IMG/VR virus record: IMGVR_UViG_3300042807_000369
Strand: one strand, 5' to 3'
From: a virus
DNA: 61,975 nt
The notes under the pieces were generated by a model. The model saw nothing but the letters and a program-made list of their open reading frames with translations, ran no database searches and was not told where the DNA came from. Of this stretch, positions 1 through 61,975 are shown piece by piece. The translations under genes and the position numbers were made by a program. How positions within the stretch are numbered: the stretch's first letter is position 1; each line of letters starts with the position of its first letter.

Positions 1-3908
<3,908 letters not shown>

Positions 3909-3965
3909 ACCACGTCGACAGTTGATTTGTTGAATAATATACAGCTGCAAGCGTAAGGAACACAC

Positions 3966-6305
3966 ATGGCAATCGAAAAAGCAATGAACCAACTGCCCAT
4001 GCTCGAGGTGGTCATCGGCGGCGGGGGCATTCCAGCGCCTCAGTCCGACATCGAAATCATCATCGAAGAGGATGGCGGTGCCACTGTGGAGATGGGCGAG
4101 AAGGACGCCGAGGAAGTAGACTTCTACGCCAACCTGGCGGAGGTCATTGACCCGGACGAATTGGTCGGCGTGGGCCTTGAAGTATCAGCCTTGTTCGAAG
4201 CTGACAAGGGCTCGCGCTCCGACTGGGAGTCCATGTACGCCAAGGGCCTGGACCTTTTGGGCTTTCGCATGGAAGAGCGCACCAAACCCTTCCGTGGCGC
4301 GGCCGGTGCAACGCACCCCATGCTGACTGAAGCCATCATCCAGTTCCAGGCACAGGCTTTTAAGGAGCTCATGCCCGCTGGCGGCCCTGTTCGCAGCCAG
4401 ATCATGGGCAAGGAAACGGTGGAAAAGTTCCAGCAAGCCGGTCGCGTGCAGGATTTCATGAACTACCAGATCACCACGGTGATGGAAGAGTACACGCCGG
4501 AGTTCGACCAGCAGCTTTTCTACACTGGCTACGGTGGGTCGACCTTCAAGAAGGTCTACTACGACTACCAATTGGGCCGCATGGTGTCCAAATTGTGCCT
4601 GGCAGACGACGTTTACATCCCGTACAACGGCTCAAGCGTCGTGTCCCAGTGCCCACGGCTCACGCACCGCATCGCAATGGACTCCAACGAGTACAAAAAA
4701 CGCGCGGTGGCCGGCGAATACCTGGATGTGGTGGCGGATACGTATGCTACGCCTACCGATCCAAGCCAAATTCAGGCCGCAGTGGACAAAATCACCGGCA
4801 TTCAGCCCACCACGGACGTGGGCGAGGTGTTTTTGCTGGAGCAACTGGTCGATTTAGACATTCCAGGCTTTGAAGATACGGACGAAGACGGCAAACCAAC
4901 AGGTGTGAAGCTCCCATACGTCGTCACACTGGTAGAAGACAGCTTAAAAGTCGTCGGAATCCGTCGAAATTGGAAAGAAAACGACGAAAAGCGCCTGCGA
5001 CGCAACTATTACGTGCACTACGTGCTTGTCGAAGGCCCTGGAGCCTATGGTTTGGGCTTTGTGCACCTCATCGGGGGCCTCGGCAAGGCCGCAACAAGCG
5101 CTTTGCGCCAGTTGATTGACGCCGGAACGCTCGCCAACCTGCCTGCAGGCTTCAAAGCCAAAGGAGCACGGATCGCGGACGACTCCGACCCCATCCAACC
5201 GGGTGAATGGCGAGACATTGACGCCGGTGGTGCGGAACTTTCTGCTTCGCTGCTGCCATTGCCGTACAAAGAGCCTAGCCAGGTGCTGTTTGCGCTGATG
5301 GGCTTCCTGGTTGACTCTGGTAAGCGCTTGTCCAGTACTGCAGACATGCAGGTGGGCGACGGCAACCAGTACGCACAGGTGGGAACGACCTTGGCACTGC
5401 TCGAGCGCGGCTCCATGGTCATGTCCAGCATCCACAAACGACTGCATTACGCACAGACGTTGGAGTTCCGCCTGCTGTTTGAGGGGTTTGGCGAGTACAT
5501 GCCTGACGAGTACCCCTACGAGGTCCCCGGCGCCAGCCGCAAGATCAAGAAGGCGGACTTCAACACCATGGTCAGCGTGCAGCCTGTTGCTGACCCTAAC
5601 ATTTTTAGCTCCGCACAGCGTATTCAAATCGCGCAGATGCAGTTGCAGTTGGCCCAAAGCGCTCCAAACATGCACAACATGTACGAGGCCTACTACCGCA
5701 TGTATGCAGCGCTCAACATCCGCGACATCGACGGCGTGCTGTTGGCACAGAACACCAATTCGCCTCGCGACCCAGCGTCGGAGAACAGTGACGTGCTCAA
5801 CGGGATGAAGCTCAAGGCCTTTGCCGGACAACAGCACGACGCGCACATCGCAACGCACCTGATGATGGGCCTGTCGCCCATCCTGCATGCCAACCCAATG
5901 GCAGCGGCGGAATTGCAGAAGCACATTTTGGATCATGTTCGCTTGAAAGCGGAGGAAGACGTGGAAGCCGAGTTGTTCAAGACTTATGGCACCGATCCAG
6001 ATCAAATGGTGTCTGCTATCCAGAAGGAAGGCATGGTTGCGATTAAGATCGCGGTGTATATGCAAGAAGTTCGCACAATGCAGGAGACACTGGCTGGGGG
6101 CGACGAGGGACCTGATCCGTTGGTCAAGCTCAAAGAGGCTGAGATTCAACAACGTGCCCAAAATGACCAAGCCAAGATTGCTATTGACCAGCAGCGCCTG
6201 ACTTTGGATCAACAAAAGCAGCAAGAGAACATGCAAATTAACCGCCAGAAGCTGCAACTGCAGCAGGCTAAGCTTAATCAGCCCGGAGGCCAATATGCCG
6301 CTTAA
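3966..6305 (+). CDS. Portal protein (putative)
   Basis: A 779-aa ORF with RBS-like aaggaa upstream, placed at the head of the morphogenesis block. It has an acidic N-terminus and a long Gln-rich C-terminal coiled coil (DQQRLTLDQQKQQENMQINRQKLQLQQAKL) reminiscent of P22-type portal barrels. The call rests on size and position; there is no motif-level proof. Confidence 0.7.
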   Translation: MAIEKAMNQLPMLEVVIGGGGIPAPQSDIEIIIEEDGGATVEMGEKDAEEVDFYANLAEVIDPDELVGVGLEVSALFEADKGSRSDWESMYAKGLDLLGFRMEERTKPFRGAAGATHPMLTEAIIQFQAQAFKELMPAGGPVRSQIMGKETVEKFQQAGRVQDFMNYQITTVMEEYTPEFDQQLFYTGYGGSTFKKVYYDYQLGRMVSKLCLADDVYIPYNGSSVVSQCPRLTHRIAMDSNEYKKRAVAGEYLDVVADTYATPTDPSQIQAAVDKITGIQPTTDVGEVFLLEQLVDLDIPGFEDTDEDGKPTGVKLPYVVTLVEDSLKVVGIRRNWKENDEKRLRRNYYVHYVLVEGPGAYGLGFVHLIGGLGKAATSALRQLIDAGTLANLPAGFKAKGARIADDSDPIQPGEWRDIDAGGAELSASLLPLPYKEPSQVLFALMGFLVDSGKRLSSTADMQVGDGNQYAQVGTTLALLERGSMVMSSIHKRLHYAQTLEFRLLFEGFGEYMPDEYPYEVPGASRKIKKADFNTMVSVQPVADPNIFSSAQRIQIAQMQLQLAQSAPNMHNMYEAYYRMYAALNIRDIDGVLLAQNTNSPRDPASENSDVLNGMKLKAFAGQQHDAHIATHLMMGLSPILHANPMAAAELQKHILDHVRLKAEEDVEAELFKTYGTDPDQMVSAIQKEGMVAIKIAVYMQEVRTMQETLAGGDEGPDPLVKLKEAEIQQRAQNDQAKIAIDQQRLTLDQQKQQENMQINRQKLQLQQAKLNQPGGQYAA

Positions 6306-6444
6306 AGAGATTCCACTCAAGCCAGGGAAGACCAAGCAACCCAAGGGCGTCAAGCCTGGTATGCCAAAAACGCCCCCGGGCGTGCAAGGCCCTAGCATGA
6401 TTGTCAAGAAACGAGACGGCAACCGCCCGGTTAAGATATACTGA
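6295..6444 (+). CDS. Small basic Lys/Pro/Gly-rich protein (49 aa), hypothetical
   Basis: The ATG lies 5 nt after GGAGG. The ORF has 49 codons (MPLKEIPLKPGKTKQPKGVKPGMPKTPPGV...) and overlaps the portal stop by 11 nt. It is below the track length cutoff and could be spurious. Confidence 0.35.
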   Translation: MPLKEIPLKPGKTKQPKGVKPGMPKTPPGVQGPSMIVKKRDGNRPVKIY

Positions 6445-6491
6445 AATGTCAGTGAACGCTATCGGGCGGGGCTTTAAGCCGCCTGCTTTTC

Positions 6492-6707
6492 ATGGAAACC
6501 ACCATGCTTGAATTTGCAGAAGCAGTTCTGAAGGAAATCAGGAAACTCCAGGATCAATCCAAACAGATTGTCCTGAACGGAACCATCACAGACATGGAGC
6601 GCTATCGCTTCATGATGGGTCGCCTTGAGGGTTTGAGAATGGTTGAAGACTCCGTGAAAGAGTTGCTCAAAAAAGTAACTGACGATGTCGACGATTTTCT
6701 CAAGTGA
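6492..6707 (+). CDS. Hypothetical helical protein (71 aa)
   Basis: A track ORF on the same strand, between portal and the GroES-like gene. No domain recognised. Confidence 0.5.
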   Translation: METTMLEFAEAVLKEIRKLQDQSKQIVLNGTITDMERYRFMMGRLEGLRMVEDSVKELLKKVTDDVDDFLK

Positions 6708-6717
6708 AAGGAAGACC

Positions 6718-7188
6718 ATGGAAACCGCAATCCCTGAAATCAACATGACCGCCTTAGAGCGTAAGTGGGCCGAGGAGGCAGCCAACAAGCCGCCTGCTCT
6801 TGAAGACGCCTACACCGAGCTCGGATTTGATCCGGAAAAGCTCGAACAGTCGGTCATCGACACCATTCCAACACCCTCTGGGTGGCGCATTGCCATCCTC
6901 CCCTATCGCGGCGCGGAAAAGACCAAAGGCGGCATCGTCTTGGCCGAGGAAACGCAGCGCAAGACACAGCTTGGCACCACGTGCGGGTATGTTTTGAAAG
7001 TGGGGGACCTTGCCTACGCCGACGGAAGTAAATTTCCAAACGGCCCGTGGTGCAAGGCAGGTGACTGGATCATTTTCGGCCGATATGCGGGTGCTCGCAT
7101 CCCAATCGACGGGGGTGAGATTCGTTTGTTGAATGACGACGAAGTGTTGGCTGTCGTAAACAGTCCTGAAGATATTCTGCACATGTAA
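6718..7188 (+). CDS. GroES/Cpn10-like co-chaperonin
   Basis: An internal ATG at 6718 follows aggaag. The C-terminal ~95 aa (WRIAILPYRGAEKTKGGIVLAEETQRKTQLG...VLKVGDLAY...KAGDWIIFGRYAGARIPIDGGEIRLLNDDEVLAVV) align by eye to the GroES pattern (RPL.DRVLV...EKTxGGIVLP...G.VvAVG...vKvGD.VlFgkYaGtEv..dGee.l.l.e.DILAvv). Confidence 0.7.
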   Translation: METAIPEINMTALERKWAEEAANKPPALEDAYTELGFDPEKLEQSVIDTIPTPSGWRIAILPYRGAEKTKGGIVLAEETQRKTQLGTTCGYVLKVGDLAYADGSKFPNGPWCKAGDWIIFGRYAGARIPIDGGEIRLLNDDEVLAVVNSPEDILHM

Positions 7189-7200
7189 AGGAGCAAAAGC

Positions 7201-8124
7201 ATGAATGACGAGCTGCAATTTAAAGTAGGCGAGGACGAGAGTCCGGCCACTGTATCCATTGGGGAGGACGGTGCTGCTGAAGTGCTGGACAAACCGGAAG
7301 CGCCTCTTGTAGAACAGACCTCTACTGCCCAAACAAGCAGCGAGCTGGATCAGTACAGCGAGGGCGTCAAAAAACGCATCGACAAGTTGACCGCGCGCCT
7401 GCGCGAGACTCAGCGCCGCGAACAGGCGGCGTTGGAGTACGCCAAGAATGTCCAAGCACGTGCCACGCAGCTTGAGCAGCAGTACATGTCCGTGGACAGT
7501 GAGCGGCTGGGCGAGGCCAATGGCCGCATTCAGACGCAAGTAGTCGCACTTAAGCAGATCATTCGCAAGGCTCGAGAAGAGGGCGACATTGATACTGAGA
7601 CGGATGCGCAACAGCGTCTATCAGCGTTGACTTTTGAGCAAAGCCAGGTCACAGCTGCTACGCAACAGCGGGAACAGCAGCAACAGGAGTGGAACTACCA
7701 GCAGCAAGTTGCCGCTCAACAGGCCGCACAGCAGCCACAGGCGCAAGTGCAGCAGGAGATTGATCCTCGAGTAGAGGATTGGGCCGAACGCAATCCTTGG
7801 TACGGCCGAGATACCGCCATGACTCATGCTGCGTGGGGCATACACCGTCAACTTATCCAAGTGGAGGGATTTGACCCCGCGAGCAATGAGTATTATGATG
7901 AACTAGACAACCGCCTAAAACAGGCCTTCCCTCAAAAACTGGGAAGGTCTGCCGAAGCGCAAACTAACAGAGCCACCCGAAACGTGCAAACGGTGGCACC
8001 TGCATCCCGATCATCGGGTATTAACAACGCACGCCGCACTGTCAAACTGACCCCAAGTCAAGTTGCAATTGCCAAAAGATTAGGTGTTCCTCTTGAGGAA
8101 TACGCTAAATACGTAAAGGATTGA
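7201..8124 (+). CDS. Scaffolding protein (putative)
   Basis: A 307-aa ORF with an acidic N-terminus and long Gln/Glu/Arg-rich coiled-coil segments (QQREQQQQEWNYQQQVAAQQAAQQPQAQVQQ). It sits between the portal/GroES-like genes and the capsid genes. Confidence 0.55.
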   Translation: MNDELQFKVGEDESPATVSIGEDGAAEVLDKPEAPLVEQTSTAQTSSELDQYSEGVKKRIDKLTARLRETQRREQAALEYAKNVQARATQLEQQYMSVDSERLGEANGRIQTQVVALKQIIRKAREEGDIDTETDAQQRLSALTFEQSQVTAATQQREQQQQEWNYQQQVAAQQAAQQPQAQVQQEIDPRVEDWAERNPWYGRDTAMTHAAWGIHRQLIQVEGFDPASNEYYDELDNRLKQAFPQKLGRSAEAQTNRATRNVQTVAPASRSSGINNARRTVKLTPSQVAIAKRLGVPLEEYAKYVKD

Positions 8125-8127
8125 ACC

Positions 8128-8607
8128 ATGTCAGACGTTAAATTACCTACCCTCAATCGCACTTCTCGTGGGGCCGAATCCCGGGAGAAAGATGCGCGAC
8201 GTAAGCCTTGGGCACCTCCTTCACGTCTGGATGCGCCTCCTGCGCCTCCTGGATACAAGCACCGTTGGATTCGAGCTGAAGCCGGTGGTTTTGACGACCG
8301 CACGAACATCTCTGGAAAGCTCCGTGAGGGGTATGAGCTGGTTCGTGGGGACGAGTACCCCGACTATCACGTCCCAACAGTAGACGATGGCCGACATGCT
8401 GGCGTGATCAGCGTGGGAGGTCTTCTTCTAGCCCGTATTCCAAATGAGACAGTTGCAGAGCGCAATGCGTATTACCGCGATCGAGCGAATGACCAACTGC
8501 AGGCGGCTGATAACGAACTGATGAAGGCCAATGCTCACAACAGCATGACTATTCAGCGTCCGACTCGCCAGTCCCGCGTATCGTTCGGCGGCTCCACTAA
8601 GAGCTGA
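8128..8607 (+). CDS. Head-module protein of unknown function
   Basis: A 159-aa ORF with a basic/Pro-rich N-terminus (KPWAPPSRLDAPPAPPGYKHRWIR). It is tightly packed between the scaffold-like and decoration-like genes. Confidence 0.5.
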   Translation: MSDVKLPTLNRTSRGAESREKDARRKPWAPPSRLDAPPAPPGYKHRWIRAEAGGFDDRTNISGKLREGYELVRGDEYPDYHVPTVDDGRHAGVISVGGLLLARIPNETVAERNAYYRDRANDQLQAADNELMKANAHNSMTIQRPTRQSRVSFGGSTKS

Positions 8608-8636
8608 CGAAATTCATCTTTTTAAGGAAATGACAA

Positions 8637-9218
8637 ATGGCTAACATCGACAAAGCCTTCGGTCTGCGTCCTATGGGCAATCTCTCGGCCACTGGTGCTC
8701 AAGCTCAGTACGGCTACGAAATTGCTGATAACCAGTCCGGAGCAATTTACCAAGGCGACCTCGTCACCATTTATGATGGCTACTTGGTCAAGTTCGCACC
8801 CGCCACCCACACCGCAGCTGTCGGCGTGTTTAACGGCTGCAACTACATTGACCCCACCACAGGCAAACCCACTTGGAAGAACTACTACCCTGGTTCGGTC
8901 AACATCACCGCTGGCAAGATCGTTGCCGACGTGATCGACGATCCAGCTCAGCTGTTCTTGATCCAGGTAGATGAGTCCGTGGCCCAGACCCAAGTCGGCT
9001 TTAACGCTGACGTCGTGGGCACTGGCGGCAGCACCACTACCGGTGTTTCCACCATGGAACTGGACTCGTCCACTATCGCAAAAACTGCTGCACTGAACCT
9101 GAAGATTGTTGGTCTGTTTGACGTACCAGGCAATTCTTTTGGCACCAATGCCGTGGTGGTAGTGAAAATCAATGAACACCTGTACGGCAGTGCTGGTGTT
9201 GCAGGTCAAGGAGCTTAA
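8637..9218 (+). CDS. Capsid decoration/cement-like protein (putative)
   Basis: A 193-aa beta-rich ORF directly upstream of the major capsid gene (3-nt gap), with aaggaaa RBS. The position matches decoration/cement genes in lambda- and BPP-1-like head modules. Confidence 0.4.
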   Translation: MANIDKAFGLRPMGNLSATGAQAQYGYEIADNQSGAIYQGDLVTIYDGYLVKFAPATHTAAVGVFNGCNYIDPTTGKPTWKNYYPGSVNITAGKIVADVIDDPAQLFLIQVDESVAQTQVGFNADVVGTGGSTTTGVSTMELDSSTIAKTAALNLKIVGLFDVPGNSFGTNAVVVVKINEHLYGSAGVAGQGA

Positions 9219-9220
9219 TC

Positions 9221-10129
9221 ATGGCAATTTCACGCGCACAACTGGTCAAGGAACTTGAGCCAGGTCTCAACGCTCTGTTCGGCCTTGAGTACAAAAACTA
9301 CGAGAACCAACACACTCAGATTTACACCATCGAATCTTCGGACCGCGCGTTTGAAGAGGAAGTGATGGAATCGGGTTTTGGTGAAGCCCCTGTGAAGACC
9401 GAAGGCGCTGGCGTTGCATACGACCAGGCGCAGGAAGTCTACACAGCTCGTTACACCCACGAGACCATCGCCCTGGCGTTCTCGCTGACCGAAGAAGCCG
9501 TTGAGGACAACCTCTACGACCGTCTGTCGGCCCGCTACACCAAGGCCCTGGCCCGCTCGATGGCTCAGACCAAGCAGATCAAGGCTGCGGCCGTGCTGAA
9601 CGGCGCTTTCACCACCTCCATCGGTGGCGACGGCGTGGTTCTGTGCTCCACCTCGCACCCCACACTGCAGGGTCCTAACCTGTCCAACACCCTGGCAACA
9701 GCCGCTGACTTGTCCGAGACTTCCTTGGAACAAGCTCTGATCGACATCCAAGCGTTCACCGACGAACGTGGTTTGAAGATCGCTGTTCAGGGCCTGAAGT
9801 TGATCATCCCCAAAGAGCTGCAGTTCACTGCTGATCGTATTTTGAAGTCCACTCTGCGTCCTGGTACTGCAGACAACGACATCAACTCGATCCGCAACAT
9901 GGGCATGGTCTCTCAGGGCTACACCGTCAACAACTTCCTGACCGACCCAGACGCGTTCTTCATCAAGACTGACGCTCCTAACGGCATGAAGATGTTCGAG
10001 CGCGTGCCCTTGAAGACAGGTTTTGAAGGCGACTTCGACACCGGCAACGTCCGTTACAAGGCTCGTGAGCGCTACAGCTTCGGCTTCAGCGACCCACGCG
10101 GCATCTTCGGTTCTCCCGGCGCTGCATAA
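9221..10129 (+). CDS. Major capsid protein (HK97-fold type, putative)
   Basis: A 302-aa ORF last in the head block and followed by the clearest intrinsic terminator in the window. Codon usage suggests high expression, and the composition is typical of an MCP. Confidence 0.75.
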   Translation: MAISRAQLVKELEPGLNALFGLEYKNYENQHTQIYTIESSDRAFEEEVMESGFGEAPVKTEGAGVAYDQAQEVYTARYTHETIALAFSLTEEAVEDNLYDRLSARYTKALARSMAQTKQIKAAAVLNGAFTTSIGGDGVVLCSTSHPTLQGPNLSNTLATAADLSETSLEQALIDIQAFTDERGLKIAVQGLKLIIPKELQFTADRILKSTLRPGTADNDINSIRNMGMVSQGYTVNNFLTDPDAFFIKTDAPNGMKMFERVPLKTGFEGDFDTGNVRYKARERYSFGFSDPRGIFGSPGAA

Positions 10130-10146
10130 GCGGTTGGAAAAACGAG

Positions 10147-10178
10147 AAAAAGGGGCCTTGTGCCCCTTTTTCTTTTCT
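10147..10178 (+). terminator. Rho-independent terminator after the capsid gene
   Basis: aaaaaGGGGC-cttgt-GCCCCttttt is followed by cttttctt. Confidence 0.85.
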
Positions 10179-10285
10179 TGCAAATAGGTTATATTGAGCC
10201 CATTCCGGGCTTTTCCGGCACATCTGACAGTCCCGGCTGACGACATGCAGACGGATGTGCCTAACTTGCATGTAAGGAACATACC

Positions 10286-10747
10286 ATGGCAAATACCACC
10301 TTCTCCGGACCAGTCACATCTCAAAACGGCTTTATTGGCGCTTTGATAGGCAATATCACAGGCAATATTGCAGGCACCGCAAGAATCACCCACGCCACAA
10401 CTTCCGCGATCAACGCAACTGCTACGGCTACTGCTGCTGAAGTTGCCACCGGCTACATCACATCCACTTCGGCCGCTGCCACCACCATCACACTGCCAAC
10501 AGGCACGGCTCTTGGCGCTGCCATTGGCGCGGCACGCGGCACTGTGTTTGATTTGTACGTTGACAACACTGCAGGTGCAAACACTGTGACCATTGCTGTG
10601 AACACAAATGCGATTTTGTCTACTGCTGCTGCAGACACCGCTGGCTCTTTTGGTGACTTGACTGTGGCTTCCGGTGCTACCGGTTTGGCACGATTTACCC
10701 TCATGTTCTCCAGTGCCACAGCGTACGCGTTCACACGCACTGCTTAA
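10286..10747 (+). CDS. Ala/Thr/Gly-rich virion-module protein (head fibre/decoration-like?)
   Basis: A 153-aa ORF with aaggaaca RBS-like sequence upstream. It is a low-complexity A/T/G beta-type sequence. No domain recognised. Confidence 0.45.
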   Translation: MANTTFSGPVTSQNGFIGALIGNITGNIAGTARITHATTSAINATATATAAEVATGYITSTSAAATTITLPTGTALGAAIGAARGTVFDLYVDNTAGANTVTIAVNTNAILSTAAADTAGSFGDLTVASGATGLARFTLMFSSATAYAFTRTA

Positions 10748-10759
10748 TAGGGAGCCGCC

Positions 10760-11059
10760 ATGAGCTTCAGCAACATTAAGTCGGTACAGAAGACGTCGTC
10801 TGCGGCGGCCGTCTCTGGCCGCACACGTCTGCTGGGGGTCTATTTCACAAACACGGCCACCGCTTCTACCCTCGTCCTCAAGGATGGCGGCAGCAGCGGC
10901 ACGACCCGTTTGTCTTTGGTGACCCCCGCCGCTGCCGGTTCGCAAGACCTGCTGATCCCAGACATGGGTATTCTGTTTGAAGATGGCATCTACATCACTT
11001 TTGGCTCGGCCGAAGTGACCAGTGTGACGCTGCTGTTCGAAGGCGGAGCGGCTGCGTAA
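10760..11059 (+). CDS. Small beta-rich structural-module protein
   Basis: A 99-aa ORF with gggagcc upstream, coupled to the next ORF by a TAATG overlap. Confidence 0.5.
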   Translation: MSFSNIKSVQKTSSAAAVSGRTRLLGVYFTNTATASTLVLKDGGSSGTTRLSLVTPAAAGSQDLLIPDMGILFEDGIYITFGSAEVTSVTLLFEGGAAA

Positions 11060-11346
11060 TGGCAACCAAAAAGGGCATGGGCATTAAAACCTCGGTTAAG
11101 AGCGGTAATTTCCGCCCGACCAAGGCCGGTGCCGGCATGACCAAAAAAGGCGTGGAAGCCTACCGCAAGGCAAACCCTGGAAGCAAGCTGAAAACAGCTG
11201 TGACCTCGGCCAAGCCCTCTGCGGCAGAGGCCAAGCGCCGTGCATCGTACTGCGCGCGCTCCGAAGGGCAGATGAAACAGTTCCCAGAAGCTGCCAAGGA
11301 CCCCGACAGCAGACTTCGCCAGGCTCGTAAACGCTGGAGATGCTAA
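11059..11346 (+). CDS. Small basic protein (DUF5872-like pattern)
   Basis: A 95-aa ORF. The segment KKGVEAYRKANPGSKLKTAV...RRASYCARSEGQM resembles the G..Y......GS.L...V...RR.SFCAR motif family seen in phage and bacterial small basic proteins. Confidence 0.45.
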   Translation: MATKKGMGIKTSVKSGNFRPTKAGAGMTKKGVEAYRKANPGSKLKTAVTSAKPSAAEAKRRASYCARSEGQMKQFPEAAKDPDSRLRQARKRWRC

Positions 11347-11598
11347 ATGGAGATGATGGTATGGAACATAGTCTTAACCGCTGTGGTGGGTCTCATGGGC
11401 TTTCTTCTTAAAGGCAAGTTCGATGAGCTGTCGCGGCTTAGCATTTTGCTGAACCGCACCCGCGAAGAGGTTGCCAGGGACCACATCACCCGCAAGGAAG
11501 TGGACGATCGGGTTGAGAAACTCGTTGTTCACATGGATCAGAGGTTCAACCGCATCGAGCAAAAACTCGATGACATGCAAAAAGGACGGATGATATGA
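11347..11598 (+). CDS. Membrane-anchored coiled-coil protein (83 aa)
   Basis: It has an N-terminal hydrophobic helix (VWNIVLTAVVGLMGFLL) followed by charged helical sequence. Confidence 0.5.
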   Translation: MEMMVWNIVLTAVVGLMGFLLKGKFDELSRLSILLNRTREEVARDHITRKEVDDRVEKLVVHMDQRFNRIEQKLDDMQKGRMI

Positions 11599-11813
11599 AA
11601 GCACCCATGAAAATGGTCAAAAAAGGCGGCAAATCAGTGCCCGCTTTTGCTGCTGATGGCGTCGGCAAAATGAAAAAAGGCGGCGCTGTTGGCATGCACA
11701 AGATGCCCGACGGCAAGATGATGAAAGATTCTGACATGGCCGACAAGATGGGTCGTGCCGTGAAACGTAAAACGGCCGACGTTAAAGGCCGTGCAATGAA
11801 AAAAGGAGCTTGA
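11595..11813 (+). CDS. Met/Lys/Gly-rich small protein A (72 aa)
   Basis: A track ORF overlapping its upstream neighbour by 4 nt (ATGA). Its composition is extreme, with KKGG motifs x2 plus a C-terminal KKGA. Confidence 0.55.
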   Translation: MKAPMKMVKKGGKSVPAFAADGVGKMKKGGAVGMHKMPDGKMMKDSDMADKMGRAVKRKTADVKGRAMKKGA

Positions 11814-11814
11814 T

Positions 11815-12054
11815 ATGGCTGGAAGAGGAATGGGTTGCGCCACTCGTGGCGGCGGTGCTGTTGAAAGCGGCCCCAAAAACAAAGTGATGTCCGAGCCCAG
11901 TAAAACTACTGGTCCCGTGATGATGAAAAAAGGTGGCATGGCCAACAAAGGCGGCATCAATCAGCACAAGCGCATGGCCATGGGCAAGCCCGTTGGCAAA
12001 ATGGGCGGTGGCATGATGGCCAAGGGCTACAAAAAAGGCGGAGCAGCCTGCTAA
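11815..12054 (+). CDS. Met/Lys/Gly-rich small protein B (79 aa)
   Basis: A track ORF starting 2 nt after the previous stop. It carries KKGG/NKGG motifs and has the same odd composition as 11595..11813. Confidence 0.55.
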   Translation: MAGRGMGCATRGGGAVESGPKNKVMSEPSKTTGPVMMKKGGMANKGGINQHKRMAMGKPVGKMGGGMMAKGYKKGGAAC

Positions 12055-12720
12055 ATGGCCACATCCGGCACAACCACATTCAACCTGTCGATTGACGACC
12101 TGGTTGAGGAGGCGTTTGAGCGCTGCGGCATGCGTGCGACCAGTGGGTATCAACTCACCTCGGCCCGCCGCTCGCTCAACTTGCTGTTCCTTGACTGGGC
12201 CAATCGCGGGCTGAACCTGTGGACGATCGAGCAGGCGTCTATCCCGTTGACCGCTGGTGTCTACGAGATCGCGCTGGATGAGTCGGTTGTCAACGTGCTT
12301 GAGGCGGTCATTCGACAAAACAACCAGGGCACCAACACGGACGTGTACATTGAGCGCATCAGTCGCGAAGACTGGCTCAACGTGCCCGACAAGACCACGC
12401 AGGCCCGCCCTGCGCAGTTCTACGTCGAGCGCACCACCATCCCCAAGGTGTACTTTTACCCTGCCCCGGCTGCCGGGTACACGTTCGTGTATTACCGCAT
12501 CCGCCGCATCCAAGACGCCGGTGGCTACACCAACACGGCCGACGTGAACTTCAGGTTCTTGCCGTGCTTGGCTTCTGGCCTGGCCTACTACCTGTCGCTT
12601 AAGTTTGCGGCTGACCGGACTGCGGCCCTGAAGGCGATCTACGAAGAAGACTTCCAGCGCGCTGCATTGGAAGACCGAGACACCGCCAGCGTGCAGTTTG
12701 TGCCGGACATGGGGGTATGA
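12055..12720 (+). CDS. Head-tail adaptor/connector-like structural protein (putative)
   Basis: A 221-aa ORF directly abutting its neighbours. The N-terminal pattern DDLVEEAFERCG...LTSARRSLNLLFLDWANRGLNLW resembles adaptor families of podoviruses from memory. This is weak evidence. Confidence 0.4.
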   Translation: MATSGTTTFNLSIDDLVEEAFERCGMRATSGYQLTSARRSLNLLFLDWANRGLNLWTIEQASIPLTAGVYEIALDESVVNVLEAVIRQNNQGTNTDVYIERISREDWLNVPDKTTQARPAQFYVERTTIPKVYFYPAPAAGYTFVYYRIRRIQDAGGYTNTADVNFRFLPCLASGLAYYLSLKFAADRTAALKAIYEEDFQRAALEDRDTASVQFVPDMGV

Positions 12721-12721
12721 C

Positions 12722-13072
12722 ATGGCCTTCGCAACCGGCATCTATTCTTACGGATTGTGCGACTACTGTGGCCAGCGCTACAAGTACAACATACTGCGTA
12801 AGAACTGGCGCGGGTTCATGGTCTGCCCTGATGATTACGAGCCCAAGGAGCCTCAGTTGGAGCCCTTGCGCTACCGAGGTGATGCCATTGCATTGCGCGA
12901 TCCGCGCCCCGATCGCATCGAGCCTGTGTCAGTCTTTGTTGGCGCACCGGGCTTCACGGCGTTTCAAAGTTATGGCAGCGTCCTGGGCACGGCTAACATG
13001 CGTCCTTATGTGCAAGATCAAGCGCTTATCGCGCAGGGTGTTGTCGGAAAAGTGACTGTGAGCATCACATGA
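12722..13072 (+). CDS. Small Cys-containing structural-module protein
   Basis: An internal ATG at 12722 follows GGGGG. The CDYCG...W.GFMVCPDDYEPKEPQ pattern is seen in small tail-region proteins of podoviruses. Confidence 0.5.
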   Translation: MAFATGIYSYGLCDYCGQRYKYNILRKNWRGFMVCPDDYEPKEPQLEPLRYRGDAIALRDPRPDRIEPVSVFVGAPGFTAFQSYGSVLGTANMRPYVQDQALIAQGVVGKVTVSIT

Positions 13073-13728
13073 ACTACAACGAACTTGTCACCAACATCCG
13101 AAACTACACCGAGGTAGGCAGCAATGTCTTTACCGAGTCGGTGATCAACACGTTTATCACGATGGCGGAGAACCAGATTCTTCGCGAGATAGACCTCGAT
13201 GTTTTTAAGCTAGAGGTCACGGGCAACATGACTCAGGGTAACAAGTTCTTGAGTGCCCCTTCGGACCTGCTTACACATCGCTACATGATTTTGACACCAG
13301 CTAGCGGGGAGCAAATTTTCTTGGATTTTAGGGACACCTCTTTTATGAAAGAGTACTGGGCCAACGGAACTACCCAAGGCATTCCTAAATACTATTCGGT
13401 GTGGGACCAGAACACGTTCTACATTGCCCCCACGCCTAATCAAAACTACAGCGTAGAGCTGGGCTACATCTACCGTCCAGCGCAGCTGTCGTCGGCTAAT
13501 CCAACGACTTGGATCAGTATCAATGCGCCAGAGGCGCTCTTGTATGCGTGCTTGATCCAGGCCTATAGTTACACTAAGGGGCCAGCGGACATGATGCAGT
13601 ATTTCCGTGCGGCCTACAAAGAGGCTATTCAAGGCTTGGGCACTGAGCAGCAGGGTCGTCGCCGTCGTGACGAATATCGAGATGGTATGCTTCGTATCCC
13701 ACTTAAATCGGAGTCACCCGGACCATGA
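13069..13728 (+). CDS. Structural protein (second adaptor/head-completion-like)
   Basis: A 219-aa ORF with a 4-nt overlap upstream. Its architecture is similar to 12055..12720. Confidence 0.4.
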   Translation: MNYNELVTNIRNYTEVGSNVFTESVINTFITMAENQILREIDLDVFKLEVTGNMTQGNKFLSAPSDLLTHRYMILTPASGEQIFLDFRDTSFMKEYWANGTTQGIPKYYSVWDQNTFYIAPTPNQNYSVELGYIYRPAQLSSANPTTWISINAPEALLYACLIQAYSYTKGPADMMQYFRAAYKEAIQGLGTEQQGRRRRDEYRDGMLRIPLKSESPGP

Positions 13729-14012
13729 TTACTTCCCCTGCTCAATCTTTTGTAGGAAGCGTTTTTGTCGAAACAACGCAGTCACGAGGCTGGACTCCAG
13801 AAGAGCTAGCTGTTCGCGCTGCCGACAAAATCATTTACGTCGGCGACCAGTCGCACCCAGCGGTGCAGGCGCAGGCCAGAGCATTCAAAGAGAACGTCAA
13901 ACAAGTAGTGGCGTTCTATTTAAAAGAAGCGATTGAGCAGGACAGAGCAACAATTGCAGCTCGACTTACTCAAGCTGGGCACCCTAACTTAGTTCATTTA
14001 CTAGGAGATTAA
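13725..14012 (+). CDS. Hypothetical structural-module protein (95 aa)
   Basis: A track ORF with a 4-nt overlap to the upstream gene. Confidence 0.5.
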   Translation: MITSPAQSFVGSVFVETTQSRGWTPEELAVRAADKIIYVGDQSHPAVQAQARAFKENVKQVVAFYLKEAIEQDRATIAARLTQAGHPNLVHLLGD

Positions 14013-14014
14013 AA

Positions 14015-14452
14015 ATGGCATTCTCAGGCAACTTCATGTGCACAAGCTTTAAGACAGAGCTGATGCAGGCGGTGCATAACTTCACAGCAAGCACCGGCAA
14101 CACGTTTAAGCTGGCCTTGTACGACAACAGCGCATCTTTTACAGCTGCGACGACTGCGTATACTGCCACCAACGAGGTGGCCAACTCCGGCACCTACGCT
14201 GCTGGCGGCGGAACTTTGACTAATGTTACGCCAACGTCTAGCGGCACAACCGCTTTTACAGACTTTGCTGACCTGTCTTTCACCAGTGCAACCATCACCG
14301 CTTATGGCGCGTTGATTTACAACGACACGGCAGCGGGCGACCCTACTGTGTGCGTTTTGGATTTTGGGGGTGCAAAGACGTCCACTTCAGGCACTTTCAC
14401 CATCATTTTTCCAACTGCTGACGCTACAAATGCGATTATCAGAATTGCATAA
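14015..14452 (+). CDS. Conserved virion protein, function unknown
   Basis: A 145-aa ORF. The pattern FK..L......F......FKLALY......F....T.YT...EV...G.Y..GG is familiar from phage tail regions. Confidence 0.5.
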   Translation: MAFSGNFMCTSFKTELMQAVHNFTASTGNTFKLALYDNSASFTAATTAYTATNEVANSGTYAAGGGTLTNVTPTSSGTTAFTDFADLSFTSATITAYGALIYNDTAAGDPTVCVLDFGGAKTSTSGTFTIIFPTADATNAIIRIA

Positions 14453-14461
14453 AAGCTGTAA

Positions 14462-15280
14462 ATGGCCAATGCAGCGGTTGCCTTTGACGGATGGAACGCG
14501 TCTGGCGTAGGCTGGGGGGAACAGCCTTGGGGAGAAGGCGCGCTTGATATTGCTGCAACTGGAGCGGTAGGAACAGTTACGTCTGGGCAAGGCGCAGAAG
14601 TTGTTGTCACTGGGGTATCGGCTGTCGGGGCGGCGGGTCAAGTGGCGGTGGAGGGCGCGGCGCTTATTGTTGTCACTGGGGTATCGGCTGTCGGGGCGGC
14701 GGGTCAAGTGGCGGTGGACACTCTAACGTCCGTTAATGTTACGGGCGTGGAGGGGGCGGCTGCGGTAGGCCAAGTTACGGTACAAACGGCAGGTGCTACG
14801 CTTGTAGACGTTACAGGGGTAGCTGCTGTTTCCTCTGTCGGTCAAGTGGCGGTGGAGGGCGCGGCCCATATCGCTGTTACGGGCGTGGAGGGGGCGGCTG
14901 CGGTAGGCAACGTAGCTGTTGAGAGTTTTACTTCTGTTTCGGTAGACGTTACAGGGGTAGCTGCTGTTTCCTCTGTCGGTCAAGTAACCATAGACACCTC
15001 TGCCACTACTTCGGTCTTTGTTACCGGGGTACAGAGCACTACAGCGGTAGGTCAGGCCGCTGTGCAGGGATTCGCCACTACCCCCGTTACCGGAGTAACA
15101 GGGGCAGGGGAGGTAGGTTCCATTGTGTTCGTAGACGTAACTGTACGGCCGATCGGGGTACAGGCGACAGGGCGGATTGGAAACGTGCTTGTATGGGGGG
15201 CTGTTAACGACAATAATACCGTTACGTGGACGCCTGTTAACGACAGTAATGCCGTTGCATGGTCTACAATTCTCACATAA
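14462..15280 (+). CDS. Tail fibre-like protein with ~22-aa VTGV..A..VGQV.V repeats
   Basis: A 272-aa ORF with an N-terminal W/G motif (FDGWNASGVGWGEQPWGEG) and about 9 degenerate repeats. Several are backed by near-identical DNA repeats. Confidence 0.6.
   Translation: MANAAVAFDGWNASGVGWGEQPWGEGALDIAATGAVGTVTSGQGAEVVVTGVSAVGAAGQVAVEGAALIVVTGVSAVGAAGQVAVDTLTSVNVTGVEGAAAVGQVTVQTAGATLVDVTGVAAVSSVGQVAVEGAAHIAVTGVEGAAAVGNVAVESFTSVSVDVTGVAAVSSVGQVTIDTSATTSVFVTGVQSTTAVGQAAVQGFATTPVTGVTGAGEVGSIVFVDVTVRPIGVQATGRIGNVLVWGAVNDNNTVTWTPVNDSNAVAWSTILT
14601..14985 (+). repeat. Intragenic direct repeats in the VTGV-repeat gene
   Basis: A 66-nt unit is duplicated at 14601/14667. gttacgggcgtggagggggcggctgcggtaggc occurs at ~14738 and ~14876. 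gtagacgttacaggggtagctgctgtttcctctgtcggtcaagt occurs at ~14803 and ~14941. Confidence 0.85.
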
Positions 15281-15289
15281 GGACGCATT

Positions 15290-15997
15290 ATGGCAAGCAC
15301 CTTTTCAGACCTTAAATTTGAACTGATTGGCACTGGAGACCAGGCAGGCAATTGGGGGCAGACCACCAATGACAACATTGGCACGGCCATTGAACAAGCT
15401 ATAACAGGCCTTGGCAATCCCATCTTCACGACAGATGCAAGCCTGACGATTGGCCTTACTGACACTGTTGCCCTTCAAACGGCGCGGGCCTTGGTCCTTA
15501 ACGTCACGTCCACAGGCAGTTTAACTGCAACGCGTGAACTCGTTGTTCCGACAATTGAGAAGCAGTATATTGTTCAAAACAACACTGCAGGCGCTCAAAG
15601 CATCACGGTAAAGACGGCTGCAGGCACAGGTATCACGGTCCCCAATGGCAGCAAGATGCACCTGTACGTTGACGGGGTAAACGTGATAGACGCGGTTTCG
15701 CGTTTTAGCTCCCTTACTCTTGGCGCTGCACTACCTGTTTTGAGTGGAGGCACCGGGACCACGACCCCCAGCTTGGTGGCCGGAACCAATGTCACTATCA
15801 CGGGTGCATGGCCAAATCAGACAATTGCCGCAAGCGGCGGAGGCGGCGGTGGAGCACTTTTAGAGAATAACCAAGAAATTTCAGAGAATTTTATAATCGG
15901 AGCAGGGAAAAATGCTGTAGCAGTGGGGCCTGTGACAGTTAATACAGGATATTCTGTAACAGTGGGCTCTAATCAAAAATGGTTAATTTTTAACTAA
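15290..15997 (+). CDS. Tail fibre 1, N-terminal (anchor) module
   Basis: The first ~185 aa are ~75% identical by eye to the N-terminus of 19296..20870 (STFS.LKFE.IG.G.Q...WG.TTN.NIGTAIEQAITGL...). After a G6 run the gene ends in an AT-rich unrelated tail. Confidence 0.75.
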   Translation: MASTFSDLKFELIGTGDQAGNWGQTTNDNIGTAIEQAITGLGNPIFTTDASLTIGLTDTVALQTARALVLNVTSTGSLTATRELVVPTIEKQYIVQNNTAGAQSITVKTAAGTGITVPNGSKMHLYVDGVNVIDAVSRFSSLTLGAALPVLSGGTGTTTPSLVAGTNVTITGAWPNQTIAASGGGGGGALLENNQEISENFIIGAGKNAVAVGPVTVNTGYSVTVGSNQKWLIFN

Positions 15998-16006
15998 GGA
16001 CTTATT

Positions 16007-16579
16007 GTGAGCAATTTAAAAGTTCAAGGAAATGCGTTGGGTACGGGAACTACAACGCTGCAATCTGGCAACACCAATAGTATTTTTTCTCTTACGCTCC
16101 CTGTTGCAGATGGAACGGCCGGACAGGCCGTGACGACAGACGGATCAGGGGTGCTAGGTTTTGCCTCTGTCGTAGTCCCTGGCGGAGCACTGGGCACCCC
16201 GTCATCTGGCACGCTGTCTTCTTGCACGGTCGACGGTACTGACGCTGTTGGCTTTAGAAACATCCCGCAAAACAGCCAAAGCGCGGCTTACACTCTTGTG
16301 CTTGCTGACGCCGGCAAGCATATTTTTCACCCAGCAGCGGACAACAACGCAAGGACCTTTACGATCCCAGCAAACAGCTCGGTAGCTTATCCGATTGGCA
16401 CCGCGCTCACGTTCATTAACATGGCTGTGGCGGACGTTACGATTGCTATTACAACAGATACTCTGATATTGTCTTCCGCAGGCACAACAGGTTCACGGAC
16501 CTTGGCAACAAACGGGTCGGCAACGTGTATCAAAATCTCAGCTACTGAGTGGCTGATTTCTGGTAGCGGATTGACTTAA
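16007..16579 (+). CDS. Tail fibre 1, distal/receptor-binding module (separate ORF, GTG start)
   Basis: GALGTPSSGTLSSCTVDGTDAVGFRNIPQNSQSAAYTLVLADAGK parallels ALGTPASGALTNCTADGTNQVGYRNVPPSGTKTSSYTLVAADVGK in the C-terminus of fibre 2. The ORF starts 9 nt after the stop of 15290..15997. Confidence 0.6.
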   Translation: MSNLKVQGNALGTGTTTLQSGNTNSIFSLTLPVADGTAGQAVTTDGSGVLGFASVVVPGGALGTPSSGTLSSCTVDGTDAVGFRNIPQNSQSAAYTLVLADAGKHIFHPAADNNARTFTIPANSSVAYPIGTALTFINMAVADVTIAITTDTLILSSAGTTGSRTLATNGSATCIKISATEWLISGSGLT

Positions 16580-16589
16580 AGGCGTTAAT

Positions 16590-17237
16590 ATGAGCGGCGC
16601 ACAACAAATTTCGTTTATGAATCAGCGCTCGTTTGGGCCACCACCTGCTCCCCCTGTAGTTGGGGAGGCCTATGGGGGAGGGTTTTTTGCGGGGCAGATT
16701 TCTACTACTGCGAATAGTGTTGCTACACACAATCTCGTAGTCGGTCCACTATCTACTGCGCAAAATTTAAGTTTGCGATGGAAAACTACAAACACCTCAA
16801 CAACAGGGACAGACTCGGTAATTGACGGCCCTGCAAACAGCGCTAATATGAATGATGCAAGTCATCCAGCAGCACAGTTCTGCGAGGGGTTGACAATTGG
16901 AGGTTTTAGCGATTGGTATCTGCCAGCTAAAAACGAGTTAGAGGTGTGTTACTACAATTTAAAACCAAGCACAGCTTCAAACAATACAGCGTTCGGTATA
17001 AACCCTAATGCCGTACCTGCAAGGGCATCAAACTACACCACAGGTAACCCTGCCCAAACTTCAGCAGTAATTTTCAGAACAGGCAACGCAGAGGCATTTG
17101 CAGGCGGTGCGTATTGGAATAGCACTCAATATTCTGCTACGTACGCGTGGCAAGAGAACTTCCTTGATGGTTACCAAGGTTACGCCAGTAAATCAGGGAA
17201 TTCCCGTGTTCGAGCAATACGCCGCGTATCGGTTTAA
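16590..17237 (+). CDS. DUF1566 (Lcl C-terminal domain)-like protein, putative receptor-binding accessory
   Basis: GGFSDWYLPAKNELEVCYYN ... AYWNSTQYSATYAWQENFLDGYQGYASKSGNSRVRAIRRV matches the DUF1566 pattern (DWRLP...EL...YWSS........F..G.......VR.VR). Confidence 0.6.
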   Translation: MSGAQQISFMNQRSFGPPPAPPVVGEAYGGGFFAGQISTTANSVATHNLVVGPLSTAQNLSLRWKTTNTSTTGTDSVIDGPANSANMNDASHPAAQFCEGLTIGGFSDWYLPAKNELEVCYYNLKPSTASNNTAFGINPNAVPARASNYTTGNPAQTSAVIFRTGNAEAFAGGAYWNSTQYSATYAWQENFLDGYQGYASKSGNSRVRAIRRVSV

Positions 17238-17252
17238 TTAAGGAGCATCACA

Positions 17253-17687
17253 ATGCACATCGTTGTAACAGAAGTTGACCACAAAACCCGCGTTCCTTGC
17301 ACTGTCGAGCCACAGCGCACAGGCCCCTCTATGCCTGCCGTTAAAGGCTTAAAGATCATTTGGACAGATAAGTCCACATGGCCTGTCAGCACAGACGACA
17401 CAGGCACATACCTGCGTGCCCCCAAATACTATGGCACCTGCGATGACGATGCCGACACGAACATCCCTGGCGTGTTGGAAGTCCTGACCGAGGCTGAGTG
17501 GAACGAGCGCCGTGTGACTGAACACGAAGCCACCAAGCCCTATCCATCGTGGATCGGCTACTTGGACACCATGAGCTGGAGCGCCCCCGTAGCTCGTCCA
17601 GTAGATGCCATCATGAACGGCGGCAACGTGCGTTATCAGTGGGATGAAGCCACAGTCAACTGGGTGCCAGCGGAAACTCAAGCATGA
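17253..17687 (+). CDS. Hypothetical protein (144 aa) in fibre locus
   Basis: A track ORF with aaggagc RBS. Its C-terminal YQWDEATVNWV motif is common in small phage proteins. Function unknown. Confidence 0.5.
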   Translation: MHIVVTEVDHKTRVPCTVEPQRTGPSMPAVKGLKIIWTDKSTWPVSTDDTGTYLRAPKYYGTCDDDADTNIPGVLEVLTEAEWNERRVTEHEATKPYPSWIGYLDTMSWSAPVARPVDAIMNGGNVRYQWDEATVNWVPAETQA

Positions 17688-18505
17688 AGGAGTTTTTCTT
17701 CATCTCGGGGCTGCCACGGTCGGGGTCAACTCTGCTGTCGGCTATCCTGCGTCAGAACCCTGAGTTCTACGCAGACATCTCCTCGCCCGTGCAAAGCTTG
17801 GTGGCATCGACCATCAATGTTATCACGGGCAGTGAGAGCAACCACCTGATTGATGAAGACCGCCGCAAGAGCATCTTGCGTGCCATGTTCAACGCCTACT
17901 ACGACGCTGTTGAGCCGCCTACCGTGTTCGACACTAGCCGGGGATGGACATCCAAAACATCGCTTTTGAAGGCTCTGTACCCACAGACCAAGATCATCTG
18001 CTGCGTGCGGGACCTGCCATGGATTCTGGACAGTTTTGAACGCATTGCAACTAAAAACAGCTTGTGGAACGCCAGCCTGACCGATAATGAAGCCAGCCAA
18101 ACGGTAACCACTCGATGCGACGCTCTAATGGACGTTAAAAAGGAAGGCCAGGTCGTCAAGCCCTACTATTTCTTGGAAGAAGGCCTGCTCTTAAGCCCCG
18201 ACATGATCATGCTGGTGGAGTATGAGATGCTGTGCAAGCAGCCCGAGAGCGTGATGCGGGAGCTGTATAGCTTTATCGGCAAGCCATATTTTGACCACGA
18301 CTACATGAACGTCGAGTACGATAACGAGGTGTACGACAAGGCGCTGAACATGAAGAGCTTGCACACAGTTCGCAAGCAAGTTTCGTGGCAAGAGCGCCCG
18401 TCAATCCTGCCCAAGTCGGTGTGGGAGAAGTACTCAGGCAAGGAGTTTTGGCGCAAACCAGCCCCAGAGTTCTCCGTCAAGTCACTCTACAAAGTCAAAG
18501 GTTGA
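17684..18505 (+). CDS. Sulfotransferase (PAPS-dependent family)
   Basis: It has an N-terminal 5'-PSB loop ISGLPRSGSTLL and a 3'-PB-like VRDLPWILDSF (R..x..S). At ~270 aa it is the size of Stf0/NodH-type sulfotransferases. It overlaps the upstream gene by 4 nt. Confidence 0.75.
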   Translation: MKEFFFISGLPRSGSTLLSAILRQNPEFYADISSPVQSLVASTINVITGSESNHLIDEDRRKSILRAMFNAYYDAVEPPTVFDTSRGWTSKTSLLKALYPQTKIICCVRDLPWILDSFERIATKNSLWNASLTDNEASQTVTTRCDALMDVKKEGQVVKPYYFLEEGLLLSPDMIMLVEYEMLCKQPESVMRELYSFIGKPYFDHDYMNVEYDNEVYDKALNMKSLHTVRKQVSWQERPSILPKSVWEKYSGKEFWRKPAPEFSVKSLYKVKG

Positions 18506-18507
18506 GC

Positions 18508-19293
18508 ATGAAGCGCATTTTAGTCATGGGTTTGCCCGGTTCCGGCAAAACAACTTTGGCTCAGCATATCCTTGAGCACCTGCAAAACGAGCGCAAAACA
18601 GTCATGTGGCTGAACGCCGATGACGTGCGCAAGAAGTACAACGACTGGGATTTTTCTCACGAGGGCCGTATCCGCCAGAGCCTGCGCATGCGGGAGTTAG
18701 CTGACAGCTACACCACCGATTACGTGATCTGCGACTTCGTGGCCCCTCTGGTGGAGATGCGTAACAACTTCAAGGCCGACTGGACTGTCTGGGTGGACAC
18801 CATCGAGCAGGGCCGGTTTGAAGACACCAACAAGGCGTTCATCGCGCCGGAGCAGTACGACTTCCGCATCACTGAGCAAAAGGCTGAGAAGTGGGGTGAG
18901 TTTGTAGCTGCGCACATCTTGGACAACCGCCGCCGTTCCGTGTTTGACTGGCAGAAAGAAACCGTGCAGATGCTTGGCAGATGGCAGCCGTGGCACAAGG
19001 GCCACCGTGCGTTGTTTGAGCGTGCGATTGCCAAGACGGGTCAAGTGGTTATCCAGATCAGAGACTGCCAAGGCTGGAACGGCTCCAACCCCTTTGCCGC
19101 AAATCAAGTTAAAGAGTTCATCAAGCGCGACCTTGATCCGTTGTATCAAGGCCAGTACGAAATACAACTTGTGCCCAACGTAGTAAACATCACCTATGGC
19201 AGAGACGTGGGCTACAAGATTGAACAAGAATCTTTTGACGAGGCCACGCATGCCATCTCGGCTACGAAGATTCGTAATGAAATGGGAGTTTAA
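18508..19293 (+). CDS. Fusion protein: APS (adenylylsulfate) kinase-like domain + HxGH nucleotidyltransferase domain
   Basis: The ATG at 18508 lies 3 nt after the sulfotransferase stop. The N-domain GLPGSGKTTLA...LNADDVRKKYNDWDFSHEGRIRQSLRMRELA...WVDT matches CysC (GLSGSGKST.A...LDGDNVR..L...LGFS..DR.ENIRR..EVA...FVDT). The C-domain GRWQPWHKGH ... ISATKIRNEM matches the cytidylyl/adenylyltransferase motifs GxFxPxHxGH and ISSTxIR. Confidence 0.7.
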   Translation: MKRILVMGLPGSGKTTLAQHILEHLQNERKTVMWLNADDVRKKYNDWDFSHEGRIRQSLRMRELADSYTTDYVICDFVAPLVEMRNNFKADWTVWVDTIEQGRFEDTNKAFIAPEQYDFRITEQKAEKWGEFVAAHILDNRRRSVFDWQKETVQMLGRWQPWHKGHRALFERAIAKTGQVVIQIRDCQGWNGSNPFAANQVKEFIKRDLDPLYQGQYEIQLVPNVVNITYGRDVGYKIEQESFDEATHAISATKIRNEMGV

Positions 19294-19295
19294 TC

Positions 19296-20870
19296 ATGCC
19301 AAGCACCTTTTCAAGTCTCAAGTTCGAGATCATCGGCAGCGGCGAGCAGTCGAACACTTGGGGCAATACAACTAACACCAACATTGGCACCGCTATTGAG
19401 CAAGCCATCACAGGTCTAAGTAATCCAGTTTTTGCTTCTGACGCTGATTTAACAATCAGCCTGACCGACTTGCTGGGCCCCGCTTTGCAGGTCCCGCGAG
19501 CCCTGGTCCTAAACGTCACGTCCAGCGTTTCCTTGACCGCGACTCGAAATTTAGTAGTCCCGACAATTGAGAAGCAATACCTGGTTCAAAACAACACGTC
19601 AGGTGGCCGAAGCATTGTTGTAAAAACGGCGGCGGGCACGGGCATTACCGTGCCCAATGGCGCAAAGATGCACCTGTATGTTGACGGGGTAAACGTCATA
19701 GATGCAGTGTCGCATTTCAGCGCGCTGACTCTTGGCGCTGCTCTGCCTGTTACAAGCGGGGGCACGGGCACCACTACTCCTGCTTTGGTACAAGGGACCA
19801 ACGTTACAATCACCGGCGCTTGGCCAAATCAGACAATTAACGCAGTCGGGTCTGGGGACGTTGTAGGCCCGGCATCCGCCACGGACAGTGCATTGGCCGC
19901 GTTTGATGGCACTACAGGCAAATTGCTTAAAGAAGCGGCCACGGTAAGTGTGGCGCAGGGCGGCACCGGTCTGACTACTGCCACTGCTTACAGCGTAGTA
20001 TTTTCGGGCACTACGAGCACCGGAGCTTTCCAGGCCTCTGCCGGTCCAGGAACCGCGACGCACGTCTTGACCAGCAATGGTCCTGGCGCATTGCCCACGT
20101 TTCAAGCACCACCCACATTAGGTAACCTTACAGGGGCGGTGACCTCAGTAGGCGTTGCTACCTCTTTGGGCTCGTTTACCTCTGCTGATTTGGCTGGGGC
20201 TTTGACTGATGAAACAGGAAGTGGTGCGGCAGTTTTTGCAAACACCCCAACACTTATCACACCTAATTTAGGGACACCAACTACGCTGGTTGGCACCAAC
20301 ATTACGGGCACAGCGGCAGGCCTGACAGCAGGCACTGTGACAACCAACGCCAACCTGACGGGCATGGTCACTTCGGTCGGCAACGCGGCTTCTTTGGGGT
20401 CATTTACTTCCGCCAACTTGGCGGCAGCCTTGACCGACGAAACGGGTACTGGCGCGGCAGTCTTCGCCAACAGCCCCACCCTGATAACACCTGCTCTTGG
20501 CACACCTGCCAGCGGCGCGCTGACCAACTGCACGGCAGACGGCACTAACCAGGTTGGTTATCGCAACGTACCCCCCTCGGGCACTAAAACGTCTAGTTAC
20601 ACCTTGGTGGCGGCAGACGTTGGCAAATTTGTTGAGCTGGGAACTGGTGGCAGTGTTACTGTTCCTGCGGGCGTGTTTGCGGCGGGGGACGTTGTAAGCA
20701 TCTTCAACAACACCAGCGGAACCATTGCTTGCACTTGCTCTGCCATCACCGATGTATATAAAGCTGGAACTGATACTGACATTAGCAGCTTCAGCATCAC
20801 CACACGTGGCGTGGCCAACATCCTTTTCATCACCGCCACCCGCGCAGTGGTAACGGGGAACTTGGCATGA
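19296..20870 (+). CDS. Tail fibre 2 (full length)
   Basis: A 524-aa ORF whose N-terminus is paralogous to 15290..15997. It has an internal duplicated ~50-aa motif NLTG.VTSVG.A.SLGSFTSA.LA.ALTDETG.GAAVFAN.PTLITP.LGTP typical of phage fibres, and a C-terminus paralogous to 16007..16579. Confidence 0.85.
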   Translation: MPSTFSSLKFEIIGSGEQSNTWGNTTNTNIGTAIEQAITGLSNPVFASDADLTISLTDLLGPALQVPRALVLNVTSSVSLTATRNLVVPTIEKQYLVQNNTSGGRSIVVKTAAGTGITVPNGAKMHLYVDGVNVIDAVSHFSALTLGAALPVTSGGTGTTTPALVQGTNVTITGAWPNQTINAVGSGDVVGPASATDSALAAFDGTTGKLLKEAATVSVAQGGTGLTTATAYSVVFSGTTSTGAFQASAGPGTATHVLTSNGPGALPTFQAPPTLGNLTGAVTSVGVATSLGSFTSADLAGALTDETGSGAAVFANTPTLITPNLGTPTTLVGTNITGTAAGLTAGTVTTNANLTGMVTSVGNAASLGSFTSANLAAALTDETGTGAAVFANSPTLITPALGTPASGALTNCTADGTNQVGYRNVPPSGTKTSSYTLVAADVGKFVELGTGGSVTVPAGVFAAGDVVSIFNNTSGTIACTCSAITDVYKAGTDTDISSFSITTRGVANILFITATRAVVTGNLA

Positions 20871-22231
20871 GCGGGATTGTGCTTAACATTTTAGGGGCCA
20901 GTTTTGGCGCGGCGTTTGCTCCTGTGGGTTTTTTGGCTTCAATTAGTAATCCTAACGGCAATGCTGTTGATAACTCTAATCTGGCTATAAGGAGCGATCA
21001 GCTAAATGCGTCTGTCCAAACTTCAGCAGCCGGTGTTACACAACTTACCGCACTGAGTCTCCCGCTCACATTAGACAGTATTACCTGGCAAGTCGCGCTT
21101 ACTGACGGGGCAGACGTGCCTGTGGCCAGGCAGATTGCAATTGACTCTGCAGGTAACCCCGTTATAGCAGGCTATAAATTTGTTACTTTTAATAACTTCA
21201 ATGCAGGCTACGTTGTTAAATTTAACAGCAGTGGAGTTGTTCAATGGCAGCGTCGAGTACAAGCCGACTGTGGTTTTTTTGGGCTTACTATAGACGCTAG
21301 CGACAACATTTACTGTGCAGGCGCTGCTCGTTTTTTCTCCCCTAGCCGCTTTGACATTTATGTTTCTAAACTTGATTCCTCTGGCACGCTTCAATTTCGA
21401 AGAAACATTGGAGACACCGGCTCACCTTTTGAATCAGCAAGTGCTGTTTCAATAAACAATGCAGATTGGTTTAATGTAGCTGCAAGCTCTGACGCACCTG
21501 GTAATTTGGACTCCGCTTTTCTTATTCTTGACCGCTCAACAGGGGACACAATAGGTGCAGTAACCCAAAGAGACTCAAGTGGTTCGGGCAGGCAAGAGGG
21601 CATAGACGTTGTCCGTGGAGAGGCAGATACGATAAGTTATTTTTTGCTTCGTACATTTTCAACGTTATCTTCTGGTAGCAAGTCTGATCAAGTGCTTTTA
21701 CGGCACACAAATGCGGGGGGGTTTGTATGGCAACGACAACTCTCTACTGATCAAACTATTGCGCCTGTACGCTTGGCCATGGACCCCAGTAACACGCATG
21801 TCTACACCTGTGCTAACTTGACAAGTTCTGATGGATTACGTCAGGAGCTTCTTCTTGTTAAATATGGTGCTGACGCTACGGGGTCTCTGATTTGGCAGCG
21901 AAAACTAGCATGTCCTACAGCGAGCCTTACGGTACGATCCATTGCAACAGATTCCTTAGACAATGTGTACATAACTATGGATCAGTTTTCGTCCGGGTTA
22001 TCGGACAGGGTGTTAGTTCTTAAAATGCCAGGGAGTGGCGCGGGTGCCGGAAACTCCGCTGTTCTTGACGGTAGGACGTACACCTATTCAGAGTCCAGCG
22101 TGTCGGCTTTCTCAGGGGGACTTGTTATTACGGCTTACAGCCCTGTCAATAGCCAATTTTCTGAAACATTAACAACTCCAACTGCGGCAAGTGCCTCCAA
22201 TACGTTAGCTATTGCAGGGGAATCAGTGTGA
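20867..22231 (+). CDS. Beta-propeller-repeat (SBBP-like) protein, putative tail spike/receptor-binding protein
   Basis: A 454-aa ORF with recurring D..(D/G)N(I/V)Y..G......D.(Y/L)V.K(L/Y)...G...WQR blades (DASDNIYCAG...DIYVSKLDSSGTLQFRR; DSLDNVYITM...; LLLVKYGADATGSLIWQRK). It is AT-richer than its flanks and coupled to fibre 2 by a 4-nt overlap. Confidence 0.5.
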   Translation: MSGIVLNILGASFGAAFAPVGFLASISNPNGNAVDNSNLAIRSDQLNASVQTSAAGVTQLTALSLPLTLDSITWQVALTDGADVPVARQIAIDSAGNPVIAGYKFVTFNNFNAGYVVKFNSSGVVQWQRRVQADCGFFGLTIDASDNIYCAGAARFFSPSRFDIYVSKLDSSGTLQFRRNIGDTGSPFESASAVSINNADWFNVAASSDAPGNLDSAFLILDRSTGDTIGAVTQRDSSGSGRQEGIDVVRGEADTISYFLLRTFSTLSSGSKSDQVLLRHTNAGGFVWQRQLSTDQTIAPVRLAMDPSNTHVYTCANLTSSDGLRQELLLVKYGADATGSLIWQRKLACPTASLTVRSIATDSLDNVYITMDQFSSGLSDRVLVLKMPGSGAGAGNSAVLDGRTYTYSESSVSAFSGGLVITAYSPVNSQFSETLTTPTAASASNTLAIAGESV

Positions 22232-22265
22232 TCGCAACGGTTAACAAAGCAAGTGGGGTTTAATC

Positions 22266-22358
22266 ATGCGAGACTGGCTCGTTGCTTTTATTGCAGCGGC
22301 CAGTCTGGTCGGGCTGACTGTCTGGACGGCGCGGGCCGTCATTCTTGCATTGGGATAA
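22266..22358 (+). CDS. 30-aa single-TM peptide (hypothetical)
   Basis: The ORF reads MRDWLVAFIAAASLVGLTVWTARAVILALG. It is below the track cutoff, and its stop lies directly before the next ATG. Confidence 0.35.
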   Translation: MRDWLVAFIAAASLVGLTVWTARAVILALG

Positions 22359-22359
22359 T

Positions 22360-22818
22360 ATGATTGACCTTACCAAAGCGATTGGGGCTGTTGCTGCCAG
22401 TGTTGCCGCACTGGGAGGTAGTTATACGTTGGCCGACAAGTTTGGTTGGTTTGATCGTGCCATTCTTGAGTGGTCACCGCAGCACTTCAACATCCCGGCA
22501 GCAAAGATTGGTGAGCCCATCAACGTGACTGTTGCGCGGATCAAGAAGCGCGACGACTGCTCGGTGGAAGCGTTTACACCGTCAGTGCGTGATGCAGCAG
22601 GTATGGTGCATGAGGCCACGCCCTCGAACAGTAAGTTCACAGGCCCCGCTGGTAACGAAGTGGACACTTTCATGTACCAGCTCAAGCTGTCAGAAAAGGA
22701 ACCTGTAGCTCCCGGCAAGGCGACCCTGACCGCCATCATCAAATACAAATGTCCCGAGGGTGAACGGGTAGTCACGTACCCCCGGCATGAGAATCTTTCT
22801 TTTGCATTGGACAGATAA
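22360..22818 (+). CDS. Membrane-anchored protein (152 aa), lysis-cassette neighbour
   Basis: An internal ATG at 22360 and an N-terminal hydrophobic helix (AIGAVAASVAALGG). No domain recognised. Confidence 0.5.
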   Translation: MIDLTKAIGAVAASVAALGGSYTLADKFGWFDRAILEWSPQHFNIPAAKIGEPINVTVARIKKRDDCSVEAFTPSVRDAAGMVHEATPSNSKFTGPAGNEVDTFMYQLKLSEKEPVAPGKATLTAIIKYKCPEGERVVTYPRHENLSFALDR

Positions 22819-23249
22819 TGTTGGTCGAGTTGGCAGCAGCAAATGCAGCATTTAGTGTTATAAAGGAAGCTGTCCAAAACGGTGGCGACCTGATGGCTGC
22901 TGGCCAAAAGCTGTTTGATTTTTTCGACAACAAAAACGCGATTCAAAAGAAGGCCAGTAGCGGAAACGACATGGAGGCTTTCGCTGCATTGGAACAGCTC
23001 AAGAACAGTGAAGCCGAGCTAAAGCGCATGATGATTTATCACGGTCGCGCAGGGCTGTGGGACGACTGGCTTAAATTTCAAAAAGAAGCCAAGCACAGAC
23101 GTGAATCCGAGGAACGAGCCGCTGCCCGTAAGAAGGCGGCACGTATTGCAAAGGCATGGCTAACGGCCATGTGGACTGCCATTGTGTTACTGCTGGGGAT
23201 GCTTGCCGCTCTCGGCGTTTGGGTAGTAGGTCAACTGAAAGGAAAGTAA
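22818..23249 (+). CDS. Coiled-coil protein with C-terminal TM helix (143 aa)
   Basis: A track ORF overlapping its neighbours by 1 nt on each side. The C-terminal sequence is WLTAMWTAIVLLLGMLAALGVWVV. Confidence 0.5.
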   Translation: MLVELAAANAAFSVIKEAVQNGGDLMAAGQKLFDFFDNKNAIQKKASSGNDMEAFAALEQLKNSEAELKRMMIYHGRAGLWDDWLKFQKEAKHRRESEERAAARKKAARIAKAWLTAMWTAIVLLLGMLAALGVWVVGQLKGK

Positions 23250-23773
23250 TGCTGTCTCTCATCTCAACACTCGGGGGTCTGCTGATCTCCGGCCTTCCAA
23301 AGCTCCTAGAGCACTTCCAGAACAAAGCCGACCAGCGCCATGAGCTGGCTCTGGCTACCCTACAGAACGAACGTGAGTTGGCACTGGCCGCTCAAGGCTT
23401 CGCTGCGCAGGCAAAGATCGAAGAAATCCGCACCGAGCAGGTCGCCATGCAGACCCAAGCGCAGATGGCAGAAGCCGAAGCTGGCATGGTCCAAGGCGCT
23501 CAAGAGCACGACAAAGCAGTGCTTGCCAAGGCATCCACATGGGTAGCCAACTATGTGGGGACTGTGCGCCCTACGGTGACGTACATCTTCGTCTTCGAGC
23601 TGGTCGCCATCAACGCCTTCCTGTGCTACTACCTGTGGTCTAACCCCGGCCTTATCACCAATATGGATGACGTATTAAGGTATGCAGATATTATTTTCAG
23701 TCCGGACGAAATGGCCATGTTGGGTGGAATTATAGGATTTTGGTTCGGAAGTCGTAATTGGAGCAAGAAGTGA
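23249..23773 (+). CDS. Holin, GTA-type '3TM holin'-like
   Basis: An internal ATG at 23249 overlaps the previous stop (TAATG). The architecture is an N-terminal hydrophobic segment, a long Ala/Gln/Glu helix, then W..N..G..RP..TYIFVF and two more TM segments, as in the holin-of-3TMs family. It lies directly upstream of the lysozyme. Confidence 0.6.
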   Translation: MLSLISTLGGLLISGLPKLLEHFQNKADQRHELALATLQNERELALAAQGFAAQAKIEEIRTEQVAMQTQAQMAEAEAGMVQGAQEHDKAVLAKASTWVANYVGTVRPTVTYIFVFELVAINAFLCYYLWSNPGLITNMDDVLRYADIIFSPDEMAMLGGIIGFWFGSRNWSKK

Positions 23774-24273
23774 AAACTTCTGACGTAGGCATCCACTTGA
23801 TGCACGAGTTTGAGGGTTACCGCAATCGGCCTTACAAATGCAGTGCAAAAATCTGGACGGTGGGCTGGGGCCATGCAATGTACAGCGATCAGCTCCGCCT
23901 GCCGAATGTGCGCAAAGAAAACTACACCGGGATGATCCGTGATGACTACCAACTCAAGCCGGAAGACAACCGGGTCTGGTCGAAAGAAGAACTGGTTGAG
24001 ATATTCAAGGGTGACCTCGTTTCTTTTGAACGCAGTGTTCTTCGACTTGCTCCCAATCTGGCTGGCCATCAGCGCAAGTTTGACGCTTGTGTCGCTCTGG
24101 CCTTCAATGTAGGGGCTGGCAACTTCCAGCGCAGCACCATTCGCCAGAAGATTCTGCGGGAAGACTGGGAAGGTGCAGCCGAGGCTTTCCTGATGTGGTC
24201 CAAAGCAGACAGCAAGGTCTTGCCCGGTCTGGTGCGCAGACGCAAGGCTGAGATTGCGCTGTTCCTGAGTTAA
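23758..24273 (+). CDS. Endolysin, GH24 (T4/lambda-type) lysozyme
   Basis: GIHLMHEFEGYRNRPYKCSAKIWTVGWGH matches the GH24 N-terminal catalytic pattern (EG.R...Y.C.AG.WTIGYGH). No signal or SAR helix is present. The start is either ATG 23758 or GTG 23770 (GTGA overlap with the holin stop). Confidence 0.85.
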   Translation: MEQEVKTSDVGIHLMHEFEGYRNRPYKCSAKIWTVGWGHAMYSDQLRLPNVRKENYTGMIRDDYQLKPEDNRVWSKEELVEIFKGDLVSFERSVLRLAPNLAGHQRKFDACVALAFNVGAGNFQRSTIRQKILREDWEGAAEAFLMWSKADSKVLPGLVRRRKAEIALFLS

Positions 24274-24319
24274 GTGCGAAAATGTCGCATACCACAAAAC
24301 TTCTTTGATTGGAGCCTTT

Positions 24320-24478
24320 ATGAAAACCACGCCTGTTTGGGAGAAAAAACGTCCTAAAAGCATTGGAAAGCCCAAGGCCCTAACCCCGGCAAAGAAGGCA
24401 TCTGCGAAGGCCGCCGCCAAGAAGGCCGGTCGTCCATACCCCAATTTGGTGGACAACATGCGCGCTGCAAAGGGGTAA
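24320..24478 (+). CDS. Small basic Lys/Ala/Pro-rich protein (52 aa)
   Basis: ggagcc lies upstream. The sequence is MKTTPVWEKKRPKSIGKPKALTPAKKASAKAAAKKAGRPYPNLVDNMRAAKG. It ends 2 nt before the next gene and is below the track cutoff. Confidence 0.45.
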   Translation: MKTTPVWEKKRPKSIGKPKALTPAKKASAKAAAKKAGRPYPNLVDNMRAAKG

Positions 24479-24480
24479 AA

Positions 24481-26334
24481 ATGCCACTGCTTCGACTCTT
24501 CCTCAAGCCCGGCATTGACAAACAAAACACCGAATACGGCGCTGAAGGCGGCTGGGTGGACGGTGACTTTGTGCGCTTTCGTTACGGCTTGCCAGAGAAG
24601 ATTGGCGGCTGGGAATCTTTTAACAGCCCACAGGTTTATTTCATAGGGGCTGTCTCTGAGGTCTTTACGTGGAACGCGCTAGACGGGACGCCGTACATGG
24701 TCCTCGGCACCAACCGAAAAGTCTATGTTTTTTACGGGGGAGATTGGGCGGACATTACTCCCATCCGGGCTACTGACGCGGTCACTTTTGACACAACGAA
24801 CGGTTCAACCACGGTCACGGTCAATGATGCAAGTCACGGCGCTGTCGTCGGTGACTTTGTCACTTTTAACACGGTTACCGGCGATCCTGGCGGCATTCCA
24901 AATGCCAGCTTGACTGGGGAGTTTGAGATTCAACAAGTTTTGAGTGGTAGCCAGTACACCATCGTGTCGCCTACCGCTGCCTCCTCTACCGCTTCTACTG
25001 CAGGCACCGCCAACGCGGTGTACCAAATCAATGTCGGCAGTGACGTGAGCTTCTTTGATTACGGTTGGAACACAGGTGCGTGGAATACCTTTACTTGGAA
25101 CACGCCACGGCCGCCCACCGTTTTAGGCCTCGCCCTAGGGTCCCGTGTCTGGCAGTTTGACAACTACGGTGAAGACCTGATCATGCAGCTTGTTAATGGT
25201 CAGATTTTCCAGTGGTCCCCGTCCTCGGGTCTTGGAACACGGGCCACGGCCATCGCAGGCGCGCCCACACGAAGCGCTTTTGCCATAATCTCCACGCCTG
25301 ACCGGCACCTGGTCTGCTTTGGCACAGAGTCTGTGCTTGGCGATCCCACCAGCCAGGACCCGATGTTTGTTCGGTATTCAAGCCAGGAGGACATTGGCCA
25401 GTTTGTGGCCACTGCTACCAACACGGCGGGTGGACAACGGCTCACAGACGGCAACGAGATCGTCTCGGCGTTGCGCTCCAGGGGTCAGATTTTAATTTGG
25501 ACAGACACGTCCTTACATGGCCAACAGTACATCGGGCCTCCATACACTTTCGGCTTTCAACAACTTGGTGCCAACTGCGGAATCATTGGTCCGCATGCTT
25601 GCGCTGACGTCAACGGCGTGGCGTATTGGATGAGCAAAGATGCTTTCTTTGTGTTCGACGGTACAGTGAAAAAACTCCCCTCCTCTGTGCAAGACTATGT
25701 GTACGACAACATCAACCTTGGACAGGGATTCGCAGTCAACGTGGCTATCAACACTCAGTTCAATGAGGTAACATGGTTTTACCCCACCACTGACAGCTCA
25801 TATGTCAACCGATCGGTGACGTACAACTATTTGGAAAACGTCTGGTCTATCGGCACGCTGGCCCGCACTGCGTGGCGCGACGTTGGGTCCTTTCCATCGC
25901 CACTGGCCACAAAATATGATCCTGAGGCAGCAGAAGCAAGCCTTACCCCAATTGTGGGGCTTACTCCAGGACGATCAATTCTGTATAACCAAGAGGTAGG
26001 GGTAAATGACGACGGCACGCCTATTCCTGCCTACATTTACTCTGGATATTTTGACATCGGCGACGGCGATCAAGTACTGTTCATGAAGCGGTTTATTCCT
26101 GACTTTAAGAACCAGGTCGGCAATTTGACGGTGAGGCTGCTACTGCGCCTTTACCCGCAAACAAGCGCCACGCCCAGCTCTTTGGACCCGTACATCATCA
26201 CACCCACCACCGACAAGGTGGACACACGAGCGCGCGGCCGACAGATTCAACTGCGCATTGAAAGCGATGAGATAAATACCAACTGGCGCTTCGGCACAAT
26301 GCGGGTTGACATTCAGCCGGACGGCATCCGATGA
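24481..26334 (+). CDS. Large virion structural protein (putative tail tube/nozzle)
   Basis: A 617-aa ORF. The N-terminal pattern RLFLKPGIDKQNTEYGAEGGWVDGDFVRFRYGLPEKIGGWE is familiar from podovirus tail genes. It is followed by fibre-like and internal-protein genes. Confidence 0.45.
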   Translation: MPLLRLFLKPGIDKQNTEYGAEGGWVDGDFVRFRYGLPEKIGGWESFNSPQVYFIGAVSEVFTWNALDGTPYMVLGTNRKVYVFYGGDWADITPIRATDAVTFDTTNGSTTVTVNDASHGAVVGDFVTFNTVTGDPGGIPNASLTGEFEIQQVLSGSQYTIVSPTAASSTASTAGTANAVYQINVGSDVSFFDYGWNTGAWNTFTWNTPRPPTVLGLALGSRVWQFDNYGEDLIMQLVNGQIFQWSPSSGLGTRATAIAGAPTRSAFAIISTPDRHLVCFGTESVLGDPTSQDPMFVRYSSQEDIGQFVATATNTAGGQRLTDGNEIVSALRSRGQILIWTDTSLHGQQYIGPPYTFGFQQLGANCGIIGPHACADVNGVAYWMSKDAFFVFDGTVKKLPSSVQDYVYDNINLGQGFAVNVAINTQFNEVTWFYPTTDSSYVNRSVTYNYLENVWSIGTLARTAWRDVGSFPSPLATKYDPEAAEASLTPIVGLTPGRSILYNQEVGVNDDGTPIPAYIYSGYFDIGDGDQVLFMKRFIPDFKNQVGNLTVRLLLRLYPQTSATPSSLDPYIITPTTDKVDTRARGRQIQLRIESDEINTNWRFGTMRVDIQPDGIR

Positions 26335-27044
26335 GCAAGATCACCAACGTCCGTCTGCCCAACGCGACTCAGTCAGGTTACGATCCTGCTCAGTTTAACC
26401 AATTGGTGCGGTCGCTTGAGCAGATCATCTTGCAGCTCAACAACACCTACACCCCTGTCACCAGCCAAGACACTGCAGCCGCAGCCACGTGGGCAGGCAT
26501 GGGTGGCGGTGCGGGTGGCGGCTTCGCAGGCGGTGTTCGGGGGTTTCAGCTGTCCAACGGCATGCTGCAGCCTCACGCCATGCTGATTTCCAACACGGAC
26601 CAGACCAGCGCAGGCATCACCAGTGAAAACTTGGTGACCTATGACACCGTGGCCTTGGGTAACGGCATCCGTGTGGTGGACAACAGCAAGATTTATGTCC
26701 CTTGCTCGGGCCAGTACTTGGTGACGTTCACGCTACAGATGACCAACCGCAGCAACACAGCGGCGGAGTTTGAGATATGGGCCAAGGACACAGGGGTCAA
26801 TTACCCGTTGAGCAACACTCGCTATGACATTCCGGCGCGAAAAAGTTCTACCATTTGGTCTCACGTGGTGCCCGCTGTCACCGGCATCTTCACCGTCACC
26901 GACCCCACGGTGAACTACCTTCAGATCGCATGGTGGTCCGACAACATTGACGTGTACCTGGAACACTACGCCGCAGGGGTGAGCCCCACGCGTCCTGAGA
27001 TTCCCTCGGTGATTCTCACTATCAACTTTGTTTCAGCGGGCTGA
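26331..27044 (+). CDS. Tail-associated protein with Gly-rich linker and beta-rich C-terminal domain
   Basis: A 237-aa ORF with a 4-nt overlap upstream. It has an N-terminal helix (FNQLVRSLEQIILQLNN), a GMGGGAGGGFAGG linker and a jelly-roll-like C-terminus. Confidence 0.4.
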   Translation: MSKITNVRLPNATQSGYDPAQFNQLVRSLEQIILQLNNTYTPVTSQDTAAAATWAGMGGGAGGGFAGGVRGFQLSNGMLQPHAMLISNTDQTSAGITSENLVTYDTVALGNGIRVVDNSKIYVPCSGQYLVTFTLQMTNRSNTAAEFEIWAKDTGVNYPLSNTRYDIPARKSSTIWSHVVPAVTGIFTVTDPTVNYLQIAWWSDNIDVYLEHYAAGVSPTRPEIPSVILTINFVSAG

Positions 27045-27046
27045 TC

Positions 27047-27379
27047 ATGGCAAACAAGTATTTACGCAAGAACCTGACCCCGTCAGCCGCCACGGAGACG
27101 ACGATTTACACCGTCCCTGCTGCCAACACGGCTGTTGTGTCGTCGCTGCGCGTGACCAACCGCAACGCTTCCGCAGCGGCGTTGTCCATCAACGTCTACC
27201 CAAGCGGCGGGGCCACGGCCTTTGCCCTGTTGAAGACCTATTCACTGCCCACGAACCAGACCATGGACGCTTTTAGCGGCGTTCCGTGCATTTTGGAGAC
27301 CGGAGATATTCTGAAAGTCACCTCCAGCGTGGCAACTGTCGACTTTCACATGTCCTATTTAGAGGTGGACCGGTCGTAA
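27047..27379 (+). CDS. Small beta-rich virion protein (110 aa)
   Basis: A track ORF with the pattern TIYTVPA.T.AVVSSLRV.N......L...V.......LP.N.....G...LE.GD.L.V.S, common in podovirus structural modules. Confidence 0.5.
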   Translation: MANKYLRKNLTPSAATETTIYTVPAANTAVVSSLRVTNRNASAAALSINVYPSGGATAFALLKTYSLPTNQTMDAFSGVPCILETGDILKVTSSVATVDFHMSYLEVDRS

Positions 27380-27383
27380 AGAG

Positions 27384-27413
27384 TGGACAAAACTTGACTT
27401 TTTGTTGGATAAT
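27384..27413 (+). promoter_or_regulatory. Possible sigma70-type promoter for the internal-protein operon
   Basis: TGGACA-N18-GATAAT lies in the 108-nt gap before 27488. Confidence 0.3.
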
Positions 27414-27487
27414 TTCAGCCATTACCGCGTCCTTTCCCGGCGCGCAGCCCCACGCGAGGCTAGTGGCAAAAACTGGAAAGGACTATC

Positions 27488-29512
27488 ATGGAAAATGAAG
27501 GAATCATGGCGTTGCCACAAGGCGCGGCCATGGAGGGCGAGCAGCCTGTGGCGGAGCCGATGACTGTTTCAAGCGGTGAGTCCTATGACGCTGCGCAAAC
27601 AGCGCTTCAGCGGATGAACCCCCAAGAGTACGCAGTACTCAAAGAAACCCTGCGCCAGAACTTGGCGGATGTAGAGCTTTCAGCCGCCGAAATATCTTCG
27701 ATGCTTGAGGCGCTGGTCTACATGACACAGAATCCGGCGCAGTATCCGGAGCTGCGCCAGAACCTGATCAACAGCGGCATGATTGATGCTGAAGATTTGC
27801 CAGAACAATTTGACCTTGAGTTTCTGGGCGTCTTAATCATCTCTCTTCATGAAATGCAGTTGATGCAGTTCGAGGGGGCGCAGGCTCCAATGATGGACAT
27901 GCCCCCTGTACAGGGCGAAGACGCCATGCAAGGTCTTGATGGGACCCAGCCAATGGCCATGGCCCAAGGCGGCCTGGCGGATGTTGCGTCTTACATGGCT
28001 TCTAAAGGGCGCAATGGCGACACGATGCTTGCGCACATTACCCCCGGAGAAGCGCAGATGCTCAGAGCCCGAGGTGGCTCTGGCACGATCAACCCTGTTA
28101 CCGGCCTGCCCGAGTTCTTTCTCAAGAAGCTCTTCAAGAAGGTGGTCGATGTAGCCAAGAAGATCGTTAAGAGCCCTATTGGAAAGATTGTTGCCACAGT
28201 GGGCCTTGCCACCCTTTTGGGCCCTACCGCAATTGGAGCCGCCTTGGGCAAAGCAGGCACTGCTGCGCTTGTATCTGGGGGCGTCACACTGTTGAGCGGG
28301 GGCAAACTAAAAGATGCTCTGATTGCCGGAGCCACTGGTTATTTTGGGGCAGGCGGCACCATTGGTGGCTTTAATCCAATCCAGTCCGTAGGTTCGTTCT
28401 TGCCAGGGGCTGCAGGCGGTGCCCTCAACACAGGCGTGGCTACTGGCCTTGTCGGCGCAGGTATCGGCAAGCTGGGGGGCATGAGCACCCAAGACGCATT
28501 GAAGATGGGCCTTACCCAAGGCTTGTCCGCCGGTGCGATGCAGGCCCTCCAAGGCCAGCAGGCTCCTGCCGAGCCGCAAATGCAGTCTAACCCGCAAACA
28601 GACAGCCCATTCTCAGGCGTACAAAACGACGGCACTGCTCAAAGCTTGCTTGCGTCGCAGCCTCAGGCCAGCCAGCAGATGCAATTTGATACGTCCCCAC
28701 TGGGAGGCGCACCCGCAGCTCCTAAGGGCTTTTTCGAGTCAATGTTCAGCTCCGACCCTGCTCCCGCTGCGGCTTCTAACCCGCTGAGCGCTGTTCCAGG
28801 CTCCTCTGCCGCCTTGGGAGCAGGCACTGCGGCTCCTGCCGTACTAGGCGCTGCTCCGGGCGCTGCCGCTGCCCTAGGTTCCGCCGCTCCTGCCGCCGCA
28901 ACAGGGGGTATGTTCTCGGGCATAGTCCCAAAAATTGGCCTTGGCCTTGGAGTTTCGGCACTGGCTGGCGGCTTTAAAGACAAGACGGAAGTAAATCCGA
29001 TCTCAGAGGCCGAAAAAGAGCGGTATTTTGAGAATCTCAAGATAGCAAAACAACGCGACGACTTTATTAGAGGCGGTGGTTATGGCCTTGAAATGCCTTC
29101 GATTACCACACGCAGTCCAATTGTGGCCACTGATTACTCAGCGGCGCTTCCTATCAGGCAAGACACTTCGGTAGTAATGCCTACAGGCATTACCCGCTCT
29201 CCTGGCGGCATAGCACAGCCGTATAACCTTGCTGGGATGTATGGAGTGCCACTGGTTTATGGACAAGGAAATGTTCAAGAGCTGGCCAAAGGGGGCATGC
29301 CAAAACCTACAAACTTCCCACGAAAAACAGGGCCAATTAACGGCCAAGGCACCGGAACGTCAGACGACATCCCCGCTATGCTATCGGACGGGGAGTTTGT
29401 GTTCACGGCCAAGGCAGTGCGTAATGCTGGGAACGGAAGTCGTCGCAAAGGCGCGGCGCGCATGTACAAGCTCATGAAAATGCTTGAAGGCGGTCCTGTA
29501 AAGGGGAAATAA
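27488..29512 (+). CDS. Internal virion (ejection) protein 1, membrane-active
   Basis: A 674-aa ORF carrying the motif GDTMLAHITPGEAQMLRARGGSGTINPVTGLPEF. It has long Gly/Ala hydrophobic stretches (TM-like) and a C-terminal SDDIPAMLSDGEFVFTAKAVRNAG motif. Both motifs recur in internal proteins of aquatic podoviruses, from memory. Confidence 0.55.
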   Translation: MENEGIMALPQGAAMEGEQPVAEPMTVSSGESYDAAQTALQRMNPQEYAVLKETLRQNLADVELSAAEISSMLEALVYMTQNPAQYPELRQNLINSGMIDAEDLPEQFDLEFLGVLIISLHEMQLMQFEGAQAPMMDMPPVQGEDAMQGLDGTQPMAMAQGGLADVASYMASKGRNGDTMLAHITPGEAQMLRARGGSGTINPVTGLPEFFLKKLFKKVVDVAKKIVKSPIGKIVATVGLATLLGPTAIGAALGKAGTAALVSGGVTLLSGGKLKDALIAGATGYFGAGGTIGGFNPIQSVGSFLPGAAGGALNTGVATGLVGAGIGKLGGMSTQDALKMGLTQGLSAGAMQALQGQQAPAEPQMQSNPQTDSPFSGVQNDGTAQSLLASQPQASQQMQFDTSPLGGAPAAPKGFFESMFSSDPAPAAASNPLSAVPGSSAALGAGTAAPAVLGAAPGAAAALGSAAPAAATGGMFSGIVPKIGLGLGVSALAGGFKDKTEVNPISEAEKERYFENLKIAKQRDDFIRGGGYGLEMPSITTRSPIVATDYSAALPIRQDTSVVMPTGITRSPGGIAQPYNLAGMYGVPLVYGQGNVQELAKGGMPKPTNFPRKTGPINGQGTGTSDDIPAMLSDGEFVFTAKAVRNAGNGSRRKGAARMYKLMKMLEGGPVKGK

Positions 29513-31096
29513 ATGGCAACCGAATCTACTACACAAATAATGGCGGAATCGCCGAGGATCGAAGATGCTCGGATGCGGTTGCTAGATGAGGCAGAAGCAG
29601 TTGCCTTTGGCCTGCCAAACAAAGCAGGAGTTACTCGCCCTACTCTAGGTTCACAACTTCAACAATATGGCGCATATAACGTAGCGGGATTTACTCCTGC
29701 CCAGCAGGCCGCTTTGGACGCGGCGGCAAGACAGGGCATTGGGTCATACAACCCTTACATGGACAACGCCAATACTGCGATAGGGGCTGCCTACGACACG
29801 ACGGGGGAGGCCGCTGACGTATTGCGCGGTGCGGACACCCGTGAGCAGTTCTTTGACGCACAGGCTGCCATGGGGCAGGCAGGGCAGGCAGGCGGTAACA
29901 TCACCGCAGGTATTGGCCAAATCAATGAAGGCCTGAGTTACTTGGACAGCGCCGCACGGCGCACGGCTCAGTCCGACACCACCGATCAGTTCGGTGCTGC
30001 TCGTCAGGACTTGCAATCAGGCATTGGCGCGTTGTCCACGGCTCAAAACCTATCTGCAGGCTCCAGTCAAGCCAATTTAAGGCCTGCAACATCTTTTTTA
30101 AGTGGTGCAGTTGGGGGGTACGACCCCAGCCTTGCTGCTAAAAGTTTTCAGGACTTTAACAATCCATATCAACAGCAGGTAATCCAAGAAGCCATACGCC
30201 AAATTGATCGTCAAGGAGAGATCGCAGGGCAAGGCCTAGCAAATCAGGCAATCCGTTCGGGTGCTTTTGGAGGTGAGCGCGAGGGTATTCAACGCGCTGA
30301 GCTGTCTCGTGCGTTAGCTGAACAAAAAAATGCAGCTATCGTAGGTGCTTTGTCACAAGGCTACAACCAGTCTCAAGCTCAAGCCATGAACGCGTTTGAG
30401 CAGCAGCAAGCTCGTCAAATGCAGGCAGGACAAGGTTTGGGCCAATTGGGCGTACAACAAGCTCAACTGGGCCAAGGTGCAGCAGGGCAGTTTTTGCAGG
30501 CAGGACAACAGTATGGCAACTTTGCCTCGCAGGGCGGTGCACTGGCGGGCCAAGAGTCAGCGATCAACCAAAACATCTCGAACTTGTTGTTGCAAAATGC
30601 GCAAGCACGAAATCAGGCTGCGCAAACAGCCGCTGGCATTTACGGGCAGCAAGGGCAGCAGTTCCAGCAACTAGGCCAGGGCATTGGCTCTTTGGCAGGG
30701 CAGCAGTTTGGCATTGGCCAGCAGCAGGCACAGGGCCTTGGTGCGATGGCCGGTCAACTCGGCCAGCTCGGCGTGCAGCAGGCTGCTTTGGGTCAGACCG
30801 CTCAAGGCCTGCAGCAAAGCGACATCAACTTCTTGTACAACACTGGGCAAGCTCGCCAAGCGCTTAACCAACAGGCGCTTGACGCAACACGGGCCACAAA
30901 CCTGCAGCAAGTTTATGCGCCTTACCAGCAGGCAGGGTTCTTGTCAGACATCCAGCGCGGAGCCCCTAGCTCGCAGATGGCGACTACCATTTCAAGCACC
31001 CCTCAAGCCAGCCCCTTCCAACAAGCCGTCGGCGTTGGCTTGGGAGCCATCTCCACCTTAGCAGGTGCACAAAAAGCTGGTCTTAAACTTTTCTAA
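29513..31096 (+). CDS. Internal virion protein 2 (Gln/Ala/Gly-rich)
   Basis: A 527-aa ORF that starts at the previous stop. It is highly Q-rich and helical (QQAQLGQGAAGQFLQAGQQ...). Confidence 0.5.
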   Translation: MATESTTQIMAESPRIEDARMRLLDEAEAVAFGLPNKAGVTRPTLGSQLQQYGAYNVAGFTPAQQAALDAAARQGIGSYNPYMDNANTAIGAAYDTTGEAADVLRGADTREQFFDAQAAMGQAGQAGGNITAGIGQINEGLSYLDSAARRTAQSDTTDQFGAARQDLQSGIGALSTAQNLSAGSSQANLRPATSFLSGAVGGYDPSLAAKSFQDFNNPYQQQVIQEAIRQIDRQGEIAGQGLANQAIRSGAFGGEREGIQRAELSRALAEQKNAAIVGALSQGYNQSQAQAMNAFEQQQARQMQAGQGLGQLGVQQAQLGQGAAGQFLQAGQQYGNFASQGGALAGQESAINQNISNLLLQNAQARNQAAQTAAGIYGQQGQQFQQLGQGIGSLAGQQFGIGQQQAQGLGAMAGQLGQLGVQQAALGQTAQGLQQSDINFLYNTGQARQALNQQALDATRATNLQQVYAPYQQAGFLSDIQRGAPSSQMATTISSTPQASPFQQAVGVGLGAISTLAGAQKAGLKLF

Positions 31097-31105
31097 GAGG
31101 TCGAC

Positions 31106-33121
31106 ATGAATAAGAAAATGATGGCAATGGACGACGACATTGAAAACGTCGGCATCATGCAGGGCTTTATGGACTCCATGGCCGACGAGGACGAAGGCGA
31201 TGATGAGAGCGATCCAGAGGAGAAGCTGGAGCGCCGCCCTGACACCCCTGAAATCTTGATGAACAACCTGCGCGGCGACATGCGCTCTATTGAAGCGCGT
31301 CGTGATGAACTGGCCAACATGGTGGGCTACCAAGCAGCTACAGAGACGCCGGAATCAGTGTTGGCCATGCTGCAGCCTGTACTGGCGCAGCAGAGCGGCA
31401 TTGGCGCGTTGCCTCAATCAGGGCCCCTGGCTCAAGGGCCACAGGCCCCGATGATGGGCGGCGCTCCTGGTATGCCCCCTCCTGGCATGCCTCCAGTGCC
31501 TGCCGACATGGGCGTTCCTCCGCCTGGTATGCCTCCGATGCCTCCAGGCGCGGGCATGCCTCCTCCGCCTCAACAAGGCGGCATCGCCGAGCTGTTGGCC
31601 GGCATGGGCGGCGCTCAAGGTGGTATGCCTGCGTCTGACCAGCCTCCAGTGGCCATGGCGCGTGGCGGGCTTGTCCAAAATTTTCAAGCGGGGTCTGATG
31701 AAGAAGGCGTGACCCCTGCTGCTGAACAAGGCCCTTCTGATGCGGGAATGATGATGTTTCCCCCGGAGATGGTGGCTGCTGCTCAGCGCCAAGCCATGGG
31801 CACGCTTAACCAGCAGCCCACTCAGGCCCCAAGCATTGAAGAAGCGACCATGTCCCGCCTGCCACTGCTCAACAAGTTGATGGGCCCGGACAGAAACGCG
31901 ATGCAAGCACAAATGCTTTTTGACCTCGGACAACGGGCCTTTGGCTTTGCGGCTAACACTGACGAGGCAGGTCGCCCATTGAAGGGCAGCTTCATGTCTC
32001 GCTTGGCCGGGGCTACCCGAACACTGCCCGCCGCAATGGGCAGACAGCTTGAACAGATTACTCAGATTGATCGGCAGATCAAAATGTTGGCTCTGCAACA
32101 GGGTGAGAAGGACGTCGACAAGATTGAAGCGAAAAACGCTGCACTGGAAAATCGTAAAGGCAGTTTGCTTAACGAAGTGCTGCGCGCGCAGGCCAAGATT
32201 GAAGCTAAGAAACTAGGGGGCACCAAGCCCACCAGCATGTTTGGCAACAGCTTGGACGGGCGCATTCTGGACGCATTCGCCACCATCGGCCCAAAGATTG
32301 AAGCTGGAACCGCCACAGAGCCGGAAAAAATAATCTACAACTTGTCCGCGCAGCATTACACGCGGCTCACCCCTGTGCCAATTATTGATCCAGTGGACAA
32401 ACAAATTAAGGGATACACGATGATGAGCAGGCCAATGCCTGTGCTAGGGGGCACCCCTCTTCCAGGACAAGGGGGAGCGGGTCCTATGGTGGGTCAAGGT
32501 GGTCCAATGCCCATGTCGCCAAGTATTCCTCCACTACCTGGTGCAACCGCCCCAATGCCTGGCGCGGCAACGACATCGGCGGAGCCGGAAGCGGGCCCTG
32601 AAATCTCTCTTTGGAAAGACCGATACAAGATTTCTGGGCCATTAAACGCTGCGAAGGATGTAATCACACAACTTCCAGGGCTAGGTGACCCCTTCTCCGA
32701 CGTTAATTTGGCACGCCAGAGAGCTGGCCAACAAGCTGAACGCATTGTCGACTCCTTGCTTAAAAGCACTGCAGGAAGTGTCAGGGAGCAAGAACGGTTG
32801 GCCCCTGTAATTGGCATCAAACCTAGTGCAGTGATTGGCGGGGATGCCTATGGCACAAAGCTCATTGCACTGGGTTCCACTCTTCAGAGCATGATCCAAG
32901 AATATGAGGCACAAGGCCGCGCGGATTCGGGGCTGACGCCTGAGGCTAAGGGTCAGGCGCGGCAGCGGGCTTCTGCACTCAGACAGCAGTACGATAATCT
33001 GGGGCTTCCTCCTATCGTAATGAGCCAGGAGGAGCTTGATAAGTATCCGCCAGGCACTGAGGTTTTGTGGCAAGGCAGAACCCCCATTACTCGGCAGAAC
33101 AGAGTAACGGGCGGCAGGTAA
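31106..33121 (+). CDS. Internal virion protein 3 (PPGMPP repeats)
   Basis: A 671-aa ORF with an acidic N-terminus, a Pro/Gly/Met-rich block (GMPPPGMPPVPADMGVPPPGMPPMPPGAGMPPPP) and a MARGGLV motif. Confidence 0.5.
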   Translation: MNKKMMAMDDDIENVGIMQGFMDSMADEDEGDDESDPEEKLERRPDTPEILMNNLRGDMRSIEARRDELANMVGYQAATETPESVLAMLQPVLAQQSGIGALPQSGPLAQGPQAPMMGGAPGMPPPGMPPVPADMGVPPPGMPPMPPGAGMPPPPQQGGIAELLAGMGGAQGGMPASDQPPVAMARGGLVQNFQAGSDEEGVTPAAEQGPSDAGMMMFPPEMVAAAQRQAMGTLNQQPTQAPSIEEATMSRLPLLNKLMGPDRNAMQAQMLFDLGQRAFGFAANTDEAGRPLKGSFMSRLAGATRTLPAAMGRQLEQITQIDRQIKMLALQQGEKDVDKIEAKNAALENRKGSLLNEVLRAQAKIEAKKLGGTKPTSMFGNSLDGRILDAFATIGPKIEAGTATEPEKIIYNLSAQHYTRLTPVPIIDPVDKQIKGYTMMSRPMPVLGGTPLPGQGGAGPMVGQGGPMPMSPSIPPLPGATAPMPGAATTSAEPEAGPEISLWKDRYKISGPLNAAKDVITQLPGLGDPFSDVNLARQRAGQQAERIVDSLLKSTAGSVREQERLAPVIGIKPSAVIGGDAYGTKLIALGSTLQSMIQEYEAQGRADSGLTPEAKGQARQRASALRQQYDNLGLPPIVMSQEELDKYPPGTEVLWQGRTPITRQNRVTGGR

Positions 33122-33134
33122 CTAAGGGGCGTAC

Positions 33135-36100
33135 ATGTCTAAAAATGATCAGATTCCTGAAGGCTGGGAGCCAGTTGCACGTCCCGGCATGTCCGTAGAT
33201 AGCCCCACATCCGAGCCACTTCCCGAGGGCTGGGAGCCAGTTGCAAGTCCTGCGTCAGAGCTCGCAGGCCAAGCAGCCTTGGGCGCGGGCCAGGGTCTCA
33301 TAAGCGCCACTCCAGCAGTAGGCGGTGCGGTGACCGGACTAAAGCTGGGCCTCCCCTTTGGCCCATTTACAGCGGCGGCTGGCATGATCGGTGGGGGCAT
33401 TGCTGGATACTATGCAGGCCAGAGTGCGGAGGACGCTTACAAGTCGTTTTTCCCGGAGCCCAGCAGCCCCGATGCAAAGGTTTTCCGGGAAGCGGGCAAG
33501 ACCTTCGGCGGCAGCCTGCCGTTCGCAGCAGCTGTTCCCTATCTGCCCACGATGACTGGCAACCGCGTCAGTCGCTTTGTCACAAGCATCCGCGACGCCG
33601 CCGTGCGCAACCCCAAGACGTTCAAGACCAGCGAGGTCATGGGCGCACTTGGTGCGGGCATTGGCGCAGGCGTAGCCGAGAGCGAAGACCCGGGAGCGCC
33701 TGGTACACGCCTTGCTGGAGAAGTGATTGGCGGCATGCTCTCCCCAGGGCGGTTCCTGATCAACCAAACGGGGACCGTGATTGACGGCCTGTCGAAGATC
33801 AAAGGCAACTTCAGCGAGGCCTCGCGTGAGGCCCGCGCTGCAGATCGCCTAAGAACAATTTTGGAAGAGTTTGGGGAAGACATTCCCACGTTGATCCGTC
33901 GTCTGGAAGCAGACATGCCGATTGACCAGCTGTCCTCGCCTGGCGCAAAGCGTCTTACCCCTACGTCTGCACAGAAGACAGACAGCCTGGGCCTGACTGC
34001 TCTGGAATCGGCCCTGGGCCAAACTAACAAGAAGTTTCTTGGGGAAGCGCGAGAGCAGGGCCGCCAAGCGGCGCAGGCCTACCAGTTATTGGCGGACCGG
34101 CTGAAAAACATTGGCACTCCTGACTCCTTGGCCCTGGCCGCGCAGTTGCAAGAGGTCCGGTTTAACTCAATGATTGACGGGCGCTTGGCTGATGCTGACA
34201 GGATCGCAGCGTTAAAAATTTCCAAGATTACCAAAGACACTCCTCAGGCCCGCCGGACTATTGGCGAGACAATCAAGGAGCAGACCGAACTTGCGTTACG
34301 CGATGCCCGAGATTACGAGTCGAGCCTGTGGAAAGACGCCCTGTCGCAGATGACGCGCAAGCCTGTGGCCATGCCACCTGGCGTGCCGTTAAACGTGGTT
34401 TCTATCCCAACGCTTGCACCCGTAAACACGGTCAAGGATTTCTTGGACTACACAACAGGCATCGGCGATGCGGTGCTCGACAAGAACACCCCGGCTGTCG
34501 TCAAAAGCATCATGTCCAAGTTTGGCGTGACGCCCGACGCGATCAAGAAGTACAAAGCAGGTCGTCGTAGTGAGGAGTTTGCTCTCACCGGTCAAATCCC
34601 GGCACGCTTTCTGCCCCAAACCAAAGATTTAGACTTGTCTGAGCTGGTGAACTACCGCTCCAACCTTCTGACCATGGCGCGTGAGGCAGCAAGCAAGGGT
34701 GAAGCCAGCAACGCCAACTTCTACAGCACTATTGCGCAAAGCCTGATGCGGGACTTGGACACTGTCAAAAGTCCGGCGTTCGACGAAGCACGCACCTTCT
34801 CCAAGGCACTGAACGACGTCTTCACCCGAACGTTTGCAAAAACAGCGTCTGAAAGCGCTGATGTCACCCGCGCCGGCGCAGAGCGCTTGCCCGCTGAAAT
34901 CCTGGTGAAGCGCGCATTTGGTGCGAATGCGGATGTGACGGCCATGCGCATGAACGAGCTTGAAGACGCGGTCAAGTTCATGTCGACTCAATATGACAGC
35001 GCCGTAGCCCGCTTTGGCGCGAACAGCCCACAAGCTGCCGCGCTCAAACCTGCTGCAGACGTTTCGCGTGCAGGGGCGGCCTCTATGGCCGACGCGCAGC
35101 AGCGCGTTCTTCGCATGGGCGCGGCGGCTGCGATCGACAGCACCTTTGATCCCGCCACCGGGCGTGAAGTCACGCGCCTGAACACCACAAAACTGAAAAA
35201 GTTTGTGGCAGAAAACAAACCTATGCTGGACAAGTTGGGCATCACGCCTGATTTGAATGATGCAGTCAAGGCAGAGAACGCTTTCCGCATGGTGCAGAGC
35301 GAAAACAGCGCCCTGATGAAGCGCGCTTCGGACCAGTATGCGTTTGGGCAGGTTCTCAAGGTAGGCAACGAGCGCCCCAGCATTGCAATTGGAAGCATGC
35401 TTAACGGCAACAACCCGGTCCGGGACATGAAGAATTTGGTCAAGATGGCCACGGATTCTGACAACGCAGAAGCAGCTGTTCGAGGGCTGAAGCACTCGCT
35501 GTATGACTATGCCTACACCAAGGCTACCGGCCCTAGCGGCAAGTTCAGCCCCCAGGCTTTTGAAGACGCTTTCTTCAAACCTTTGGGACCGAATCAGCCT
35601 TCCGTCGTAAACGTCATGCGCGCCAACGGTCTTATGACGCTTACAGAGATGAAAAATCTCAAGCGCCTTACAGACCCGATGGCCCGCATCGAATCCGCTA
35701 TGACTAGCGGCCGTATGTTGGACGAAATAGTTCCGGGAAGCGACGCGATTGAAGAGTTGGTGCAACGCGTTATCGGAGCTCGAATTGGCGCTGCAGCGGC
35801 CCCTGGTGGACCAGGCTCGCTGATCGCGGCTTCCGCAGGCTCCAAAGCCGTGCGATCCATCTTTGACAAAATGCCTAGCATGAGTACCGTGACCATCATG
35901 GAAAGGGCCGCACAGGACCCTGATTTCATGGCGCTGCTGCTCAAGAAGGGCCGCACAGAGACTGAGAAGCTGCAGATTGCTCGGCAGCTGCATGGCTACA
36001 TGCTGAACGCAGGACTGAACTACGCCACCTACGAAGAGCCTGAACCCACGCCCGCTCCCACCAACCAATCGCCGCTGACAACTCAAGGCCAGGCCGCGCG

Positions 36101-36305
36101 GCTGCTACGCCAACTCCCCCAGGCCCCGTCTACCCGGGGGGTCCCAGGGCTCAACCTTGCCCCCAAACCAGCAGGCCAGCCGGCCGCGTCAAACAACGCC
36201 CCTGCAAACCCTTCCGCGCGGTCTCAGTTCCAAGCGCTGTTCCCAAATGACAGCATTAGTGGTCTGGCTGCGCAGCAGGCACAGCAGCCGCCTGTGCCGC
36301 AGTAA
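33135..36305 (+). CDS. Internal virion protein 4 (largest, 1056 aa)
   Basis: The size and position (last of the structural operon) resemble T7 gp16-class proteins. It has an N-terminal duplicated PEGWEPVA motif and then a Gly-rich hydrophobic segment. I recognised no transglycosylase motif. Confidence 0.5.
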   Translation: MSKNDQIPEGWEPVARPGMSVDSPTSEPLPEGWEPVASPASELAGQAALGAGQGLISATPAVGGAVTGLKLGLPFGPFTAAAGMIGGGIAGYYAGQSAEDAYKSFFPEPSSPDAKVFREAGKTFGGSLPFAAAVPYLPTMTGNRVSRFVTSIRDAAVRNPKTFKTSEVMGALGAGIGAGVAESEDPGAPGTRLAGEVIGGMLSPGRFLINQTGTVIDGLSKIKGNFSEASREARAADRLRTILEEFGEDIPTLIRRLEADMPIDQLSSPGAKRLTPTSAQKTDSLGLTALESALGQTNKKFLGEAREQGRQAAQAYQLLADRLKNIGTPDSLALAAQLQEVRFNSMIDGRLADADRIAALKISKITKDTPQARRTIGETIKEQTELALRDARDYESSLWKDALSQMTRKPVAMPPGVPLNVVSIPTLAPVNTVKDFLDYTTGIGDAVLDKNTPAVVKSIMSKFGVTPDAIKKYKAGRRSEEFALTGQIPARFLPQTKDLDLSELVNYRSNLLTMAREAASKGEASNANFYSTIAQSLMRDLDTVKSPAFDEARTFSKALNDVFTRTFAKTASESADVTRAGAERLPAEILVKRAFGANADVTAMRMNELEDAVKFMSTQYDSAVARFGANSPQAAALKPAADVSRAGAASMADAQQRVLRMGAAAAIDSTFDPATGREVTRLNTTKLKKFVAENKPMLDKLGITPDLNDAVKAENAFRMVQSENSALMKRASDQYAFGQVLKVGNERPSIAIGSMLNGNNPVRDMKNLVKMATDSDNAEAAVRGLKHSLYDYAYTKATGPSGKFSPQAFEDAFFKPLGPNQPSVVNVMRANGLMTLTEMKNLKRLTDPMARIESAMTSGRMLDEIVPGSDAIEELVQRVIGARIGAAAAPGGPGSLIAASAGSKAVRSIFDKMPSMSTVTIMERAAQDPDFMALLLKKGRTETEKLQIARQLHGYMLNAGLNYATYEEPEPTPAPTNQSPLTTQGQAARLLRQLPQAPSTRGVPGLNLAPKPAGQPAASNNAPANPSARSQFQALFPNDSISGLAAQQAQQPPVPQ

Positions 36306-36963
36306 GTCTTGCCATCCACTGGGTCTTGAAGTTTCGCCACTCTCGACCCGTGGTGGTGAACTCCTGCGTGGTGCCGTCCTGCACCGCGATCAGTACGGCG
36401 CCAAAGTCAATGTTGGTGCCGTGCATCCAGTCATGGGCCGTGGCGTAAGCCGCGAGCTGGTGGAAGTAATCGGTGATGTGCTCGTAGCGCTTAGGCTTGA
36501 CGGACTGCTTGAAGTCCACGATGGCCAGCTTGCCACGGTACGTGGCCACCAGGTCAGTGGAGCCAGCATATTGCTGACCGTAATGCAGTGACACCTCCGA
36601 GCCGTGGATCGCGGAGATCGCACCGAAGTACCGGTTGGCCAGGCGAAAGGCCATCTCGTAGCCCCTCAAGGCCAGCCAGTCAGGGCTCACGGCCCACGGC
36701 TCGCCGCTCAAGATGTGCTCCAGCGCCAAGTGCATGTGCGTGCCCACATGCGCTGCTTCCCCTTTTTGCCGATCGGCCTCGGCCTGGCCAACTCTGTCCG
36801 CCCACTCCTTGAGCGCCGCCTTGTCCTTGGTGCGGTCCAAGATGGTTGTCACCGACGGGACACGGCTGCCGTCAGGCAGTGCGTACATGCGGCCGGTGGG
36901 CGCGTCGATGCGCTCGAGCTTTTTGTAGTCAAAGCTCTTTGACCAGGGGATCAGATGAGCCAT
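36256..36963 (-). CDS. PD-(D/E)XK family exonuclease
   Basis: GSTDLVATYRGKLAIVDFKQS (D...(D/E)xK core), upstream GTHMHLALE and downstream QLAAY, at 235 aa. The 3' end overlaps the convergent 33135..36305 by 50 nt. Confidence 0.7.
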   Translation of the reverse strand: MAHLIPWSKSFDYKKLERIDAPTGRMYALPDGSRVPSVTTILDRTKDKAALKEWADRVGQAEADRQKGEAAHVGTHMHLALEHILSGEPWAVSPDWLALRGYEMAFRLANRYFGAISAIHGSEVSLHYGQQYAGSTDLVATYRGKLAIVDFKQSVKPKRYEHITDYFHQLAAYATAHDWMHGTNIDFGAVLIAVQDGTTQEFTTTGREWRNFKTQWMARLTAAQAAAVPAAQPDH

Positions 36964-38402
36964 TGTTTGAAGTCCTCTCCCAGCACCTGGGTTGCGATGT
37001 CGATCTTGCTGCGCAGCGCCTTGACGATCTTCTCGTCCACGGTGCCCACGGCGATCAGGTCAATGTAGGTGACGTTCTTGGTCTGGCCAATGCGGTGTGC
37101 ACGGTCCTCGGACTGCAGGCGCTTTTCCAAGTCAAAGCTGTTGCTGTAGTAGACCATCGTGCTGGCTGCCGTCAGGGTCAGGCCGTAGCCGCCCGTGCTG
37201 GGGTTGCCGACAAAGAAGCGCAGCTCGCTGTCAGGATTCTGAAAGTCATTGACGATGCGCTGGCGCTCCTCCGACTCGGTGTCGCCGTAGTAGGTGGCCA
37301 CACTGTTCATGCCGTACTCCTTGGCCAGGGCCAGCTTGATGGCCTCGATGTCGTGGCGGTAGTTGGCCCAGATGATGATCTTGCCGTCCGTCTCCTCGAC
37401 AACCGCCAGCAACTCGTCCATGCGCTTGTTGGGCAGCTCCACCACAGTGCCGTCATCGAGCTTCACGTGACCGCAGACGATCTGGTGCAGGCGCATGATC
37501 TGGGTGAGGGCGTTCACGGTGCTCACAATACCGCCGTCAATCTGCGCCAGGGCCAGGGCCTTCATTTCGTTGTAGGCCTTGATCTGCTCGGGCGTCAGGT
37601 CCACCTCGCGCTTGACATAGAGCTTGTCTGGCAGGTCCAGGCACTCCTCCTTCTTCACGCGAAACGCGAAGCGGTCGAGCTTTTCCTTAAGCTCGTCCAG
37701 GCGGCGGTAGCCCACGACCTGCTTGAAGCTGTGGGTGTTGAGCTGGCGCTCCACGGTGACGCAGTAGCGGGCCTGGAACACGTAGAAGCTGCTCACATTC
37801 AGGCAACCGTCAGACAAGAATGCACACTGCTGGTAGAGGTCCATCGGGCTTTTGGTGACCGGGGAGCCTGTGAGGATGCGCCTGTACCGCGCGCCACGGC
37901 CCACCTTCTCGGTGTTTTTGCTGCGCGCAGAGGTGTGCGTCTTGATGGTGGTGCTCTCGTCGATCGCCATCATGGCGTTGTGCACCAGCAAGAAACGCTT
38001 GGCAAAGGCCGTGCCCTTGGCAGTGCTGAACGCCTCAACGTTCATGACCAGGATTTTGAGGTCCTCGGTGACGGTGAACAGCTCGTCCATCGCCTTTTGC
38101 TCGGCCTTCCTGGGCGACGGCGACCAGATGGCCATGCGGTGGACGATGTGGTCAGGCAGGTGCTTGGGGATTTCGGTGTCAAACCAGTTGCGGTAGACGC
38201 CCTTTGGCGCTACGATCAAAAACCCGTTGATCTTGCCCTTGTCATAGAGCATGGCCACGTTGTTGATCAGCATGAAGCTCTTGCCTGTGCCCATGTCGGC
38301 GAACAGCGCTGCCACTGGGAAGTCCCAGAAGCGCTGAAGGTAAGCCTGCTGATGTACGAAGGGCTTGTTCTTGAATGGGTAGGTCGATAAAAATTGGTCC
38401 AT
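36951..38402 (-). CDS. SNF2-family helicase/ATPase
   Basis: Motifs DMGTGKS (I), AIDESTTIK (II), LTGSPVTKSPMDLYQQ (III) and QSEDRAHRIGQTKNV (VI). The start is set at ATG 38402 (MDQFLSTYPF...), preceded by agagaga. The track extension to 38486 would consume the divergent promoter region. Confidence 0.9.
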   Translation of the reverse strand: MDQFLSTYPFKNKPFVHQQAYLQRFWDFPVAALFADMGTGKSFMLINNVAMLYDKGKINGFLIVAPKGVYRNWFDTEIPKHLPDHIVHRMAIWSPSPRKAEQKAMDELFTVTEDLKILVMNVEAFSTAKGTAFAKRFLLVHNAMMAIDESTTIKTHTSARSKNTEKVGRGARYRRILTGSPVTKSPMDLYQQCAFLSDGCLNVSSFYVFQARYCVTVERQLNTHSFKQVVGYRRLDELKEKLDRFAFRVKKEECLDLPDKLYVKREVDLTPEQIKAYNEMKALALAQIDGGIVSTVNALTQIMRLHQIVCGHVKLDDGTVVELPNKRMDELLAVVEETDGKIIIWANYRHDIEAIKLALAKEYGMNSVATYYGDTESEERQRIVNDFQNPDSELRFFVGNPSTGGYGLTLTAASTMVYYSNSFDLEKRLQSEDRAHRIGQTKNVTYIDLIAVGTVDEKIVKALRSKIDIATQVLGEDFKQWLI

Positions 38403-38425
38403 GTGTTCTCTCTTTCTTGCAGGGG

Positions 38426-38455
38426 TTGCAACCACCTGAAAAGATAGTGTACACT
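38426..38455 (+). promoter_or_regulatory. Possible promoter of the replication operon (divergent region)
   Basis: TTGCAA-N18-TACACT lies about 30 nt upstream of the AAAGGAGAAA RBS and GTG 38487. Confidence 0.3.
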
Positions 38456-38486
38456 GGTCGCTCGAATTCAGAAAGGAGAAATTCAC

Positions 38487-38831
38487 GTGCCAAAGGTTTA
38501 CGTCGTCTCAGAGACTACGCAACACAACATCGCAAGCGCTCTGGACTATGGCCAGATCGAAACTATTCTGCCGCCCAACGCGCAGATTGCTTTCTCTGTT
38601 GTACCGACAGTCCGCCGCATTCAGCGCAAGCTGGAAAAATTTACTGATGAGGACTTCTTGCTCCTCATTGGTGACCCGTCTGCAATAGGTATCACCTGTG
38701 CAGTAGCAGCCGCGAAGAACCACGGCCGCTTCAAGTGTCTCAAGTGGGACAAGCGTGAAAGACGCTACATTCCGCTCGAGGTTGATTTATTTAAGAAAGG
38801 AGAAATAGATGAGTCTTACGAATTTATTTGA
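38487..38831 (+). CDS. Hypothetical protein (114 aa), first gene of replication operon
   Basis: GTG start 7 nt after AAAGGAGA. Track ORF. Confidence 0.6.
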   Translation: MPKVYVVSETTQHNIASALDYGQIETILPPNAQIAFSVVPTVRRIQRKLEKFTDEDFLLLIGDPSAIGITCAVAAAKNHGRFKCLKWDKRERRYIPLEVDLFKKGEIDESYEFI

Positions 38832-39363
38832 GGATGACGCAGGTGCATTGAAGGTATCAGACGACCAGGTATCTGGTATCGCTGGTCTCGCCAAACGCGC
38901 CAAGATGCTCGAGAAGGAAATCGCCGACATGGAGCAAGTCCTTGCCGAGCGAAACGAGCAGTACCGCAAGCTGACAGAACAGACCATCCCCGAGGCCATG
39001 GCCGAGACCGGGATGAAAAAGTTTGTCATGGAAGATGGCAGTAGCATTGACATCAAGCCGTTCTACGGAGCGAGCATTCCAAAGGCCCGTCAGGCAGAAG
39101 CGTACCAGTGGTTGCGCGATCACGGCTTTGACGACATCATCAAGAACACCATCAGCGTCCGCTTCGGTCGCGGTGAAGACGAGCTGTCTGCTCGTCTACT
39201 GAATCTCCTGGGCGCGCAAGGCTACCCTGCCGAGCAAGCACAGAAGATAGAGCCCCAGACCCTCAAGGCCTGGGTTAAGGAACGTGTCGAGAAGGGTGAG
39301 CCCGTCGACACTGAGCTTTTTGGCGTATTCATTGGCCAAAAGGCTGTCATCAAATCAAACTGA
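38809..39363 (+). CDS. Hypothetical coiled-coil protein (recombination-associated?)
   Basis: A 184-aa ORF with AGGAGA RBS, placed between nuclease/helicase and SSB-like genes. No motif recognised. Confidence 0.45.
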   Translation: MSLTNLFEDDAGALKVSDDQVSGIAGLAKRAKMLEKEIADMEQVLAERNEQYRKLTEQTIPEAMAETGMKKFVMEDGSSIDIKPFYGASIPKARQAEAYQWLRDHGFDDIIKNTISVRFGRGEDELSARLLNLLGAQGYPAEQAQKIEPQTLKAWVKERVEKGEPVDTELFGVFIGQKAVIKSN

Positions 39364-39380
39364 AACAAGGAACACGAATC

Positions 39381-40157
39381 ATGGCTAAGAACGAAATCGC
39401 GGAACAGAAGGCCAGCACCGCACTGGCAATCATGAGCGACCTGGAACAGGACGCTGGGGCCGGCTTTGACGGCATGACGCAGGATGACTATGCACTGCCA
39501 TTCCTGCGCCTGCTCACCAGCACCAGCCCTGAAGTCGGCGAAGTTGATGGTGCCCTCCCAGGCATGATCCTCAACTCCGTGACAGGTGAGCTGTTTGACG
39601 GCAAGAAAGGTATCACTGTTGTGCCCTGCGCCTATGTGCGCCAATACATCGAGTGGGCCCCACGCGGTCAAGGCAGCGGTGCACCTGTGCATATCTACCC
39701 TGCTACCAGCGACATCCTGTCGCAGACTCACAAAGAGCCTGGCGATAACAAGGATTACCTGGACAACGGCAACTACATCGAAAACACCGCCAATTACTAC
39801 GTGATGTTGGTGAGTGAAAACGGTATCCCTGAGCCTGCCCTCATCACCATGAAGTCCACGCAGCTGAAAAAGAGCCGCAAGTGGAACTCCATGATGCAGT
39901 CGGTTAAGCTCCAGGGCAAGAACGGCTTGTTCACGCCTCCGATGTACAGCCAGCTGTATATGCTGACCACAGTGGCCGAGTCCAACGACAAGGGCAAGTG
40001 GTTTGGCTGGGAAATCGAGCGCATCGGCCCTGTCGAGAGCGCTGAAATCTACAACGCAGCCAAGGCATTCGCACAGTCGGTCAGTGCGGGTGACGTGAAA
40101 GTCAAGCACGAGAGTGCAGAGGGCGCTGAGTCAAGCAACGGACCAGCTCCATTTTGA
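39381..40157 (+). CDS. Putative ssDNA-binding / annealing protein
   Basis: A 258-aa ORF located in the replication module. Its flexible acidic/Ser-rich C-terminal tail ends in ...SNGPAPF, like the SSB-type C-terminal (D)IPF tip. The call is tentative. Confidence 0.35.
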   Translation: MAKNEIAEQKASTALAIMSDLEQDAGAGFDGMTQDDYALPFLRLLTSTSPEVGEVDGALPGMILNSVTGELFDGKKGITVVPCAYVRQYIEWAPRGQGSGAPVHIYPATSDILSQTHKEPGDNKDYLDNGNYIENTANYYVMLVSENGIPEPALITMKSTQLKKSRKWNSMMQSVKLQGKNGLFTPPMYSQLYMLTTVAESNDKGKWFGWEIERIGPVESAEIYNAAKAFAQSVSAGDVKVKHESAEGAESSNGPAPF

Positions 40158-40276
40158 TTTTCGGGGCCGAAAGTGCAGGGGAAACTGATAGTTGAGTCGT
40201 TCCAGGTAGCTCCTGGAAGGCAATACACGGGTACCCGCCTCGGCATGAGTAGGCCCCACCTCACTAGAAAGAAGAA

Positions 40277-41809
40277 ATGATCGACATCACCAGGTTCAAA
40301 GCGATTTTTTCCGGCCTGGACATCGCCTATGGAACATACAAAATTGAATCATCCCGAGGAGACGGGAAACAGGCAGGCAAGGCCGTCGTGGTGCGCAAGC
40401 CACCGACTGACGACCTGTGGGTCAAACACCTTGAAGGCGTTGAGCCGAGTCTGGGAATTATCCCGATCCGGGCGGATAACTCCTGCATCTGGGGCTGTAT
40501 TGACATTGACCAGTATCCACTGGACCACACTGGCCTCATAAAAAAGGTCAGGAGCCTTGAGCTACCAATGATTGTGTGCCGCAGCAAGTCTGGCGGCGCG
40601 CACGTTTTCCTGTTCGTCAAAGAACCCATCCCCGCTGCTGAGATGCAGCGGTTTCTCAAGGCCTGTGCTGCGCTTCTGGGCGAAGCCGGCCGCGAGATTT
40701 TTCCCAAGCAAGCTGAAATCCTGGTTGACCGTGGCGACACGGGCAACTTCTTGAACCTGCCGTACTTCGGTGGGGACCAGACAATGCGCTACGCCATCAA
40801 GGACGATGGCACGGCCGCGACGCTCGAAGAGTTCTACGAGCTGTACAACCAGTGGGTCCAGGACCCTGACCTCAAATTTCCCGAAGAGCCCAAGGAGCCG
40901 GATCACCCGATCAAGGACGGCCCTCCATGCTTGCAGGCACTATGTGCCCAGGGCGTGCCAGAAGGCACACGCAACAACGCACTCTTCAACATCGGCATCT
41001 ACCTCAAGAAGGTCATCCCCATACACTGGGACGACGCCCTGGTAGAGCACAACCTCAAGTACGTAGCGCCGCCGCTGCCCAACAACGAAGTCCAGATTCT
41101 GGTCAAGCAGCTGCACAAGAAAGACTATCGCTACAAGTGCAAGGACGCACCGCTCAACAGCTTTTGCAACAGCGGCCTTTGCAGGACACGCAAACACGGG
41201 ATCGGGGCCCACGGGCCAGACTCCCCGCAGATGTCATCGCTGTCCAAGTACAACTCCGAGCCACCACTGTGGTTCCTTGACATCAACGGCAAGCGGATCG
41301 AACTGGACACCGAGAGCCTGTTCGCACAGGCCGCTTTCCAAAAAGCCTGCGTCGAAAAACTCAACCTCCTGCCGCCCACACTGCGCAAGCAAGACTGGGA
41401 ACAGCTGCTCAATGCGCTGCTCAAGGAGATGGTTGAAACTGAACAGATCACTGAGGCGAGCGAAGACACCAGCATCACCGGTCGCTTCAACGATCTGCTC
41501 GAAGAATTTTGCACGCACCTGCAGCAGGCAATGGACCGCGACGAAATCCTCATGGGCCGCCCATGGACGGATGAAGACGAGGCCAAGACCTACTTCCGCA
41601 TGAAGGACCTGGAGGCGCACCTGGTGCGCAACAACTTCAAGGGCATGACTGCACCGAAGATGGCACAACGACTGCGAGACCTGGGCGGCGAGCCCATCAG
41701 TCTCTTCCTCAAGAACCGCGCAGCACGGTGCTGGCGCATCCCTCGCTTCAACCGCCAGGACGCCCCCTTTGAGACGCCAGAGCAGCGCACACAAAGGAGT
41801 CCGTTCTGA
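40277..41809 (+). CDS. DNA primase, archaeo-eukaryotic (prim-pol) type with PriCT-like domain
   Basis: WGCIDIDQ (DxD metal site), SKSGGAHVFLF (sGgG-H motif) and a central PPCLQALCAQGVPEGTRNNALFNIGIYLKK (PriCT-1-like), at 510 aa. Confidence 0.75.
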   Translation: MIDITRFKAIFSGLDIAYGTYKIESSRGDGKQAGKAVVVRKPPTDDLWVKHLEGVEPSLGIIPIRADNSCIWGCIDIDQYPLDHTGLIKKVRSLELPMIVCRSKSGGAHVFLFVKEPIPAAEMQRFLKACAALLGEAGREIFPKQAEILVDRGDTGNFLNLPYFGGDQTMRYAIKDDGTAATLEEFYELYNQWVQDPDLKFPEEPKEPDHPIKDGPPCLQALCAQGVPEGTRNNALFNIGIYLKKVIPIHWDDALVEHNLKYVAPPLPNNEVQILVKQLHKKDYRYKCKDAPLNSFCNSGLCRTRKHGIGAHGPDSPQMSSLSKYNSEPPLWFLDINGKRIELDTESLFAQAAFQKACVEKLNLLPPTLRKQDWEQLLNALLKEMVETEQITEASEDTSITGRFNDLLEEFCTHLQQAMDRDEILMGRPWTDEDEAKTYFRMKDLEAHLVRNNFKGMTAPKMAQRLRDLGGEPISLFLKNRAARCWRIPRFNRQDAPFETPEQRTQRSPF

Positions 41810-43308
41810 TGAACATCACCAAAGTGTTCGGCCCACCTGGGTCAGGCAAGACCACCTACCTCTTGAGCATCGTTGAGACCGAGCTGGCCAACAACGTGCA
41901 CCCGATGAAGATCGGCTACTTTGCGTTCACCAAGAAGGCGGCCACCGAAGCGCGCGACAGGGCCATCCAGAAGTTCCCGCACCTGAACCCCGACACCGAC
42001 TTCCCGTTCTTTCGCACGCTGCACAGCCTGGCCTACCGGTGCCTGGGCATCGGCACCAAGGACATGATGTCGCCCGAGCACTACAAAGAGTTTGCCCAGG
42101 AAGCCGGCATCGAGTTGGCCATCGAGAGCGGCGAGGAAGAGTTTGCGGTCAAAGCCGACAACCCGATCTTGAATGAGATCAACATCGCCCGCATCCGGGG
42201 CATGGACCTCAAGACCCACTACAACCAGTCCAAGATGGACATTGAGTGGTTCCATTTTGAGTACGTCGAGCGCGCCTACCGCCACTACAAGACATCTCGC
42301 AACCTTCTGGACTTTACCGACCTCTTGGAGCACGTGCTGCTGGAGCCCGAGCGCCTGCCAAAGCTCGAAGCATTGATCATCGACGAGGCCCAGGACCTGT
42401 CACGTTTGCAATGGAGGCTGGTCGAACAACTCGCGTTGCGCGCCCAGCGCTGCTTTTTGGCAGGCGACGACGACCAGGCTGTCTACACCTGGGCGGGTGC
42501 GGATGTCGAGAGCTTCTTGGGGTTTACGGGTGATGTCAAGGTCCTTGATCAGTCCTACCGGGTCCCCGCCAAAATCCACGACCTAGCCAACCGTGTGGTC
42601 AAGCGCATCAAGCACCGCCAGCCCAAGGTCTGGAAGGCGCGCGAAGAGGTCGGCAGCATCAACTACTACAACGACTTCCAGCAAGTCGACATCAGCCACG
42701 GCAACTGGCTCATCCTGGCCAGCACGAACTACATGCTCACCGACATGCACGACTGGATCAAGAGCCAGGGCCTGCTGTTCGAGCGCCACGGCCAACGCAG
42801 CGTCAGCGAGAGCATCCTCACCGCCGTGCTGGGCTGGGAGAAGCTGCGCAAGGGCGGCGAAGTGCCGTTCCCCGTGGTCAAGATGATCTACAAGTACATG
42901 GACGGTGACCACATCAAGCATGGCCACAAGATGCTGCGCACGGCGGACCCCGTAAGTATGTACTCACTTTCTTTGCTGAAAGAAAAGCACGGACTTCTTT
43001 CAGATGAAATCTGGCACAAGGCGCTGACCAAGATCAGCGAGGACCGCCGGGACTACCTGGTCTCGCTCTTGAGGCGCAACACACGGCTCACGGGCCACGT
43101 GCCCATCAAGCTGTCCACGATCCACGGGGCCAAGGGCGGCGAGGCAGACAACGTGCTGCTGCTCTCAGACCTGTCCACCAAATTTGCCAAAGACTACGAC
43201 AAGAACTCAGACGACATCAACCGTCTGTTGTACGTGGGCATCACCCGCGCCAAACAAACGCTTCATATCGTGCTGCCCAAGAATGAACAGAAAGGCTTCA
43301 GACTATGA
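41809..43308 (+). CDS. SF1 (UvrD/Dda-like) DNA helicase
   Basis: GPPGSGKTT (Walker A), LIIDEAQDL (Walker B), FLAGDDDQAVYTWAGA, STIHGAKGGEADNV and LYVGITRAK. Confidence 0.85.
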   Translation: MNITKVFGPPGSGKTTYLLSIVETELANNVHPMKIGYFAFTKKAATEARDRAIQKFPHLNPDTDFPFFRTLHSLAYRCLGIGTKDMMSPEHYKEFAQEAGIELAIESGEEEFAVKADNPILNEINIARIRGMDLKTHYNQSKMDIEWFHFEYVERAYRHYKTSRNLLDFTDLLEHVLLEPERLPKLEALIIDEAQDLSRLQWRLVEQLALRAQRCFLAGDDDQAVYTWAGADVESFLGFTGDVKVLDQSYRVPAKIHDLANRVVKRIKHRQPKVWKAREEVGSINYYNDFQQVDISHGNWLILASTNYMLTDMHDWIKSQGLLFERHGQRSVSESILTAVLGWEKLRKGGEVPFPVVKMIYKYMDGDHIKHGHKMLRTADPVSMYSLSLLKEKHGLLSDEIWHKALTKISEDRRDYLVSLLRRNTRLTGHVPIKLSTIHGAKGGEADNVLLLSDLSTKFAKDYDKNSDDINRLLYVGITRAKQTLHIVLPKNEQKGFRL

Positions 43309-45182
43309 AGCGCGACACCAAGACCATGTCCATGTTCCCTCGGATTTCCGAGTGGCTCCCCCCACAAATTTTCCCTAACCTGAGCGAAGCAAAGGAGATT
43401 GCAATTGACCTGGAAACCTGTGATCCGAACATGGAGTCGCTTGGTCCTGGCTGGCCTCGCAACGACGGTTTTATCGTTGGGTACGCAATCGCCGTGGATG
43501 GCTGGGCTGGCTATTTTCCTGTTGCTCATGCTGGTGGTGGAAATCTTGACAAGCGTCTGGTGGAGCGGTGGGTCAAAGATGTTCTCGCAACGCCGGCAGA
43601 CAAGATCATGCACAACGCCGCCTACGACCTCGGATGGCTCCGAGCCACCGGGTTCGAAGTAAACGGCACGATTTACGACACCATGCTGGCCGCGCCTCTC
43701 TTGGACGAGAACCGCTTTGCCTACAGCTTGAACAGCCTGGGCTTTGACTACCTCAAGGAGATCAAGTCTGAGCAGGGCTTGAAAGAGTCCGCGTCCGACT
43801 TTGGTGTGCACCCTAAAAAGGAGCTGTGGAAGCTGCCGGCCATGCACGTGGGCGATTACGCTGAGCAGGACGCCGCGCTCACGCTCAAGCTCTGGCATCA
43901 CTTCAAGGCCCTGCTGGCCCGCGACGAGGTCGAGTCCATCTTTGATCTCGAGACAGAGGTGCTGCCGGTGCTGGTGGACATCACGCTCAAGGGCATCAAC
44001 TTTGACCGCGCCAAGTGCGAAGCGCACATGCGCGACATGCGCACCAAGGAAAAAGAAATCCTGGCGTTCCTGAAGAGCCAAGCAGGCATGCAGGTGGACA
44101 TCTGGGCAGCCCAGTCCATCGCCGCAGCGTTTGACCGCCTGGGCGTGCAGTACCCCAAGACCGCCGCTGGCGCGCCGAGCTTTACCAAGAGCTTTCTGGA
44201 CACGCACGAGCACCCCATGGCCAAGATGATCCTGGAGGCCCGTGAGCTGAACAAGACCCACGGCACGTTCCTGGAGCCCTACCTCAAGCACAGCTCTAAG
44301 GACGGACGCATCCACACGCACTTCAACCAAATGCGCAACGAAGACGGCGGCACCGTCACCGGCCGCCTGTCGGCCAGCAACCCCAACCTCCAGCAGGTGC
44401 CCGCGCGCCACGAGATCATCGGGCCAATGGTGCGAGGCTTGTTCCTCCCAGAGGACGGCGACATGTGGGCGGCCAACGACTTCAGCTCCCAGGAGCCGCG
44501 CCTCTTGGTGCACTACGCCACCCTGCTGGGCCTGCCCGGTGCGGAGAAGATGGCTCAGGCCTACCGCGACAACCCCAACACCGACTTCCACCAGATGGTC
44601 GCCGACATGGCCGGCATCAAACGCAAAGCTGCCAAGACCATTGGCCTGGGGCTGATGTACGGCATGGGCAAAGCAAAGCTGGCGCAGCAGCTGGACCTGC
44701 CCGTGGACGAGGCCAGCGAGCTGATCGGCACCTTCCACAGCAAGGTCCCGTTCTTGAAGGGCACCGTGGACGCTGTCATGAAGCGCATCGAGCACCCGTC
44801 GTCTGGCGGGTCAATCCGCACGCTGCTCGGGCGCAAGTGCCGCTTCCCCCTGTGGGAGCCGATTGAGTGGGGCGTCAACAAGGCGCTGCCGCACGAGCAG
44901 GCAGTCATTGCCTACGGCTCACGGATCAAGCGCAGCGGCACGTACAAGGGCCTGAACCGGTTGATCCAGGGTTCGGCCGCAGACCAGACCAAAGCGGGCA
45001 TGGTGGCCCTGCACAAGGCAGGCTTTAACCTGCTGCTGCAGGTGCACGATGAAGTTGCACTGTCCGTGCGCAACAAGGAAGAGGCCCGCGAGGCGGCCAA
45101 CATCATGGCCACCGCCGTGCGCCTGGAAGTACCTTCTCGCGTGGACGTTGAGACTGGACCGAGCTGGGGTTCAGCGGCATAA
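43305..45182 (+). CDS. Family A DNA polymerase with 3'-5' exonuclease domain
   Basis: Exo motifs IAIDLET and HNAAYDLGWL. Polymerase motifs are A DFSSQEPRLLVHY, B RKAAKTIGLGLMYGMG and C LQVHDEV. Confidence 0.95.
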   Translation: MKRDTKTMSMFPRISEWLPPQIFPNLSEAKEIAIDLETCDPNMESLGPGWPRNDGFIVGYAIAVDGWAGYFPVAHAGGGNLDKRLVERWVKDVLATPADKIMHNAAYDLGWLRATGFEVNGTIYDTMLAAPLLDENRFAYSLNSLGFDYLKEIKSEQGLKESASDFGVHPKKELWKLPAMHVGDYAEQDAALTLKLWHHFKALLARDEVESIFDLETEVLPVLVDITLKGINFDRAKCEAHMRDMRTKEKEILAFLKSQAGMQVDIWAAQSIAAAFDRLGVQYPKTAAGAPSFTKSFLDTHEHPMAKMILEARELNKTHGTFLEPYLKHSSKDGRIHTHFNQMRNEDGGTVTGRLSASNPNLQQVPARHEIIGPMVRGLFLPEDGDMWAANDFSSQEPRLLVHYATLLGLPGAEKMAQAYRDNPNTDFHQMVADMAGIKRKAAKTIGLGLMYGMGKAKLAQQLDLPVDEASELIGTFHSKVPFLKGTVDAVMKRIEHPSSGGSIRTLLGRKCRFPLWEPIEWGVNKALPHEQAVIAYGSRIKRSGTYKGLNRLIQGSAADQTKAGMVALHKAGFNLLLQVHDEVALSVRNKEEAREAANIMATAVRLEVPSRVDVETGPSWGSAA

Positions 45183-45230
45183 TTCTTGACGGGACAATCG
45201 CAGTTGCCCCGATCATGACGAGACTCCATT

Positions 45231-45260
45231 GAGCCAGGACCTGCTCCTGGCTCCTTTTTT
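45231..45260 (+). terminator. Rho-independent terminator after the polymerase gene
   Basis: GAGCCAGGA-cctgc-TCCTGGCTC followed by CTTTTTT. Confidence 0.8.
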
Positions 45261-45295
45261 GATAAACTGATCGGTTCCAAAGAAAGGAGAATTAC

Positions 45296-45658
45296 ATGTC
45301 AGAGGAAGAAGATACGCCACCCGTGGCCTATGTACGTCAGAAGAGACGTAAGCGTGGACGCCCCAAGAAGGTTGGCAGACCAAAGCTGGACAAGCAGCCA
45401 GATCGCGCTTCACCTTCCATGCGCACGGGACAGCGCTACAAAAGCATTTCCGTCAACGAGGAGACTTACTACATCCTCAAGGAACTGTCCACCTTCTACA
45501 AGGTGTCCATCGGGGTGTACATCTACAGCTTGGTCCTGCCGGCGTTTGACCACGCCTACCAAGAATCCCTAACGCTGCAACGCATTGAAGAAAACAGAAA
45601 GAAGGCCAAGAATGAAATACCAGACAGAGATGACGTTCCCCGTCGAACTCACTTTTGA
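45296..45658 (+). CDS. Putative DNA-binding early protein (AT-hook-like basic N-terminus + RHH-like segment)
   Basis: AGGAGA RBS. RKRGRPKKVGRPK is followed by SISVNEETYYILKELS. It is the first ORF after the terminator. Confidence 0.5.
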   Translation: MSEEEDTPPVAYVRQKRRKRGRPKKVGRPKLDKQPDRASPSMRTGQRYKSISVNEETYYILKELSTFYKVSIGVYIYSLVLPAFDHAYQESLTLQRIEENRKKAKNEIPDRDDVPRRTHF

Positions 45659-45854
45659 GATGCTGCCTCCTCTGGTGGTGGAAGGCGTGGAACTGCCCGT
45701 GCAGATGGACATCACCAAAGCCCTGCTCACCATTGTCGGACCCAGCGGCAAGCCCCGCCAGGTGGACATCTTGAAGACCTTCAGCGAAGATCAGATCATG
45801 CTGTGGGAGGACCAGATTATTGATAGCTACTTTGAAGACACCGATGAGGAGTGA
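45612..45854 (+). CDS. Hypothetical acidic protein (80 aa)
   Basis: An internal ATG follows gaaagaagg. It overlaps the previous ORF by 47 nt, so the start is uncertain. Confidence 0.45.
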   Translation: MKYQTEMTFPVELTFEMLPPLVVEGVELPVQMDITKALLTIVGPSGKPRQVDILKTFSEDQIMLWEDQIIDSYFEDTDEE

Positions 45855-45856
45855 CC

Positions 45857-46066
45857 ATGAAACTACGAGAGGAGCTGCGCGCGGTTAAAGAGATTTACCC
45901 CGCGATAGCGGACTTGCTTGAAGAGGCTGCACAGCGCATTGAAGACCAGCGTCAATGGCGATCCGCTTGGTTAAGAGCAGAAAATATAGTAGAGTTGTTG
46001 ACAAGTGAATTGAGTATGCTAAGATCAACGCGTCTACATAGAAAGGAGAAAGAGTGCAATGATTGA
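45857..46066 (+). CDS. Hypothetical helical protein (69 aa)
   Basis: ATG 5 nt after GAGGAG. Confidence 0.55.
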   Translation: MKLREELRAVKEIYPAIADLLEEAAQRIEDQRQWRSAWLRAENIVELLTSELSMLRSTRLHRKEKECND

Positions 46067-46313
46067 ATTACACGCAGATAAGTCCGACATGGTCTACCGA
46101 GACCTTGCTATGACAGGGAGATACTTCAACACCGGTAAGGTGTTGATTGGTGTTTCCTACGTTCCACGGGCACGTCCAATGTCCTGGGATGAGGAGCGCA
46201 TTCAAGGTGCGTTCCTCAAGAAGCCGGAACCACGGATCACGGCCCGCGCATGGGGGTACATCCTTCTTGTGATCACATCTCTTGGAGGCGTTCTCGTGGC
46301 GAACGTCCTATGA
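46059..46313 (+). CDS. Hypothetical protein with C-terminal TM helix
   Basis: A track ORF. The C-terminal sequence is WGYILLVITSLGGVLVANVL. Confidence 0.55.
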   Translation: MIELHADKSDMVYRDLAMTGRYFNTGKVLIGVSYVPRARPMSWDEERIQGAFLKKPEPRITARAWGYILLVITSLGGVLVANVL

Positions 46314-46795
46314 GAAAGCGTAGCAAGTACCGACCCAAGCCTGTGCTCCAAAGCCCCATGGACTACATCCTCTCCGGCTTCAAACCTGTTCGCGAACTGC
46401 CAGGCATTTACCTGGACGCACAGCTCAAGAACCGCGCTGCCTTGGAGCAGGTCCGAGTGGGCCACGCGGTCAAAGAAGACATTGACATGCTGATCGGCGC
46501 GTTCAACATCACCGAGGCCCTGGCCATGAGCGGCATGGGCAGCGATTGGATGGACGAGATCAGACAAGGACAAGACGCGCTGCTGGAGCTCTCCCGCAGA
46601 GGCGTCGCACGGGGCATGCGGTTCATCATGACAGCCAAAGAGTGGGAAAAGCTCAAGCTGGTGATGGACCTGCATGAGGAGCAGCTGGCGCAGGCCACTG
46701 TTTACGACATCGAGAAGGCGCACGACTTTGTTTACCGGGAAATCGCCCAGGGCAAGGCAAGCGCAATTGTTCAAACTAAGAAGGAAGAAGCATGA
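46310..46795 (+). CDS. Hypothetical protein (161 aa)
   Basis: ATGA overlap with the upstream stop. The N-terminus is basic (MRKRSKYRPKP). Confidence 0.6.
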   Translation: MRKRSKYRPKPVLQSPMDYILSGFKPVRELPGIYLDAQLKNRAALEQVRVGHAVKEDIDMLIGAFNITEALAMSGMGSDWMDEIRQGQDALLELSRRGVARGMRFIMTAKEWEKLKLVMDLHEEQLAQATVYDIEKAHDFVYREIAQGKASAIVQTKKEEA

Positions 46796-47340
46796 CCAAG
46801 TCAGAAAAAATCAGAGAGTATTTCCGCAAGCACCCCGATGCTGATGTGGCCAAGGTGGCCGAAAAGTTTGAGGCCGCCATGGGCATGACCTACAAGCTGC
46901 GCAAGCAGGTCTTGGACGGCATGTTTCAGGCCCCTGAGATGGTGCCGATGCCTGAGCCAAAGACAGGCCGCAAAGTTATTGTCTCTTCAGATCAACTGGC
47001 CATAGCCGCCAAGCTGGGCCTGAGTCCTCAAGACTTTGTCAAGGGTGGCATTGAAGGGGGCTTCTTGAAATACGTGGACGAGACCCTGGACAACCGCGCC
47101 CAGGACTACGGCAAGTTCAAGGACGGCGCCGAGCTGATGCAGGGCATCAAACGACTGCTCGCGGACCACGCCCTACGGCACAACAAGACGTTCGCCGATG
47201 ATCAGTGGGAAGCCCTGGAAATGATCGTGCACAAGATGGCGCGCATCGTCAACGGCAACCCCGACAAGGTCGACCACTGGGTCGACATCGCCGGCTACGC
47301 CAAGCTGATAGCAGACCGCCTGCAAGGCAACGCACGATAA
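46792..47340 (+). CDS. Hypothetical protein with DUF6378-like C-terminal domain
   Basis: WEALEMIVHKMARIVNGNPDKVDHWVDIAGYAKL resembles that helical phage domain. 4-nt overlap upstream. Confidence 0.45.
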   Translation: MTKSEKIREYFRKHPDADVAKVAEKFEAAMGMTYKLRKQVLDGMFQAPEMVPMPEPKTGRKVIVSSDQLAIAAKLGLSPQDFVKGGIEGGFLKYVDETLDNRAQDYGKFKDGAELMQGIKRLLADHALRHNKTFADDQWEALEMIVHKMARIVNGNPDKVDHWVDIAGYAKLIADRLQGNAR

Positions 47341-47371
47341 CCCTTTAACACTAAAGAAAGAGAGAAATGAC

Positions 47372-47569
47372 ATGGACAAAGACATCATGGTTACGGTGTA
47401 CACAGAGACCGACTTCCGCATCCACATTGACGAGTGGGACAGCGGCGGCATTTGGTTTTCTGTGCGCAACGATCGCGCAAGCATCCACACGCCTCTGACA
47501 CGCAAGGAGGCTCACCAAATGCTGGTGGGCCTGCAGTCCATCCTGGCAAAAGAAGAGGTGGCAGCATGA
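47372..47569 (+). CDS. Hypothetical protein (65 aa)
   Basis: A track ORF with agagaga upstream. Confidence 0.55.
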   Translation: MDKDIMVTVYTETDFRIHIDEWDSGGIWFSVRNDRASIHTPLTRKEAHQMLVGLQSILAKEEVAA

Positions 47570-47772
47570 GAGCCGTCGGACAATGCCTGGACTGCTGGTT
47601 CTGGTCCGACATGATCGCCAAGTGCGAGGGCTCCGGCCCCGTACAGGCCATGTGCCTGAACCGCGAATCACCCAAACACCTGAAGTACACGGTGTCCCAA
47701 AACAGCTGCGACAAGTGGGAGGACTCGATGAACGGGTTCCGTGTGGACTCGCCCGGAGAGGAGCTGTCATGA
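47566..47772 (+). CDS. Cys-rich small protein (68 aa)
   Basis: ATGA coupling. The pattern CLDCW...C....C...C..C suggests metal binding. Confidence 0.5.
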   Translation: MRAVGQCLDCWFWSDMIAKCEGSGPVQAMCLNRESPKHLKYTVSQNSCDKWEDSMNGFRVDSPGEELS

Positions 47773-47870
47773 CCTGGCCATTCCCTCCCTTTCCACTGCC
47801 CCCGTATCAAGAGCCACGGGCCCCGCGTGGGCCTGTGTATCCAGCTGATGCAGAGGAGGCACCGCTATGA
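47769..47870 (+). CDS. Pro-rich 33-aa peptide (doubtful)
   Basis: ATGA coupling on both sides fills the gap exactly. No other support. Confidence 0.3.
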   Translation: MTWPFPPFPLPPYQEPRAPRGPVYPADAEEAPL

Positions 47871-48187
47871 GCATGAACACGCCGTTCCACCTGCGCCAGC
47901 GGGAGTTCAACGCCTTCAACGCGGCCAACCCGGCCGTGTGGGAATACTTTGAGCGCTTCACGCTGGAGGCCATCAACCACGGTCACAGGAAGATCAGCCA
48001 CTGGCTCATCATCAACCGCATCCGCTGGGAAGTGGCGATGAAGACCACAGGCCAGGACTTCAAGATTTGCAACAACCACATTGCGTTCTACGCGCGCCTG
48101 TTCGTCAAGGTGCATCCGCAGTATCGGTTCATCTTTAACCTAAAGCGCATGGAAGACGAGCCATGGCACGGGGACATGCCACTATGA
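47867..48187 (+). CDS. Conserved phage protein (106 aa), function unknown
   Basis: A track ORF. The pattern WLIINRIRWE......F.I.NN..AFYAR is familiar from phage early regions. Confidence 0.6.
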   Translation: MSMNTPFHLRQREFNAFNAANPAVWEYFERFTLEAINHGHRKISHWLIINRIRWEVAMKTTGQDFKICNNHIAFYARLFVKVHPQYRFIFNLKRMEDEPWHGDMPL

Positions 48188-48411
48188 CAAACCAAAACGA
48201 AGTACTGGCCAATCTGCACGACATCATCGCGGCCAATCGCCAATACACCACCTGGACTGTTTCAACGCCGCACCTGGTGATGCTGTGGGAGAAGGCCCAA
48301 GAGCTGGAGCGTGAGGCCTGTTTGGCAAAAGCGGACACCGCATTGCTTGGCGCGGAAAGAGCGTTGCGCAACAGGGTCATAAAGGCCATACGCACCAGGG
48401 AGAAATCATGA
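48184..48411 (+). CDS. Hypothetical protein (75 aa)
   Basis: ATGA coupling. Internal ATG of track ORF 48163..48411. Confidence 0.5.
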   Translation: MTNQNEVLANLHDIIAANRQYTTWTVSTPHLVMLWEKAQELEREACLAKADTALLGAERALRNRVIKAIRTREKS

Positions 48412-48644
48412 GCAAGCACGTTTATTCCACCACGGTGAACGTCGACGTGGACGTTGACATCGACACGGACGACCTGACTGACGAAGAGCTGATGGAAGTA
48501 TGCCAAGAGCGCGGCCTGGTGCATGGTGGCTTCAGTGCTGATGTTATTGAAGAGCTGTTCGTCCTGTTCAAGCAGGGCAAGCATGCCGACATCCTCATCC
48601 GCGTGCGTGAGCTGGTGCAAGATGCGAAGGGGGTGGTGCTGTGA
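48408..48644 (+). CDS. Hypothetical acidic protein (78 aa)
   Basis: A track ORF with ATGA coupling. Confidence 0.55.
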   Translation: MSKHVYSTTVNVDVDVDIDTDDLTDEELMEVCQERGLVHGGFSADVIEELFVLFKQGKHADILIRVRELVQDAKGVVL

Positions 48645-49150
48645 GCCGCAGTGGATACTCCGACGACATCGACGACAACTGGCGTCTGATCATGTGGCGC
48701 GGCCGGGTGGCCAGCTCGATTCGAGGCAAGCGTGGCCAGGCCATGCTGCGCGACTTGCTGGCTGCGCTGGACGCGATGCCCGACAAGCGGCTGTATTCCA
48801 ACAACTTTGCGACTGCTGATGGTGAGTTCTGTACCCTCGGTGTACTGGGCTCGGCTCGCGGCACAAAGATGGATGACCTGGGCGACGCGGAAGAGGGTTG
48901 CGACGAGCGCTTGGTTGCCGAGCGCTTTGGTGTAGCAGCTCCACTGGTCCAAGAGATCATGTGGATGAACGACGAGGTGGTCGATGACTACAAGTTCGTG
49001 GACGTGGAAATCTGCGGCCCAGTACGGCCTTATTACCCCGACTACGGCAGACACACCAAGACTATCCACATGCACGACGACAACGCTCCAGACAAGCGCT
49101 GGCGCGTGATGCGTAACTGGGTGGCCGAGCAGATCAAGGAGAAGACATGA
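48641..49150 (+). CDS. Conserved phage protein (169 aa)
   Basis: GTG start in a GTGA overlap. The RGKRGQAMLRDLLAALDAMP pattern is seen in other phages. Confidence 0.6.
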   Translation: MSRSGYSDDIDDNWRLIMWRGRVASSIRGKRGQAMLRDLLAALDAMPDKRLYSNNFATADGEFCTLGVLGSARGTKMDDLGDAEEGCDERLVAERFGVAAPLVQEIMWMNDEVVDDYKFVDVEICGPVRPYYPDYGRHTKTIHMHDDNAPDKRWRVMRNWVAEQIKEKT

Positions 49151-49404
49151 GCGAGTTCGAATCCACCTGCTGCGGCATTCCCTGCATCATCCGCGTGACC
49201 AGCTGGGAGGGCTATGTGCCTGCCCGGCTGTCTGGCCATCCCGACAACTGGGCCCCTGCTGAAGGCGGCGAAGGTGAATGGGAAATCCTCGACCGCAACG
49301 GCCGACCCGCTGCGTGGCTGGAGCGCAAGATGACCGACGACGACCGCTACCGCATCGACGCGGAAATTTTTAACCACATGGAGAACCTAGATGACGACTA
49401 CTGA
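49147..49404 (+). CDS. Hypothetical protein (85 aa)
   Basis: A track ORF with ATGA coupling. Confidence 0.6.
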   Translation: MSEFESTCCGIPCIIRVTSWEGYVPARLSGHPDNWAPAEGGEGEWEILDRNGRPAAWLERKMTDDDRYRIDAEIFNHMENLDDDY

Positions 49405-49684
49405 AGCAACCGTGAGCGGCGTACAAGCCGTAACCGAAGTGGCCGCGCCCGCAGCCAAGAAGACCCGCACCCGCGCCAAGCGCCGCAGCTTTAAAGAGGT
49501 GCGCCAGGCAGAGCGCGAAGCCGTCCTGGCAGGGCAGAAGGCCTACTACGAGCCCAAGATGCGTGAGCTGGCCGAAGAGATCGGGCTGCTGCAAGGGCAA
49601 CTGGAAGAGCAGCACGAGATACTGAGCAAGATTGAAGGATCATGGATCACGGCCCTGCGCTACTGGGCAAAGGGGCACGTATGA
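49391..49684 (+). CDS. Hypothetical basic/coiled-coil protein (97 aa)
   Basis: A track ORF with a 14-nt overlap upstream. Confidence 0.5.
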   Translation: MTTTEATVSGVQAVTEVAAPAAKKTRTRAKRRSFKEVRQAEREAVLAGQKAYYEPKMRELAEEIGLLQGQLEEQHEILSKIEGSWITALRYWAKGHV

Positions 49685-49950
49685 ACAACATCGAAGAATT
49701 CATCCGCCTGTTTGAGTGCTGGGAAGAAGGGCTTTCCTACGAAGACTTCTACATAGACATCAACAACGCCATCGAAGACGCCAAAGCCTCTAGGCGAGAG
49801 GCCCAGTTCACGCCCGACAAGTACTACATCACTGGCTGGAACGCCGCCCTGGACATGGCCGCTGTCAAGCTGCAGGCCGACTTCCGGCAGGCGTTTGGCG
49901 CCGACACCTGCGCGAGCTGGGCAGCATGGCTCAAGGAGCAAAAGAAATGA
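49681..49950 (+). CDS. Hypothetical protein (89 aa)
   Basis: Internal ATG with ATGA coupling. Confidence 0.55.
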   Translation: MNNIEEFIRLFECWEEGLSYEDFYIDINNAIEDAKASRREAQFTPDKYYITGWNAALDMAAVKLQADFRQAFGADTCASWAAWLKEQKK

Positions 49951-50309
49951 GTGAACAACCAGAAGCACTGCGGCTGGCTGATGCTTACGCAGACGCATCA
50001 TTTGAGCAAGGCTTGAACCAAAGAACAGAAGACCCCGCGCCAGAAATGGCAAGGAAGACGCTGGAAGATGAACTGCGACGCCTGACGAACCTGGCGTATG
50101 ACCAGCACTCGGAAATCTACGGCCTGCGCTTGAAGGTGATGAACCTGCAGAAGGCGAGTCAGAAGCAGTTGAATGCGCTCCATTGGATCGCGGATCGCTG
50201 CCCACTCATGCTCATGGAGCAGCCGCTCCACGGCATCCACAAAGAAATGGCGCACGACGCCGGAGCTTGTGCCCGTGCCGCCATTGGCGAAGCAGGAGAA
50301 CAGAAATGA
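49947..50309 (+). CDS. Hypothetical protein (120 aa)
   Basis: Internal ATG with ATGA coupling. Confidence 0.55.
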   Translation: MSEQPEALRLADAYADASFEQGLNQRTEDPAPEMARKTLEDELRRLTNLAYDQHSEIYGLRLKVMNLQKASQKQLNALHWIADRCPLMLMEQPLHGIHKEMAHDAGACARAAIGEAGEQK

Positions 50310-50524
50310 GCACGCACGAAACCCCGACGGCACAGCTTGAATGGTCGCTTTATGTGGAATGTCCGAAGTGCGAATGCTCCAACGATTTGGCAGACCCACA
50401 GCACGACACGGATCACGACATCGCTCGCCACATCTTTTCCAACACATGGGACACGCTGCGTGGATGGGAAGTGATCTGTGAGAAGTGTGAGCACGAGTTC
50501 AAAATTGAAAAGGTGGAGTATTGA
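50306..50524 (+). CDS. Zinc-ribbon small protein (72 aa)
   Basis: CPKCEC ... CEKCEH four-Cys pairs. ATGA coupling. Confidence 0.6.
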   Translation: MSTHETPTAQLEWSLYVECPKCECSNDLADPQHDTDHDIARHIFSNTWDTLRGWEVICEKCEHEFKIEKVEY

Positions 50525-50525
50525 C

Positions 50526-50846
50526 ATGACATTCCCAGAATGGTGGTCCCAATTGACCAAACCCGAACAACGCGCCATCGGCGAAAACAACGCCCTCTTT
50601 GTCTGGCAGGAATGCCAGAAGTACACCCTCATGACCATCGAAGAGGCATGCAAGGCCCAAGTGGCCTACGACCAAGGCTTCAAGGACGGCCGCGAGCGCT
50701 TTGAAGTCAAGGTGGCCGGCTGGACCCTCACCCCTGGCGTGCAGCCAGGCATGATCTGGATCAGCGACGCCGGTGGCGAGGGTGGGGACTTTCACATCTA
50801 CGAACTGGCCGAGGTCATCGGCAAGTTTTACAAGGAGAAGTTTTGA
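50526..50846 (+). CDS. Hypothetical protein (106 aa)
   Basis: The internal ATG lies 2 nt after the upstream stop. Confidence 0.55.
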   Translation: MTFPEWWSQLTKPEQRAIGENNALFVWQECQKYTLMTIEEACKAQVAYDQGFKDGRERFEVKVAGWTLTPGVQPGMIWISDAGGEGGDFHIYELAEVIGKFYKEKF

Positions 50847-51457
50847 TGGACGACAAAGACTACGAGGCCCGCGCCCAGGCGCACATCGCTGCCATTAAGA
50901 AATCCTCAAAGGCAATGGTAGAGGACGCCGCAGTGCGTGCCGTTCATAAGGTGATGGCTGAATTTGAGGCCAAGTTAGATGAGCGTTTTATGGAGCCACC
51001 GCCTGATTTCATTGACGCGTTGAAGTATGACGTGGCGCGGCGTGACTCTGAGTTCTTTACGCACTGCGTTGATCAGCCATACGACTGGTCAGAGTGGGTG
51101 TGCCCTGACCCTAAGGGTTACCTGATGAAGTGCTGTGACTGCGGCTTGGTGCATGAGGCTGAGTTTGGTGTGGTGCGCTACAAGTCAGAGACTGAGCGCG
51201 AAGACTGCGACATGGTGAACGACCCGAACCTGCAAGCTGTGTTCCGTATGCGCCGCAGTGAACAATGGTCTCCAGAAGATACAGCGCACAGGGCTGGAGG
51301 TTTGCCGATGGAGCAGCCAGCACAGCGCAAGCCGCTGACGGATGAGCAGATTTCGGATATGTGGTGTGAAGTCAGCAATACTGACTTTGTGACGGCAGAC
51401 ACCCATGTGTTTGCCCGAGCCATCGAAGCCGCCCACGGCATCAAGGAGAAGTTCTGA
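50846..51457 (+). CDS. Hypothetical protein (203 aa) with Cys cluster
   Basis: The ATG at 50846 overlaps the previous stop. The ORF carries a WVCPDPKGYLMKCCDCG cluster, and its C-terminal PLTDEQI...FARAIEAAHGI motif is common in small phage proteins. Confidence 0.6.
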   Translation: MDDKDYEARAQAHIAAIKKSSKAMVEDAAVRAVHKVMAEFEAKLDERFMEPPPDFIDALKYDVARRDSEFFTHCVDQPYDWSEWVCPDPKGYLMKCCDCGLVHEAEFGVVRYKSETEREDCDMVNDPNLQAVFRMRRSEQWSPEDTAHRAGGLPMEQPAQRKPLTDEQISDMWCEVSNTDFVTADTHVFARAIEAAHGIKEKF

Positions 51458-51621
51458 TGAAGCTCAATCAAGGCGAACTGGCCCAAGGGCTAGTGGACGA
51501 ATTGCTTGAAGTGATTCACCGCTACGACGAGGCGTTTTACATGTCCACCGTCATCGGCGTGCTGGAGCTTGTGAAGCAGCAACTGATCAACGACTCACTG
51601 GAGAATCAAGATGACCTCTAA
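51457..51621 (+). CDS. Hypothetical 54-aa protein
   Basis: The ATG overlaps the upstream TGA. It is below the track cutoff and fills an otherwise empty 150 nt. Confidence 0.4.
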   Translation: MKLNQGELAQGLVDELLEVIHRYDEAFYMSTVIGVLELVKQQLINDSLENQDDL

Positions 51622-51799
51622 CCTCACCTCCTCCGACCTGCGAGAGCTGCGCTCCATGCTCACGGACCTGCGCTTCATCCAAGCCGCTGCCCTGGTGGGC
51701 TCTGGCATGAACGAAGACAAAAAGGCCGTGGAGTACATGAAACAAATCAGCCGCATGGTCAAACTCATTGACTTTGAATTGAAGGACAACCTAGCATGA
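51611..51799 (+). CDS. Hypothetical protein (62 aa)
   Basis: Track ORF. Confidence 0.5.
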   Translation: MTSNLTSSDLRELRSMLTDLRFIQAAALVGSGMNEDKKAVEYMKQISRMVKLIDFELKDNLA

Positions 51800-52281
51800 C
51801 TGACTGCAAACACAACTGGCAGTTCACGGACCACGGCACGGGAGCACTGAAGTGCACACGCTGTGGCACGGTCACCGGGCCAAAACCCTACGAGCAGCGG
51901 GTCCAGGACTTCCTGCAAGAACCATGGACCACGGAGCAGTTGTCGGTGCCCACGGGCCAGCTGTACGCCTTTGGCCCGCTCAAGCCCGACTACAACATCA
52001 CCTTCCACAACAACCACGATACCTCCGGCGCTGGCAAGCAAGTTGGCCGCATGGACTTCAACGGCCCGGAGATGGTTTTTGAAGGCGATGCTGCCGAGTC
52101 TGCCAAGGTGTTCATCGACTGGATCGCCACGGCATTCAAAGGCCGCCTCGAAGAAGAGCGCCAGGCAGAGCTTAACGCCTGCTGCGACCTCCTGGAAGGC
52201 ATGCACATCGCCACAGACGGCAACCACAACTACTACCTCTACGCAGCGGTGGAGCTGCGCAAACTGAGGGGCAAAAAATGA
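51796..52281 (+). CDS. Hypothetical protein (161 aa) with N-terminal zinc-ribbon-like CxxxW...CxxC
   Basis: A track ORF with ATGA coupling. Confidence 0.6.
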   Translation: MTDCKHNWQFTDHGTGALKCTRCGTVTGPKPYEQRVQDFLQEPWTTEQLSVPTGQLYAFGPLKPDYNITFHNNHDTSGAGKQVGRMDFNGPEMVFEGDAAESAKVFIDWIATAFKGRLEEERQAELNACCDLLEGMHIATDGNHNYYLYAAVELRKLRGKK

Positions 52282-52346
52282 AAATCGCCTGGACCTTTAT
52301 CATCATCATGCTGGCGCTGCTAACCATCAGGAGCCTCTATGCCTGA
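52278..52346 (+). CDS. 22-aa hydrophobic peptide (doubtful)
   Basis: MKIAWTFIIIMLALLTIRSLYA, with ATGA coupling. Confidence 0.3.
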   Translation: MKIAWTFIIIMLALLTIRSLYA

Positions 52347-52431
52347 ATGTCCACACCGCTGGGAGCCCGTCTCCGGCCAGCCCATTTACAAATGCGCCTG
52401 CTGTGGCGCTTTTCTAAGGATTATCAAATGA
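52339..52431 (+). CDS. 30-aa Cys-rich peptide (doubtful)
   Basis: MPECPHRWEPVSGQPIYKCACCGAFLRIIK, coupled at both ends. Confidence 0.3.
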   Translation: MPECPHRWEPVSGQPIYKCACCGAFLRIIK

Positions 52432-52655
52432 GACCCGCAACACACTCAACAGAAAACCCCCCAGTCCAGATCGACAACATCGAACTGGCCGAGTACGTCA
52501 AAAGCCTGCGCCGAAGAATCGAAGTGCAAAACGACCTTCTCGAAGCCCTGGCCAAGGAAGTCGCGCACCACAAAGGCGAGGTCGAGAAACTCGCCCTGGA
52601 CCTGGGAATCAAAGAGGGCGGCGCCGGCGTAGGCTGGGTAACCGTCAGCTCATGA
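52428..52655 (+). CDS. Hypothetical coiled-coil protein (75 aa)
   Basis: Internal ATG with ATGA coupling. Confidence 0.5.
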   Translation: MRPATHSTENPPVQIDNIELAEYVKSLRRRIEVQNDLLEALAKEVAHHKGEVEKLALDLGIKEGGAGVGWVTVSS

Positions 52656-52894
52656 AGACCGAACTCACCGAAGGCCTCCTGCGCGAGCTGGTCAACACCA
52701 CCCACATGGTCCAAGTGGTCTGCCTCACCATAGACGGCGTCAAAGTCGTGCTCCTGGGGCCCGTGCTCCACGTGCCCACCGCCGGCATCCACGTCGGAAA
52801 CGTCCAAGAGATCGAGTTCGGCGAACTGGTGCCCGCCCACCTCGCCGCCAAAATGCTGGACGGAGGCTTTAGCGAGAGCATGGGCGTGCAATAG
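52652..52894 (+). CDS. Hypothetical protein (80 aa), last early ORF
   Basis: A track ORF with ATGA coupling. Confidence 0.5.
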   Translation: MKTELTEGLLRELVNTTHMVQVVCLTIDGVKVVLLGPVLHVPTAGIHVGNVQEIEFGELVPAHLAAKMLDGGFSESMGVQ

Positions 52895-52930
52895 AGCGCA
52901 GAGCATGCGGATGGGACAAGGGCTCGTGGT

Positions 52931-52990
52931 CCACGGATCACGGGCTTTTGTACTTTTGGGGTATAGAAAGGACCACGGACCACGGACCGA
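52931..52990. repeat. CCACGGA heptamer repeats
   Basis: Copies at 52931, 52973 and 52980, plus degenerate neighbours (tCACGGg, CCGAGGG). Confidence 0.7.
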
Positions 52991-53061
52991 GGGCAAATTT
53001 CGTCATTTACATAGACTTTTTTTGACTCATCATGTTTTTTTTATTTTTTTTGTGAGATTTG

Positions 53062-53147
53062 GTGTAATAGACGTAATGGTGTAATAAGTCAATGAAATCA
53101 ATGGGTTATGAGAACACAGTACATTACACATAGTCAAGAAGTGTAAT
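53062..53147. repeat. GTGTAAT iteron-like repeats (3 direct, 1 inverted, 1 variant)
   Basis: GTGTAAT at 53062, 53079 and 53141; ATTACAC at 53123; ACGTAAT at 53071. Confidence 0.75.
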
Positions 53148-53251
53148 TCTCATAAAATGCGCGCGCAGACCTTTTTTGAAAAAAAAAAAACATACTCTTC
53201 CCTAAAAAAGTCTAACTAAAACCCTGAATTTGACATATTGATTGCGTTGAC

Positions 53252-53268
53252 TGTGCACTTGTTGCACA
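53252..53268. promoter_or_regulatory. Operator-like palindrome TGTGCA-N5-TGCACA
   Basis: A perfect 6-bp inverted repeat 9 nt upstream of ATG 53277. It overlaps a possible TTGACA(53230)-N18-TGCACT promoter. Confidence 0.35.
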
Positions 53269-53276
53269 ATGTAGCC

Positions 53277-53495
53277 ATGAAACTCGAAAAGAACATCCCT
53301 TTGCCCGGTGGCGTTGACCCCCGAGAGCGTTACCCCTTCCCAGATATGGCCGTGGGGGATAGCTTTTTGGTGCTAGACGCTACGTGGATCAAGAATTTGC
53401 GCAGCGCGGCGTACATGTACTCGCGCAGGCATCCTGGCACCAGGTTCACGTGCCGCCGGCATGGCGAAGGCTGGCGGCTGTGGAGGGTGGCTTGA
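53277..53495 (+). CDS. Small conserved phage protein preceding terS (72 aa)
   Basis: An internal ATG. The pattern IPLP......RYPFPDMAVGDSF.V........SAAY......PG.RF..R....G.RLWRV is familiar from phage packaging regions. There is no obvious SD, so the start is uncertain. Confidence 0.5.
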   Translation: MKLEKNIPLPGGVDPRERYPFPDMAVGDSFLVLDATWIKNLRSAAYMYSRRHPGTRFTCRRHGEGWRLWRVA

Positions 53496-54166
53496 TGGCT
53501 AGTTTAGACGAGAAGTTTTTGGCGGGAAAACGTCTTGGAGGCCGCCCGGCGTCCGTGGAAGAGCGCATCACTGGCCCGGTTAGACCCTACAAGCCCCGTA
53601 CTTTGTCGCCGCAGGAGTGGAAGTTTGTGGAAGAGTTTGTGGCAGGGGATGGGCATGTCACCCTGAAAGAGGCCGCCCTACGTGCCGGGTATGGCGATAC
53701 GTGGGCCAAGAGCCGCGCACGGGAGTTGACTGACCCAGACAAGAGTCCACACATTGTTGCCGCGATTCAAGAACGGCGCAGGGAATTGGGCGAAAAGTAT
53801 GCCACCACGTTTGAGCGGCATATGCGCGACCTACAAATCATCCGCGATCAGGCCCTAGCTGCGGGGGCTTATGGTGCTGCTGTTCAGGCGGAATACCGCC
53901 GAGGGCAGGCTTTGGGCACGATCTACATCGACCGCAAAGAGATCAGGCACGGCACGATTGACTCCATGAGTAAAGAAGAGGTGCAGCGCAAGTTGGACGA
54001 GATCAAGCGCCTGTATGGGGGCCAAGCCGGGCCCATTGTGGACGTGACCCCCAAGCAGATCGAAGAAGAACCCGAAGAGGAAGAACCAGATGGCCCTGAA
54101 ACCGGAAGCGACCCTGTACAAGAGGGTCAGGGAAAATATCCCAAACTGCCATTTCACCCGGATTGA
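53495..54166 (+). CDS. terS: Terminase small subunit (putative)
   Basis: LSPQEWKFVEEFVAGDGHVTLKEAALRAGYGDTWAKSRARELT matches the HTH pattern of Terminase_2-type small subunits (Lt..q..F..eY...gn...Aa..AGYs...A...a..Ll). It has a coiled-coil middle and an acidic C-terminus. TGATG overlap upstream. Confidence 0.65.
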   Translation: MASLDEKFLAGKRLGGRPASVEERITGPVRPYKPRTLSPQEWKFVEEFVAGDGHVTLKEAALRAGYGDTWAKSRARELTDPDKSPHIVAAIQERRRELGEKYATTFERHMRDLQIIRDQALAAGAYGAAVQAEYRRGQALGTIYIDRKEIRHGTIDSMSKEEVQRKLDEIKRLYGGQAGPIVDVTPKQIEEEPEEEEPDGPETGSDPVQEGQGKYPKLPFHPD

Positions 54167-54509
54167 ATCCCGTGTGAACCTGGGCATCCCGGACTGCCTG
54201 TTGGCATTCCCGCACGGGGTGTTTGTGATGGTGGAGCTCAAGGTCGTCAAGCGGGGCCGCAAAGTGGCTTTATCACCCCATCAGGTGGCTTTTCATATCA
54301 AGCACGCTGACCTTAGATGTCCGACCTACATCTTGGTTCAGTATTACCCGCCGGGGGCTATGCAAGCGAGTAAGTCCGAGTTGCTCCTGTATTGTGGGGA
54401 GCAGGCTTTGGATGTAGCGCGGCTAGGAATTGACACCCCGGCCTTGGCCCGTTGGCCGTGGACGGGGGTGTCGTGGGCTGAGATGCGAAAACATTTAGTG
54501 GACAGTTGA
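54090..54509 (+). CDS. VRR-NUC / PD-(D/E)XK-type nuclease (putative)
   Basis: RIESRVNLGIPDCLLAFPHGVFVMVELKVVKRGRKVALSPHQVAFH fits G.PD....(n)..ElK....(l)s..Q. The only ATG gives a 77-nt overlap with terS. Confidence 0.55.
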   Translation: MALKPEATLYKRVRENIPNCHFTRIESRVNLGIPDCLLAFPHGVFVMVELKVVKRGRKVALSPHQVAFHIKHADLRCPTYILVQYYPPGAMQASKSELLLYCGEQALDVARLGIDTPALARWPWTGVSWAEMRKHLVDS

Positions 54510-54534
54510 CTTGTCTATAAAGTTGTGTTAAGAT
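54506..54534 (+). promoter_or_regulatory. Sigma70-type promoter
   Basis: TTGACT-N17-TAAGAT lies 47 nt upstream of ATG 54581, which has a gaaagagagaaag RBS region. Confidence 0.45.
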
Positions 54535-54580
54535 CATGAACACCTAGACGTCCTAGGCAACATAGAAAGAGAGAAAGACC

Positions 54581-54820
54581 ATGAACTTGACTGAATATGA
54601 TGGGGTTGAAATGCACCCTGTCGCCCGCGAAGTGATAGATGGCATAGAGTGCTTTGAGCAATGCGATCGAGATTACCCCAACATCCATTATTGGAGCGTT
54701 TACCTGCACATGGTAGAGGGGGGGATCACTTGCATTGCCGATTGTCCTAACGAAGAAACCGCCTTGTTTGTTGAACGGGCGGTAGAAGCGCTGCTCTTCC
54801 AAGAAAGGGCAACGAAATGA
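54581..54820 (+). CDS. Hypothetical protein (79 aa)
   Basis: A track ORF downstream of the predicted promoter. Confidence 0.55.
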   Translation: MNLTEYDGVEMHPVAREVIDGIECFEQCDRDYPNIHYWSVYLHMVEGGITCIADCPNEETALFVERAVEALLFQERATK

Positions 54821-55152
54821 AGACATCAGAACTATCAGGTTCCGCCCTTGATTGGGCGGTGCAACAATGTGAGGGCACTCGCAAAGACATCGATTTTGCG
54901 TGGTGGACAGAGGATTACACACCGTCAACTAACTGGGCACAGGGTGGGCCAATCATTGAGCGCGAAGGAATCAATCTGGATAACTACGCCAAAAACCCAC
55001 AATGGAGCGCATGGACACCCGCACCAGATCAAGCAACAGGAGAGGCGCAAGCATACGGCCCCACACCCCTGATCGCAGCCATGCGCTGCTACGTTGCCAG
55101 CAAGCTGGGCGACACCGTAGATGTGCCAAAGGAGATTGATGCGAAGGTCTGA
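54817..55152 (+). CDS. DUF2591 (NinX-like) protein
   Basis: LSGSALDWAVQQCEG...YTPSTNWAQGGPIIEREGI...GPTPLIAAMRCYVASKLGDTVDVP fits the NinX/DUF2591 pattern (LDWAVA...G....Y.PSTDW.Q.GPIIE...I......G.T.L.AAMRC.V.SKLG.EV.VP). Confidence 0.6.
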   Translation: MKTSELSGSALDWAVQQCEGTRKDIDFAWWTEDYTPSTNWAQGGPIIEREGINLDNYAKNPQWSAWTPAPDQATGEAQAYGPTPLIAAMRCYVASKLGDTVDVPKEIDAKV

Positions 55153-55296
55153 CCGTCTGGCGCTTAACCGCGCCCTAAACAAGCCGCCCCCTAAGCCCCC
55201 TGACGACAAAACACAAAAAGGTCTGATTGTTCGTCTGTTAGGCTTTTGGTTGTTCCATAAACTACTTGGAGGCGATAGATAGGTTTTGAACGTAAG

Positions 55297-55320
55297 AACG
55301 GCCCCTGAAGGGGCCGTTTT
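55297..55320. terminator. Bidirectional intrinsic terminator between convergent units
   Basis: AACGGCCCC-tgaa-GGGGCCGTT followed by TTTA, located between 54817..55152 (+) and 55345..55533 (-). Confidence 0.7.
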
Positions 55321-55344
55321 ACTTGAGGCAGGGGTTAGGGCTGT

Positions 55345-55533
55345 CTACTGCTTAATTACGGGCTTAATGCGTAATTCGCTACGGTCTACGGCTATTCCCG
55401 CGCGGGAGCATTCAAGCAAGTGGTCGTCAATTCCCTGTTGCGCTTGTAGGGCAGTAGAAAACGTCAATTCCTTTTCGTCCTCAGTCCACACGTTTTCCCA
55501 CCCATAAATGAATCGGGTCTGCACCTCAAACAC
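55345..55533 (-). CDS. Island ORF 17 (62 aa), hypothetical
   Basis: A track ORF with a GTG start that overlaps the upstream stop by 8 nt. It is the last gene before the terminator. Confidence 0.5.
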   Translation of the reverse strand: MFEVQTRFIYGWENVWTEDEKELTFSTALQAQQGIDDHLLECSRAGIAVDRSELRIKPVIKQ

Positions 55534-55705
55534 GGTTGGCCTCCGTGTCTATTTCGATGGACTCAATGTCCCATGCCCCATCATCCCGGTAGTAGTCTTG
55601 GTCAACCTGCTTCCAAGCCAAAGCCTCGGCCTCATCCTCATTCTCGGCCTCAATGGTGAGGTTGATGTAGGAGGTGCGCTTCAATTCGATCTGGTAAGTT
55701 TTCAT
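55526..55705 (-). CDS. Island ORF 16 (59 aa), acidic; paralogue of ORF 15
   Basis: Hand-translated as MKTYQIELKRTSYINLTIEAENEDEAEALAWKQVDQDYYRDDGAWDIESIEIDTEANRV. The start sits in the conserved GAGACAGCATGA junction. Confidence 0.5.
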   Translation of the reverse strand: MKTYQIELKRTSYINLTIEAENEDEAEALAWKQVDQDYYRDDGAWDIESIEIDTEANRV

Positions 55706-55875
55706 GCTGTCTCTTCAATCAGTTCAATGTCGCAAACATCGCCCTCACACTGCACACAGGCTCGGGTTGGGTCGAACCAGTCAAGGGCCGTGGCCCCCGC
55801 CTCTTCTTTGCTTGAGGCCTCCACCTCGATGGTCTGCCAATAGGACATCACCACTTCAACTTTGTATTTACTCAT
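55702..55875 (-). CDS. Island ORF 15 (57 aa)
   Basis: Hand-translated as MSKYKVEVVMSYWQTIEVEASSKEEAGATALDWFDPTRACVQCEGDVCDIELIEETA. It has a conserved junction at both ends. Confidence 0.5.
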   Translation of the reverse strand: MSKYKVEVVMSYWQTIEVEASSKEEAGATALDWFDPTRACVQCEGDVCDIELIEETA

Positions 55876-56051
55876 GCTGTCTCTCCTTGTTTAAACACCT
55901 CTTCAGTGTTAAGGTCAACGAACGGGAACTCATCATTCAAAAACGAATTGTCCACATTGATGAGTTCAAGCCTATTGCCTGCACTCCAAACAAATACATT
56001 CGCATCAAGGGGCAATGCACTCAATGCAGCGAGTAGGTCTTGTACTTTCAT
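55872..56051 (-). CDS. Island ORF 14 (59 aa)
   Basis: Hand-translated as MKVQDLLAALSALPLDANVFVWSAGNRLELINVDNSFLNDEFPFVDLNTEEVFKQGETA. ATGA coupling at both ends. Confidence 0.5.
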   Translation of the reverse strand: MKVQDLLAALSALPLDANVFVWSAGNRLELINVDNSFLNDEFPFVDLNTEEVFKQGETA

Positions 56052-56221
56052 TTACTCCGTCCTTCCTTACGGCCTTGTTCAAAAAGGCGCACATAGTCTT
56101 CGCGCTTCTGCGACTGCAACCCCTTTAAACTTTCGTGAAAGGTCATCCACAACCTTAGGGCACGGGGCCCCCTGGCTGTTTCGTAGCGGTAGCCAAGATT
56201 GATTAGTTCTGATTCGGTCAT
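56048..56221 (-). CDS. Island ORF 13 (57 aa), basic
   Basis: Hand-translated as MTESELINLGYRYETARGPRALRLWMTFHESLKGLQSQKREDYVRLFEQGRKEGRSK. ATGA coupling. Confidence 0.45.
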   Translation of the reverse strand: MTESELINLGYRYETARGPRALRLWMTFHESLKGLQSQKREDYVRLFEQGRKEGRSK

Positions 56222-56364
56222 GACAAGGCCCAGATAGTCAAGATGTACATGAAGATGGTAGTCAGAATTGCCACCATGAAGTCAAAGGCGGCTTGTGCCC
56301 GCTTCTGTCTGCGTTCCAGAGTGAACTGTTCACGCATAGTGAGGGTGTGCTTGTAATATTTCAT
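56218..56364 (-). CDS. Island ORF 12 (48 aa), single-TM peptide
   Basis: Hand-translated as MKYYKHTLTMREQFTLERRQKRAQAAFDFMVAILTTIFMYILTIWALS. Conserved junction at the start. Confidence 0.45.
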   Translation of the reverse strand: MKYYKHTLTMREQFTLERRQKRAQAAFDFMVAILTTIFMYILTIWALS

Positions 56365-56561
56365 GCTGTTTCCCCTTTATCAACTGACACCTCTTCATTG
56401 TAGGCAAAAGTGCTTGCAACAGGGTCTTCCATCTCTTCCCCATTTTTATAAACAGCTATCCATAAGCCCTCATTGACAGACAGTATGCGGACAGAAAAGC
56501 CCTCAACGTCAAACCATGCTGCTCCCTCTTCCAACACATAATCATCATCTTTTAAGTTCAT
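56361..56561 (-). CDS. Island ORF 11 (66 aa)
   Basis: A track ORF that ends ...KGETA in the conserved junction. Confidence 0.55.
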   Translation of the reverse strand: MNLKDDDYVLEEGAAWFDVEGFSVRILSVNEGLWIAVYKNGEEMEDPVASTFAYNEEVSVDKGETA

Positions 56562-56740
56562 GCTGTTTCTCCCCGTTGTTCGCGCAGCGCGAGTTGCTCA
56601 ATCATGTCATTACCGCGTTCAATCAGAGTGTCTTCAATGTGTCTGCTATCGACATATTGAAGTTCTTCAGGACTCCAGATAACCACAAGAAACCCTGCAT
56701 CTCGCATTTGGTATAGTGCGTTAATCCATTCTTGTTTCAT
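56558..56740 (-). CDS. Island ORF 10 (60 aa)
   Basis: A track ORF that ends ...RGETA in the conserved junction. Confidence 0.55.
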   Translation of the reverse strand: MKQEWINALYQMRDAGFLVVIWSPEELQYVDSRHIEDTLIERGNDMIEQLALREQRGETA

Positions 56741-56940
56741 GATGTAACCTTTCTTAATGAAAATGTGTAGCTAGTCCCGTCAAGGTGATAATCCCGGCTT
56801 TCGCAATTGATATAGCGGCATATACGCAGTTTCCCGCCAATACCAAATTTAACTCTAGCCTGACGTAAGGCCTCCCGCCATGTAGTCGCTAAGACCTCTT
56901 TATGCCATGTTCCGTGATCTGAAAATAAGAAGTAGGTCAT
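56737..56940 (-). CDS. Island ORF 9 (67 aa)
   Basis: A track ORF with ATGA coupling. Confidence 0.55.
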   Translation of the reverse strand: MTYFLFSDHGTWHKEVLATTWREALRQARVKFGIGGKLRICRYINCESRDYHLDGTSYTFSLRKVTS

Positions 56941-57233
56941 GCTGTATCCCCTAATTGAATGTATTCCAAAACCTGTTTCATACCGTCAGCAGACACTGAC
57001 CATTCAGGGACACCTCCATCAAGGCAAAGCCCCCTTCCGTATCCCCCATTCTCTGTCAGGGTAGAAACATAGTATCTAGATACAAATTGCCCCCTTCCCA
57101 TAAAGTCAGGGAAGTCATAGCGGCTGTCATAGAACTCCACCATTGGGGCGCTGTCATTTGTAAGACAATCTTTGCGCCCGTACTTGTCTCCCGTATTGAC
57201 AATGCGGACATTAAATTTTTCAATTTTTATCAT
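56937..57233 (-). CDS. Island ORF 8 (98 aa), conserved small protein
   Basis: A track ORF. The pattern VEFYDSRYDF....GRGQFVSRYYVSTL......GLCLDGGVPEW recalls a family seen on phages and plasmids. Confidence 0.6.
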   Translation of the reverse strand: MIKIEKFNVRIVNTGDKYGRKDCLTNDSAPMVEFYDSRYDFPDFMGRGQFVSRYYVSTLTENGGYGRGLCLDGGVPEWSVSADGMKQVLEYIQLGDTA

Positions 57234-57460
57234 GCTGTCTTCTCCAATAATTCCCGTAAGTTTTTTGCGGTATGACGATAGGTTTTCCCGTTATGACAAG
57301 CAGTTACACCCCCTTTGTCATTCGTTATGACGTAGACACGCCTGATGTTTCTTCCGTCTCCCCGTATATCGGCAAAGTACGTGTACCCCTTCATAGGGTA
57401 TGACACACTATTACGTGTGTTAACAGTCTCACAAAGATTGTCAATGGTTGTTTTACGCAT
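57230..57460 (-). CDS. Island ORF 7 (76 aa)
   Basis: The start is set at ATG 57460, which follows AAGAGG and lies 4 nt after the upstream stop. The track extension to 57565 would overlap its neighbour by 100 nt. Confidence 0.55.
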   Translation of the reverse strand: MRKTTIDNLCETVNTRNSVSYPMKGYTYFADIRGDGRNIRRVYVITNDKGGVTACHNGKTYRHTAKNLRELLEKTA

Positions 57461-57464
57461 GGTG

Positions 57465-57815
57465 TCAACCTCTTGGCCCATATGAACGAGATTCATCAGT
57501 GGCGCAATTTTTGGCCTCTTCTCCCCGTTCAATTGCATCAAAGACAATTGACTTGTCATAGTCACTTGTCACACTTGGACAGGGATAATGTCCTGATAGA
57601 CACTCGAAACACTCCTGAAAAAACTGTACATAGTCATACGCGGGCCCATTACGTTTTTCCCACTCTTCTAGCGTCATAGTGTCTTCAATTTGGTCTTCAA
57701 GTACTCTAACCTTTTCTTCCAATTCCACAATTTGGGCCAATAGGTCAGCCGTGCGAACGTCTCCCGTTAGATACGCGAGTTGTTCTTGGTCTTGAATGGT
57801 GTATGCGGCATTCAT
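57465..57815 (-). CDS. Island ORF 6 (116 aa), acidic coiled-coil N-terminus, Cys-containing C-terminus
   Basis: A track ORF with AAGGAG RBS. Confidence 0.6.
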   Translation of the reverse strand: MNAAYTIQDQEQLAYLTGDVRTADLLAQIVELEEKVRVLEDQIEDTMTLEEWEKRNGPAYDYVQFFQECFECLSGHYPCPSVTSDYDKSIVFDAIERGEEAKNCATDESRSYGPRG

Positions 57816-58288
57816 GTCAATGCTCCTTCTTCCGTAAATTCATAGTCATTTGCCCGTATTGATTCGACAATTGCTTCATCACTAAAGTAGTAGTCAATGT
57901 CCTTTGACACTGTTGACACAAATGCTTCAATTGCAGTCTCAAAGGCGTGATTTGCGTCTCCTGTCCTTTTGAATTCATTAAAAAAGGTGTAACGTAGGTC
58001 ACAATCAAAGCAAAACCCTGTCGGCATTGCTTCCCTGTCAAATGAAGACAGTTTTACCCCTCTAAAGTGTCTTGTTGTTGCGTCTGTAGAGACAAATGCG
58101 CGATAGTCATTCGACAGGCAATAGTCTGTAACTTTTACGTTAAATTCATCACAAAAAGCCCTTAGACTGTCTTTGCATTCAGTAAACCAAGGGTATTTAG
58201 TTATTTCCCGCATTTTTTCTATAGCCTTTTCTTTTGCCCCTCCCGGCAATTCATCAAAGGCGTAAATTGTGGTTTCGATTGTTCGCAT
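57812..58288 (-). CDS. Island ORF 5 (158 aa), conserved phage/plasmid-type protein
   Basis: The start is set at ATG 58288, after GAGGGG. The N-terminal YAFDELPGGAKEKAIEKMRE and C-terminal IRANDYEFTEEG motifs recall a family common on mobile elements, including leading regions. I cannot name it securely. Confidence 0.55.
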   Translation of the reverse strand: MRTIETTIYAFDELPGGAKEKAIEKMREITKYPWFTECKDSLRAFCDEFNVKVTDYCLSNDYRAFVSTDATTRHFRGVKLSSFDREAMPTGFCFDCDLRYTFFNEFKRTGDANHAFETAIEAFVSTVSKDIDYYFSDEAIVESIRANDYEFTEEGALT

Positions 58289-58298
58289 GGTGCGCCCC

Positions 58299-58559
58299 TC
58301 AAATTGATTTGACGTTAAAAAACCGCGTTTCTTCGTCTTCGTAACCCGATAGAAACGCACAAATACACGCATTCAAGGCCCTATACTTTGACAAGTCTCC
58401 CGTGTCAAAGTCTTTGCGAAACCTAAGGCCCATTTCCCGTGAGACTTTCCGAATAGCCCCTAATTCACTCTTCGCGTGAACCTTGAAACGGGTTACCCAT
58501 GAATAATTTGCTTCGTCTCCAAAAGTGTCTGTCACTTCGATATAAAAAATGTTTTTCAT
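58299..58559 (-). CDS. Island ORF 4 (86 aa), conserved small protein
   Basis: A track ORF. The motif EVTDTFGDEANYSWVTRF is familiar from mobile-element small proteins. Confidence 0.6.
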   Translation of the reverse strand: MKNIFYIEVTDTFGDEANYSWVTRFKVHAKSELGAIRKVSREMGLRFRKDFDTGDLSKYRALNACICAFLSGYEDEETRFFNVKSI

Positions 58560-58753
58560 AATGTCACTCCTTGAATGAATCGGTTAGGTTCAATACAGAT
58601 ACACACTATGCGTTCAAATTTGGGCGCATCAACCGTGTGCACAATTACGTTTCTTCCCGTGTGTGTGTAACTTTCCACACGTACGGTTTTCCCGTGTACT
58701 TGAATGATTTGGCCAATTTTGTATTGGGCCTTAGGTATAAATGCGAATCTCAT
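58556..58753 (-). CDS. Island ORF 3 (65 aa)
   Basis: A track ORF with ATGA coupling. Confidence 0.55.
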   Translation of the reverse strand: MRFAFIPKAQYKIGQIIQVHGKTVRVESYTHTGRNVIVHTVDAPKFERIVCICIEPNRFIQGVTL

Positions 58754-59022
58754 AGGTTCACCTCTACAATTGTTTTCTGGTTTCCATGAACAACGTACGT
58801 TGTTCCAATGTTAGAAAAAATGGCGCAATACACTCTTCGCCATTTTTGGTCAATGGTTCGCACCATGTAGCGTGTAGGTATCTTTGCCCCATAGCCACTA
58901 GCGGTATAGGACAGGCCCCTTTTTTGCCACTCCAACTCATGAACCCGTACGGAAGGCCCATTACATGGAAGGCGAACCAATTGCCCCATAAGGGGCCCTT
59001 CTTTGACAGTTTCAAAATTCAT
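58750..59022 (-). CDS. Island ORF 2 (90 aa), conserved small protein
   Basis: A track ORF. The motif TASGYGAKIPTRYMV......WRRVYCAIFSNIGT is familiar from phage and plasmid genes. Confidence 0.6.
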   Translation of the reverse strand: MNFETVKEGPLMGQLVRLPCNGPSVRVHELEWQKRGLSYTASGYGAKIPTRYMVRTIDQKWRRVYCAIFSNIGTTYVVHGNQKTIVEVNL

Positions 59023-59033
59023 GGCGTACCTCT

Positions 59034-59324
59034 TTAACGTAGTTCGCGAGACGGGATATATCCATACTCCCGCATGAATTCGTTAACCGTTAGATTTTTG
59101 GCCTTGTAAGTTTCGCCACACTTCCAAGATTCGACAGCATTGGCCCCATATCGCGGTTTAGTGGTGCGGATGTTGATGTAACGCATCTCGGGACGGCTAT
59201 GCGCTGCCCGTTCAATTTGTTCCGCTTGCTGCCAAGTCTCGCATTCAATAATCAATTTATTGGTCTTGCATTGGGCAGCGCCCCAACCAGACATAAATTT
59301 GTCGGTCATAGTTACGTAGAGCAT
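59034..59324 (-). CDS. Island ORF 1 (96 aa), first gene of the inverted island
   Basis: A track ORF with AGGAGAA RBS. It carries the motif TMTDKFMSGWGAA. Confidence 0.6.
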   Translation of the reverse strand: MLYVTMTDKFMSGWGAAQCKTNKLIIECETWQQAEQIERAAHSRPEMRYINIRTTKPRYGANAVESWKCGETYKAKNLTVNEFMREYGYIPSRELR

Positions 59325-59351
59325 GAGGGTTCTCCTGTTGTTGAGGCCTCT

Positions 59352-59381
59352 ACCTTAAATCAACTCATGTCAACTTGTCAA
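59352..59381 (-). promoter_or_regulatory. Possible promoter of the inverted island
   Basis: The minus strand reads TTGACA-N18-TAAGGT about 30 nt upstream of ATG 59324. The -35 is part of a GTTGA(C/T) triplet (gagTTGACaagTTGACatgagTTGAT). Confidence 0.35.
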
Positions 59382-59469
59382 CTCTTTTTGTGAGGGTATC
59401 CGAAAATTTTTCTAACTATGCGTTTTTTGCATAACCTTCCCTTCCCGGTTTTTTCTAAACCCGTCTCGC

Positions 59470-59709
59470 GGTTCGCGGTTGGTTCACCTTTGAAGTGTGT
59501 GGCGTGTATCACGTTACATGGCGCATGGTTCGCGGTTCGCGCATGGTGTAGCGTGTTTCGCGTCTCCCGGTTCGCGGTTCGCGTCTCCCGGTTCGCGATT
59601 CCTGGAGGGCTTGCGTACGGTTCGCGGTTCGCGGTTTACGCATGGTGTCTCGCGTCTCATGGTGCATGGTGCATGGTGCATGGTGCATGGTTCGCGGGCC
59701 CCGGTTCAT
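59470..59709. repeat. Dense heptamer arrays: GGTTCGC (9 perfect copies, 4 tandem doublets) and CATGGTG (5 tandem)
   Basis: GGTTCGC at 59470, 59527/59534, 59569/59576, 59590, 59619/59626 and 59689, plus variants at 59481, 59633 and 59703. CATGGTG x4 plus CATGGTT lie at 59658-59692. CGTCTC(C/G)CGGTTCGC recurs. The region is non-coding and lies between divergent units. Confidence 0.9.
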
Positions 59710-59806
59710 GCGCCCCGGCGCGTAAGTGAGTACCCACTCACCCCGGGGCCAGAAAAAAGGGCCCTGTCGCGGGCTGCGCGGGCATTTGCCCGATTTCACA
59801 CGCTAG

Positions 59807-59820
59807 GTTTCACGTGAAAC
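59807..59820. promoter_or_regulatory. Perfect 14-bp palindrome GTTTCACGTGAAAC
   Basis: Seen directly, about 90 nt upstream of the terL start. It is a candidate protein-binding site. Confidence 0.4.
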
Positions 59821-59911
59821 ACTTTTCAGGCCCAAAGGAAAAAGGGCCCCCTTTGTCAACAAAGTCAACTTGTGTCAAAATTTATGCAAATTTCAAACGA
59901 AACGGACTTCC

Positions 59912-61375
59912 ATGATCCCTGACGATGTAGACGCTGACCGGCTGCGCCTTGAGTACCGGCTCGCGCAGCTTGAAACGCAAGAAAAGGCCAAGACCAACTT
60001 CATCGACTTCGTTCGGTACGTGTGGCCCCAGGCCTTGATCGGTGAGCACCACAACGTGATGGCCAAAGCTTTTGACCGGATTGCCAACGGCACTTTGAAG
60101 CGCTTGATCATCAACATGCCGCCTCGGCACACGAAGTCTGAGTTTGCGTCCTATCTGCTGCCGGCGTATCTCATGGGCCGTGATCCGCGAACCAAGGCCA
60201 TTGAGGCGACGCACAACAGCGAGCTCGCCGTGCGCTTTGGCCGCAAGGTGCGTGACCTGATGGACATGGACACGTACAAGGAGGTGTTCCCGGATGTGAC
60301 CTTGAAGCAGGACAGCAAGGCGGCTGGCCGGTGGGACACGAACCTGGGCGGGGAATACTTTGCTGTTGGTGTGGGCGGCGCGATGACGGGCCGTGGTGCG
60401 AACGTCTTGATCATTGACGACCCGCATTCGGAGCAGGACGCGATGAGTGAGTTGGCGTTGGACAACTGCTGGGAGTGGTACAGCTCTGGCCCGCGTACGC
60501 GACTCCAGCCGGGTGGTGCGGTGGTGATTGTGATGACGCGCTGGGGGACGAAGGATTTGACGGCGAGGTTGATCAAGGCGCAGAAATCGCGGAACGCGGA
60601 CCAGTGGGAGGTGATCGAGTTCCCTGCCATCTTGCCGTCTGGCCGACCACTTTGGCCGGGGTTTTGGAAGCTGGAGGAGTTGGAGGGTGTCAAAGCCAGC
60701 TTGTCAGTCCAGAAGTGGAACGCGATGTATCAGCAGCAGCCCACGAACGACGAGGGTGCCATTCTGAAGAGGGAGTGGTGGAAAGTCTGGCCAAAGGACG
60801 ATCCGCCTATTGTTAACTATATTATTCAATCTATGGACACGGCGTACTCCAAGAAGGAGACGGCGGACTATTCTGTCATCACGACGTGGGGCGTGTTTTA
60901 TTTGAACGAGGATGCGGGGGCGTCGATCATCTTGCTCGATGTCAAGCGCGGGCGCTGGGACTTTCCAGAGCTCAAGCGTATTGCGAAGGAGCAGTATGAC
61001 ATTTGGCAGCCGGACAACGTGTTGATTGAGGCGAAGGCCACGGGCACAACGCTGCAGCAGGAGCTGAGGAAGATGAGCATCCCGGTGACGATGTATTCGC
61101 CGGGTGGGCGGCGCGCGGGCCAGGACAAGGTGTCCAGGGCCAACGCGATTGCGCCGGTGTTCGAGGCGGGGATGGTCTGGGCCCCGGACACGGAGTGGGC
61201 GGAGCTGTTGGTGGAGGAGTGTGCGGCGTTCCCGAACGGCGACAACGACGACATGGTGGACAGCACGGTGATGGCGATGGACAGGTTCCGGCGGGGCAAC
61301 TTTATCAGCTTGAACACGGACGATCAGGACGAGGGCAGTAGCGCGGAGGGCACACTTGTGCCGGAGTACTATTGA
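59912..61375 (+). CDS. terL: Terminase large subunit
   Basis: ATPase motifs LIINMPPRHTKSE (Walker A-like), NVLIIDDPHSEQD (Walker B) and VIVMTRW. Nuclease motifs IIQSMDTAYSKKETADYSV and FPNGDNDDMVDS. The first ATG is at 59912. The track start at 59870 is a non-ATG codon. Confidence 0.9.
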   Translation: MIPDDVDADRLRLEYRLAQLETQEKAKTNFIDFVRYVWPQALIGEHHNVMAKAFDRIANGTLKRLIINMPPRHTKSEFASYLLPAYLMGRDPRTKAIEATHNSELAVRFGRKVRDLMDMDTYKEVFPDVTLKQDSKAAGRWDTNLGGEYFAVGVGGAMTGRGANVLIIDDPHSEQDAMSELALDNCWEWYSSGPRTRLQPGGAVVIVMTRWGTKDLTARLIKAQKSRNADQWEVIEFPAILPSGRPLWPGFWKLEELEGVKASLSVQKWNAMYQQQPTNDEGAILKREWWKVWPKDDPPIVNYIIQSMDTAYSKKETADYSVITTWGVFYLNEDAGASIILLDVKRGRWDFPELKRIAKEQYDIWQPDNVLIEAKATGTTLQQELRKMSIPVTMYSPGGRRAGQDKVSRANAIAPVFEAGMVWAPDTEWAELLVEECAAFPNGDNDDMVDSTVMAMDRFRRGNFISLNTDDQDEGSSAEGTLVPEYY

Positions 61376-61412
61376 GCCGTAAAATAGGGGCAACTTATGG
61401 GCAGGAGCCAGT

Positions 61413-61975
61413 ATGAACAGAGTGTATTCAACAGCTGAGATGAATGCTCCGGGGATCAGTGAGAGCACCCGTAGACAGATGGAGCAGAATAATGCTGCTG
61501 TGCGCGCTTTTCAACAACAGCAGGCTGCGGAAAAGGCTTTAAGAGATGCTCGGAATGCAGCAAGTGCTGCTTTGACTGCAAGAAGACCAATTACAAAAAC
61601 GCCGATTGTAAGGACGCCGATTGTAAGGACGCCGATTGTAAGGACGCCGATTGTAAGGACGCCTGCTCCGACTTCAAACCGGCCTGGGCAGGTTAATTCA
61701 AATATTCCTGCAGGAACGTCAGCTCTGCCTTCGTACACTCCGCCTTCGTACACTCCGCCTTCGTACACTCCGCCTTCAACCCTGCCAGGACAAGTAAATT
61801 CGGGCAGCGGGTCGACGATTGGCACATCCATGGGTGATACGTTCCGGTTGCCTACGGGCAGCGGGTCGACGATTGGCACATCCATGGGTGATACGTTCCG
61901 GTTGCCTACGGGCAGCGGGTCGACGATTGGCACATCCATGGGTGATACGTTCCGGTTGCCTACGGGCAGCGGGTC
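61413..61975 (+). CDS. Giant repeat-rich protein, 5' portion (runs off the window end, continues at nt 1)
   Basis: The ATG lies 5 nt after AGGAG and 38 nt after the terL stop. The frame is open for 187 codons to the window end. The sequence is MNRVYSTAEMNAPGISESTRRQMEQNNAAVRAFQQQQAAEKALRDARNAASAALTARRPITK followed by PIVRT x4, PSYTP x3 and then the 18-aa repeat. It is absent from the track because it has no stop. Confidence 0.65.
   Translation, partial: MNRVYSTAEMNAPGISESTRRQMEQNNAAVRAFQQQQAAEKALRDARNAASAALTARRPITKTPIVRTPIVRTPIVRTPIVRTPAPTSNRPGQVNSNIPAGTSALPSYTPPSYTPPSYTPPSTLPGQVNSGSGSTIGTSMGDTFRLPTGSGSTIGTSMGDTFRLPTGSGSTIGTSMGDTFRLPTGSG
61599..61658 (+). repeat. In-frame 15-nt tandem repeat acgccgattgtaagg (TPIVR) x4
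   Basis: Four identical units. Confidence 0.95.
61728..61772 (+). repeat. In-frame 15-nt tandem repeat ccttcgtacactccg (PSYTP) x3
   Basis: Three identical units. Confidence 0.95.
61803..61975 (+). repeat. In-frame 54-nt tandem repeat, 3.2 copies (same array as 1..325)
   Basis: Units start at 61803, 61857, 61911 and 61965, and all are the D-variant. Confidence 0.95.

What the first reader, a model, noticed from the sequence alone, without database searches (positions are those of the whole stretch)
17684..19293. Sulfation cassette (sulfotransferase + APS-kinase fusion) embedded in the tail-fibre locus
Seen: 17684..18505 has the PAPS-binding 5'-PSB loop (GLPRSGSTLL) and a 3'-PB-like R..x..S element. 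The next gene, 3 nt downstream, opens with a CysC-like APS kinase domain. Established: sulfotransferases use PAPS, and APS kinase makes PAPS from APS. O-antigen or receptor-modifying genes in phages typically sit next to tail spike or fibre genes. Inference: the phage supplies both the donor-synthesis step and the transferase. It may sulfate a host envelope glycan or lipid (receptor masking, superinfection exclusion, release of progeny) or one of its own fibre or DUF1566 proteins. I am not aware of a described phage system pairing these two activities at a fibre locus. This is the best candidate in the window for a new functional module.
Basis: partly seen in the sequence, partly recalled or inferred. 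Interest (0 to 1): 0.8.

Follow-up and report, generated by a model that had tools for sequence, protein, structure and literature searches.

The report
Phage sulfation cassette beside tail fibres
A lytic-looking phage carries, between two tail-fibre genes, a sulfotransferase gene followed directly by a small two-domain enzyme related to the kinase that makes the sulfate donor PAPS; this pairing recurs in many uncultured phages and gives a testable lead on what phage sulfotransferases do.

Summary
17684..18505 encodes a Sulfotransfer_3-family, PAPS-type sulfotransferase (ST) in which both PAPS-binding motifs are intact. Two nucleotides later, 18508..19293 encodes a 261-aa fusion. Its N-terminal domain is a short APS-kinase-like domain: APS_kinase is the best Pfam family, and the top 43 Foldseek PDB hits are all APS kinases. 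Its C-terminal domain is a ~110-aa HxGH nucleotidyltransferase (NT).

The pairing is not chance. Of 80 related viral contigs, 72 carry an ST-family gene within 5 kb upstream of the fusion, and 5 more have the ST domain just outside the fetched flank. Four different ST types are involved. A kinase-only gene fills the same position in other phages. Some soil Alphaproteobacteria place the fusion next to TPR-sulfotransferases, and the NT domain also occurs fused to a canonical CysC.

Caveats:
- The kinase lacks the canonical lid and fails the CysC equivalog cut-offs.
- The NT domain is closest by sequence to NadM-type NMN adenylyltransferases, not to ATP sulfurylase.
- The fusion also occurs without any ST in Sano-like phages, large phages and SAR11.
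- The sulfate acceptor is unknown.

Verdict: a real, conserved donor-plus-transferase sulfation module that I did not find described for phages. It is a new variant of a known kind. Interest 0.6.

The parts
17684..18505 (+). Sulfotransferase gene (273 aa), Sulfotransfer_3 / TPST-CurM-like clade of PAPS-dependent sulfotransferases
   Evidence: Pfam PF13469 7e-19 and PF00685 8.7e-11. phrog_27463 6.9e-48. A family profile hits CurM/OLS sulfotransferase domains at 1e-24 and TPST1/2 at 3e-18 among solved structures. Orthologues at 83-95% identity are abundant in metagenomes.
17708..17731 (+). 5'-phosphosulfate-binding loop GLPRSGST (residues 9-16)
   Evidence: G9, P11, R12, G14 and T16 are invariant across 8 divergent sulfotransferases. 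The loop aligns with the TPST1 PSB loop GVPRSGTT.
18008..18034 (+). 3'-phosphate-binding element R109-x7-S117 (RDLPWILDS)
   Evidence: R109 and S117 are invariant in alignment A5.
18508..19293 (+). Bifunctional gene (261 aa): APS-kinase-like domain plus small HxGH nucleotidyltransferase domain. Starts 2 nt after the ST stop codon.
   Evidence: Sequence. phrog_10255 'kinase' 4.5e-52 over the full length. AlphaFold2 model with mean pLDDT 92. More than 8000 metagenomic homologues. dN/dS about 0.025.
18508..18945 (+). Short APS-kinase-like P-loop kinase domain (residues 1-146)
   Evidence: APS_kinase is the top Pfam family, 46.5 bits against a cut-off of 21.1, covering profile positions 5-94 of 152. 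The top 43 Foldseek PDB hits are all APS kinases, TM 0.55-0.75 on the target. There is an 18-residue lid deletion relative to a canonical CysC.
18529..18555 (+). Walker A / P-loop GLPGSGKTT (residues 8-16)
   Evidence: G8, L9, P10, G11, G13 and K14 are invariant in 90 family members.
18619..18687 (+). Segment D38-R60 (DDVRKKYNDWDFSHEGRIRQSLR). It corresponds to the CysC segment DGDNLR...LGFSPEDRTENIRR.
   Evidence: D38, R41, F49, R54 and R60 are invariant even when a canonical CysC is included. That this segment binds APS in CysC is from my own knowledge of CysC structures.
18955..19290 (+). Miniature HxGH nucleotidyltransferase domain (residues ~150-261)
   Evidence: A profile of the domain hits archaeal and NadM-type NMN adenylyltransferases at 3e-11 to 1e-8 and finds no ATP sulfurylase. 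The model has pLDDT 88.6. Foldseek gives only generic HxGH-fold hits (PPAT, PanC, NMNAT, ATP sulfurylase) at E about 1e-2.
18994..19005 (+). HxGH motif (H163-K-G-H166) within GRWQPWHKGH
   Evidence: G157, R158, Q160, H163, G165 and H166 are invariant.
19198..19215 (+). Invariant GRDVGY loop (residues 231-236)
   Evidence: G231, R232, V234, G235 and Y236 are invariant and D233 is conserved in at least 90% of members. At motif level it resembles the ATP sulfurylase GRD loop described in PMC3779200. Profile comparison does not support the resemblance.
19255..19275 (+). ISATKIR motif (residues 250-256), the ISxTxxR signature of this nucleotidyltransferase superfamily
   Evidence: I250, S251, A252 and T253 are nearly invariant and R256 is invariant. 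The motif aligns with YSGTEIRRRM of M. jannaschii NMN adenylyltransferase.
15290..15997 (+). Upstream tail-fibre gene (context)
   Evidence: PHROG tail-fibre families at 1.9e-13 and 1.4e-10. Its first 187 residues are 79% identical to those of 19296..20870.
16590..17237 (+). Lcl_C (DUF1566) protein (context; candidate receptor-binding or acceptor protein)
   Evidence: Pfam PF07603 1.2e-12. Present upstream of the ST in most related loci at 50-72% identity.
17253..17687 (+). 144-aa protein of unknown function whose stop overlaps the ST start. Co-conserved with the cassette.
   Evidence: 68-90% identical and directly upstream of the ST in the window-type loci. phrog_7759 1.4e-5. No Pfam hit.
19296..20870 (+). 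Downstream tail-fibre gene (context), starting 2 nt after the fusion gene
   Evidence: PHROG tail-fibre family at 4.1e-8. N-terminal paralogy with 15290..15997.
20867..22231 (+). Beta-propeller (SBBP-repeat) protein (context)
   Evidence: Pfam PF06739 1.9e-7.

Best explanation
This is a two-gene sulfation cassette transcribed with the late tail-fibre genes.

Gene A is a cytoplasmic, PAPS-dependent sulfotransferase of the Sulfotransfer_3 (TPST/CurM-like) clade. Family membership is shown; activity is inferred.

Gene B supplies its donor. The N-terminal domain is a shortened APS-kinase homologue that phosphorylates the 3'-OH of APS to give PAPS. That step is inferred from homology, fold and gene linkage. 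The fused ~110-aa HxGH nucleotidyltransferase domain most likely feeds or supports this step, with sulfate adenylylation (making APS) as the favoured guess. This is the weakest link in the model.

If so, sulfation during infection would not depend on the host's repressible cys regulon. The logic is the same as in rhizobial NodPQ-NodH or Xanthomonas RaxPQ-RaxST.

The acceptor is not identified. The cassette sits between two fibre paralogues. In relatives the same position holds other decorating enzymes: methyltransferase, GT2/GT25, UDP-galactopyranose mutase (Glf), look-alikes of the ADP-heptose pathway, and an ST fused to a TPR/GT9-like domain. From this I infer that the target is a surface structure involved in adsorption. 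It could be the phage's own fibre or receptor-binding proteins, or glycans on them, or a host envelope glycan precursor.
For: Sulfotransferase:
- Pfam cut-offs are passed and both PAPS-binding motifs are invariant.
- A family profile finds only PAPS-dependent sulfotransferases among solved structures.

Kinase domain:
- APS_kinase is the top Pfam family for the window protein and for six relatives (38-62 bits, cut-off 21.1).
- The best PDB sequence hit is an APS kinase at 1e-6.
- The model has pLDDT 92, and its top 43 Foldseek hits are all APS kinases.
- D38, R41, F49, R54 and R60 are shared with a canonical CysC.

Linkage in phages:
- 53 of 80 related viral loci have the orthologous ST abutting the fusion. 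Another 19 have a divergent ST-family gene (25-29% identity) within 5 kb. Five more have the C-terminal part of an ST-X protein cut by the locus edge. Two of the remaining three have too little upstream flank to judge, and only L089 has none within 5 kb.
- Searching from the ST-X side, 40 of 49 loci with at least 4.5 kb of downstream sequence carry a kinase-family gene 0.4-5 kb downstream. About half of these are kinase-only genes with the CysC-like motif INKDLGFSxEDRxEQARRMG, in the same position.
- An ST-plus-fusion pair also occurs in an unrelated clamp-loader context (L087/L088).

Linkage in bacteria:
- 5 of 22 non-SAR11 genome loci have sulfotransferase-type neighbours: 3 TPR-Sulfotransfer_3 and 2 arylsulfotransferase.
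- These are the most recurrent non-TPR families among 79 neighbouring genes, and no NAD-related family appears in the 25 families listed.

Domain fusions elsewhere:
- The NT domain occurs fused to a full-length canonical CysC (PF01583 5.7e-63) on several independent contigs.
- It also occurs fused to the short kinase in the reverse order (P0313).

Other:
- The genes are tightly packed and co-directional with the fibre genes. There is no signal above chance for promoters or terminators and no compositional anomaly.
- Selection is strongly purifying.
Against: - The kinase matches only the first ~60% of the APS_kinase profile. It lacks 18 lid residues (KGLYKKARAG...FTG) and scores far below the NCBIfam CysC cut-offs (33.9 against 138.7). 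A changed substrate is therefore possible.
- By sequence profile the NT domain is nearest NadM/archaeal NMN adenylyltransferase (3e-11). It shows no detectable specific similarity to ATP sulfurylase, and Foldseek cannot discriminate.
- The NT domain is dispensable for the association with sulfotransferases.
- The fusion is kept without any detectable sulfotransferase in several lineages. In Sano/Salvo-like Casjensviridae it overlaps a NADAR gene. It is also found alone in phage DLP_6, in 150-190 kb phages (among nucleotide-metabolism genes) and in SAR11 genomes.
- There is no biochemical evidence, and the acceptor is unidentified.
Confidence: 0.6

Rival explanations
1. Gene B is an NAD+-related enzyme and is only a neighbour of the sulfotransferase. 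The NT domain would be an NMN adenylyltransferase, and the kinase would phosphorylate nicotinamide riboside or the adenosine ribose of NAD. This would be a compact counterpart of NadR/NARP3-type NAD+ rebuilding used against NAD-depleting defences. The ST would then use host-made PAPS.
For: - The NT-domain profile hits NadM/archaeal NMN adenylyltransferases at 3e-11 to 1e-8, sharing the GRxQPxHxGH and NPF motifs.
- In Sano/Salvo-like phages the gene overlaps a NADAR-domain gene.
- The fusion is widespread in phages that lack a sulfotransferase.
- Phage bifunctional kinase+NMNAT enzymes (NadR-like Bas30_86, NARP3) are established (PMC13464706).
- Some automated JGI names read 'nicotinamide riboside kinase'.
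Against: - The kinase is APS-kinase-like by sequence and fold, not NadR-RNK-like. No NadR appears in the top 50 Foldseek hits, and AAA_28 is not among the 25 Pfam families listed.
- About 25 residues of the NMN adenylyltransferase middle segment (M. jannaschii residues 76-108) are missing. From memory, this is where the nicotinamide-binding residues lie.
- All NMN adenylyltransferase NCBIfam cut-offs are missed (33.7 against 127).
- The domain order is the reverse of NadR.
- No NAD-pathway family is among the 25 families listed in the bacterial neighbour census, whereas sulfotransferases recur.
- The NT domain is fused to a canonical CysC in P0321.
- The near-universal ST linkage in this phage group would be a coincidence.
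Confidence: 0.12
2. Gene B makes a different activated compound. One possibility is a 3'-phospho-ADP-X cofactor, by analogy with PPAT plus dephospho-CoA kinase. Another is a kinase-then-nucleotidyltransferase activation of a small alcohol, as LicA/LicC do for phosphocholine. The product would serve as another decoration or a general metabolic aid, and the sulfotransferase would be just one of several interchangeable decorating enzymes in a variable island.
For: - The position is a variable decoration island. Methyltransferase, GT2, GT25, Glf, CTP_transf_like, PfkB and epimerase genes replace or join the ST in relatives.
- The kinase domain is also found fused to GDSL-like and NTP_transferase domains.
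- The altered lid suggests a changed substrate.
- PPAT is among the best Foldseek hits for the NT domain.
- The fusion occurs alone in many genomes.
Against: - The residues shared with CysC (D38, R41, F49, R54, R60) are invariant.
- Kinase-only genes in the same position look even more CysC-like.
- The sulfotransferase is the only partner that is nearly always present (77 of 80 loci).
- The fusion of the NT domain to a canonical CysC points to the sulfate pathway.
Confidence: 0.15

Closest known systems
Dedicated sulfate-activation plus sulfotransferase loci of bacteria: rhizobial NodP/NodQ with NodH (Nod-factor sulfation) and Xanthomonas RaxP/RaxQ with RaxST (tyrosine sulfation of RaxX). From my own knowledge.
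   Same: A specialised locus carries its own PAPS-supply enzyme or enzymes next to a PAPS-dependent sulfotransferase that decorates a surface or secreted molecule involved in recognition. RaxST and the window ST are both Sulfotransfer_3-type.
   Different: In those loci activation uses canonical CysD/CysN-type ATP sulfurylase and a full CysC. Here there is a 261-aa protein with a lid-less APS-kinase-like domain and a 110-aa NadM-like nucleotidyltransferase. The context is a phage fibre operon, and the acceptor is unknown.
Metazoan PAPS synthase (PAPSS1/2)
   Same: The domain order is the same: an N-terminal APS kinase and a C-terminal HxxH-type nucleotidyltransferase-fold enzyme on one polypeptide. 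PAPSS1 APS-kinase structures are among the top Foldseek hits.
   Different: The PAPSS ATP-sulfurylase domain is about 390 aa and has QxRN and GRD loops. The phage NT domain is about 110 aa with no profile-level similarity to it. No activity has been shown.
Canonical APS kinase CysC (PF01583 / TIGR00455)
   Same: P-loop, DxxR, FSxExR and (I/V)xP motifs; overall fold; Pfam gathering score passed.
   Different: 18-residue lid deletion. Only profile positions 5-94 of 152 are matched. The first Asp of the DGD motif is Asn. NCBIfam equivalog cut-offs are not met.
Sulfotransferase 'auxiliary metabolic genes' of cyanophages and marine or glacier viromes (S-SKS1, S-SRM01, S-SCSM1; OM43-phage-like genomes)
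   Same: Same Sulfotransfer_3 family, 25-32% identical. Reported only as annotations, with the stated conclusion that their function in phages 'remains unclear' (PMC10580990; PMC8290583).
   Different: Those phages show no homologue of the kinase fusion. Among GenBank phages, the ST-bearing and fusion-bearing sets do not overlap.
NadR-like bifunctional enzyme of the phage NARP3 system (Bas30_86) and NadM-type NMN adenylyltransferases
   Same: A phage-encoded fusion of a P-loop kinase with an HxGH adenylyltransferase. The NT domain shares the GRFQPFHxGH signature (PMC13464706).
   Different: Reverse domain order. The kinase is of the APS-kinase type. The NT domain is truncated. No PnuC partner was seen in the cassette. 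The conserved partner is a sulfotransferase.
Phage glycan-modification modules placed next to tailspike or fibre genes (O-antigen gtr/oac seroconversion cassettes; virion glycosylation in mycobacteriophages). From my own knowledge.
   Same: Surface-decorating enzymes are encoded beside adsorption genes, and the gene content of that position varies between relatives.
   Different: The chemistry here is sulfation with its own donor supply. The phage has its own DNA polymerase, primase and helicases, and no integrase was found among the ORFs scanned, so classical lysogenic seroconversion is unlikely.

Membership tests
PAPS-dependent sulfotransferase, Sulfotransfer_3 (PF13469) | Profile match above the curated cut-off | tested here: met
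   69.4 bits against a cut-off of 27, covering profile positions 2-215 of 216. The family profile hits CurM/OLS-ST at 1e-24 and TPST1/2 at 3e-18.
PAPS-dependent sulfotransferase, Sulfotransfer_3 (PF13469) | 5'-phosphosulfate-binding loop (PxxGS/TT type) | tested here: met
   GLPRSGST at residues 9-16. G9, P11, R12, G14 and T16 are invariant in A5.
PAPS-dependent sulfotransferase, Sulfotransfer_3 (PF13469) | 3'-phosphate-binding element (R ... S) | tested here: met
   R109 and S117 are invariant in A5.
PAPS-dependent sulfotransferase, Sulfotransfer_3 (PF13469) | Catalytic base and acceptor site (Glu in TPST, His in many others) | tested here: inconclusive
   In the TPST1 alignment the position of the TPST Glu (placed from memory) is not a Glu in the window protein. 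No structure was predicted for the ST.
PAPS-dependent sulfotransferase, Sulfotransfer_3 (PF13469) | PAPS-dependent sulfuryl transfer to an acceptor | not testable with these tools
   Needs an enzyme assay.
APS kinase (CysC; PF01583, TIGR00455) | Pfam domain score above the cut-off | tested here: met
   44.6-46.5 bits against a cut-off of 21.1; top family.
APS kinase (CysC; PF01583, TIGR00455) | Equivalog-level score (NCBIfam) | tested here: not met
   TIGR00455 33.9 against 138.7; NF004041 46.3 against 127.
APS kinase (CysC; PF01583, TIGR00455) | Walker A loop, the DGDxxR segment, and the FSxEDRxxNxRR segment | tested here: met
   GLPGSGKT is present. NADDVR replaces DGDNLR, with D38 and R41 invariant and the first Asp changed to Asn. 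DFSHEGRIRQSLR is present, with F49, R54 and R60 invariant.
APS kinase (CysC; PF01583, TIGR00455) | C-terminal lid (KGLYKKARAGxIxxFTGIxxPYE) | tested here: not met
   An 18-residue deletion, replaced by an invariant R(F/Y)xDTN segment. Only profile positions 5-94 of 152 are matched.
APS kinase (CysC; PF01583, TIGR00455) | APS-kinase fold | tested here: met
   The top 43 Foldseek PDB hits are APS kinases, TM 0.55-0.75 on the target. The model has pLDDT 92.
ATP sulfurylase (Sat / PAPSS C-terminal domain) | Specific sequence similarity including the QxRN(P) loop | tested here: not met
   No ATP sulfurylase among PDB profile hits at E up to 10.
ATP sulfurylase (Sat / PAPSS C-terminal domain) | HxxH motif, GRD loop and shared nucleotidyltransferase fold | tested here: inconclusive
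   HKGH and an invariant GRDVGY loop are present, and the GRD loop's role is described in PMC3779200. ATP sulfurylases appear among the Foldseek hits, but no better than PPAT, PanC or NMNAT.
NadM/archaeal-type NMN adenylyltransferase | GRFQPFHxGH and ISxTxxR motifs; profile similarity | tested here: met
   GRWQPWHKGH and ISATKIR are present. The PDB profile search gives 3.2e-11 to MJ0541.
NadM/archaeal-type NMN adenylyltransferase | Full-length match above curated cut-offs, including the middle NMN-binding segment | tested here: not met
   NF002243 33.7 against 127; TIGR01527 30.8 against 181. The domain's profile positions 79-86 stand in for NMN adenylyltransferase residues 76-108, a deletion of about 25 residues.
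NadR / NARP3 (NMNAT + nicotinamide riboside kinase, with PnuC) | Domain order NMNAT then RNK; RNK (AAA_28) type kinase; PnuC partner gene | tested here: not met
   The order is kinase then NT. The kinase is APS-kinase-like. No transporter gene lies in the cassette or among the immediate neighbours examined. A whole-window PnuC search was not done.

The most novel reading that the evidence does not exclude
The 261-aa protein is a self-sufficient miniature PAPS synthase. Its ~110-aa NadM-derived domain would be a new, minimal type of sulfate adenylyltransferase, and the lid-less kinase would complete PAPS synthesis. With it, a whole group of abundant uncultured phages would sulfate their own tail-fibre or receptor-binding proteins, or glycans on them. 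That would be the first sulfated virions of a bacterial virus. The same small enzyme would also give SAR11 and soil Alphaproteobacteria an unrecognised route to PAPS.
Probability: 0.2. Interest if true: 0.85.

Novelty: new variant of a known kind. Interest (0 to 1): 0.6.

Why it matters
Sulfotransferase genes are repeatedly listed as phage 'auxiliary metabolic genes', and one such report states that their role in phages remains unclear (PMC10580990).

This locus shows that, in a large group of uncultured phages, the sulfotransferase travels with its own APS-kinase-like gene. At least 593 IMG/VR stretches encode a relative of the fusion, and metagenomes hold thousands of protein homologues. The pair lies inside a variable decoration island at the fibre locus. 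That turns a vague annotation into a defined, testable two-enzyme module placed where host recognition is decided.

It also flags an uncharacterised, very widespread enzyme family, phrog_10255, annotated only as 'kinase'. The family occurs in Casjensviridae, large phages, SAR11 and soil Alphaproteobacteria, and its second domain may be a new kind of adenylyltransferase.

If phages sulfate fibres or receptors, that would add a new chemical layer to adsorption, host range and superinfection exclusion.

Tried and rejected
- DNA-level search of 15000-22500 against GenBank phages found no match. No isolate-based annotation could be borrowed.
- Searching for a specific link between the NT domain and ATP sulfurylase failed. 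A profile search of PDB sequences found none at E up to 10. Foldseek on the isolated domain gave about 75-column matches to PPAT, PanC, NMNAT and ATP sulfurylase alike. The fold cannot assign a substrate.
- I tested whether the extra domains fused to the kinase in P0330, P0291 and P0297 are sulfotransferases. They carry PRSG(S/C)T-like, R...S and YE motifs, but Pfam gives only 0.096 and hhalign aligns only 22 columns at 43% probability. This is left as suggestive only.
- Promoter and terminator scans and the composition profile around the cassette showed nothing above chance and no sign of recent foreign origin.
- A 209-aa gene sits directly upstream of the kinase at the same coordinates in SAR11 (L129) and in locus L004. 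The two proteins are unrelated, and neither resembles the L022 methyltransferase, so this is a coincidence of coordinates.
- The 144-aa protein upstream of the ST is not detectably related to the 136-aa protein that precedes the kinase in ST-X loci.
- Classical lysogenic seroconversion was considered and set aside. The window encodes its own DNA polymerase, primase, helicases and terminase, and no integrase was found among the ORFs scanned.
- Literature searches for a described phage sulfotransferase/APS-kinase pair returned nothing relevant.
- A search for a paper confirming which NMN adenylyltransferase residues bind nicotinamide found nothing in the library. That point rests on memory.

Full report
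WHAT IS THERE

The window is a phage genome or most of one. It encodes a portal, a major head protein, virion proteins, an endolysin, a primase, helicases, a DNA polymerase and both terminase subunits. It has no tRNA, and no integrase was found among the ORFs scanned.

On the + strand, genes run head to tail with overlaps or 2-nt gaps:
- a fibre gene (15290..15997);
- a 190-aa protein (16007..16579);
- an Lcl_C/DUF1566 protein (16590..17237);
- a 144-aa protein of unknown function (17253..17687);
- ORF A (17684..18505);
- ORF B (18508..19293);
- a second fibre gene (19296..20870);
- an SBBP beta-propeller protein (20867..22231);
- the lysis genes.

The two fibre genes share a 79%-identical N-terminal 187 residues. 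The cassette therefore lies between two fibre paralogues. Promoter and terminator scans and base composition show nothing that sets the cassette apart from this late operon.

ORF A

ORF A is a sulfotransferase (ST). It passes the Pfam cut-offs for Sulfotransfer_3 (7e-19) and Sulfotransfer_1.

I aligned it with seven ST domains sharing only 19-29% identity, taken from other phage contigs and from alphaproteobacterial TPR-sulfotransferases. The only invariant positions are G9, P11, R12, G14 and T16 (the 5'-phosphosulfate loop GLPRSGST), R109 and S117 (the 3'-phosphate element), and Y180.

A profile of that alignment finds only PAPS-dependent enzymes among solved structures:
- CurM/OLS sulfotransferase domains (1e-24, 7e-19);
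- tyrosylprotein sulfotransferases 1 and 2 (about 3e-18);
- then cytosolic sulfotransferases and heparan-sulfate 3-O-sulfotransferases.

The acceptor cannot be read from this. The protein has no signal peptide or membrane segment visible at its N-terminus, so it should act in the cytoplasm.

ORF B

The true start of ORF B is ATG 18508, which is 2 nt after the ST stop, not 3. It has two domains. An AlphaFold2 model built on a 90-sequence alignment is confident (mean pLDDT 92).

Residues 1-146 form a P-loop kinase.
- Its best Pfam family is APS_kinase, above the cut-off.
- Its best PDB sequence match is an APS kinase.
- Its top 43 Foldseek matches are all APS kinases.
- Aligned with a canonical CysC, it keeps the P-loop, D38 and R41 (DGDxxR segment), F49, R54 and R60 (FSxEDRxxNxRR segment), and the F77/P80 segment.
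- It lacks 18 residues of the lid and carries an invariant R(F/Y)xDTN segment instead.
- It fails the NCBIfam CysC equivalog cut-offs.

It is therefore a member of the APS-kinase superfamily but not a canonical CysC.

Residues ~150-261 form a very small HxGH nucleotidyltransferase (NT).
- It has invariant GRxQPxHxGH, R185, NP, PN, YGRDVGY and ISATxIR motifs.
- Its profile is closest to NadM/archaeal NMN adenylyltransferases (3e-11). About 25 residues of their middle segment are missing, and all NMN adenylyltransferase cut-offs are missed.
- There is no specific similarity to ATP sulfurylase. The invariant GRD loop does recall the sulfate- and ribose-binding GRD loop of that enzyme (PMC3779200).
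- Foldseek on the isolated domain (pLDDT 88.6) cannot discriminate between PPAT, PanC, NMNAT and ATP sulfurylase.

IS THE PAIRING REAL?

The fusion has more than 8000 metagenomic homologues, and at least 593 IMG/VR stretches encode a relative of it. I classified the 80 best viral loci, whose fusion is 85-93% identical to the window's:

| Number of loci | Situation upstream of the fusion |
|---|---|
| 53 | Orthologous ST ends exactly at the fusion start |
| 19 | Divergent ST-family gene (25-29% identity) within 5 kb |
| 5 | C-terminal part of an ST-X protein cut by the edge of the fetched locus |
| 2 | Too little upstream sequence to judge |
| 1 (L089) | None within 5 kb |

The divergent STs are of three further types:
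- a 258-aa ST separated from the fusion by one small gene (L029);
- a 270-aa ST directly upstream of the fusion in a clamp-loader (replication) context (L087, L088);
- 525-595-aa proteins with an N-terminal ST domain and a TPR/GT9-like C-terminal part ('ST-X').

I then searched from the ST-X side. Of 49 loci with at least 4.5 kb of downstream sequence, 40 have a kinase-family gene 0.4-5 kb downstream. Across the ST-X loci, 22 carry the full fusion and 24 carry a 141-159-aa kinase-only gene in the same position. These kinase-only genes have a more CysC-like motif (INKDLGFSxEDRxEQARRMG), and APS_kinase is again the top Pfam family.

The constant partner of the ST is therefore the APS-kinase-like domain. 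The NT domain is an optional addition.

Both window genes are under strong purifying selection (dN/dS about 0.03).

OUTSIDE THIS PHAGE GROUP

The fusion family (phrog_10255, annotated only as 'kinase') also occurs in other settings.
- In Sano/Salvo-like Casjensviridae of Xylella, Xanthomonas and Stenotrophomonas, it overlaps a NADAR gene in the early region.
- In Stenotrophomonas phage DLP_6 and in 150-190 kb phages, it sits among nucleotide-metabolism genes.
- None of these contexts shows a detectable ST.

Among GenBank phages, the ST-bearing set (cyanophages, marine single-cell viruses) and the fusion-bearing set do not overlap. No deposited phage genome in that collection has the pair.

The family is also cellular.
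- Many SAR11 genomes carry the kinase and the NT as two adjacent ORFs, with no ST nearby.
- Soil Alphaproteobacteria carry the fusion. There, 5 of 22 loci have sulfotransferase-type neighbours: three TPR-Sulfotransfer_3 in different orientations and two arylsulfotransferases.
- These are the most recurrent non-TPR families among 79 neighbouring genes. No NAD-pathway family appears among the 25 families listed.

A search of 1.84 billion representative proteins turned up informative fusions.
- P0321 joins the NT domain to a full-length canonical CysC (5.7e-63). It is seen on several independent bacterial contigs.
- P0313 has the NT and the kinase in reverse order.
- Other proteins fuse the kinase to GDSL-like or NTP_transferase domains, or to domains with an ST-like P-loop. 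This last ST assignment could not be confirmed.

HOW IT MOST LIKELY WORKS

Shown:
- Gene A belongs to the PAPS-dependent sulfotransferases, with its cofactor motifs intact.
- Gene B's kinase belongs to the APS-kinase superfamily.
- The two are linked far beyond chance, across ST types and across phages and bacteria.

Inferred:
- The kinase makes PAPS for the ST.
- The NT domain helps that supply, most economically by making APS from sulfate and ATP. This would free the phage from the host's repressible cys regulon. It would also explain the fusion to a canonical CysC and the PAPSS-like domain order.
- The target is a surface structure relevant to adsorption.

The last inference rests on context. 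In relatives the same position contains a methyltransferase, GT2, GT25 and UDP-galactopyranose mutase genes. It also holds a CTP_transf_like + PfkB + epimerase set resembling the ADP-heptose pathway, and RCC1-repeat proteins.

I put 0.6 on the cassette model as a whole and about 0.25-0.3 on the NT domain being a sulfate adenylyltransferase.

RIVALS

- NAD+-related enzyme (0.12). Support comes from the NadM-like sequence, the NADAR neighbour in Sano-like phages, and the precedent of NARP3 (PMC13464706). Against it stand the APS-kinase-type kinase, the deleted middle segment, the reversed domain order, the CysC fusion and the ST linkage.
- Another activated compound, or a general decoration-island enzyme (0.15). 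The changed lid and the occurrences without an ST leave room for this.

COMPARISON AND NOVELTY

Functionally, the closest analogues are dedicated activation-plus-transferase loci such as NodPQ-NodH and RaxPQ-RaxST, and architecturally the metazoan PAPS synthase. The differences are the miniature, non-canonical enzymes and the phage fibre-operon setting.

Phage sulfotransferases have so far been reported only as annotated auxiliary genes, and one of these reports states that their function in phages remains unclear (PMC10580990 and PMC8290583). My searches found no description of a phage ST paired with an APS-kinase-like gene.

I rate it a new variant of a known kind. The reading that would make it much more novel is a new minimal ATP sulfurylase combined with sulfated virions. 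The evidence does not exclude that reading, but it is unproven.

Noticed in passing
window 15290-15997 and 19296-20870 (also 16007-16579): Two tail-fibre genes share a 79%-identical N-terminal 187 residues and then diverge completely. The 190-aa ORF 16007-16579 shares a 47-residue block (55% identity) with the C-terminal part of the second fibre. The phage seems to carry two alternative fibres on one attachment domain, with the sulfation cassette between them.
   Followed up: partly
window 14462-15280 (repeat at 14737-14985): A Gly/Val/Ala-rich protein with a 138-bp tandem repeat (1.8 copies, 82% matches) lies just upstream of the first fibre gene. It has no family hit.
   Followed up: partly
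L052 5783-7956; likewise L179, L181-L183, L187, L188, L192 and others: In related phages the position after the kinase gene holds a 143-aa CTP_transf_like gene, a 236-aa PfkB-like kinase and a 258-aa NAD-dependent epimerase, sometimes with a cupin. The set resembles an ADP-heptose pathway. It sits next to an ST fused to a TPR/GT9-like domain and two RCC1-repeat proteins, which would fit a phage-encoded heptosylation system.
   Followed up: partly
L190 13109-13552, L213 8134-8613, L238 2399-2827 and about 20 further loci: Stand-alone 141-159-aa APS-kinase-like genes with the canonical-looking INKDLGFSxEDRxEQARRMG motif, and still without the CysC lid, occupy the position that the fusion occupies in other ST-X loci.
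   Followed up: yes
L129 6001-6408 and 6375-6782 (Ca. Pelagibacter sp. Uisw_130 chromosome); about 55 further SAR11 loci: SAR11 genomes carry the kinase and the NT domain as two adjacent, overlapping ORFs, about 50-55% identical to the phage protein. Neighbours include a Rieske oxygenase, a methyltransferase and an enoyl-CoA hydratase, with no sulfotransferase within 6 kb.
   Followed up: partly
L090 3979-5768; L092, L093: In large phage contigs the fusion directly follows, or lies near, a 329-341-aa adenylosuccinate-synthetase homologue (the size of PurZ). Ribonucleotide reductase, IMP dehydrogenase, AhpC and 2OG-Fe(II) oxygenase genes are also nearby.
   Followed up: no
L001 5559-6735, L002 5559-6735 (Sano/Salvo-like Casjensviridae): Here the fusion overlaps by 8 nt a NADAR (COG3236) gene. 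A MazG-like pyrophosphatase and a gene annotated 'cysteine dioxygenase' lie a few genes upstream. No sulfotransferase is detectable.
   Followed up: partly
P0265, P0345, P0349, P0382 (metagenomic proteins): The short APS-kinase-like domain also occurs fused to GDSL/SGNH-like domains (weak Pfam support) and to a sugar-phosphate NTP_transferase domain (PF00483, 4.6e-15).
   Followed up: partly
window 56900-59330: A block of small minus-strand genes has clearly lower G+C (0.45-0.475) than the window average of about 0.55. It lies just upstream of the terminase large subunit gene.
   Followed up: no
window 36000-38500: This is the highest-G+C stretch of the window (0.616). It contains a minus-strand helicase gene (36951-38486, phrog_62) that overlaps a 514-aa plus-strand ORF with no family hit.
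   Followed up: no

What the first reader, a model, noticed from the sequence alone, without database searches (positions are those of the whole stretch)
18508..19293. Unusual domain fusion: APS-kinase-like P-loop domain joined to a minimal HxGH nucleotidyltransferase
Seen: residues ~1-150 align to CysC motifs (P-loop GLPGSGKTT, LNADDVR, the DFSHEGRIRQSLRMRELA segment, WVDT). Residues ~160-261 carry GRWQPWHKGH and ISATKIRNEM, the two signature motifs of the cytidylyl/adenylyltransferase (NMNAT/TagD) fold. Established: canonical PAPS synthases fuse APS kinase to ATP sulfurylase. ATP sulfurylase itself belongs to the HxxH nucleotidyltransferase superfamily but is much larger. Inference: either this is a miniature PAPS synthase in which a ~100-aa nucleotidyltransferase does the sulfate-adenylylation step, or it is an enzyme making a different activated donor (nucleotide-linked) that is then phosphorylated or sulfated. 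Either would be biochemically novel.
Basis: partly seen in the sequence, partly recalled or inferred. Interest (0 to 1): 0.7.

Follow-up and report, generated by a model that had tools for sequence, protein, structure and literature searches.

The report
Phage mini PAPS-synthase candidate beside sulfotransferase
A phage gene fuses a trimmed-down APS-kinase to a tiny NMNAT-like adenylyltransferase right after a sulfotransferase gene, and the same two-part enzyme is common in SAR11/SAR86 ocean bacteria that lack any known ATP sulfurylase, so it is a good but unproven candidate for a new way of making the sulfate donor PAPS.

Summary
ORF 18508-19293(+) encodes 261 aa. Residues 1-148 are an APS-kinase-family P-loop domain: it passes the Pfam cut-off and all top 48 PDB fold matches are APS kinases. 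Residues 149-261 are a minimal HxGH/ISxTxxR nucleotidyltransferase, closest to archaeal NMNAT and PPAT. The fusion is not rare: more than 8000 metagenome homologues and PHROG 10255. It is uncharacterised and carries only generic database names.

The PAPS-synthase reading gained support:
- The mini-transferase also occurs fused to a canonical CysC, in reversed order, and as an overlapping two-gene pair in SAR11 and SAR86.
- A sulfotransferase sits 2 nt upstream here and is the commonest neighbour family (23 of 80 viral loci).
- A bona fide CysQ flanks the pair in some Alphaproteobacteria.
- Published SAR11 genomes have cysC, cysQ and aprAB but no sat or cysDN.
- The transferase lacks about 25 residues that NMNAT has after strand 3, and has an invariant YGRDVGY loop like the ATP-sulfurylase GRD loop.

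Against: no sequence or fold match to ATP sulfurylase, the kinase lid is deleted, heptose-pathway neighbours recur, and there is no biochemistry. Verdict: a new variant of a known kind. Confidence about 0.5, interest about 0.7.

The parts
17684..18505 (+). Sulfotransferase gene (273 aa), directly upstream and probably translationally coupled; the presumed user of PAPS.
   Evidence: Pfam Sulfotransfer_3 E=7e-19 and Sulfotransfer_1 E=8.7e-11. PHROG 27463 E=6.9e-48. The invariant GLPRSGST loop and an R109...S117 pair are seen in an alignment of 15 homologues; reading these as PAPS-binding 5'-PSB/3'-PB-type motifs is from my own knowledge. Its stop codon is 2 nt before the fusion's ATG.
18508..19293 (+). 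Whole fusion ORF, 261 aa plus stop.
   Evidence: Full-length match to PHROG 10255. AF2 mean pLDDT 91.7.
18508..18951 (+). N-terminal APS-kinase-family P-loop kinase domain (aa 1-148), a lid-less variant.
   Evidence: Pfam APS_kinase 44.6 bits against a gathering score of 21.1. The Foldseek top 48 PDB hits are all APS kinases.
18529..18555 (+). P-loop GLPGSGKTT (aa 8-16).
   Evidence: G8, G13 and K14 are invariant in 43 diverse fusions.
18610..18630 (+). LNADDVR (aa 35-41), the counterpart of the APS-kinase LDGDNxR motif. D38 and R41 are kept.
   Evidence: Alignment. D38 is conserved in at least 90% and R41 is invariant. The motif's role in M. tuberculosis CysC is described in PMC4373884.
18643..18678 (+). 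DWDFSHEGRIRQ (aa 46-57), the counterpart of the canonical-CysC motif seen as NLGFSPEDRTENIRR in P0203. F49 aligns with the first Phe of the APS adenine sandwich, and R54 with the conserved Arg.
18811..18831 (+). GRFEDTN (aa 102-108), the family signature and the site of the 16-residue lid deletion. F104 aligns with the second Phe of the APS adenine sandwich.
   Evidence: canonical CysC has DPKGLYKKARAGIIKD between the aligned R and F. Searches show conservation. The lid's role is described in PMC4373884.
18952..19290 (+). C-terminal minimal HxGH nucleotidyltransferase domain (aa 149-261).
   Evidence: A profile of 39 domains against the PDB hits archaeal NMNAT 1f9a at E=5.9e-12, then NadM 2qjt, NadR and PPAT. 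AF2 NT-only model pLDDT 90.8. Foldseek gives NMNAT TMq 0.70-0.75 and PPAT.
18976..19005 (+). GRWQPWHKGH (aa 157-166), the HxGH nucleotide-binding signature.
   Evidence: G, R, Q, P, H, G and H are invariant in 39 domains. G, R, Q, H, G and H are also invariant in 142 sequences that include NT-CysC proteins; P and W are conserved in at least 90% there.
19195..19215 (+). YGRDVGY loop (aa 230-236), specific to this family. It resembles the GRD loop of ATP sulfurylase.
   Evidence: Y, G, R, V, G and Y are invariant in 142 sequences. The ATPS GRD loop (295-GRD-297; Ala299 NH binds the APS sulfate) is described in PMC3779200. The correspondence is my inference.
19255..19275 (+). ISATKIR (aa 250-256), the ISxTxxR second signature of HxGH transferases.
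   Evidence: S, T and R are invariant. It aligns with SGTEIRRRM of MJ0541.

Best explanation
The ORF, together with the sulfotransferase gene just upstream, forms a phage-borne sulfation module.

Proposed mechanism (inferred, not shown):
1. The C-terminal mini-adenylyltransferase makes APS from ATP and sulfate. It is an NMNAT/PPAT-type HxGH core that has lost about 25 residues NMNAT has after strand 3. It has gained an invariant Arg after strand 2 and a YGRDVGY loop.
2. The N-terminal lid-less APS-kinase-family domain phosphorylates the 3'-OH of APS to give PAPS.
3. The sulfotransferase uses PAPS to sulfate an acceptor. Because the genes sit among tail-fibre genes, and related contigs carry glycan genes, the acceptor is probably a surface glycan of the host or of the virion.

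The same two-part enzyme occurs as a fusion in either order, as a fusion to a canonical CysC, or as two overlapping genes. It is widespread in SAR11 and SAR86. There it could supply the ATP-sulfurylase activity these genomes appear to lack, in either direction: making APS, or converting AprBA-made APS to ATP and sulfate.

Shown here: domain identities, motif conservation, the range of architectures, and gene linkage. Inferred: both substrates and all activities.
For: 1. The kinase is specifically APS-kinase-like. It passes the Pfam gathering score and the top 48 PDB fold hits are all APS kinases. Residues aligned with the APS-binding residues of CysC are conserved: D38, R41, F49, R54 and an aromatic at position 104 (roles from PMC4373884).

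2. Domain-fusion (Rosetta-stone) evidence. The mini-transferase is 44-48% identical to the window's when it is fused to a canonical CysC. That CysC passes the NCBIfam equivalog cut-off (246.8 bits against 138.7), and the architecture forms a large marine family. It also occurs in reversed order with the lid-less kinase (P0195). In 58 of 80 genome loci it is an overlapping kinase|NT gene pair.

3. Linkage to sulfation genes.
- A sulfotransferase lies 2 nt upstream in the window.
- The same sulfotransferase family lies within 6 kb in 23 of 80 viral loci. Fusion identity there goes down to 65% and arrangements differ. It is the most recurrent neighbour family.
- A second, weakly sulfotransferase-like family occurs in 10 further loci, with no overlap with the first set.
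- A TPR-Sulfotransfer_3 protein sits next to the fusion in a Sphingomicrobium MAG.
- A CysQ that passes its equivalog cut-off lies directly upstream of the pair in four alphaproteobacterial loci.
- A YeiH 'putative sulfate exporter'-like gene lies upstream in SAR86.

4. A pathway gap. SAR11 is reported to lack cysDN and sat but to have cysC, cysQ and aprAB. cysC and aprA show the same presence/absence pattern in seven genomes (PMC5069961).

5. The transferase lacks a stretch NMNAT has. The profile alignment leaves 8 residues where MJ0541 has 33. From my own knowledge, that stretch includes the nicotinamide-binding helix.

6. All catalytic signatures are invariant, which argues against a dead regulatory domain.

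7. The invariant YGRDVGY resembles the ATPS GRDHA(G) loop that contacts the phosphosulfate (PMC3779200).
Against: - There is no detectable sequence or fold relationship to ATP sulfurylase. The profile search of the PDB up to E=10 lists none, and the Foldseek top 50 contains none.
- The nearest relatives of the transferase use large acceptors (NMN, phosphopantetheine).
- The kinase lacks 16 lid residues, including the counterpart of Lys562. Lid closure is reported as essential in M. tuberculosis CysC. It also fails the NCBIfam APS-kinase cut-offs.
- Sano-type and DLP6-type phages carry the fusion with no recognisable sulfotransferase.
- HldC-like transferases and GmhA-like genes also recur beside the fusion.
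- The kinase alone is also found fused to NTP_transferase and SGNH-like domains.
- In SAR11 the pair sits in a core-genome context with no adjacent sulfotransferase.
- Sulfate activation is thermodynamically unfavourable, and no precedent exists for so small a catalyst.
- There is no experimental evidence at all.
Confidence: 0.5

Rival explanations
1. Only the kinase half serves sulfation. It converts host-made APS into PAPS for the phage sulfotransferase. The transferase domain does something else: it adenylylates another small acceptor, makes NAD, or senses or binds an adenine nucleotide to regulate the kinase.
For: The APS-kinase assignment is the best-supported part. Accessory ATPS-like domains attached to APS kinases can be non-catalytic regulators, as in Entamoeba APSK (PMC13213808). 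No similarity to ATPS was found.
Against: The HxGH and ISxTxxR catalytic signatures, plus two family-specific Arg residues, are invariant across 142 sequences in three architectures. The Entamoeba domain, by contrast, has lost substrate binding. Stand-alone NT genes exist without a kinase beside them in Bacteroidota loci, which suggests the domain is an enzyme in its own right. SAR11 would still lack a source or sink for APS other than AprBA.
Confidence: 0.2
2. It is a non-orthologous analogue of HldE-type enzymes. The kinase phosphorylates a sugar (for example a heptose phosphate) and the HxGH transferase makes the nucleotide-activated sugar for glycan synthesis.
For: The architecture, a kinase joined to a small HxGH transferase, mirrors HldE. 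A SAR11 fusion (52-55% identical) sits in an O-antigen-type cluster and is followed by a GmhA-like SIS protein. HldC-like genes abut the fusion in about 8 viral loci. One relative fuses the kinase to a PF00483 sugar-1-P nucleotidyltransferase. phiRSL1 ORF238 lies among NDP-sugar genes.
Against: This reading does not explain the fusion of the same NT to a canonical CysC. It also does not explain conservation of the residues aligned with the adenine-stacking Phe pair and the phosphosulfate-binding Arg residues. Contig L105 carries its own PfkB kinase, HldC-like transferase, epimerase and cupin next to the fusion, so the fusion is not needed for heptose activation there. The GmhA-like hit is below its equivalog cut-off. 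Glycan clusters are also where PAPS synthesis genes for sulfated glycans would be expected.
Confidence: 0.12
3. It is a rearranged NadR-like NAD salvage enzyme, ribosylnicotinamide kinase plus NMN adenylyltransferase, of the kind phages use to boost or restore NAD+.
For: The transferase is closest in sequence to NadM/NadR-type NMNAT. IMG labels several members 'nicotinamide riboside kinase'. Phage NAD salvage genes are common (my own knowledge).
Against: The kinase matches APS kinases, not NadR's kinase domain; no NadR hit appears among the 50 PDB fold matches listed for the full-length model. The domain order is opposite to NadR. About 25 residues are missing where, from my own knowledge, NMNAT binds nicotinamide. 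This reading does not explain the canonical-CysC fusion or the sulfotransferase and CysQ linkage.
Confidence: 0.08
4. It is a PPAT/dephospho-CoA-kinase-like pair that makes a 3'-phosphorylated adenylyl cofactor other than PAPS, such as a CoA-like molecule or another 3'-phospho-AMP-X donor.
For: PPAT structures are among the best fold matches of the NT domain, and IMG names some members PPAT. From my own knowledge, APS kinase and dephospho-CoA kinase both phosphorylate an adenosine 3'-OH.
Against: The PPAT matches cover only about 75 residues of common core. The kinase is APS-kinase-like. The linkage to canonical CysC, sulfotransferase and CysQ points to sulfate.
Confidence: 0.04

Closest known systems
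Bifunctional PAPS synthases (metazoan PAPSS1/2 APSK-ATPS; Aquifex and fungal ATPS-APSK fusions)
   Same: An adenylyltransferase-superfamily domain is fused to an APS-kinase-family domain, and fusions occur in both orders. This fits a sulfate to APS to PAPS route. The gene lies next to a sulfotransferase, the consumer of PAPS.
   Different: The transferase is about 110 aa and NMNAT/PPAT-like, not a Sat-type catalytic domain, which is much larger and has a PUA-like N-domain (my own knowledge). It shows no detectable ATPS match. The kinase lacks the lid. Activity is untested.
Adenylyl-sulfate kinase CysC (PF01583, TIGR00455)
   Same: The fold matches. The P-loop, the second Asp and the Arg of LDGDNxR, the GFS-type Phe/Ser, the DR Arg and the second stacking aromatic are all kept.
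   Different: A 16-residue lid deletion removes the KGLYKKAR segment. The first Asp of LDGD is Asn. Scores are far below the NCBIfam equivalog cut-offs (33.9 against 138.7). The domain is about 140 aa rather than about 180.
Archaeal/NadM-type NMN adenylyltransferase (MJ0541 1f9a; M. thermoautotrophicum 1ej2; Francisella NadM 2qjt)
   Same: It is the best sequence and fold relative of the C-domain. It shares GRxQPxHxGH, the NPF motif and ISxTxxR.
   Different: About 25 residues are missing between strand 3 and the (Y)G..GY segment. From my own knowledge this stretch includes the nicotinamide-binding helix. There is no C-terminal helical subdomain. An invariant Arg follows strand 2, and the YGRDVGY loop is not seen in the NMNAT sequences aligned here.
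Sat-type ATP sulfurylase (PF01747)
   Same: It belongs to the same HxxH/HxGH nucleotidyltransferase superfamily (my own knowledge). The motif logic is comparable: an R/Q-containing loop before the His pair and a G-R-D loop after a later strand (PMC3779200).
   Different: No significant sequence or structure match was found here. The size, the oligomerisation domains and the GxxKxxD mobile loop are absent.
NadR (HTH-NMNAT-ribosylnicotinamide kinase) and HldE (ribokinase-type kinase plus HxGH adenylyltransferase)
   Same: Both join a kinase to a small HxGH adenylyltransferase that acts in the same pathway.
   Different: The domain order is opposite to NadR, and the kinase is not NadR-type. HldE's kinase is PfkB-type, whereas this one is P-loop APS-kinase-type. 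Related contigs carry separate PfkB and HldC-like genes.

Membership tests
APS kinase (CysC, PF01583) | Profile match above the curated threshold | tested here: inconclusive
   Pfam 44.6 bits is above the gathering score of 21.1, but the match covers only profile positions 5-94 of 152. The NCBIfam equivalog TIGR00455 scores 33.9 against 138.7, so that cut-off is not met.
APS kinase (CysC, PF01583) | APS-kinase fold | tested here: met
   The Foldseek top 48 PDB hits are all APS kinases, with E from 3e-6 to 1e-4 and TM (target-normalised) 0.57-0.75, apart from three full-length PAPS-synthase or ATPS-APSK chains at about 0.22.
APS kinase (CysC, PF01583) | P-loop, the LDGD motif and the APS-binding residues (Phe sandwich, Arg) | tested here: met
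   The alignment with canonical CysC domains keeps the P-loop, D38, R41, F49, S50, R54 and F104. The first Asp of LDGD is Asn. Residue roles are from PMC4373884.
APS kinase (CysC, PF01583) | Mobile lid carrying the catalytic Lys (Mtb Lys562), whose closure is needed for activity | tested here: not met
   A 16-residue deletion removes DPKGLYKKARAGIIKD. The lid's role is described.
APS kinase (CysC, PF01583) | Phosphorylation of APS to PAPS | not testable with these tools
   Needs an enzyme assay or complementation of a cysC mutant.
HxGH nucleotidyltransferase superfamily (PF01467 and relatives) | (T/H)xGH and ISxTxxR signatures on a Rossmann-like core | tested here: met
   The motifs lie at residues 163-166 and 250-256 and are invariant. 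The profile hits NMNAT, NadR and PPAT structures, and so does the fold search. On a single sequence Pfam scores 20.9 against a gathering score of 21. DSSP on the model shows only three clear strands.
NMN adenylyltransferase (NadM/archaeal type) | The NMN/nicotinamide-binding segment after strand 3 | tested here: not met
   The profile alignment leaves 8 residues where MJ0541 has 33. Foldseek needs 137 alignment columns for a 114-residue query. The identity of the nicotinamide-contacting residues is from my own knowledge.
NMN adenylyltransferase (NadM/archaeal type) | Curated equivalog score | tested here: not met
   TIGR01527 scores 28.2 against 181.2, and NF002243 scores 30.6 against 127.
ATP sulfurylase (Sat type) | Sequence or fold homology to the Sat catalytic domain | tested here: not met
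   No ATPS chain appears in the profile search of the PDB up to E=10 or in the Foldseek top 50.
ATP sulfurylase (Sat type) | RNP (QxRN) and GRD loops that bind the phosphosulfate | tested here: inconclusive
   GRxQPxHxGH and the invariant YGRDVGY resemble these loops.
ATP sulfurylase (functional class) | ATP + sulfate <-> APS + PPi | not testable with these tools
   Needs an enzyme assay.
NadR | NMNAT followed by an AAA_28-type ribosylnicotinamide kinase (with an N-terminal HTH) | tested here: not met
   The order is kinase then transferase. The kinase matches APS kinases, and no NadR hit appears among the 50 PDB fold matches listed for the full-length model. No HTH was found.
HldE | PfkB/ribokinase-type heptose kinase domain | tested here: not met
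   The kinase is a P-loop NMP-kinase-like fold. Separate PfkB and HldC-like genes lie next to the fusion in L105.

The most novel reading that the evidence does not exclude
The roughly 110-residue NMNAT-derived domain is a third, previously unrecognised class of ATP sulfurylase. Together with a lid-less or a canonical APS kinase it would form the sulfate-activation system of SAR11 and SAR86. That would fill the 'missing sat' next to AprBA, CysC and CysQ in the most abundant marine bacteria. Phages would have captured it to fuel their own sulfotransferases.
Probability: 0.4. Interest if true: 0.85.

Novelty: new variant of a known kind. Interest (0 to 1): 0.7.

Why it matters
If the mini-transferase activates sulfate, it would be a third structural solution for ATP sulfurylase, beside Sat and CysDN, in about 110 residues.

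It would give a concrete candidate for a long-noted gap. SAR11 is reported to have AprBA, cysC and cysQ but no sat or cysDN. So neither the fate of AprBA-made APS nor the source of PAPS is explained.

It would also show that many aquatic phages carry a self-contained sulfation kit of PAPS synthase plus sulfotransferase, placed among tail-fibre and glycan genes. That implies sulfation of host or virion surfaces is a common infection strategy.

In practice, a 261-aa one-chain PAPS generator would be useful for enzymatic sulfation.

If the hypothesis is wrong, the family is still one of the most abundant uncharacterised two-domain enzymes in surface-ocean genomes. It is currently mislabelled as cytidyltransferase, AAA ATPase, CysN/CysC or nicotinamide riboside kinase.

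Tried and rejected
1. NadR-like reading. Rejected as the main explanation: the kinase is APS-kinase-like by Pfam and by fold, the domain order is reversed, and the segment NMNAT has after strand 3 is missing.

2. HldE-analogue reading. Considered seriously after finding GmhA-like and HldC-like neighbours. Down-weighted because L105 has its own PfkB, HldC-like, epimerase and cupin genes beside the fusion, and because this reading cannot explain the canonical-CysC fusion.

3. Direct homology to ATP sulfurylase. I looked for it with a 39-sequence profile against the PDB (E up to 10) and with Foldseek on an NT-only model. Nothing was found. A regex scan of all fetched loci for Sat motifs found no Sat gene to build a profile from.

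4. Sulfotransferase in Sano-type or DLP6-type phages. tblastn and iterated local HMM searches found none.

5. Whether ST_B (208 aa) and the 209-aa family are sulfotransferases. Support is weak only: Pfam E=3.8e-4; hhalign E=0.0024 at 12% probability; and only a P-loop-region match at 57% probability. I did not count these as bona fide.

6. SAR11_1163 and SAR11_1164, the sulfur-responsive unknown genes in PMC5069961. They are described as small SAR11-specific, probably membrane proteins, so they are not these genes.

7. The 655-aa protein conserved downstream of the SAR11 NT-CysC. It has no Pfam assignment.

8. Literature searches for a prior description: SAR11/cysC/PAPS, phage/sulfotransferase/APS kinase, and ATPS/NMNAT. 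None was found in the held library. A search for a citable list of NMNAT nicotinamide-contact residues also failed.

9. The BFVD fold search added only phiRSL1 ORF238 and generic kinases.
Full report
**Observation**

The ORF at 18508-19293(+) is real: 261 codons plus a stop. Its ATG lies 2 nt after the TGA of the upstream gene.

- Pfam places APS_kinase on residues 4-90 (E=2e-11, 44.6 bits, gathering score 21.1). It gives a borderline CTP_transf_like hit at residues 157-184 (20.9 bits against 21).
- NCBIfam shows the same two halves, APS kinase models and archaeal NMNAT models. All scores are far below the equivalog cut-offs.
- PHROG 10255 ('kinase') matches full length at E=4.5e-52.

**The window**

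The window is a phage genome. It encodes a portal, virion proteins, a primase, a helicase and a DNA polymerase. It is related to Phage DSL-LC04 and to Pelagibacter phages HTVC027P and HTVC023P. The gene pair sits among fibre-like genes: an Lcl_C-domain protein, a tail-fibre PHROG match, and an SBBP-repeat protein.

**How common the fusion is**

- The protein search returned its maximum of 8000 hits, and the best 120 are all at least 81% identical.
- The all-against-representatives search found 2206 50%-identity cluster representatives at E<=1e-3.
- At least 520 IMG/VR stretches encode a relative.
- Cultured Xylella phages (Sano, Salvo, Bacata), Stenotrophomonas phages (Suzuki, DLP6, Bhz60), Xanthomonas phages and a Clavibacter phage carry full-length homologues at 38-41% identity.

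The fusion is therefore not rare. It is uncharacterised. Source names are 'kinase', 'adenylylsulfate kinase', 'cytidyltransferase', 'AAA family ATPase', 'nicotinamide riboside kinase', 'phosphopantetheine adenylyltransferase' and 'CysN/CysC'. No paper describing it turned up in the held library.

**The kinase half**

An AF2 model built on 150 sequences has pLDDT 91.7. Its 48 best PDB matches are all APS kinases.

Aligned with canonical CysC domains, the family keeps these residues:
- the P-loop
- the second Asp and the Arg of LDGDNxR (D38, R41)
- the Phe and Ser of GFS (F49, S50)
- the following Arg (R54)
- an aromatic at the position of the second stacking Phe (F104)

In M. tuberculosis CysC these correspond to the LDGD motif, the Phe492/Phe576 sandwich around the APS adenine, and Arg497 (PMC4373884).

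The difference is a 16-residue deletion that removes the lid segment DPKGLYKKARAGIIKD. This includes the counterpart of Lys562, which contacts the gamma-phosphate and the APS 2'-OH. Lid closure is reported to be essential in the canonical enzyme. I therefore call it an APS-kinase-family, lid-less variant rather than a CysC orthologue.

**The transferase half**

- A profile of 39 diverse C-domains hits archaeal NMNAT (1f9a, E=5.9e-12), NadM (2qjt), then NadR and PPAT. No ATP sulfurylase appears up to E=10.
- An NT-only AF2 model (pLDDT 90.8) matches archaeal NMNAT at TMq 0.70-0.75. It matches PPAT over the roughly 75-residue core. Again no ATP sulfurylase appears.
- The profile alignment covers MJ0541 residues 3-74 and 108-133. 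It leaves 8 residues where the NMNAT has 33. From my own knowledge, that stretch holds the helix that binds the nicotinamide. I could not find an open paper to cite for the contact residues.
- Invariant residues across 142 sequences are GRxQ.xHxGH, R185, NP, PN, YGRxVGY and SAT..R.
- R185 and the YGRDVGY loop are not seen in the NMNAT sequences aligned here.
- In Sat-type ATP sulfurylase, a QxRN loop before the His pair and a GRD loop (GRDHA) bind the phosphosulfate (PMC3779200). The resemblance of GRxQPxHxGH and YGRDVGY to these loops is suggestive. It is an inference, because I had no coordinates with which to check spatial equivalence.

**Architectures**

The representatives include the following:
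- many full-length fusions
- many kinase-only proteins of about 140 aa
- stand-alone transferases (P0259, 130 aa)
- a reversed-order fusion (P0195)
- the transferase fused to a canonical CysC (P0203, 311 aa; Pfam APS_kinase 212 bits over the full profile)

The last architecture is the most informative. It is a large marine family. Its member P0334 passes the NCBIfam APS-kinase equivalog cut-off (246.8 bits against 138.7). It is chromosomal in Pelagibacteraceae genomes.

A scan of GTDB genomes found the transferase mostly in SAR11 and SAR86. In 58 of 80 loci it is a 124-135-aa gene overlapping an upstream 136-aa lid-less kinase gene. Transferase domains attached to canonical CysC are 44-48% identical to the window's, and all catalytic residues are shared. 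So the same reaction is likely in all architectures.

**Gene linkage**

- In the window, the upstream gene is a sulfotransferase: Sulfotransfer_3 at E=7e-19, with an invariant GLPRSGST loop and an R109...S117 pair.
- In 80 viral loci with 6-kb flanks, an iterated local profile found this sulfotransferase family in 23 loci. Fusion identity there goes down to 65%, positions vary, and tandem-domain forms occur.
- By all-against-all clustering it is the most recurrent neighbour family.
- A second, only weakly sulfotransferase-like family occurs in 10 other loci, with no overlap with the first set.
- In a Sphingomicrobium MAG a TPR-Sulfotransfer_3 protein lies next to the fusion.
- In four alphaproteobacterial loci a CysQ that passes its equivalog cut-off (288 bits against 228.8) lies directly upstream of the pair. 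It lies within about 6 kb in three more loci.
- In SAR86 the upstream gene resembles YeiH 'putative sulfate export' transporters, though below the cut-off.

The published SAR11 analysis states that cysDN and sat are absent. Its Table 3 lists cysC and cysQ as present, and the text reports aprBA. In that table cysC and aprA have the same presence/absence pattern in seven genomes (PMC5069961). I did not verify which SAR11 gene that 'cysC' is.

**Counter-evidence and rivals**

- HldC-like transferases abut the fusion in about eight viral loci. A GmhA-like gene follows a SAR11 fusion inside an O-antigen-type cluster. This raised an HldE-analogue reading.
- However, contig L105 has a fusion 91% identical to the window's. 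It carries its own PfkB kinase, HldC-like transferase, epimerase and cupin beside the fusion and a tandem sulfotransferase. So the fusion is not needed for heptose activation there. These regions look like glycan-modification islands, where PAPS synthesis would fit.
- The kinase alone is also fused to PF00483 and to SGNH-like domains.
- Sano-type and DLP6-type phages have no recognisable sulfotransferase.
- An accessory ATPS-like domain on Entamoeba APS kinase is regulatory and has lost substrate binding (PMC13213808). Here, by contrast, all catalytic signatures are invariant.

**Conclusion**

The best-supported reading is a two-step PAPS-forming enzyme serving the adjacent sulfotransferase. 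The transferase would be a newly recruited NMNAT/PPAT-type sulfate adenylyltransferase, and the kinase a lid-less APS kinase.

- Shown: domain families, motif conservation, alternative architectures and gene linkage.
- Inferred: both substrates and both activities.

I put confidence at about 0.5 for the full mechanism. Confidence is higher, about 0.75, that the module serves APS/PAPS metabolism in some way. I class it as a new variant of a known kind.

Noticed in passing
L009 8001-8933; L010-L013; proteins P0203, P0271-P0389: SAR11 chromosomes encode a roughly 310-aa protein made of the mini-transferase plus a canonical CysC. IMG labels it 'bifunctional enzyme CysN/CysC', although the N-domain is not CysN. 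It is always followed by a 645-663-aa protein with no Pfam match and by a giant RTX (HemolysinCabind) protein, which is complete at about 1660 aa in three loci and cut at the contig end in two. An MFS/PTR2 transporter lies upstream on the opposite strand.
   Followed up: partly
L024 7573-8354; L016 7586-8363; 58 of the loci L014-L093: In SAR11 and SAR86 the system is split into two overlapping genes, a 136-aa kinase and a 124-135-aa transferase, in a core-genome context. In 12 SAR11 loci a BhmT-type homocysteine S-methyltransferase lies within 6 kb. In 19 loci a HalD-like Fe/2OG halogenase-family gene follows the pair.
   Followed up: partly
L105 6783-8956 (also L103, L121): Phage contigs whose fusion is about 91% identical to the window's carry an ADP-heptose-like gene set directly downstream: an HldC-like transferase, a cupin, a PfkB kinase fragment and an epimerase. 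The window lacks these. Several RCC1-repeat proteins and a tandem-domain 589-aa sulfotransferase lie upstream.
   Followed up: partly
L153 4473-5162, 7064-7636, 9404-10255; L107 1009-1689, 3790-4293, 5558-6409: Other phages place the fusion among genes that look like 7-deazaguanine synthesis genes: GTP cyclohydrolase I, a PTPS/QueD-like gene and a QueE-like radical SAM gene. Separately, a radical-SAM family seeded on L138 8340-9506 recurs in 17 loci.
   Followed up: no
P0146, P0227, P0231; L150 5313-5990 and 16 other loci: The lid-less kinase is also found fused to an SGNH/GDSL-like domain. Free-standing members of that domain family recur near the fusion in 17 loci. Its role is unknown.
   Followed up: no
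P0264; L004 3995-4690 (phiRSL1 ORF238): The kinase domain has other partners. In P0264 it is fused to a PF00483 sugar-1-P nucleotidyltransferase. In Ralstonia phage phiRSL1 it has an unrelated C-terminal domain of about 85 aa and sits among glycosyltransferase and NDP-sugar genes. Ralstonia phage RsoM2USA has the kinase alone (143 aa).
   Followed up: no
L097 1232-5944: A marine fusion (P0461) lies in a surface-glycan island. The island has phosphonate biosynthesis genes (PEP mutase fused to a cytidylyltransferase, a TPP decarboxylase, an Fe-ADH), NeuB/CMP-sugar genes, and a 403-aa protein with a weak Sulfotransfer_3 hit (E=0.0048).
   Followed up: no
window 21-3908; 29513-36305: A 1295-aa ORF at the start of the window and three large ORFs (527, 671 and 1056 aa) downstream of the structural genes have no PHROG match at E<=1e-5.
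   Followed up: no
window 16590-17237 and 20867-22231: The sulfation pair is flanked by a protein with an Lcl C-terminal domain (PF07603, E=1.2e-12) and by one with SBBP beta-propeller repeats; a tail-fibre-like gene (19296-20870) lies between the pair and the latter. Both flanking proteins are probably fibre or adhesin components. None of the cultured phages that match the window's structural protein, DSL-LC04 included, appears among the phage hits of the fusion or of the sulfotransferase. So the pair looks like an accessory island.
   Followed up: partly
L001 (Xylella phage Sano) 2205-4698: In Sano-type phages the fusion lies in an early-gene block. That block includes a gene annotated as cysteine dioxygenase and a MazG-like pyrophosphatase. 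Related phages annotate a COG3236/GTP-cyclohydrolase-II-like gene beside the fusion.
   Followed up: no

What the first reader, a model, noticed from the sequence alone, without database searches (positions are those of the whole stretch)
55345..59324. Inverted, AT-richer island of 17 small ORFs (48-158 aa) between terS and terL: candidate anti-defence/host-interaction arsenal
Seen: 4 kb on the minus strand with its own promoter-like element (59352-59381) and a terminator (55297-55320). It is visibly lower in GC (roughly mid-40s % by eye against mid/upper-50s elsewhere). The genes are packed by ATGA overlaps and include a 48-aa TM peptide. Several products carry motifs I associate with small proteins of plasmids, ICEs and phages: EVTDTFGDEANYSWV, TASGYG.KIPT, GQFVSRYYVSTL and IRANDYEFTEEG. 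None has an assignable enzymatic domain. Inference: this is a horizontally acquired, independently transcribed accessory island. By analogy with early or leading-region gene sets of other mobile elements, it is a plausible anti-restriction or anti-defence cluster. The evidence is contextual only.
Basis: partly seen in the sequence, partly recalled or inferred. Interest (0 to 1): 0.65.

Follow-up and report, generated by a model that had tools for sequence, protein, structure and literature searches.

The report
Swapped-in phage accessory gene array
A virus of freshwater bacteria has replaced the usual genes next to its DNA-packaging gene with a foreign, backwards-facing string of 17 tiny genes of unknown function; it is a real accessory gene array, but nothing yet shows that it disarms host defences.

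Summary
There are 17 minus-strand ORFs at 55345-59324. GC is 45.4% against 55.6% elsewhere, the lowest 4-kb window in the genome. Twelve of 16 junctions are ATGA overlaps. The promoter-like element, the hairpin and the four quoted motifs are all present.

The window is a circular ~62-kb genome of an uncultured freshwater phage (nearest GenBank record: DSL-LC04). In 35 of the 37 related genomes compared, the terS-terL interval holds forward-strand genes that relatives share, including DUF7227 and DUF932. It holds no island gene in 36 of them. Here a ~4.4-kb module (about 55279-59732) replaces that set.

Related arrays, carrying homologues of six island genes, sit divergent from terL in a lower-GC sister clade (40-53% GC, mostly 40-48%). 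That fits the island's composition.

Three near-identical variants of the island (90-99% nt identity) differ by whole-gene cassettes exchanged at a conserved junction, GAnACAGCATGA. pN/pS is 0.12-0.14, so the ORFs are real genes.

No product matches Pfam, NCBIfam, PADLOC or PDB. Two confident models have no PDB fold match. The case for an early, host-directed role is positional only.

Verdict: a horizontally acquired phage accessory region. An anti-defence role is plausible but not shown.

The parts
55279..59732 (-). Whole exchanged module: hairpin, 17 genes, promoter-like site and most of a repeat block
   Evidence: blastn to backbone relatives L012, L011 and L026 ends at 54575-55278 and resumes at 59688-59733. 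GC 45.4% against 55.6%.
55297..55320 (.). GC-rich hairpin between convergent NinX-like gene (+) and isl17 (-); probable bidirectional terminator
   Evidence: dG -20.4 kcal/mol, z -3.58 on the minus strand; -23.5, z -2.55 on the plus strand.
55345..55533 (-). isl17, 62 aa, acidic, GTG start
   Evidence: Conserved in L103. Weak homologue in L161, 41%.
55526..55705 (-). isl16, 59 aa, acidic; paralogue of isl15
   Evidence: Sub-threshold Pfam ChaB 1e-4 and DpnD/PcfM 6e-3. isl15/isl16 blastp 6e-4. 38-42% homologues in arrays L144, L151, L165, L180.
55702..55875 (-). isl15, 57 aa, acidic; variable cassette, replaced by a 92-aa gene in L008/L009 and (together with isl14) in L103
55872..56051 (-). isl14, 59 aa, acidic
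   Evidence: 47-60% homologues in sister-clade terL-divergent arrays. Weak hit in the DSL-LC04 terS-terL gap.
56048..56221 (-). isl13, 57 aa, basic
   Evidence: 36-49% homologues, usually directly after isl12 homologues in sister-clade arrays.
56218..56364 (-). isl12, 48 aa, basic N-terminus and C-terminal hydrophobic segment (by eye; no TM predictor run)
   Evidence: Sequence. 33-50% homologues in sister-clade arrays.
56361..56561 (-). isl11, 66 aa, very acidic (net -12)
   Evidence: Found only in the island variants.
56558..56740 (-). isl10, 60 aa; variable cassette, absent from L008/L009 and L103/L104
56737..56940 (-). isl09, 67 aa, basic; variable cassette, absent from L008/L009, present in L103/L104
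   Evidence: 42% homologue in L208.
56937..57233 (-). isl08, 98 aa (GQFVSRYY domain); variable cassette, absent from L103/L104
   Evidence: 1,696 clusters at 50% identity, standing alone or as a domain of larger proteins. Absent from Pfam, PHROGs and PDB. Homologues in L073, Ruegeria phage V10, plasmid pALIDE01 and a bacterial island.
57230..57460 (-). isl07, 76 aa, basic (the open frame extends to a GTG at 57565, overlapping isl06)
   Evidence: Called as 76 aa in L008/L009. Homologue is the last gene of Rhodobacter phage RcAquaphina. 63-70% in L189 and L222.
57465..57815 (-). isl06, 116 aa, net -15; helical-looking N-terminal half and Cys/His-rich C-terminal half (CFEC...H..C)
   Evidence: 45-49% homologues next to isl02 homologues; TerL in four of these loci (L213, L215, L216, L218) is 90% identical to that of the P22-portal phage L102; also L220.
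57812..58288 (-). isl05, 158 aa, acidic; conserved PTGFCFDCD and YEFTExG motifs
   Evidence: 193 homologues, nearly all 155-170 aa, none with an informative name. AF2 pLDDT 96. No PDB fold match. Only uncharacterised phage proteins in BFVD. PHROG 10310 and 5162.
58299..58559 (-). isl04, 86 aa
   Evidence: PHROG 22729, N-terminal part only. 44-72% homologues in small-gene blocks in L100, L114, L187, L238, L250.
58556..58753 (-). isl03, 65 aa, basic
   Evidence: Found only in the island variants.
58750..59022 (-). isl02, 90 aa, basic, mostly beta-strand
   Evidence: At least 417 homologues. PHROG 3436. AF2 pLDDT 90, no PDB match. Second annotated gene of Ghunavirus Kompost-2 and first forward-strand gene of Laurelin, both upstream of the RNAP gene. 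Gene 3, 1.1 kb from the left end of Muntaha.
59034..59324 (-). isl01, 96 aa, basic; promoter-proximal variable cassette, replaced by a 108-aa strongly acidic protein in L103/L104
   Evidence: PHROG 5423, 5e-20. Homologues in ~150-166-kb Bacillus phages and in Ghunavirus Mudajogi gene 3. Replacement seen.
59352..59381 (-). Sigma-70-like promoter candidate, TTGACA-N18-TAAGGT, within three spaced TTGA(C/T) copies
   Evidence: Only such match on the minus strand of the window. Sequence. Not called by the stricter scan. About 90% conserved in L103/L104.
59460..59700 (+). Iteron-like repeat block between the island promoter and terL: GGTTCGCG x9 and CATGGTG x5
   Evidence: 9 of 10 genome copies of GGTTCGCG lie here. 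TRF and repeat families. Not shared with backbone relatives; L012 has a different repeat at the same place.

Best explanation
The island is a horizontally acquired accessory-gene array. It occupies the accessory locus between terS and terL of a ~62-kb freshwater phage that looks virulent.

Shown:
- A ~4.4-kb module (hairpin, 17 genes, promoter-like site, repeat block) replaces the forward-strand gene set that most relatives keep there (DUF7227, DUF932 and small genes).
- The genes are real and under purifying selection.
- At least ten of the 17 belong to gene families found in other phages. Two of these families (isl02, isl05) sit again and again in short blocks of small genes transcribed away from the terminase gene, in at least four phage backbones.
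- A lower-GC sister clade carries arrays with homologues of six island genes at the same place.
- The array evolves by gain, loss and swapping of single-gene cassettes. In the case examined closely, the isl09-isl10 deletion, the breakpoints fall in the conserved Shine-Dalgarno/ATGA junction GAnACAGCATGA.

Inferred:
- The array is one operon. Host RNA polymerase reads it from the sigma-70-like promoter at 59381-59352, independently of the terL-led structural gene operon, and the hairpin at 55297-55320 ends it. Translation is coupled gene to gene through the ATGA overlaps.
- Its products are small binding proteins made early in infection that act on host or competitor targets. Some of them probably inhibit host defences.
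For: Replacement and foreign origin:
- 344 IMG/VR relatives were found; the 80 kept have TerL 78-93% identical.
- In 35 of the 37 related genomes compared, the terS/p139-terL interval is GC-richer than its flanks. Its genes are mostly on the forward strand and largely shared among relatives (median pairwise tblastx coverage typically 0.4-0.7).
- Genes shared at that locus include DUF7227 (31 of 38 intervals) and DUF932 (22 of 38). None has a homologue in the window.
- No island gene is present in those relatives, except an isl08 homologue in L073.
- Breakpoints are at about 55278 and 59688-59733.
- The island is 10 GC points below the genome. Comparable arrays elsewhere average only 1.4 points below their flanks, so low GC reflects the donor and is not a general property of such arrays.

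Source pool:
- Viral contigs with TerL about 52-56% identical and 40-53% GC (mostly 40-48%) carry homologues of isl05, isl08, isl12, isl13, isl14 and isl16 in one block divergent from terL.

Recurrent architecture:
- In 87 of 88 loci of the isl05 and isl02 families where a TerL could be detected, it lies upstream on the opposite strand.
- The backbones include a SU10-portal type, an HK97-capsid type, a P22-portal type and the window's own TerL type.

Cassette turnover:
- L008/L009 and L103/L104 are 90-99% identical to the island in shared segments, mostly 96-99%.
- They differ by presence or absence of isl08, isl09 and isl10, by an extra 91-aa gene, and by replacement of isl01, isl14 and isl15.
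- The two L008 alignment blocks flanking the isl09-isl10 deletion overlap by 18 nt at the conserved junction.
- Six of the seven genome matches to GAnACAGCATGA are island junctions; 1.24 matches are expected by chance.

Real genes: pN/pS 0.12-0.14.

Transcription unit: promoter-like site, hairpin, Shine-Dalgarno sequences and ATGA overlaps.

Early, host-directed role (context only):
- The isl02 and isl01 homologues lie within about 1.5 kb of the left end of three Ghunavirus genomes, upstream of the RNAP gene.
- The isl02 homologue is gene 3, 1.1 kb from the left end of Streptomyces phage Muntaha, with a second match elsewhere in that record.
- Fast-evolving phage accessory regions are reported to be rich in counter-defence genes (bioRxiv 10.1101/2023.04.06.535777).
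Against: There are no expression data, so the timing is unknown.

The -10 hexamer is weak (TAAGGT), and the stricter promoter scan did not call the site.

A search for sigma-70-like sites upstream of 29 comparable arrays was inconclusive: 7 forward against 2 reverse at 9 or more of 12 matches.

No product resembles any characterised anti-defence or defence protein. The two confident models have no PDB neighbour.

The proportion of acidic proteins is not unusual: 9 of 17 have pI below 5.5, against 41% of other small ORFs in the genome.

Some homologues in cultured phages sit at the right end of the record and are transcribed outward, so position near a genome end does not always mean early.

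No dedicated anti-defence HMM set was available.
Confidence: 0.55

Rival explanations
1. The array serves competition between phages or general host take-over, not inhibition of host immunity. Examples would be superinfection exclusion, or shut-off of host transcription, division or metabolism.
For: The architecture and turnover are the same as for the best explanation. A membrane-anchored 48-aa peptide (isl12), conserved with its neighbour isl13 in sister-clade arrays, would suit an envelope-directed function. By my own recollection, not checked here, T7 class I genes include host shut-off functions as well as the anti-restriction protein Ocr.
Against: Nothing separates this from the anti-defence reading. 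No homology to known exclusion or shut-off proteins was found.
Confidence: 0.25
2. The array has an ordinary packaging-related or regulatory role tied to the neighbouring terminase genes, for example accessory factors for pac-site recognition or regulators of late transcription.
For: The isl02 and isl05 families are closely linked to terminase genes across backbones. An iteron-like repeat block lies between the island and terL.
Against: The content is not conserved, even between genomes that share about 93%-identical flanks. Most relatives of this lineage package without any of these genes. Homologues also occur far from terminase genes, in the left-end regions of T7-like phages. Essential packaging factors would not turn over one cassette at a time.
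Confidence: 0.08
3. It is a moron-type lysogenic-conversion cassette, expressed from a prophage to benefit the host.
For: It has its own promoter-like site and terminator, a GC content unlike its surroundings, and sits between genes of a phage operon. Cassettes carrying isl05 or isl02 homologues occur in phages with ERF, RusA, NinB and YbcO genes, as in lambdoid phages.
Against: The closest annotated relative has DNA polymerase I, primase and helicase genes and no annotated integrase or repressor. The isl05 family is almost absent from bacterial genomes: 2 hits in 185,579 species genomes against 244 in viral contigs. That argues against prophage carriage.
Confidence: 0.05
4. The ORFs are not genes: chance open frames in an AT-rich spacer, or decaying remnants.
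For: Seven of the 17 have no homologue outside near-identical variants, or only a single weak one (isl03, isl09, isl10, isl11, isl15, isl17; isl06 only at 40-49%).
Against: pN/pS is 0.12-0.14. Every ORF has a Shine-Dalgarno sequence, and 12 of 16 junctions are ATGA. Large families exist for isl02, isl05 and isl08. The AF2 models are confident.
Confidence: 0.02

Closest known systems
Phage accessory regions (ARs) / hyperplastic regions, as defined by Silas et al., bioRxiv 10.1101/2023.04.06.535777
   Same: A hotspot between core genes (terS/p139 and terL) whose small genes differ between related genomes, move horizontally and turn over quickly.
   Different: None of the 17 genes belongs to a characterised accessory-gene family. 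In this lineage the locus is usually stable, with shared DUF7227/DUF932 genes, and was replaced wholesale here. The array is inverted relative to the rest of the genome.
Morons (Hendrix/Juhala concept; from my own knowledge, not checked in the library)
   Same: An independent promoter-like site and terminator, a GC content unlike the surroundings, and a position between genes of a phage operon.
   Different: It is a 17-gene, translationally coupled operon, not one or two genes. It is a replacement, not an insertion. The phage looks virulent, so expression from a prophage is unlikely.
Early or 'first-in' gene sets: the T7-like class I region, the inward-reading early right arm of mycobacteriophage L5 (own knowledge), and plasmid leading-region anti-defence islands (PMC11541004)
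   Same: Strings of small, co-oriented, mostly uncharacterised genes behind a host-type promoter. The isl01 and isl02 families lie at the left end of three T7-like phages, upstream of the RNAP gene. The island faces away from terL, as an operon reading inward from a genome end next to the terminase genes would.
   Different: The physical genome ends and the order of DNA entry are unknown for this phage. No known anti-defence gene is present. Leading regions are defined by oriT and single-strand promoters, which do not apply here.
Integron cassette arrays
   Same: Promoterless small ORFs in one orientation behind a single upstream promoter, with gain, loss and swapping of cassettes at a conserved junction.
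   Different: No recombinase or nuclease domain was found among the island's 17 products, and there are no attC-like inverted repeats. The junction is a Shine-Dalgarno/ATGA overlap, so exchange is presumably by homologous or microhomology recombination between co-infecting phages.

Membership tests
Phage accessory region (hypervariable locus between core genes) | Flanked by core genes conserved across related genomes | tested here: met
   terS/p139 on one side (51-90% aa identity, mostly 60-89%) and terL on the other (78-93%) in the 36 IMG/VR loci that span the interval.
Phage accessory region (hypervariable locus between core genes) | Gene content differs between otherwise similar genomes | tested here: met
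   The window differs from 36 of 37 relatives. Three cassette variants share up to 99% nt identity.
Anti-defence island | Contains at least one gene homologous to a characterised anti-defence protein | tested here: not met
   No significant hit in Pfam-A, NCBIfam or PDB sequences, including PDB profile searches for isl02, isl05 and isl08. Foldseek against PDB was negative for isl05 and isl02. No dedicated anti-defence HMM set was available, and 15 folds were not modelled.
Anti-defence island | Products inhibit a host defence system | not testable with these tools
   Needs plating or co-expression assays.
Anti-defence island | Expressed at the onset of infection | not testable with these tools
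   Only a sigma-70-like site and the left-end position of homologues in T7-like phages.
Moron | Own promoter and terminator flanking the inserted gene(s) | tested here: inconclusive
   The hairpin is strong. The promoter has a perfect -35 hexamer but a weak -10, and the tool scan missed it.
Moron | Base composition distinct from the neighbouring phage genes | tested here: met
   45.4% against 55.6% GC.
Moron | Carried by a temperate phage and expressed from the prophage | tested here: not met
   No integrase or repressor is annotated in the syntenic relative DSL-LC04. The isl05 family is nearly absent from bacterial genomes. Expression itself was not testable.
Integron | IntI tyrosine recombinase adjacent to the array | tested here: not met
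   No recombinase domain in any island product or in the flanking genes scanned.
Integron | attC recombination sites (imperfect inverted repeats) between cassettes | tested here: not met
   Junctions are 4-nt ATGA overlaps with no intergenic space. No such inverted repeats were found.
Known defence systems (PADLOC) | Match to a defence-system protein model | tested here: not met
   No hits for ten of the island proteins (isl01-isl09 and isl11) at E <= 0.01.

The most novel reading that the evidence does not exclude
Small-gene arrays that face away from the terminase gene may be the phage counterpart of plasmid leading regions.

On this reading they lie at the last-packaged, first-ejected end of the virion DNA, next to the packaging site. 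Host RNA polymerase reads them inward before the rest of the genome has entered. They are a shared, cassette-shuffled pool of first-response proteins, with folds not yet in the PDB, used by unrelated phage backbones. In this island lineage the cassettes are shuffled at a conserved Shine-Dalgarno/ATGA junction.

The window would then be a case where one such array was transplanted into a lineage that normally lacks it.
Probability: 0.2. Interest if true: 0.75.

Novelty: new member of a known kind. Interest (0 to 1): 0.45.

Why it matters
It supplies a clean, bounded set of candidate accessory proteins for functional screens. All 17 are under purifying selection. Three belong to large uncharacterised families: isl08 with 1,696 clusters at 50% identity, isl02 with at least 417 clusters at 90% identity, and isl05 with 193. 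Two have confident folds with no neighbour in the PDB.

The comparison also turned up a simple rule that may help find such genes in uncultured phages. Look for the short block of small genes transcribed away from the terminase gene. That rule held in 87 of 88 loci across at least four backbones.

The near-identical variants show accessory genes being exchanged one at a time, and in the case resolved, at a translational-coupling junction. If the array proves to be the first DNA expressed on entry, it would extend the leading-region logic of plasmids to tailed phages. None of this is established yet.

Tried and rejected
- Nucleotide searches of the island found nothing: megablast against GenBank phages, PLSDB plasmids and complete E. 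coli genomes.
- A concatenated 1,355-aa query against PDB sequences gave no hit at E <= 10.
- A concatenate of isl01, isl02, isl04 and isl08 in the big protein search returned only four isl08-domain proteins, so one of three searches was largely wasted.
- Domain fusions of isl08 were uninformative: one ankyrin fusion, nine with no domain.
- Charge or DNA-mimic idea: the proportion of acidic proteins is not unusual.
- Autonomous mobile element: there are no flanking repeats and no recombinase, transposase or nuclease domain among the island products.
- RNA genes: no Rfam family and no tRNA in the window.
- A promoter motif shared with other arrays: inconclusive.
- The exact junction motif is a trait of this island lineage only. 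It is not found in sister-clade arrays.
- The three novel cassettes seen in the variants (108, 91 and 92 aa) have no Pfam hit; the 108-aa protein also has no PDB sequence hit.

Full report

Yes. The ORF list shows 17 tiled minus-strand ORFs from 59324 down to 55345. I call them isl01 (promoter-proximal) to isl17.
- Sizes are 48-158 aa. isl05 is 158 aa from the ATG at 58288. isl07 is 76 aa from 57460, which is how it is called in near-identical contigs.
- The island is 45.4% GC and the rest of the genome 55.6%. The lowest 4-kb window of the whole sequence starts at 55501.
- Twelve of 16 junctions are ATGA overlaps, and almost every start has a GGAG-type ribosome-binding site.
- All four quoted peptide motifs are present, as is the 48-aa peptide with a hydrophobic C-terminus.
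- The promoter-like element is TTGACA-N18-TAAGGT at 59381->59352. It is the only match to that relaxed pattern on the minus strand of the window, but the stricter scan missed it.
- The hairpin at 55297-55320 is stable (dG -20.4 kcal/mol, z -3.6). It lies between convergent genes, so it is best read as bidirectional.
- There are no RNA genes.
- The ORFs are genes. Against three natural variants, pN/pS is 0.12-0.14.

**2. What genome is this?**

The window is a circular contig. Its 58-nt terminal overlap lies inside a tandem repeat.
- Almost all genes are on the plus strand.
- TerL is 77% identical to that of Phage DSL-LC04, a metagenome-assembled freshwater phage (PMC10611076). More distant TerL relatives are pelagiphages of the HTVC023P/027P type.
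- DSL-LC04 is syntenic. It has DNA polymerase I, primase and helicase genes and no annotated integrase, so the lineage looks virulent.
- IMG/VR holds 344 relatives. The 80 best kept have TerL 78-93% identical.

**3. The island is a replacement at a normally stable locus.**

I compared the terS/p139-terL interval in 36 IMG/VR loci that span it, plus DSL-LC04.
- The interval is 3.4-6.2 kb long. It is GC-richer than its flanks in 35 of the 37 genomes, and its genes are mostly on the forward strand.
- Most relatives share much of its content (median pairwise tblastx coverage typically 0.4-0.7).
- Shared genes include DUF7227 (31 of 38 intervals) and DUF932 (22 of 38).
- None of these genes has a homologue anywhere in the window.
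- None of the island genes occurs in the relatives. The one exception is an isl08 homologue in L073, which has its own inverted cassette at this locus.
- DNA homology to the closest backbones stops at about 55278 and resumes at 59688-59733.
- The exchanged module is therefore about 4.4 kb. It comprises the hairpin, the 17 genes, the promoter-like site and most of a GGTTCGCG/CATGGTG repeat block.

**4. Where did it come from?**

The isl05 family supplies the trail.
- It has 193 protein clusters, nearly all 155-170 aa and none with an informative name. It was found in 244 viral contigs but in only 2 of 185,579 species genomes.
- Many of its loci belong to a sister clade with TerL about 52-56% identical to the window's and 40-53% GC (mostly 40-48%).
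- In those loci the isl05 homologue shares one strand block, divergent from terL, with homologues of isl12, isl13, isl14, isl08 and isl16.
- Arrays elsewhere average only 1.4 GC points below their own flanks.
- So the 10-point deficit here points to a lower-GC donor of this kind. It is not a general property of such arrays.

**5. A recurrent architecture.**

- In other phages, isl05 and isl02 homologues usually lie in short blocks of small genes (2-21 genes for the isl05 family) with opposite-strand genes on one or both sides.
- A small panel of TerL queries detected a TerL in 88 loci of these two families. In 87 of them it lay upstream on the opposite strand, that is, divergent from the block.
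- The backbones include a SU10-portal type, an HK97-capsid type, a P22-portal type and the window's own TerL type.
- The loci are not independent samples. The count of independent lineages is about four to six, but the geometry is consistent across them.

**6. How the array evolves.**

Four short contigs from four samples are 90-99% identical to the island in shared segments, mostly 96-99%. L103 also carries the same terS-side backbone at 93% identity. The variants differ by whole genes:
- L008/L009 lack isl09 and isl10 and have a 92-aa gene in place of isl15.
- L103/L104 lack isl08 and isl10.
- L103/L104 have a strongly acidic 108-aa gene in place of isl01 and an extra 91-aa gene.
- L103 also has the 92-aa gene in place of isl14 and isl15.
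- The two L008 alignment blocks that flank the isl09-isl10 deletion overlap by 18 nt at the junction.
- The junction motif GAnACAGCATGA has 7 matches in the genome, against 1.24 expected. Six of them are island junctions.
- The novel cassettes in the variants have near-identical junctions, GG(A/G)GAnA(C/A)AGC followed by ATG.
- The exact motif is confined to this island lineage.
- The simplest reading is recombination between co-infecting relatives at the shared translational-coupling junctions. Nothing integron-like is present.

**7. What do the proteins do?**

This is unknown.
- Nothing significant was found in Pfam-A, NCBIfam, PADLOC or PDB sequences.
- PHROGs gives only 'unknown function' families for isl01, isl02, isl04, isl05, isl15 and isl16.
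- isl15 and isl16 are weak paralogues with sub-threshold DpnD/PcfM and ChaB similarity.
- isl05 models at pLDDT 96 and isl02 at pLDDT 90. Neither has a PDB neighbour. isl05 matches only uncharacterised phage proteins in BFVD.
- isl08 is a domain family of 1,696 clusters at 50% identity that is absent from Pfam, PHROGs and PDB. It stands alone or forms part of larger proteins. It also occurs on a conjugative plasmid and in a bacterial island beside an Eco57I-like restriction gene.

Context leans toward early, host-directed roles but is mixed.
- The isl02 homologue is the second annotated gene of Ghunavirus Kompost-2 and the first forward-strand gene of Laurelin. The isl01 homologue is the third gene of Mudajogi. 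All three lie upstream of the RNA polymerase gene.
- The isl02 homologue is gene 3, 1.1 kb from the left end of Streptomyces phage Muntaha.
- Against this, the isl07 and isl08 homologues at the right ends of two other phage records are transcribed outward.

**8. Judgement.**

- What the island is: a horizontally acquired, cassette-shuffled accessory array that replaced the lineage's usual locus content. This is well supported (about 0.85).
- How it works: a host-RNAP-driven, translationally coupled operon of small binding proteins acting early on host or competitor targets. This is inference (about 0.5 for early expression).
- That at least one product is an anti-defence protein is plausible (about 0.4) but has no direct support.
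Its functional label remains a hypothesis. Its 'plasmid/ICE' association holds only for isl08.

**9. Comparison with known kinds.**

- It fits the concept of phage accessory regions.
- It shares the promoter/terminator/composition signature of morons, but not their size or their link to lysogeny.
- In layout it resembles early 'first-in' gene sets and plasmid leading regions, but the entry order of this genome is unknown.
- It is therefore a new member of a known kind. It comes with a useful by-product: a positional rule for finding such arrays, and several large families that are absent from the reference libraries searched here.

Noticed in passing
window 59460-59700: Nine of the genome's ten GGTTCGCG copies, all in one orientation, plus CATGGTG x5, lie between the island's promoter-like site and terL. 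Relative L012 has a different repeat at the same place (TGGTCCGCGCTACC x2.8). This could be a TerS-binding/pac site or an origin.
   Followed up: partly
window 61574-61975 and 1-~120: Perfect tandem repeats follow terL: two 15-nt arrays (x4.3 and x3.7) and a 54-nt unit (x3.2, continuing across the contig join). The 58-nt terminal overlap that shows circularity lies inside the 54-nt repeat. At 18 codons per unit, it may encode an N-terminal repeat of the 1,295-aa ORF at 21-3908.
   Followed up: no
window 53384-54509: The terS ORF overlaps the next gene by 77 nt. That gene is 139 aa, matches PHROG 2165 (annotated DNA helicase) and, more weakly, PHROG 93 (endonuclease). The same out-of-frame overlap is kept in the relatives that span both genes.
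   Followed up: partly
L012 6548-8349 (and most other relatives): The genes that the island displaced include DUF7227 (229 aa) and DUF932 (337 aa) proteins, both uncharacterised. They are shared by most relatives at this locus and absent from the window.
   Followed up: partly
L073 6519-9331: One relative has a different inverted cassette at the same locus, at native GC. It includes an isl08 homologue (55%), a 200-aa ORF whose sequence looks by eye like a DNA cytosine methyltransferase, and a 254-aa ORF. Neither of the last two was checked.
   Followed up: no
L103 299-625 (also in L104): In two island variants the promoter-proximal gene isl01 is replaced by a 108-aa strongly acidic protein with no Pfam or PDB match. 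It is a candidate DNA mimic on composition alone.
   Followed up: partly
window 56937-57233 (isl08) and P0245-P0393: The GQFVSRYY domain defines a family of 1,696 clusters at 50% identity. It is missing from Pfam-A, PHROGs v4 and PDB. It stands alone or is fused to other regions (one ankyrin fusion; one member has a ~145-aa insertion). It occurs in phages, plasmids and bacterial islands.
   Followed up: partly
window 36256-38486: This is the only other substantial minus-strand block in the genome. By position it appears to correspond to the divergently oriented HepA-like helicase and PD-(D/E)XK nuclease pair of DSL-LC04.
   Followed up: no
window 45998-46025 and 54506-54534: Two plus-strand sigma-70-like sites (TTGACAAGT...TAAGAT and TTGACTTGT...TAAGAT) resemble the island's TTGACAAGT...TAAGGT. 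This may be a shared promoter type, although the island is foreign.
   Followed up: no
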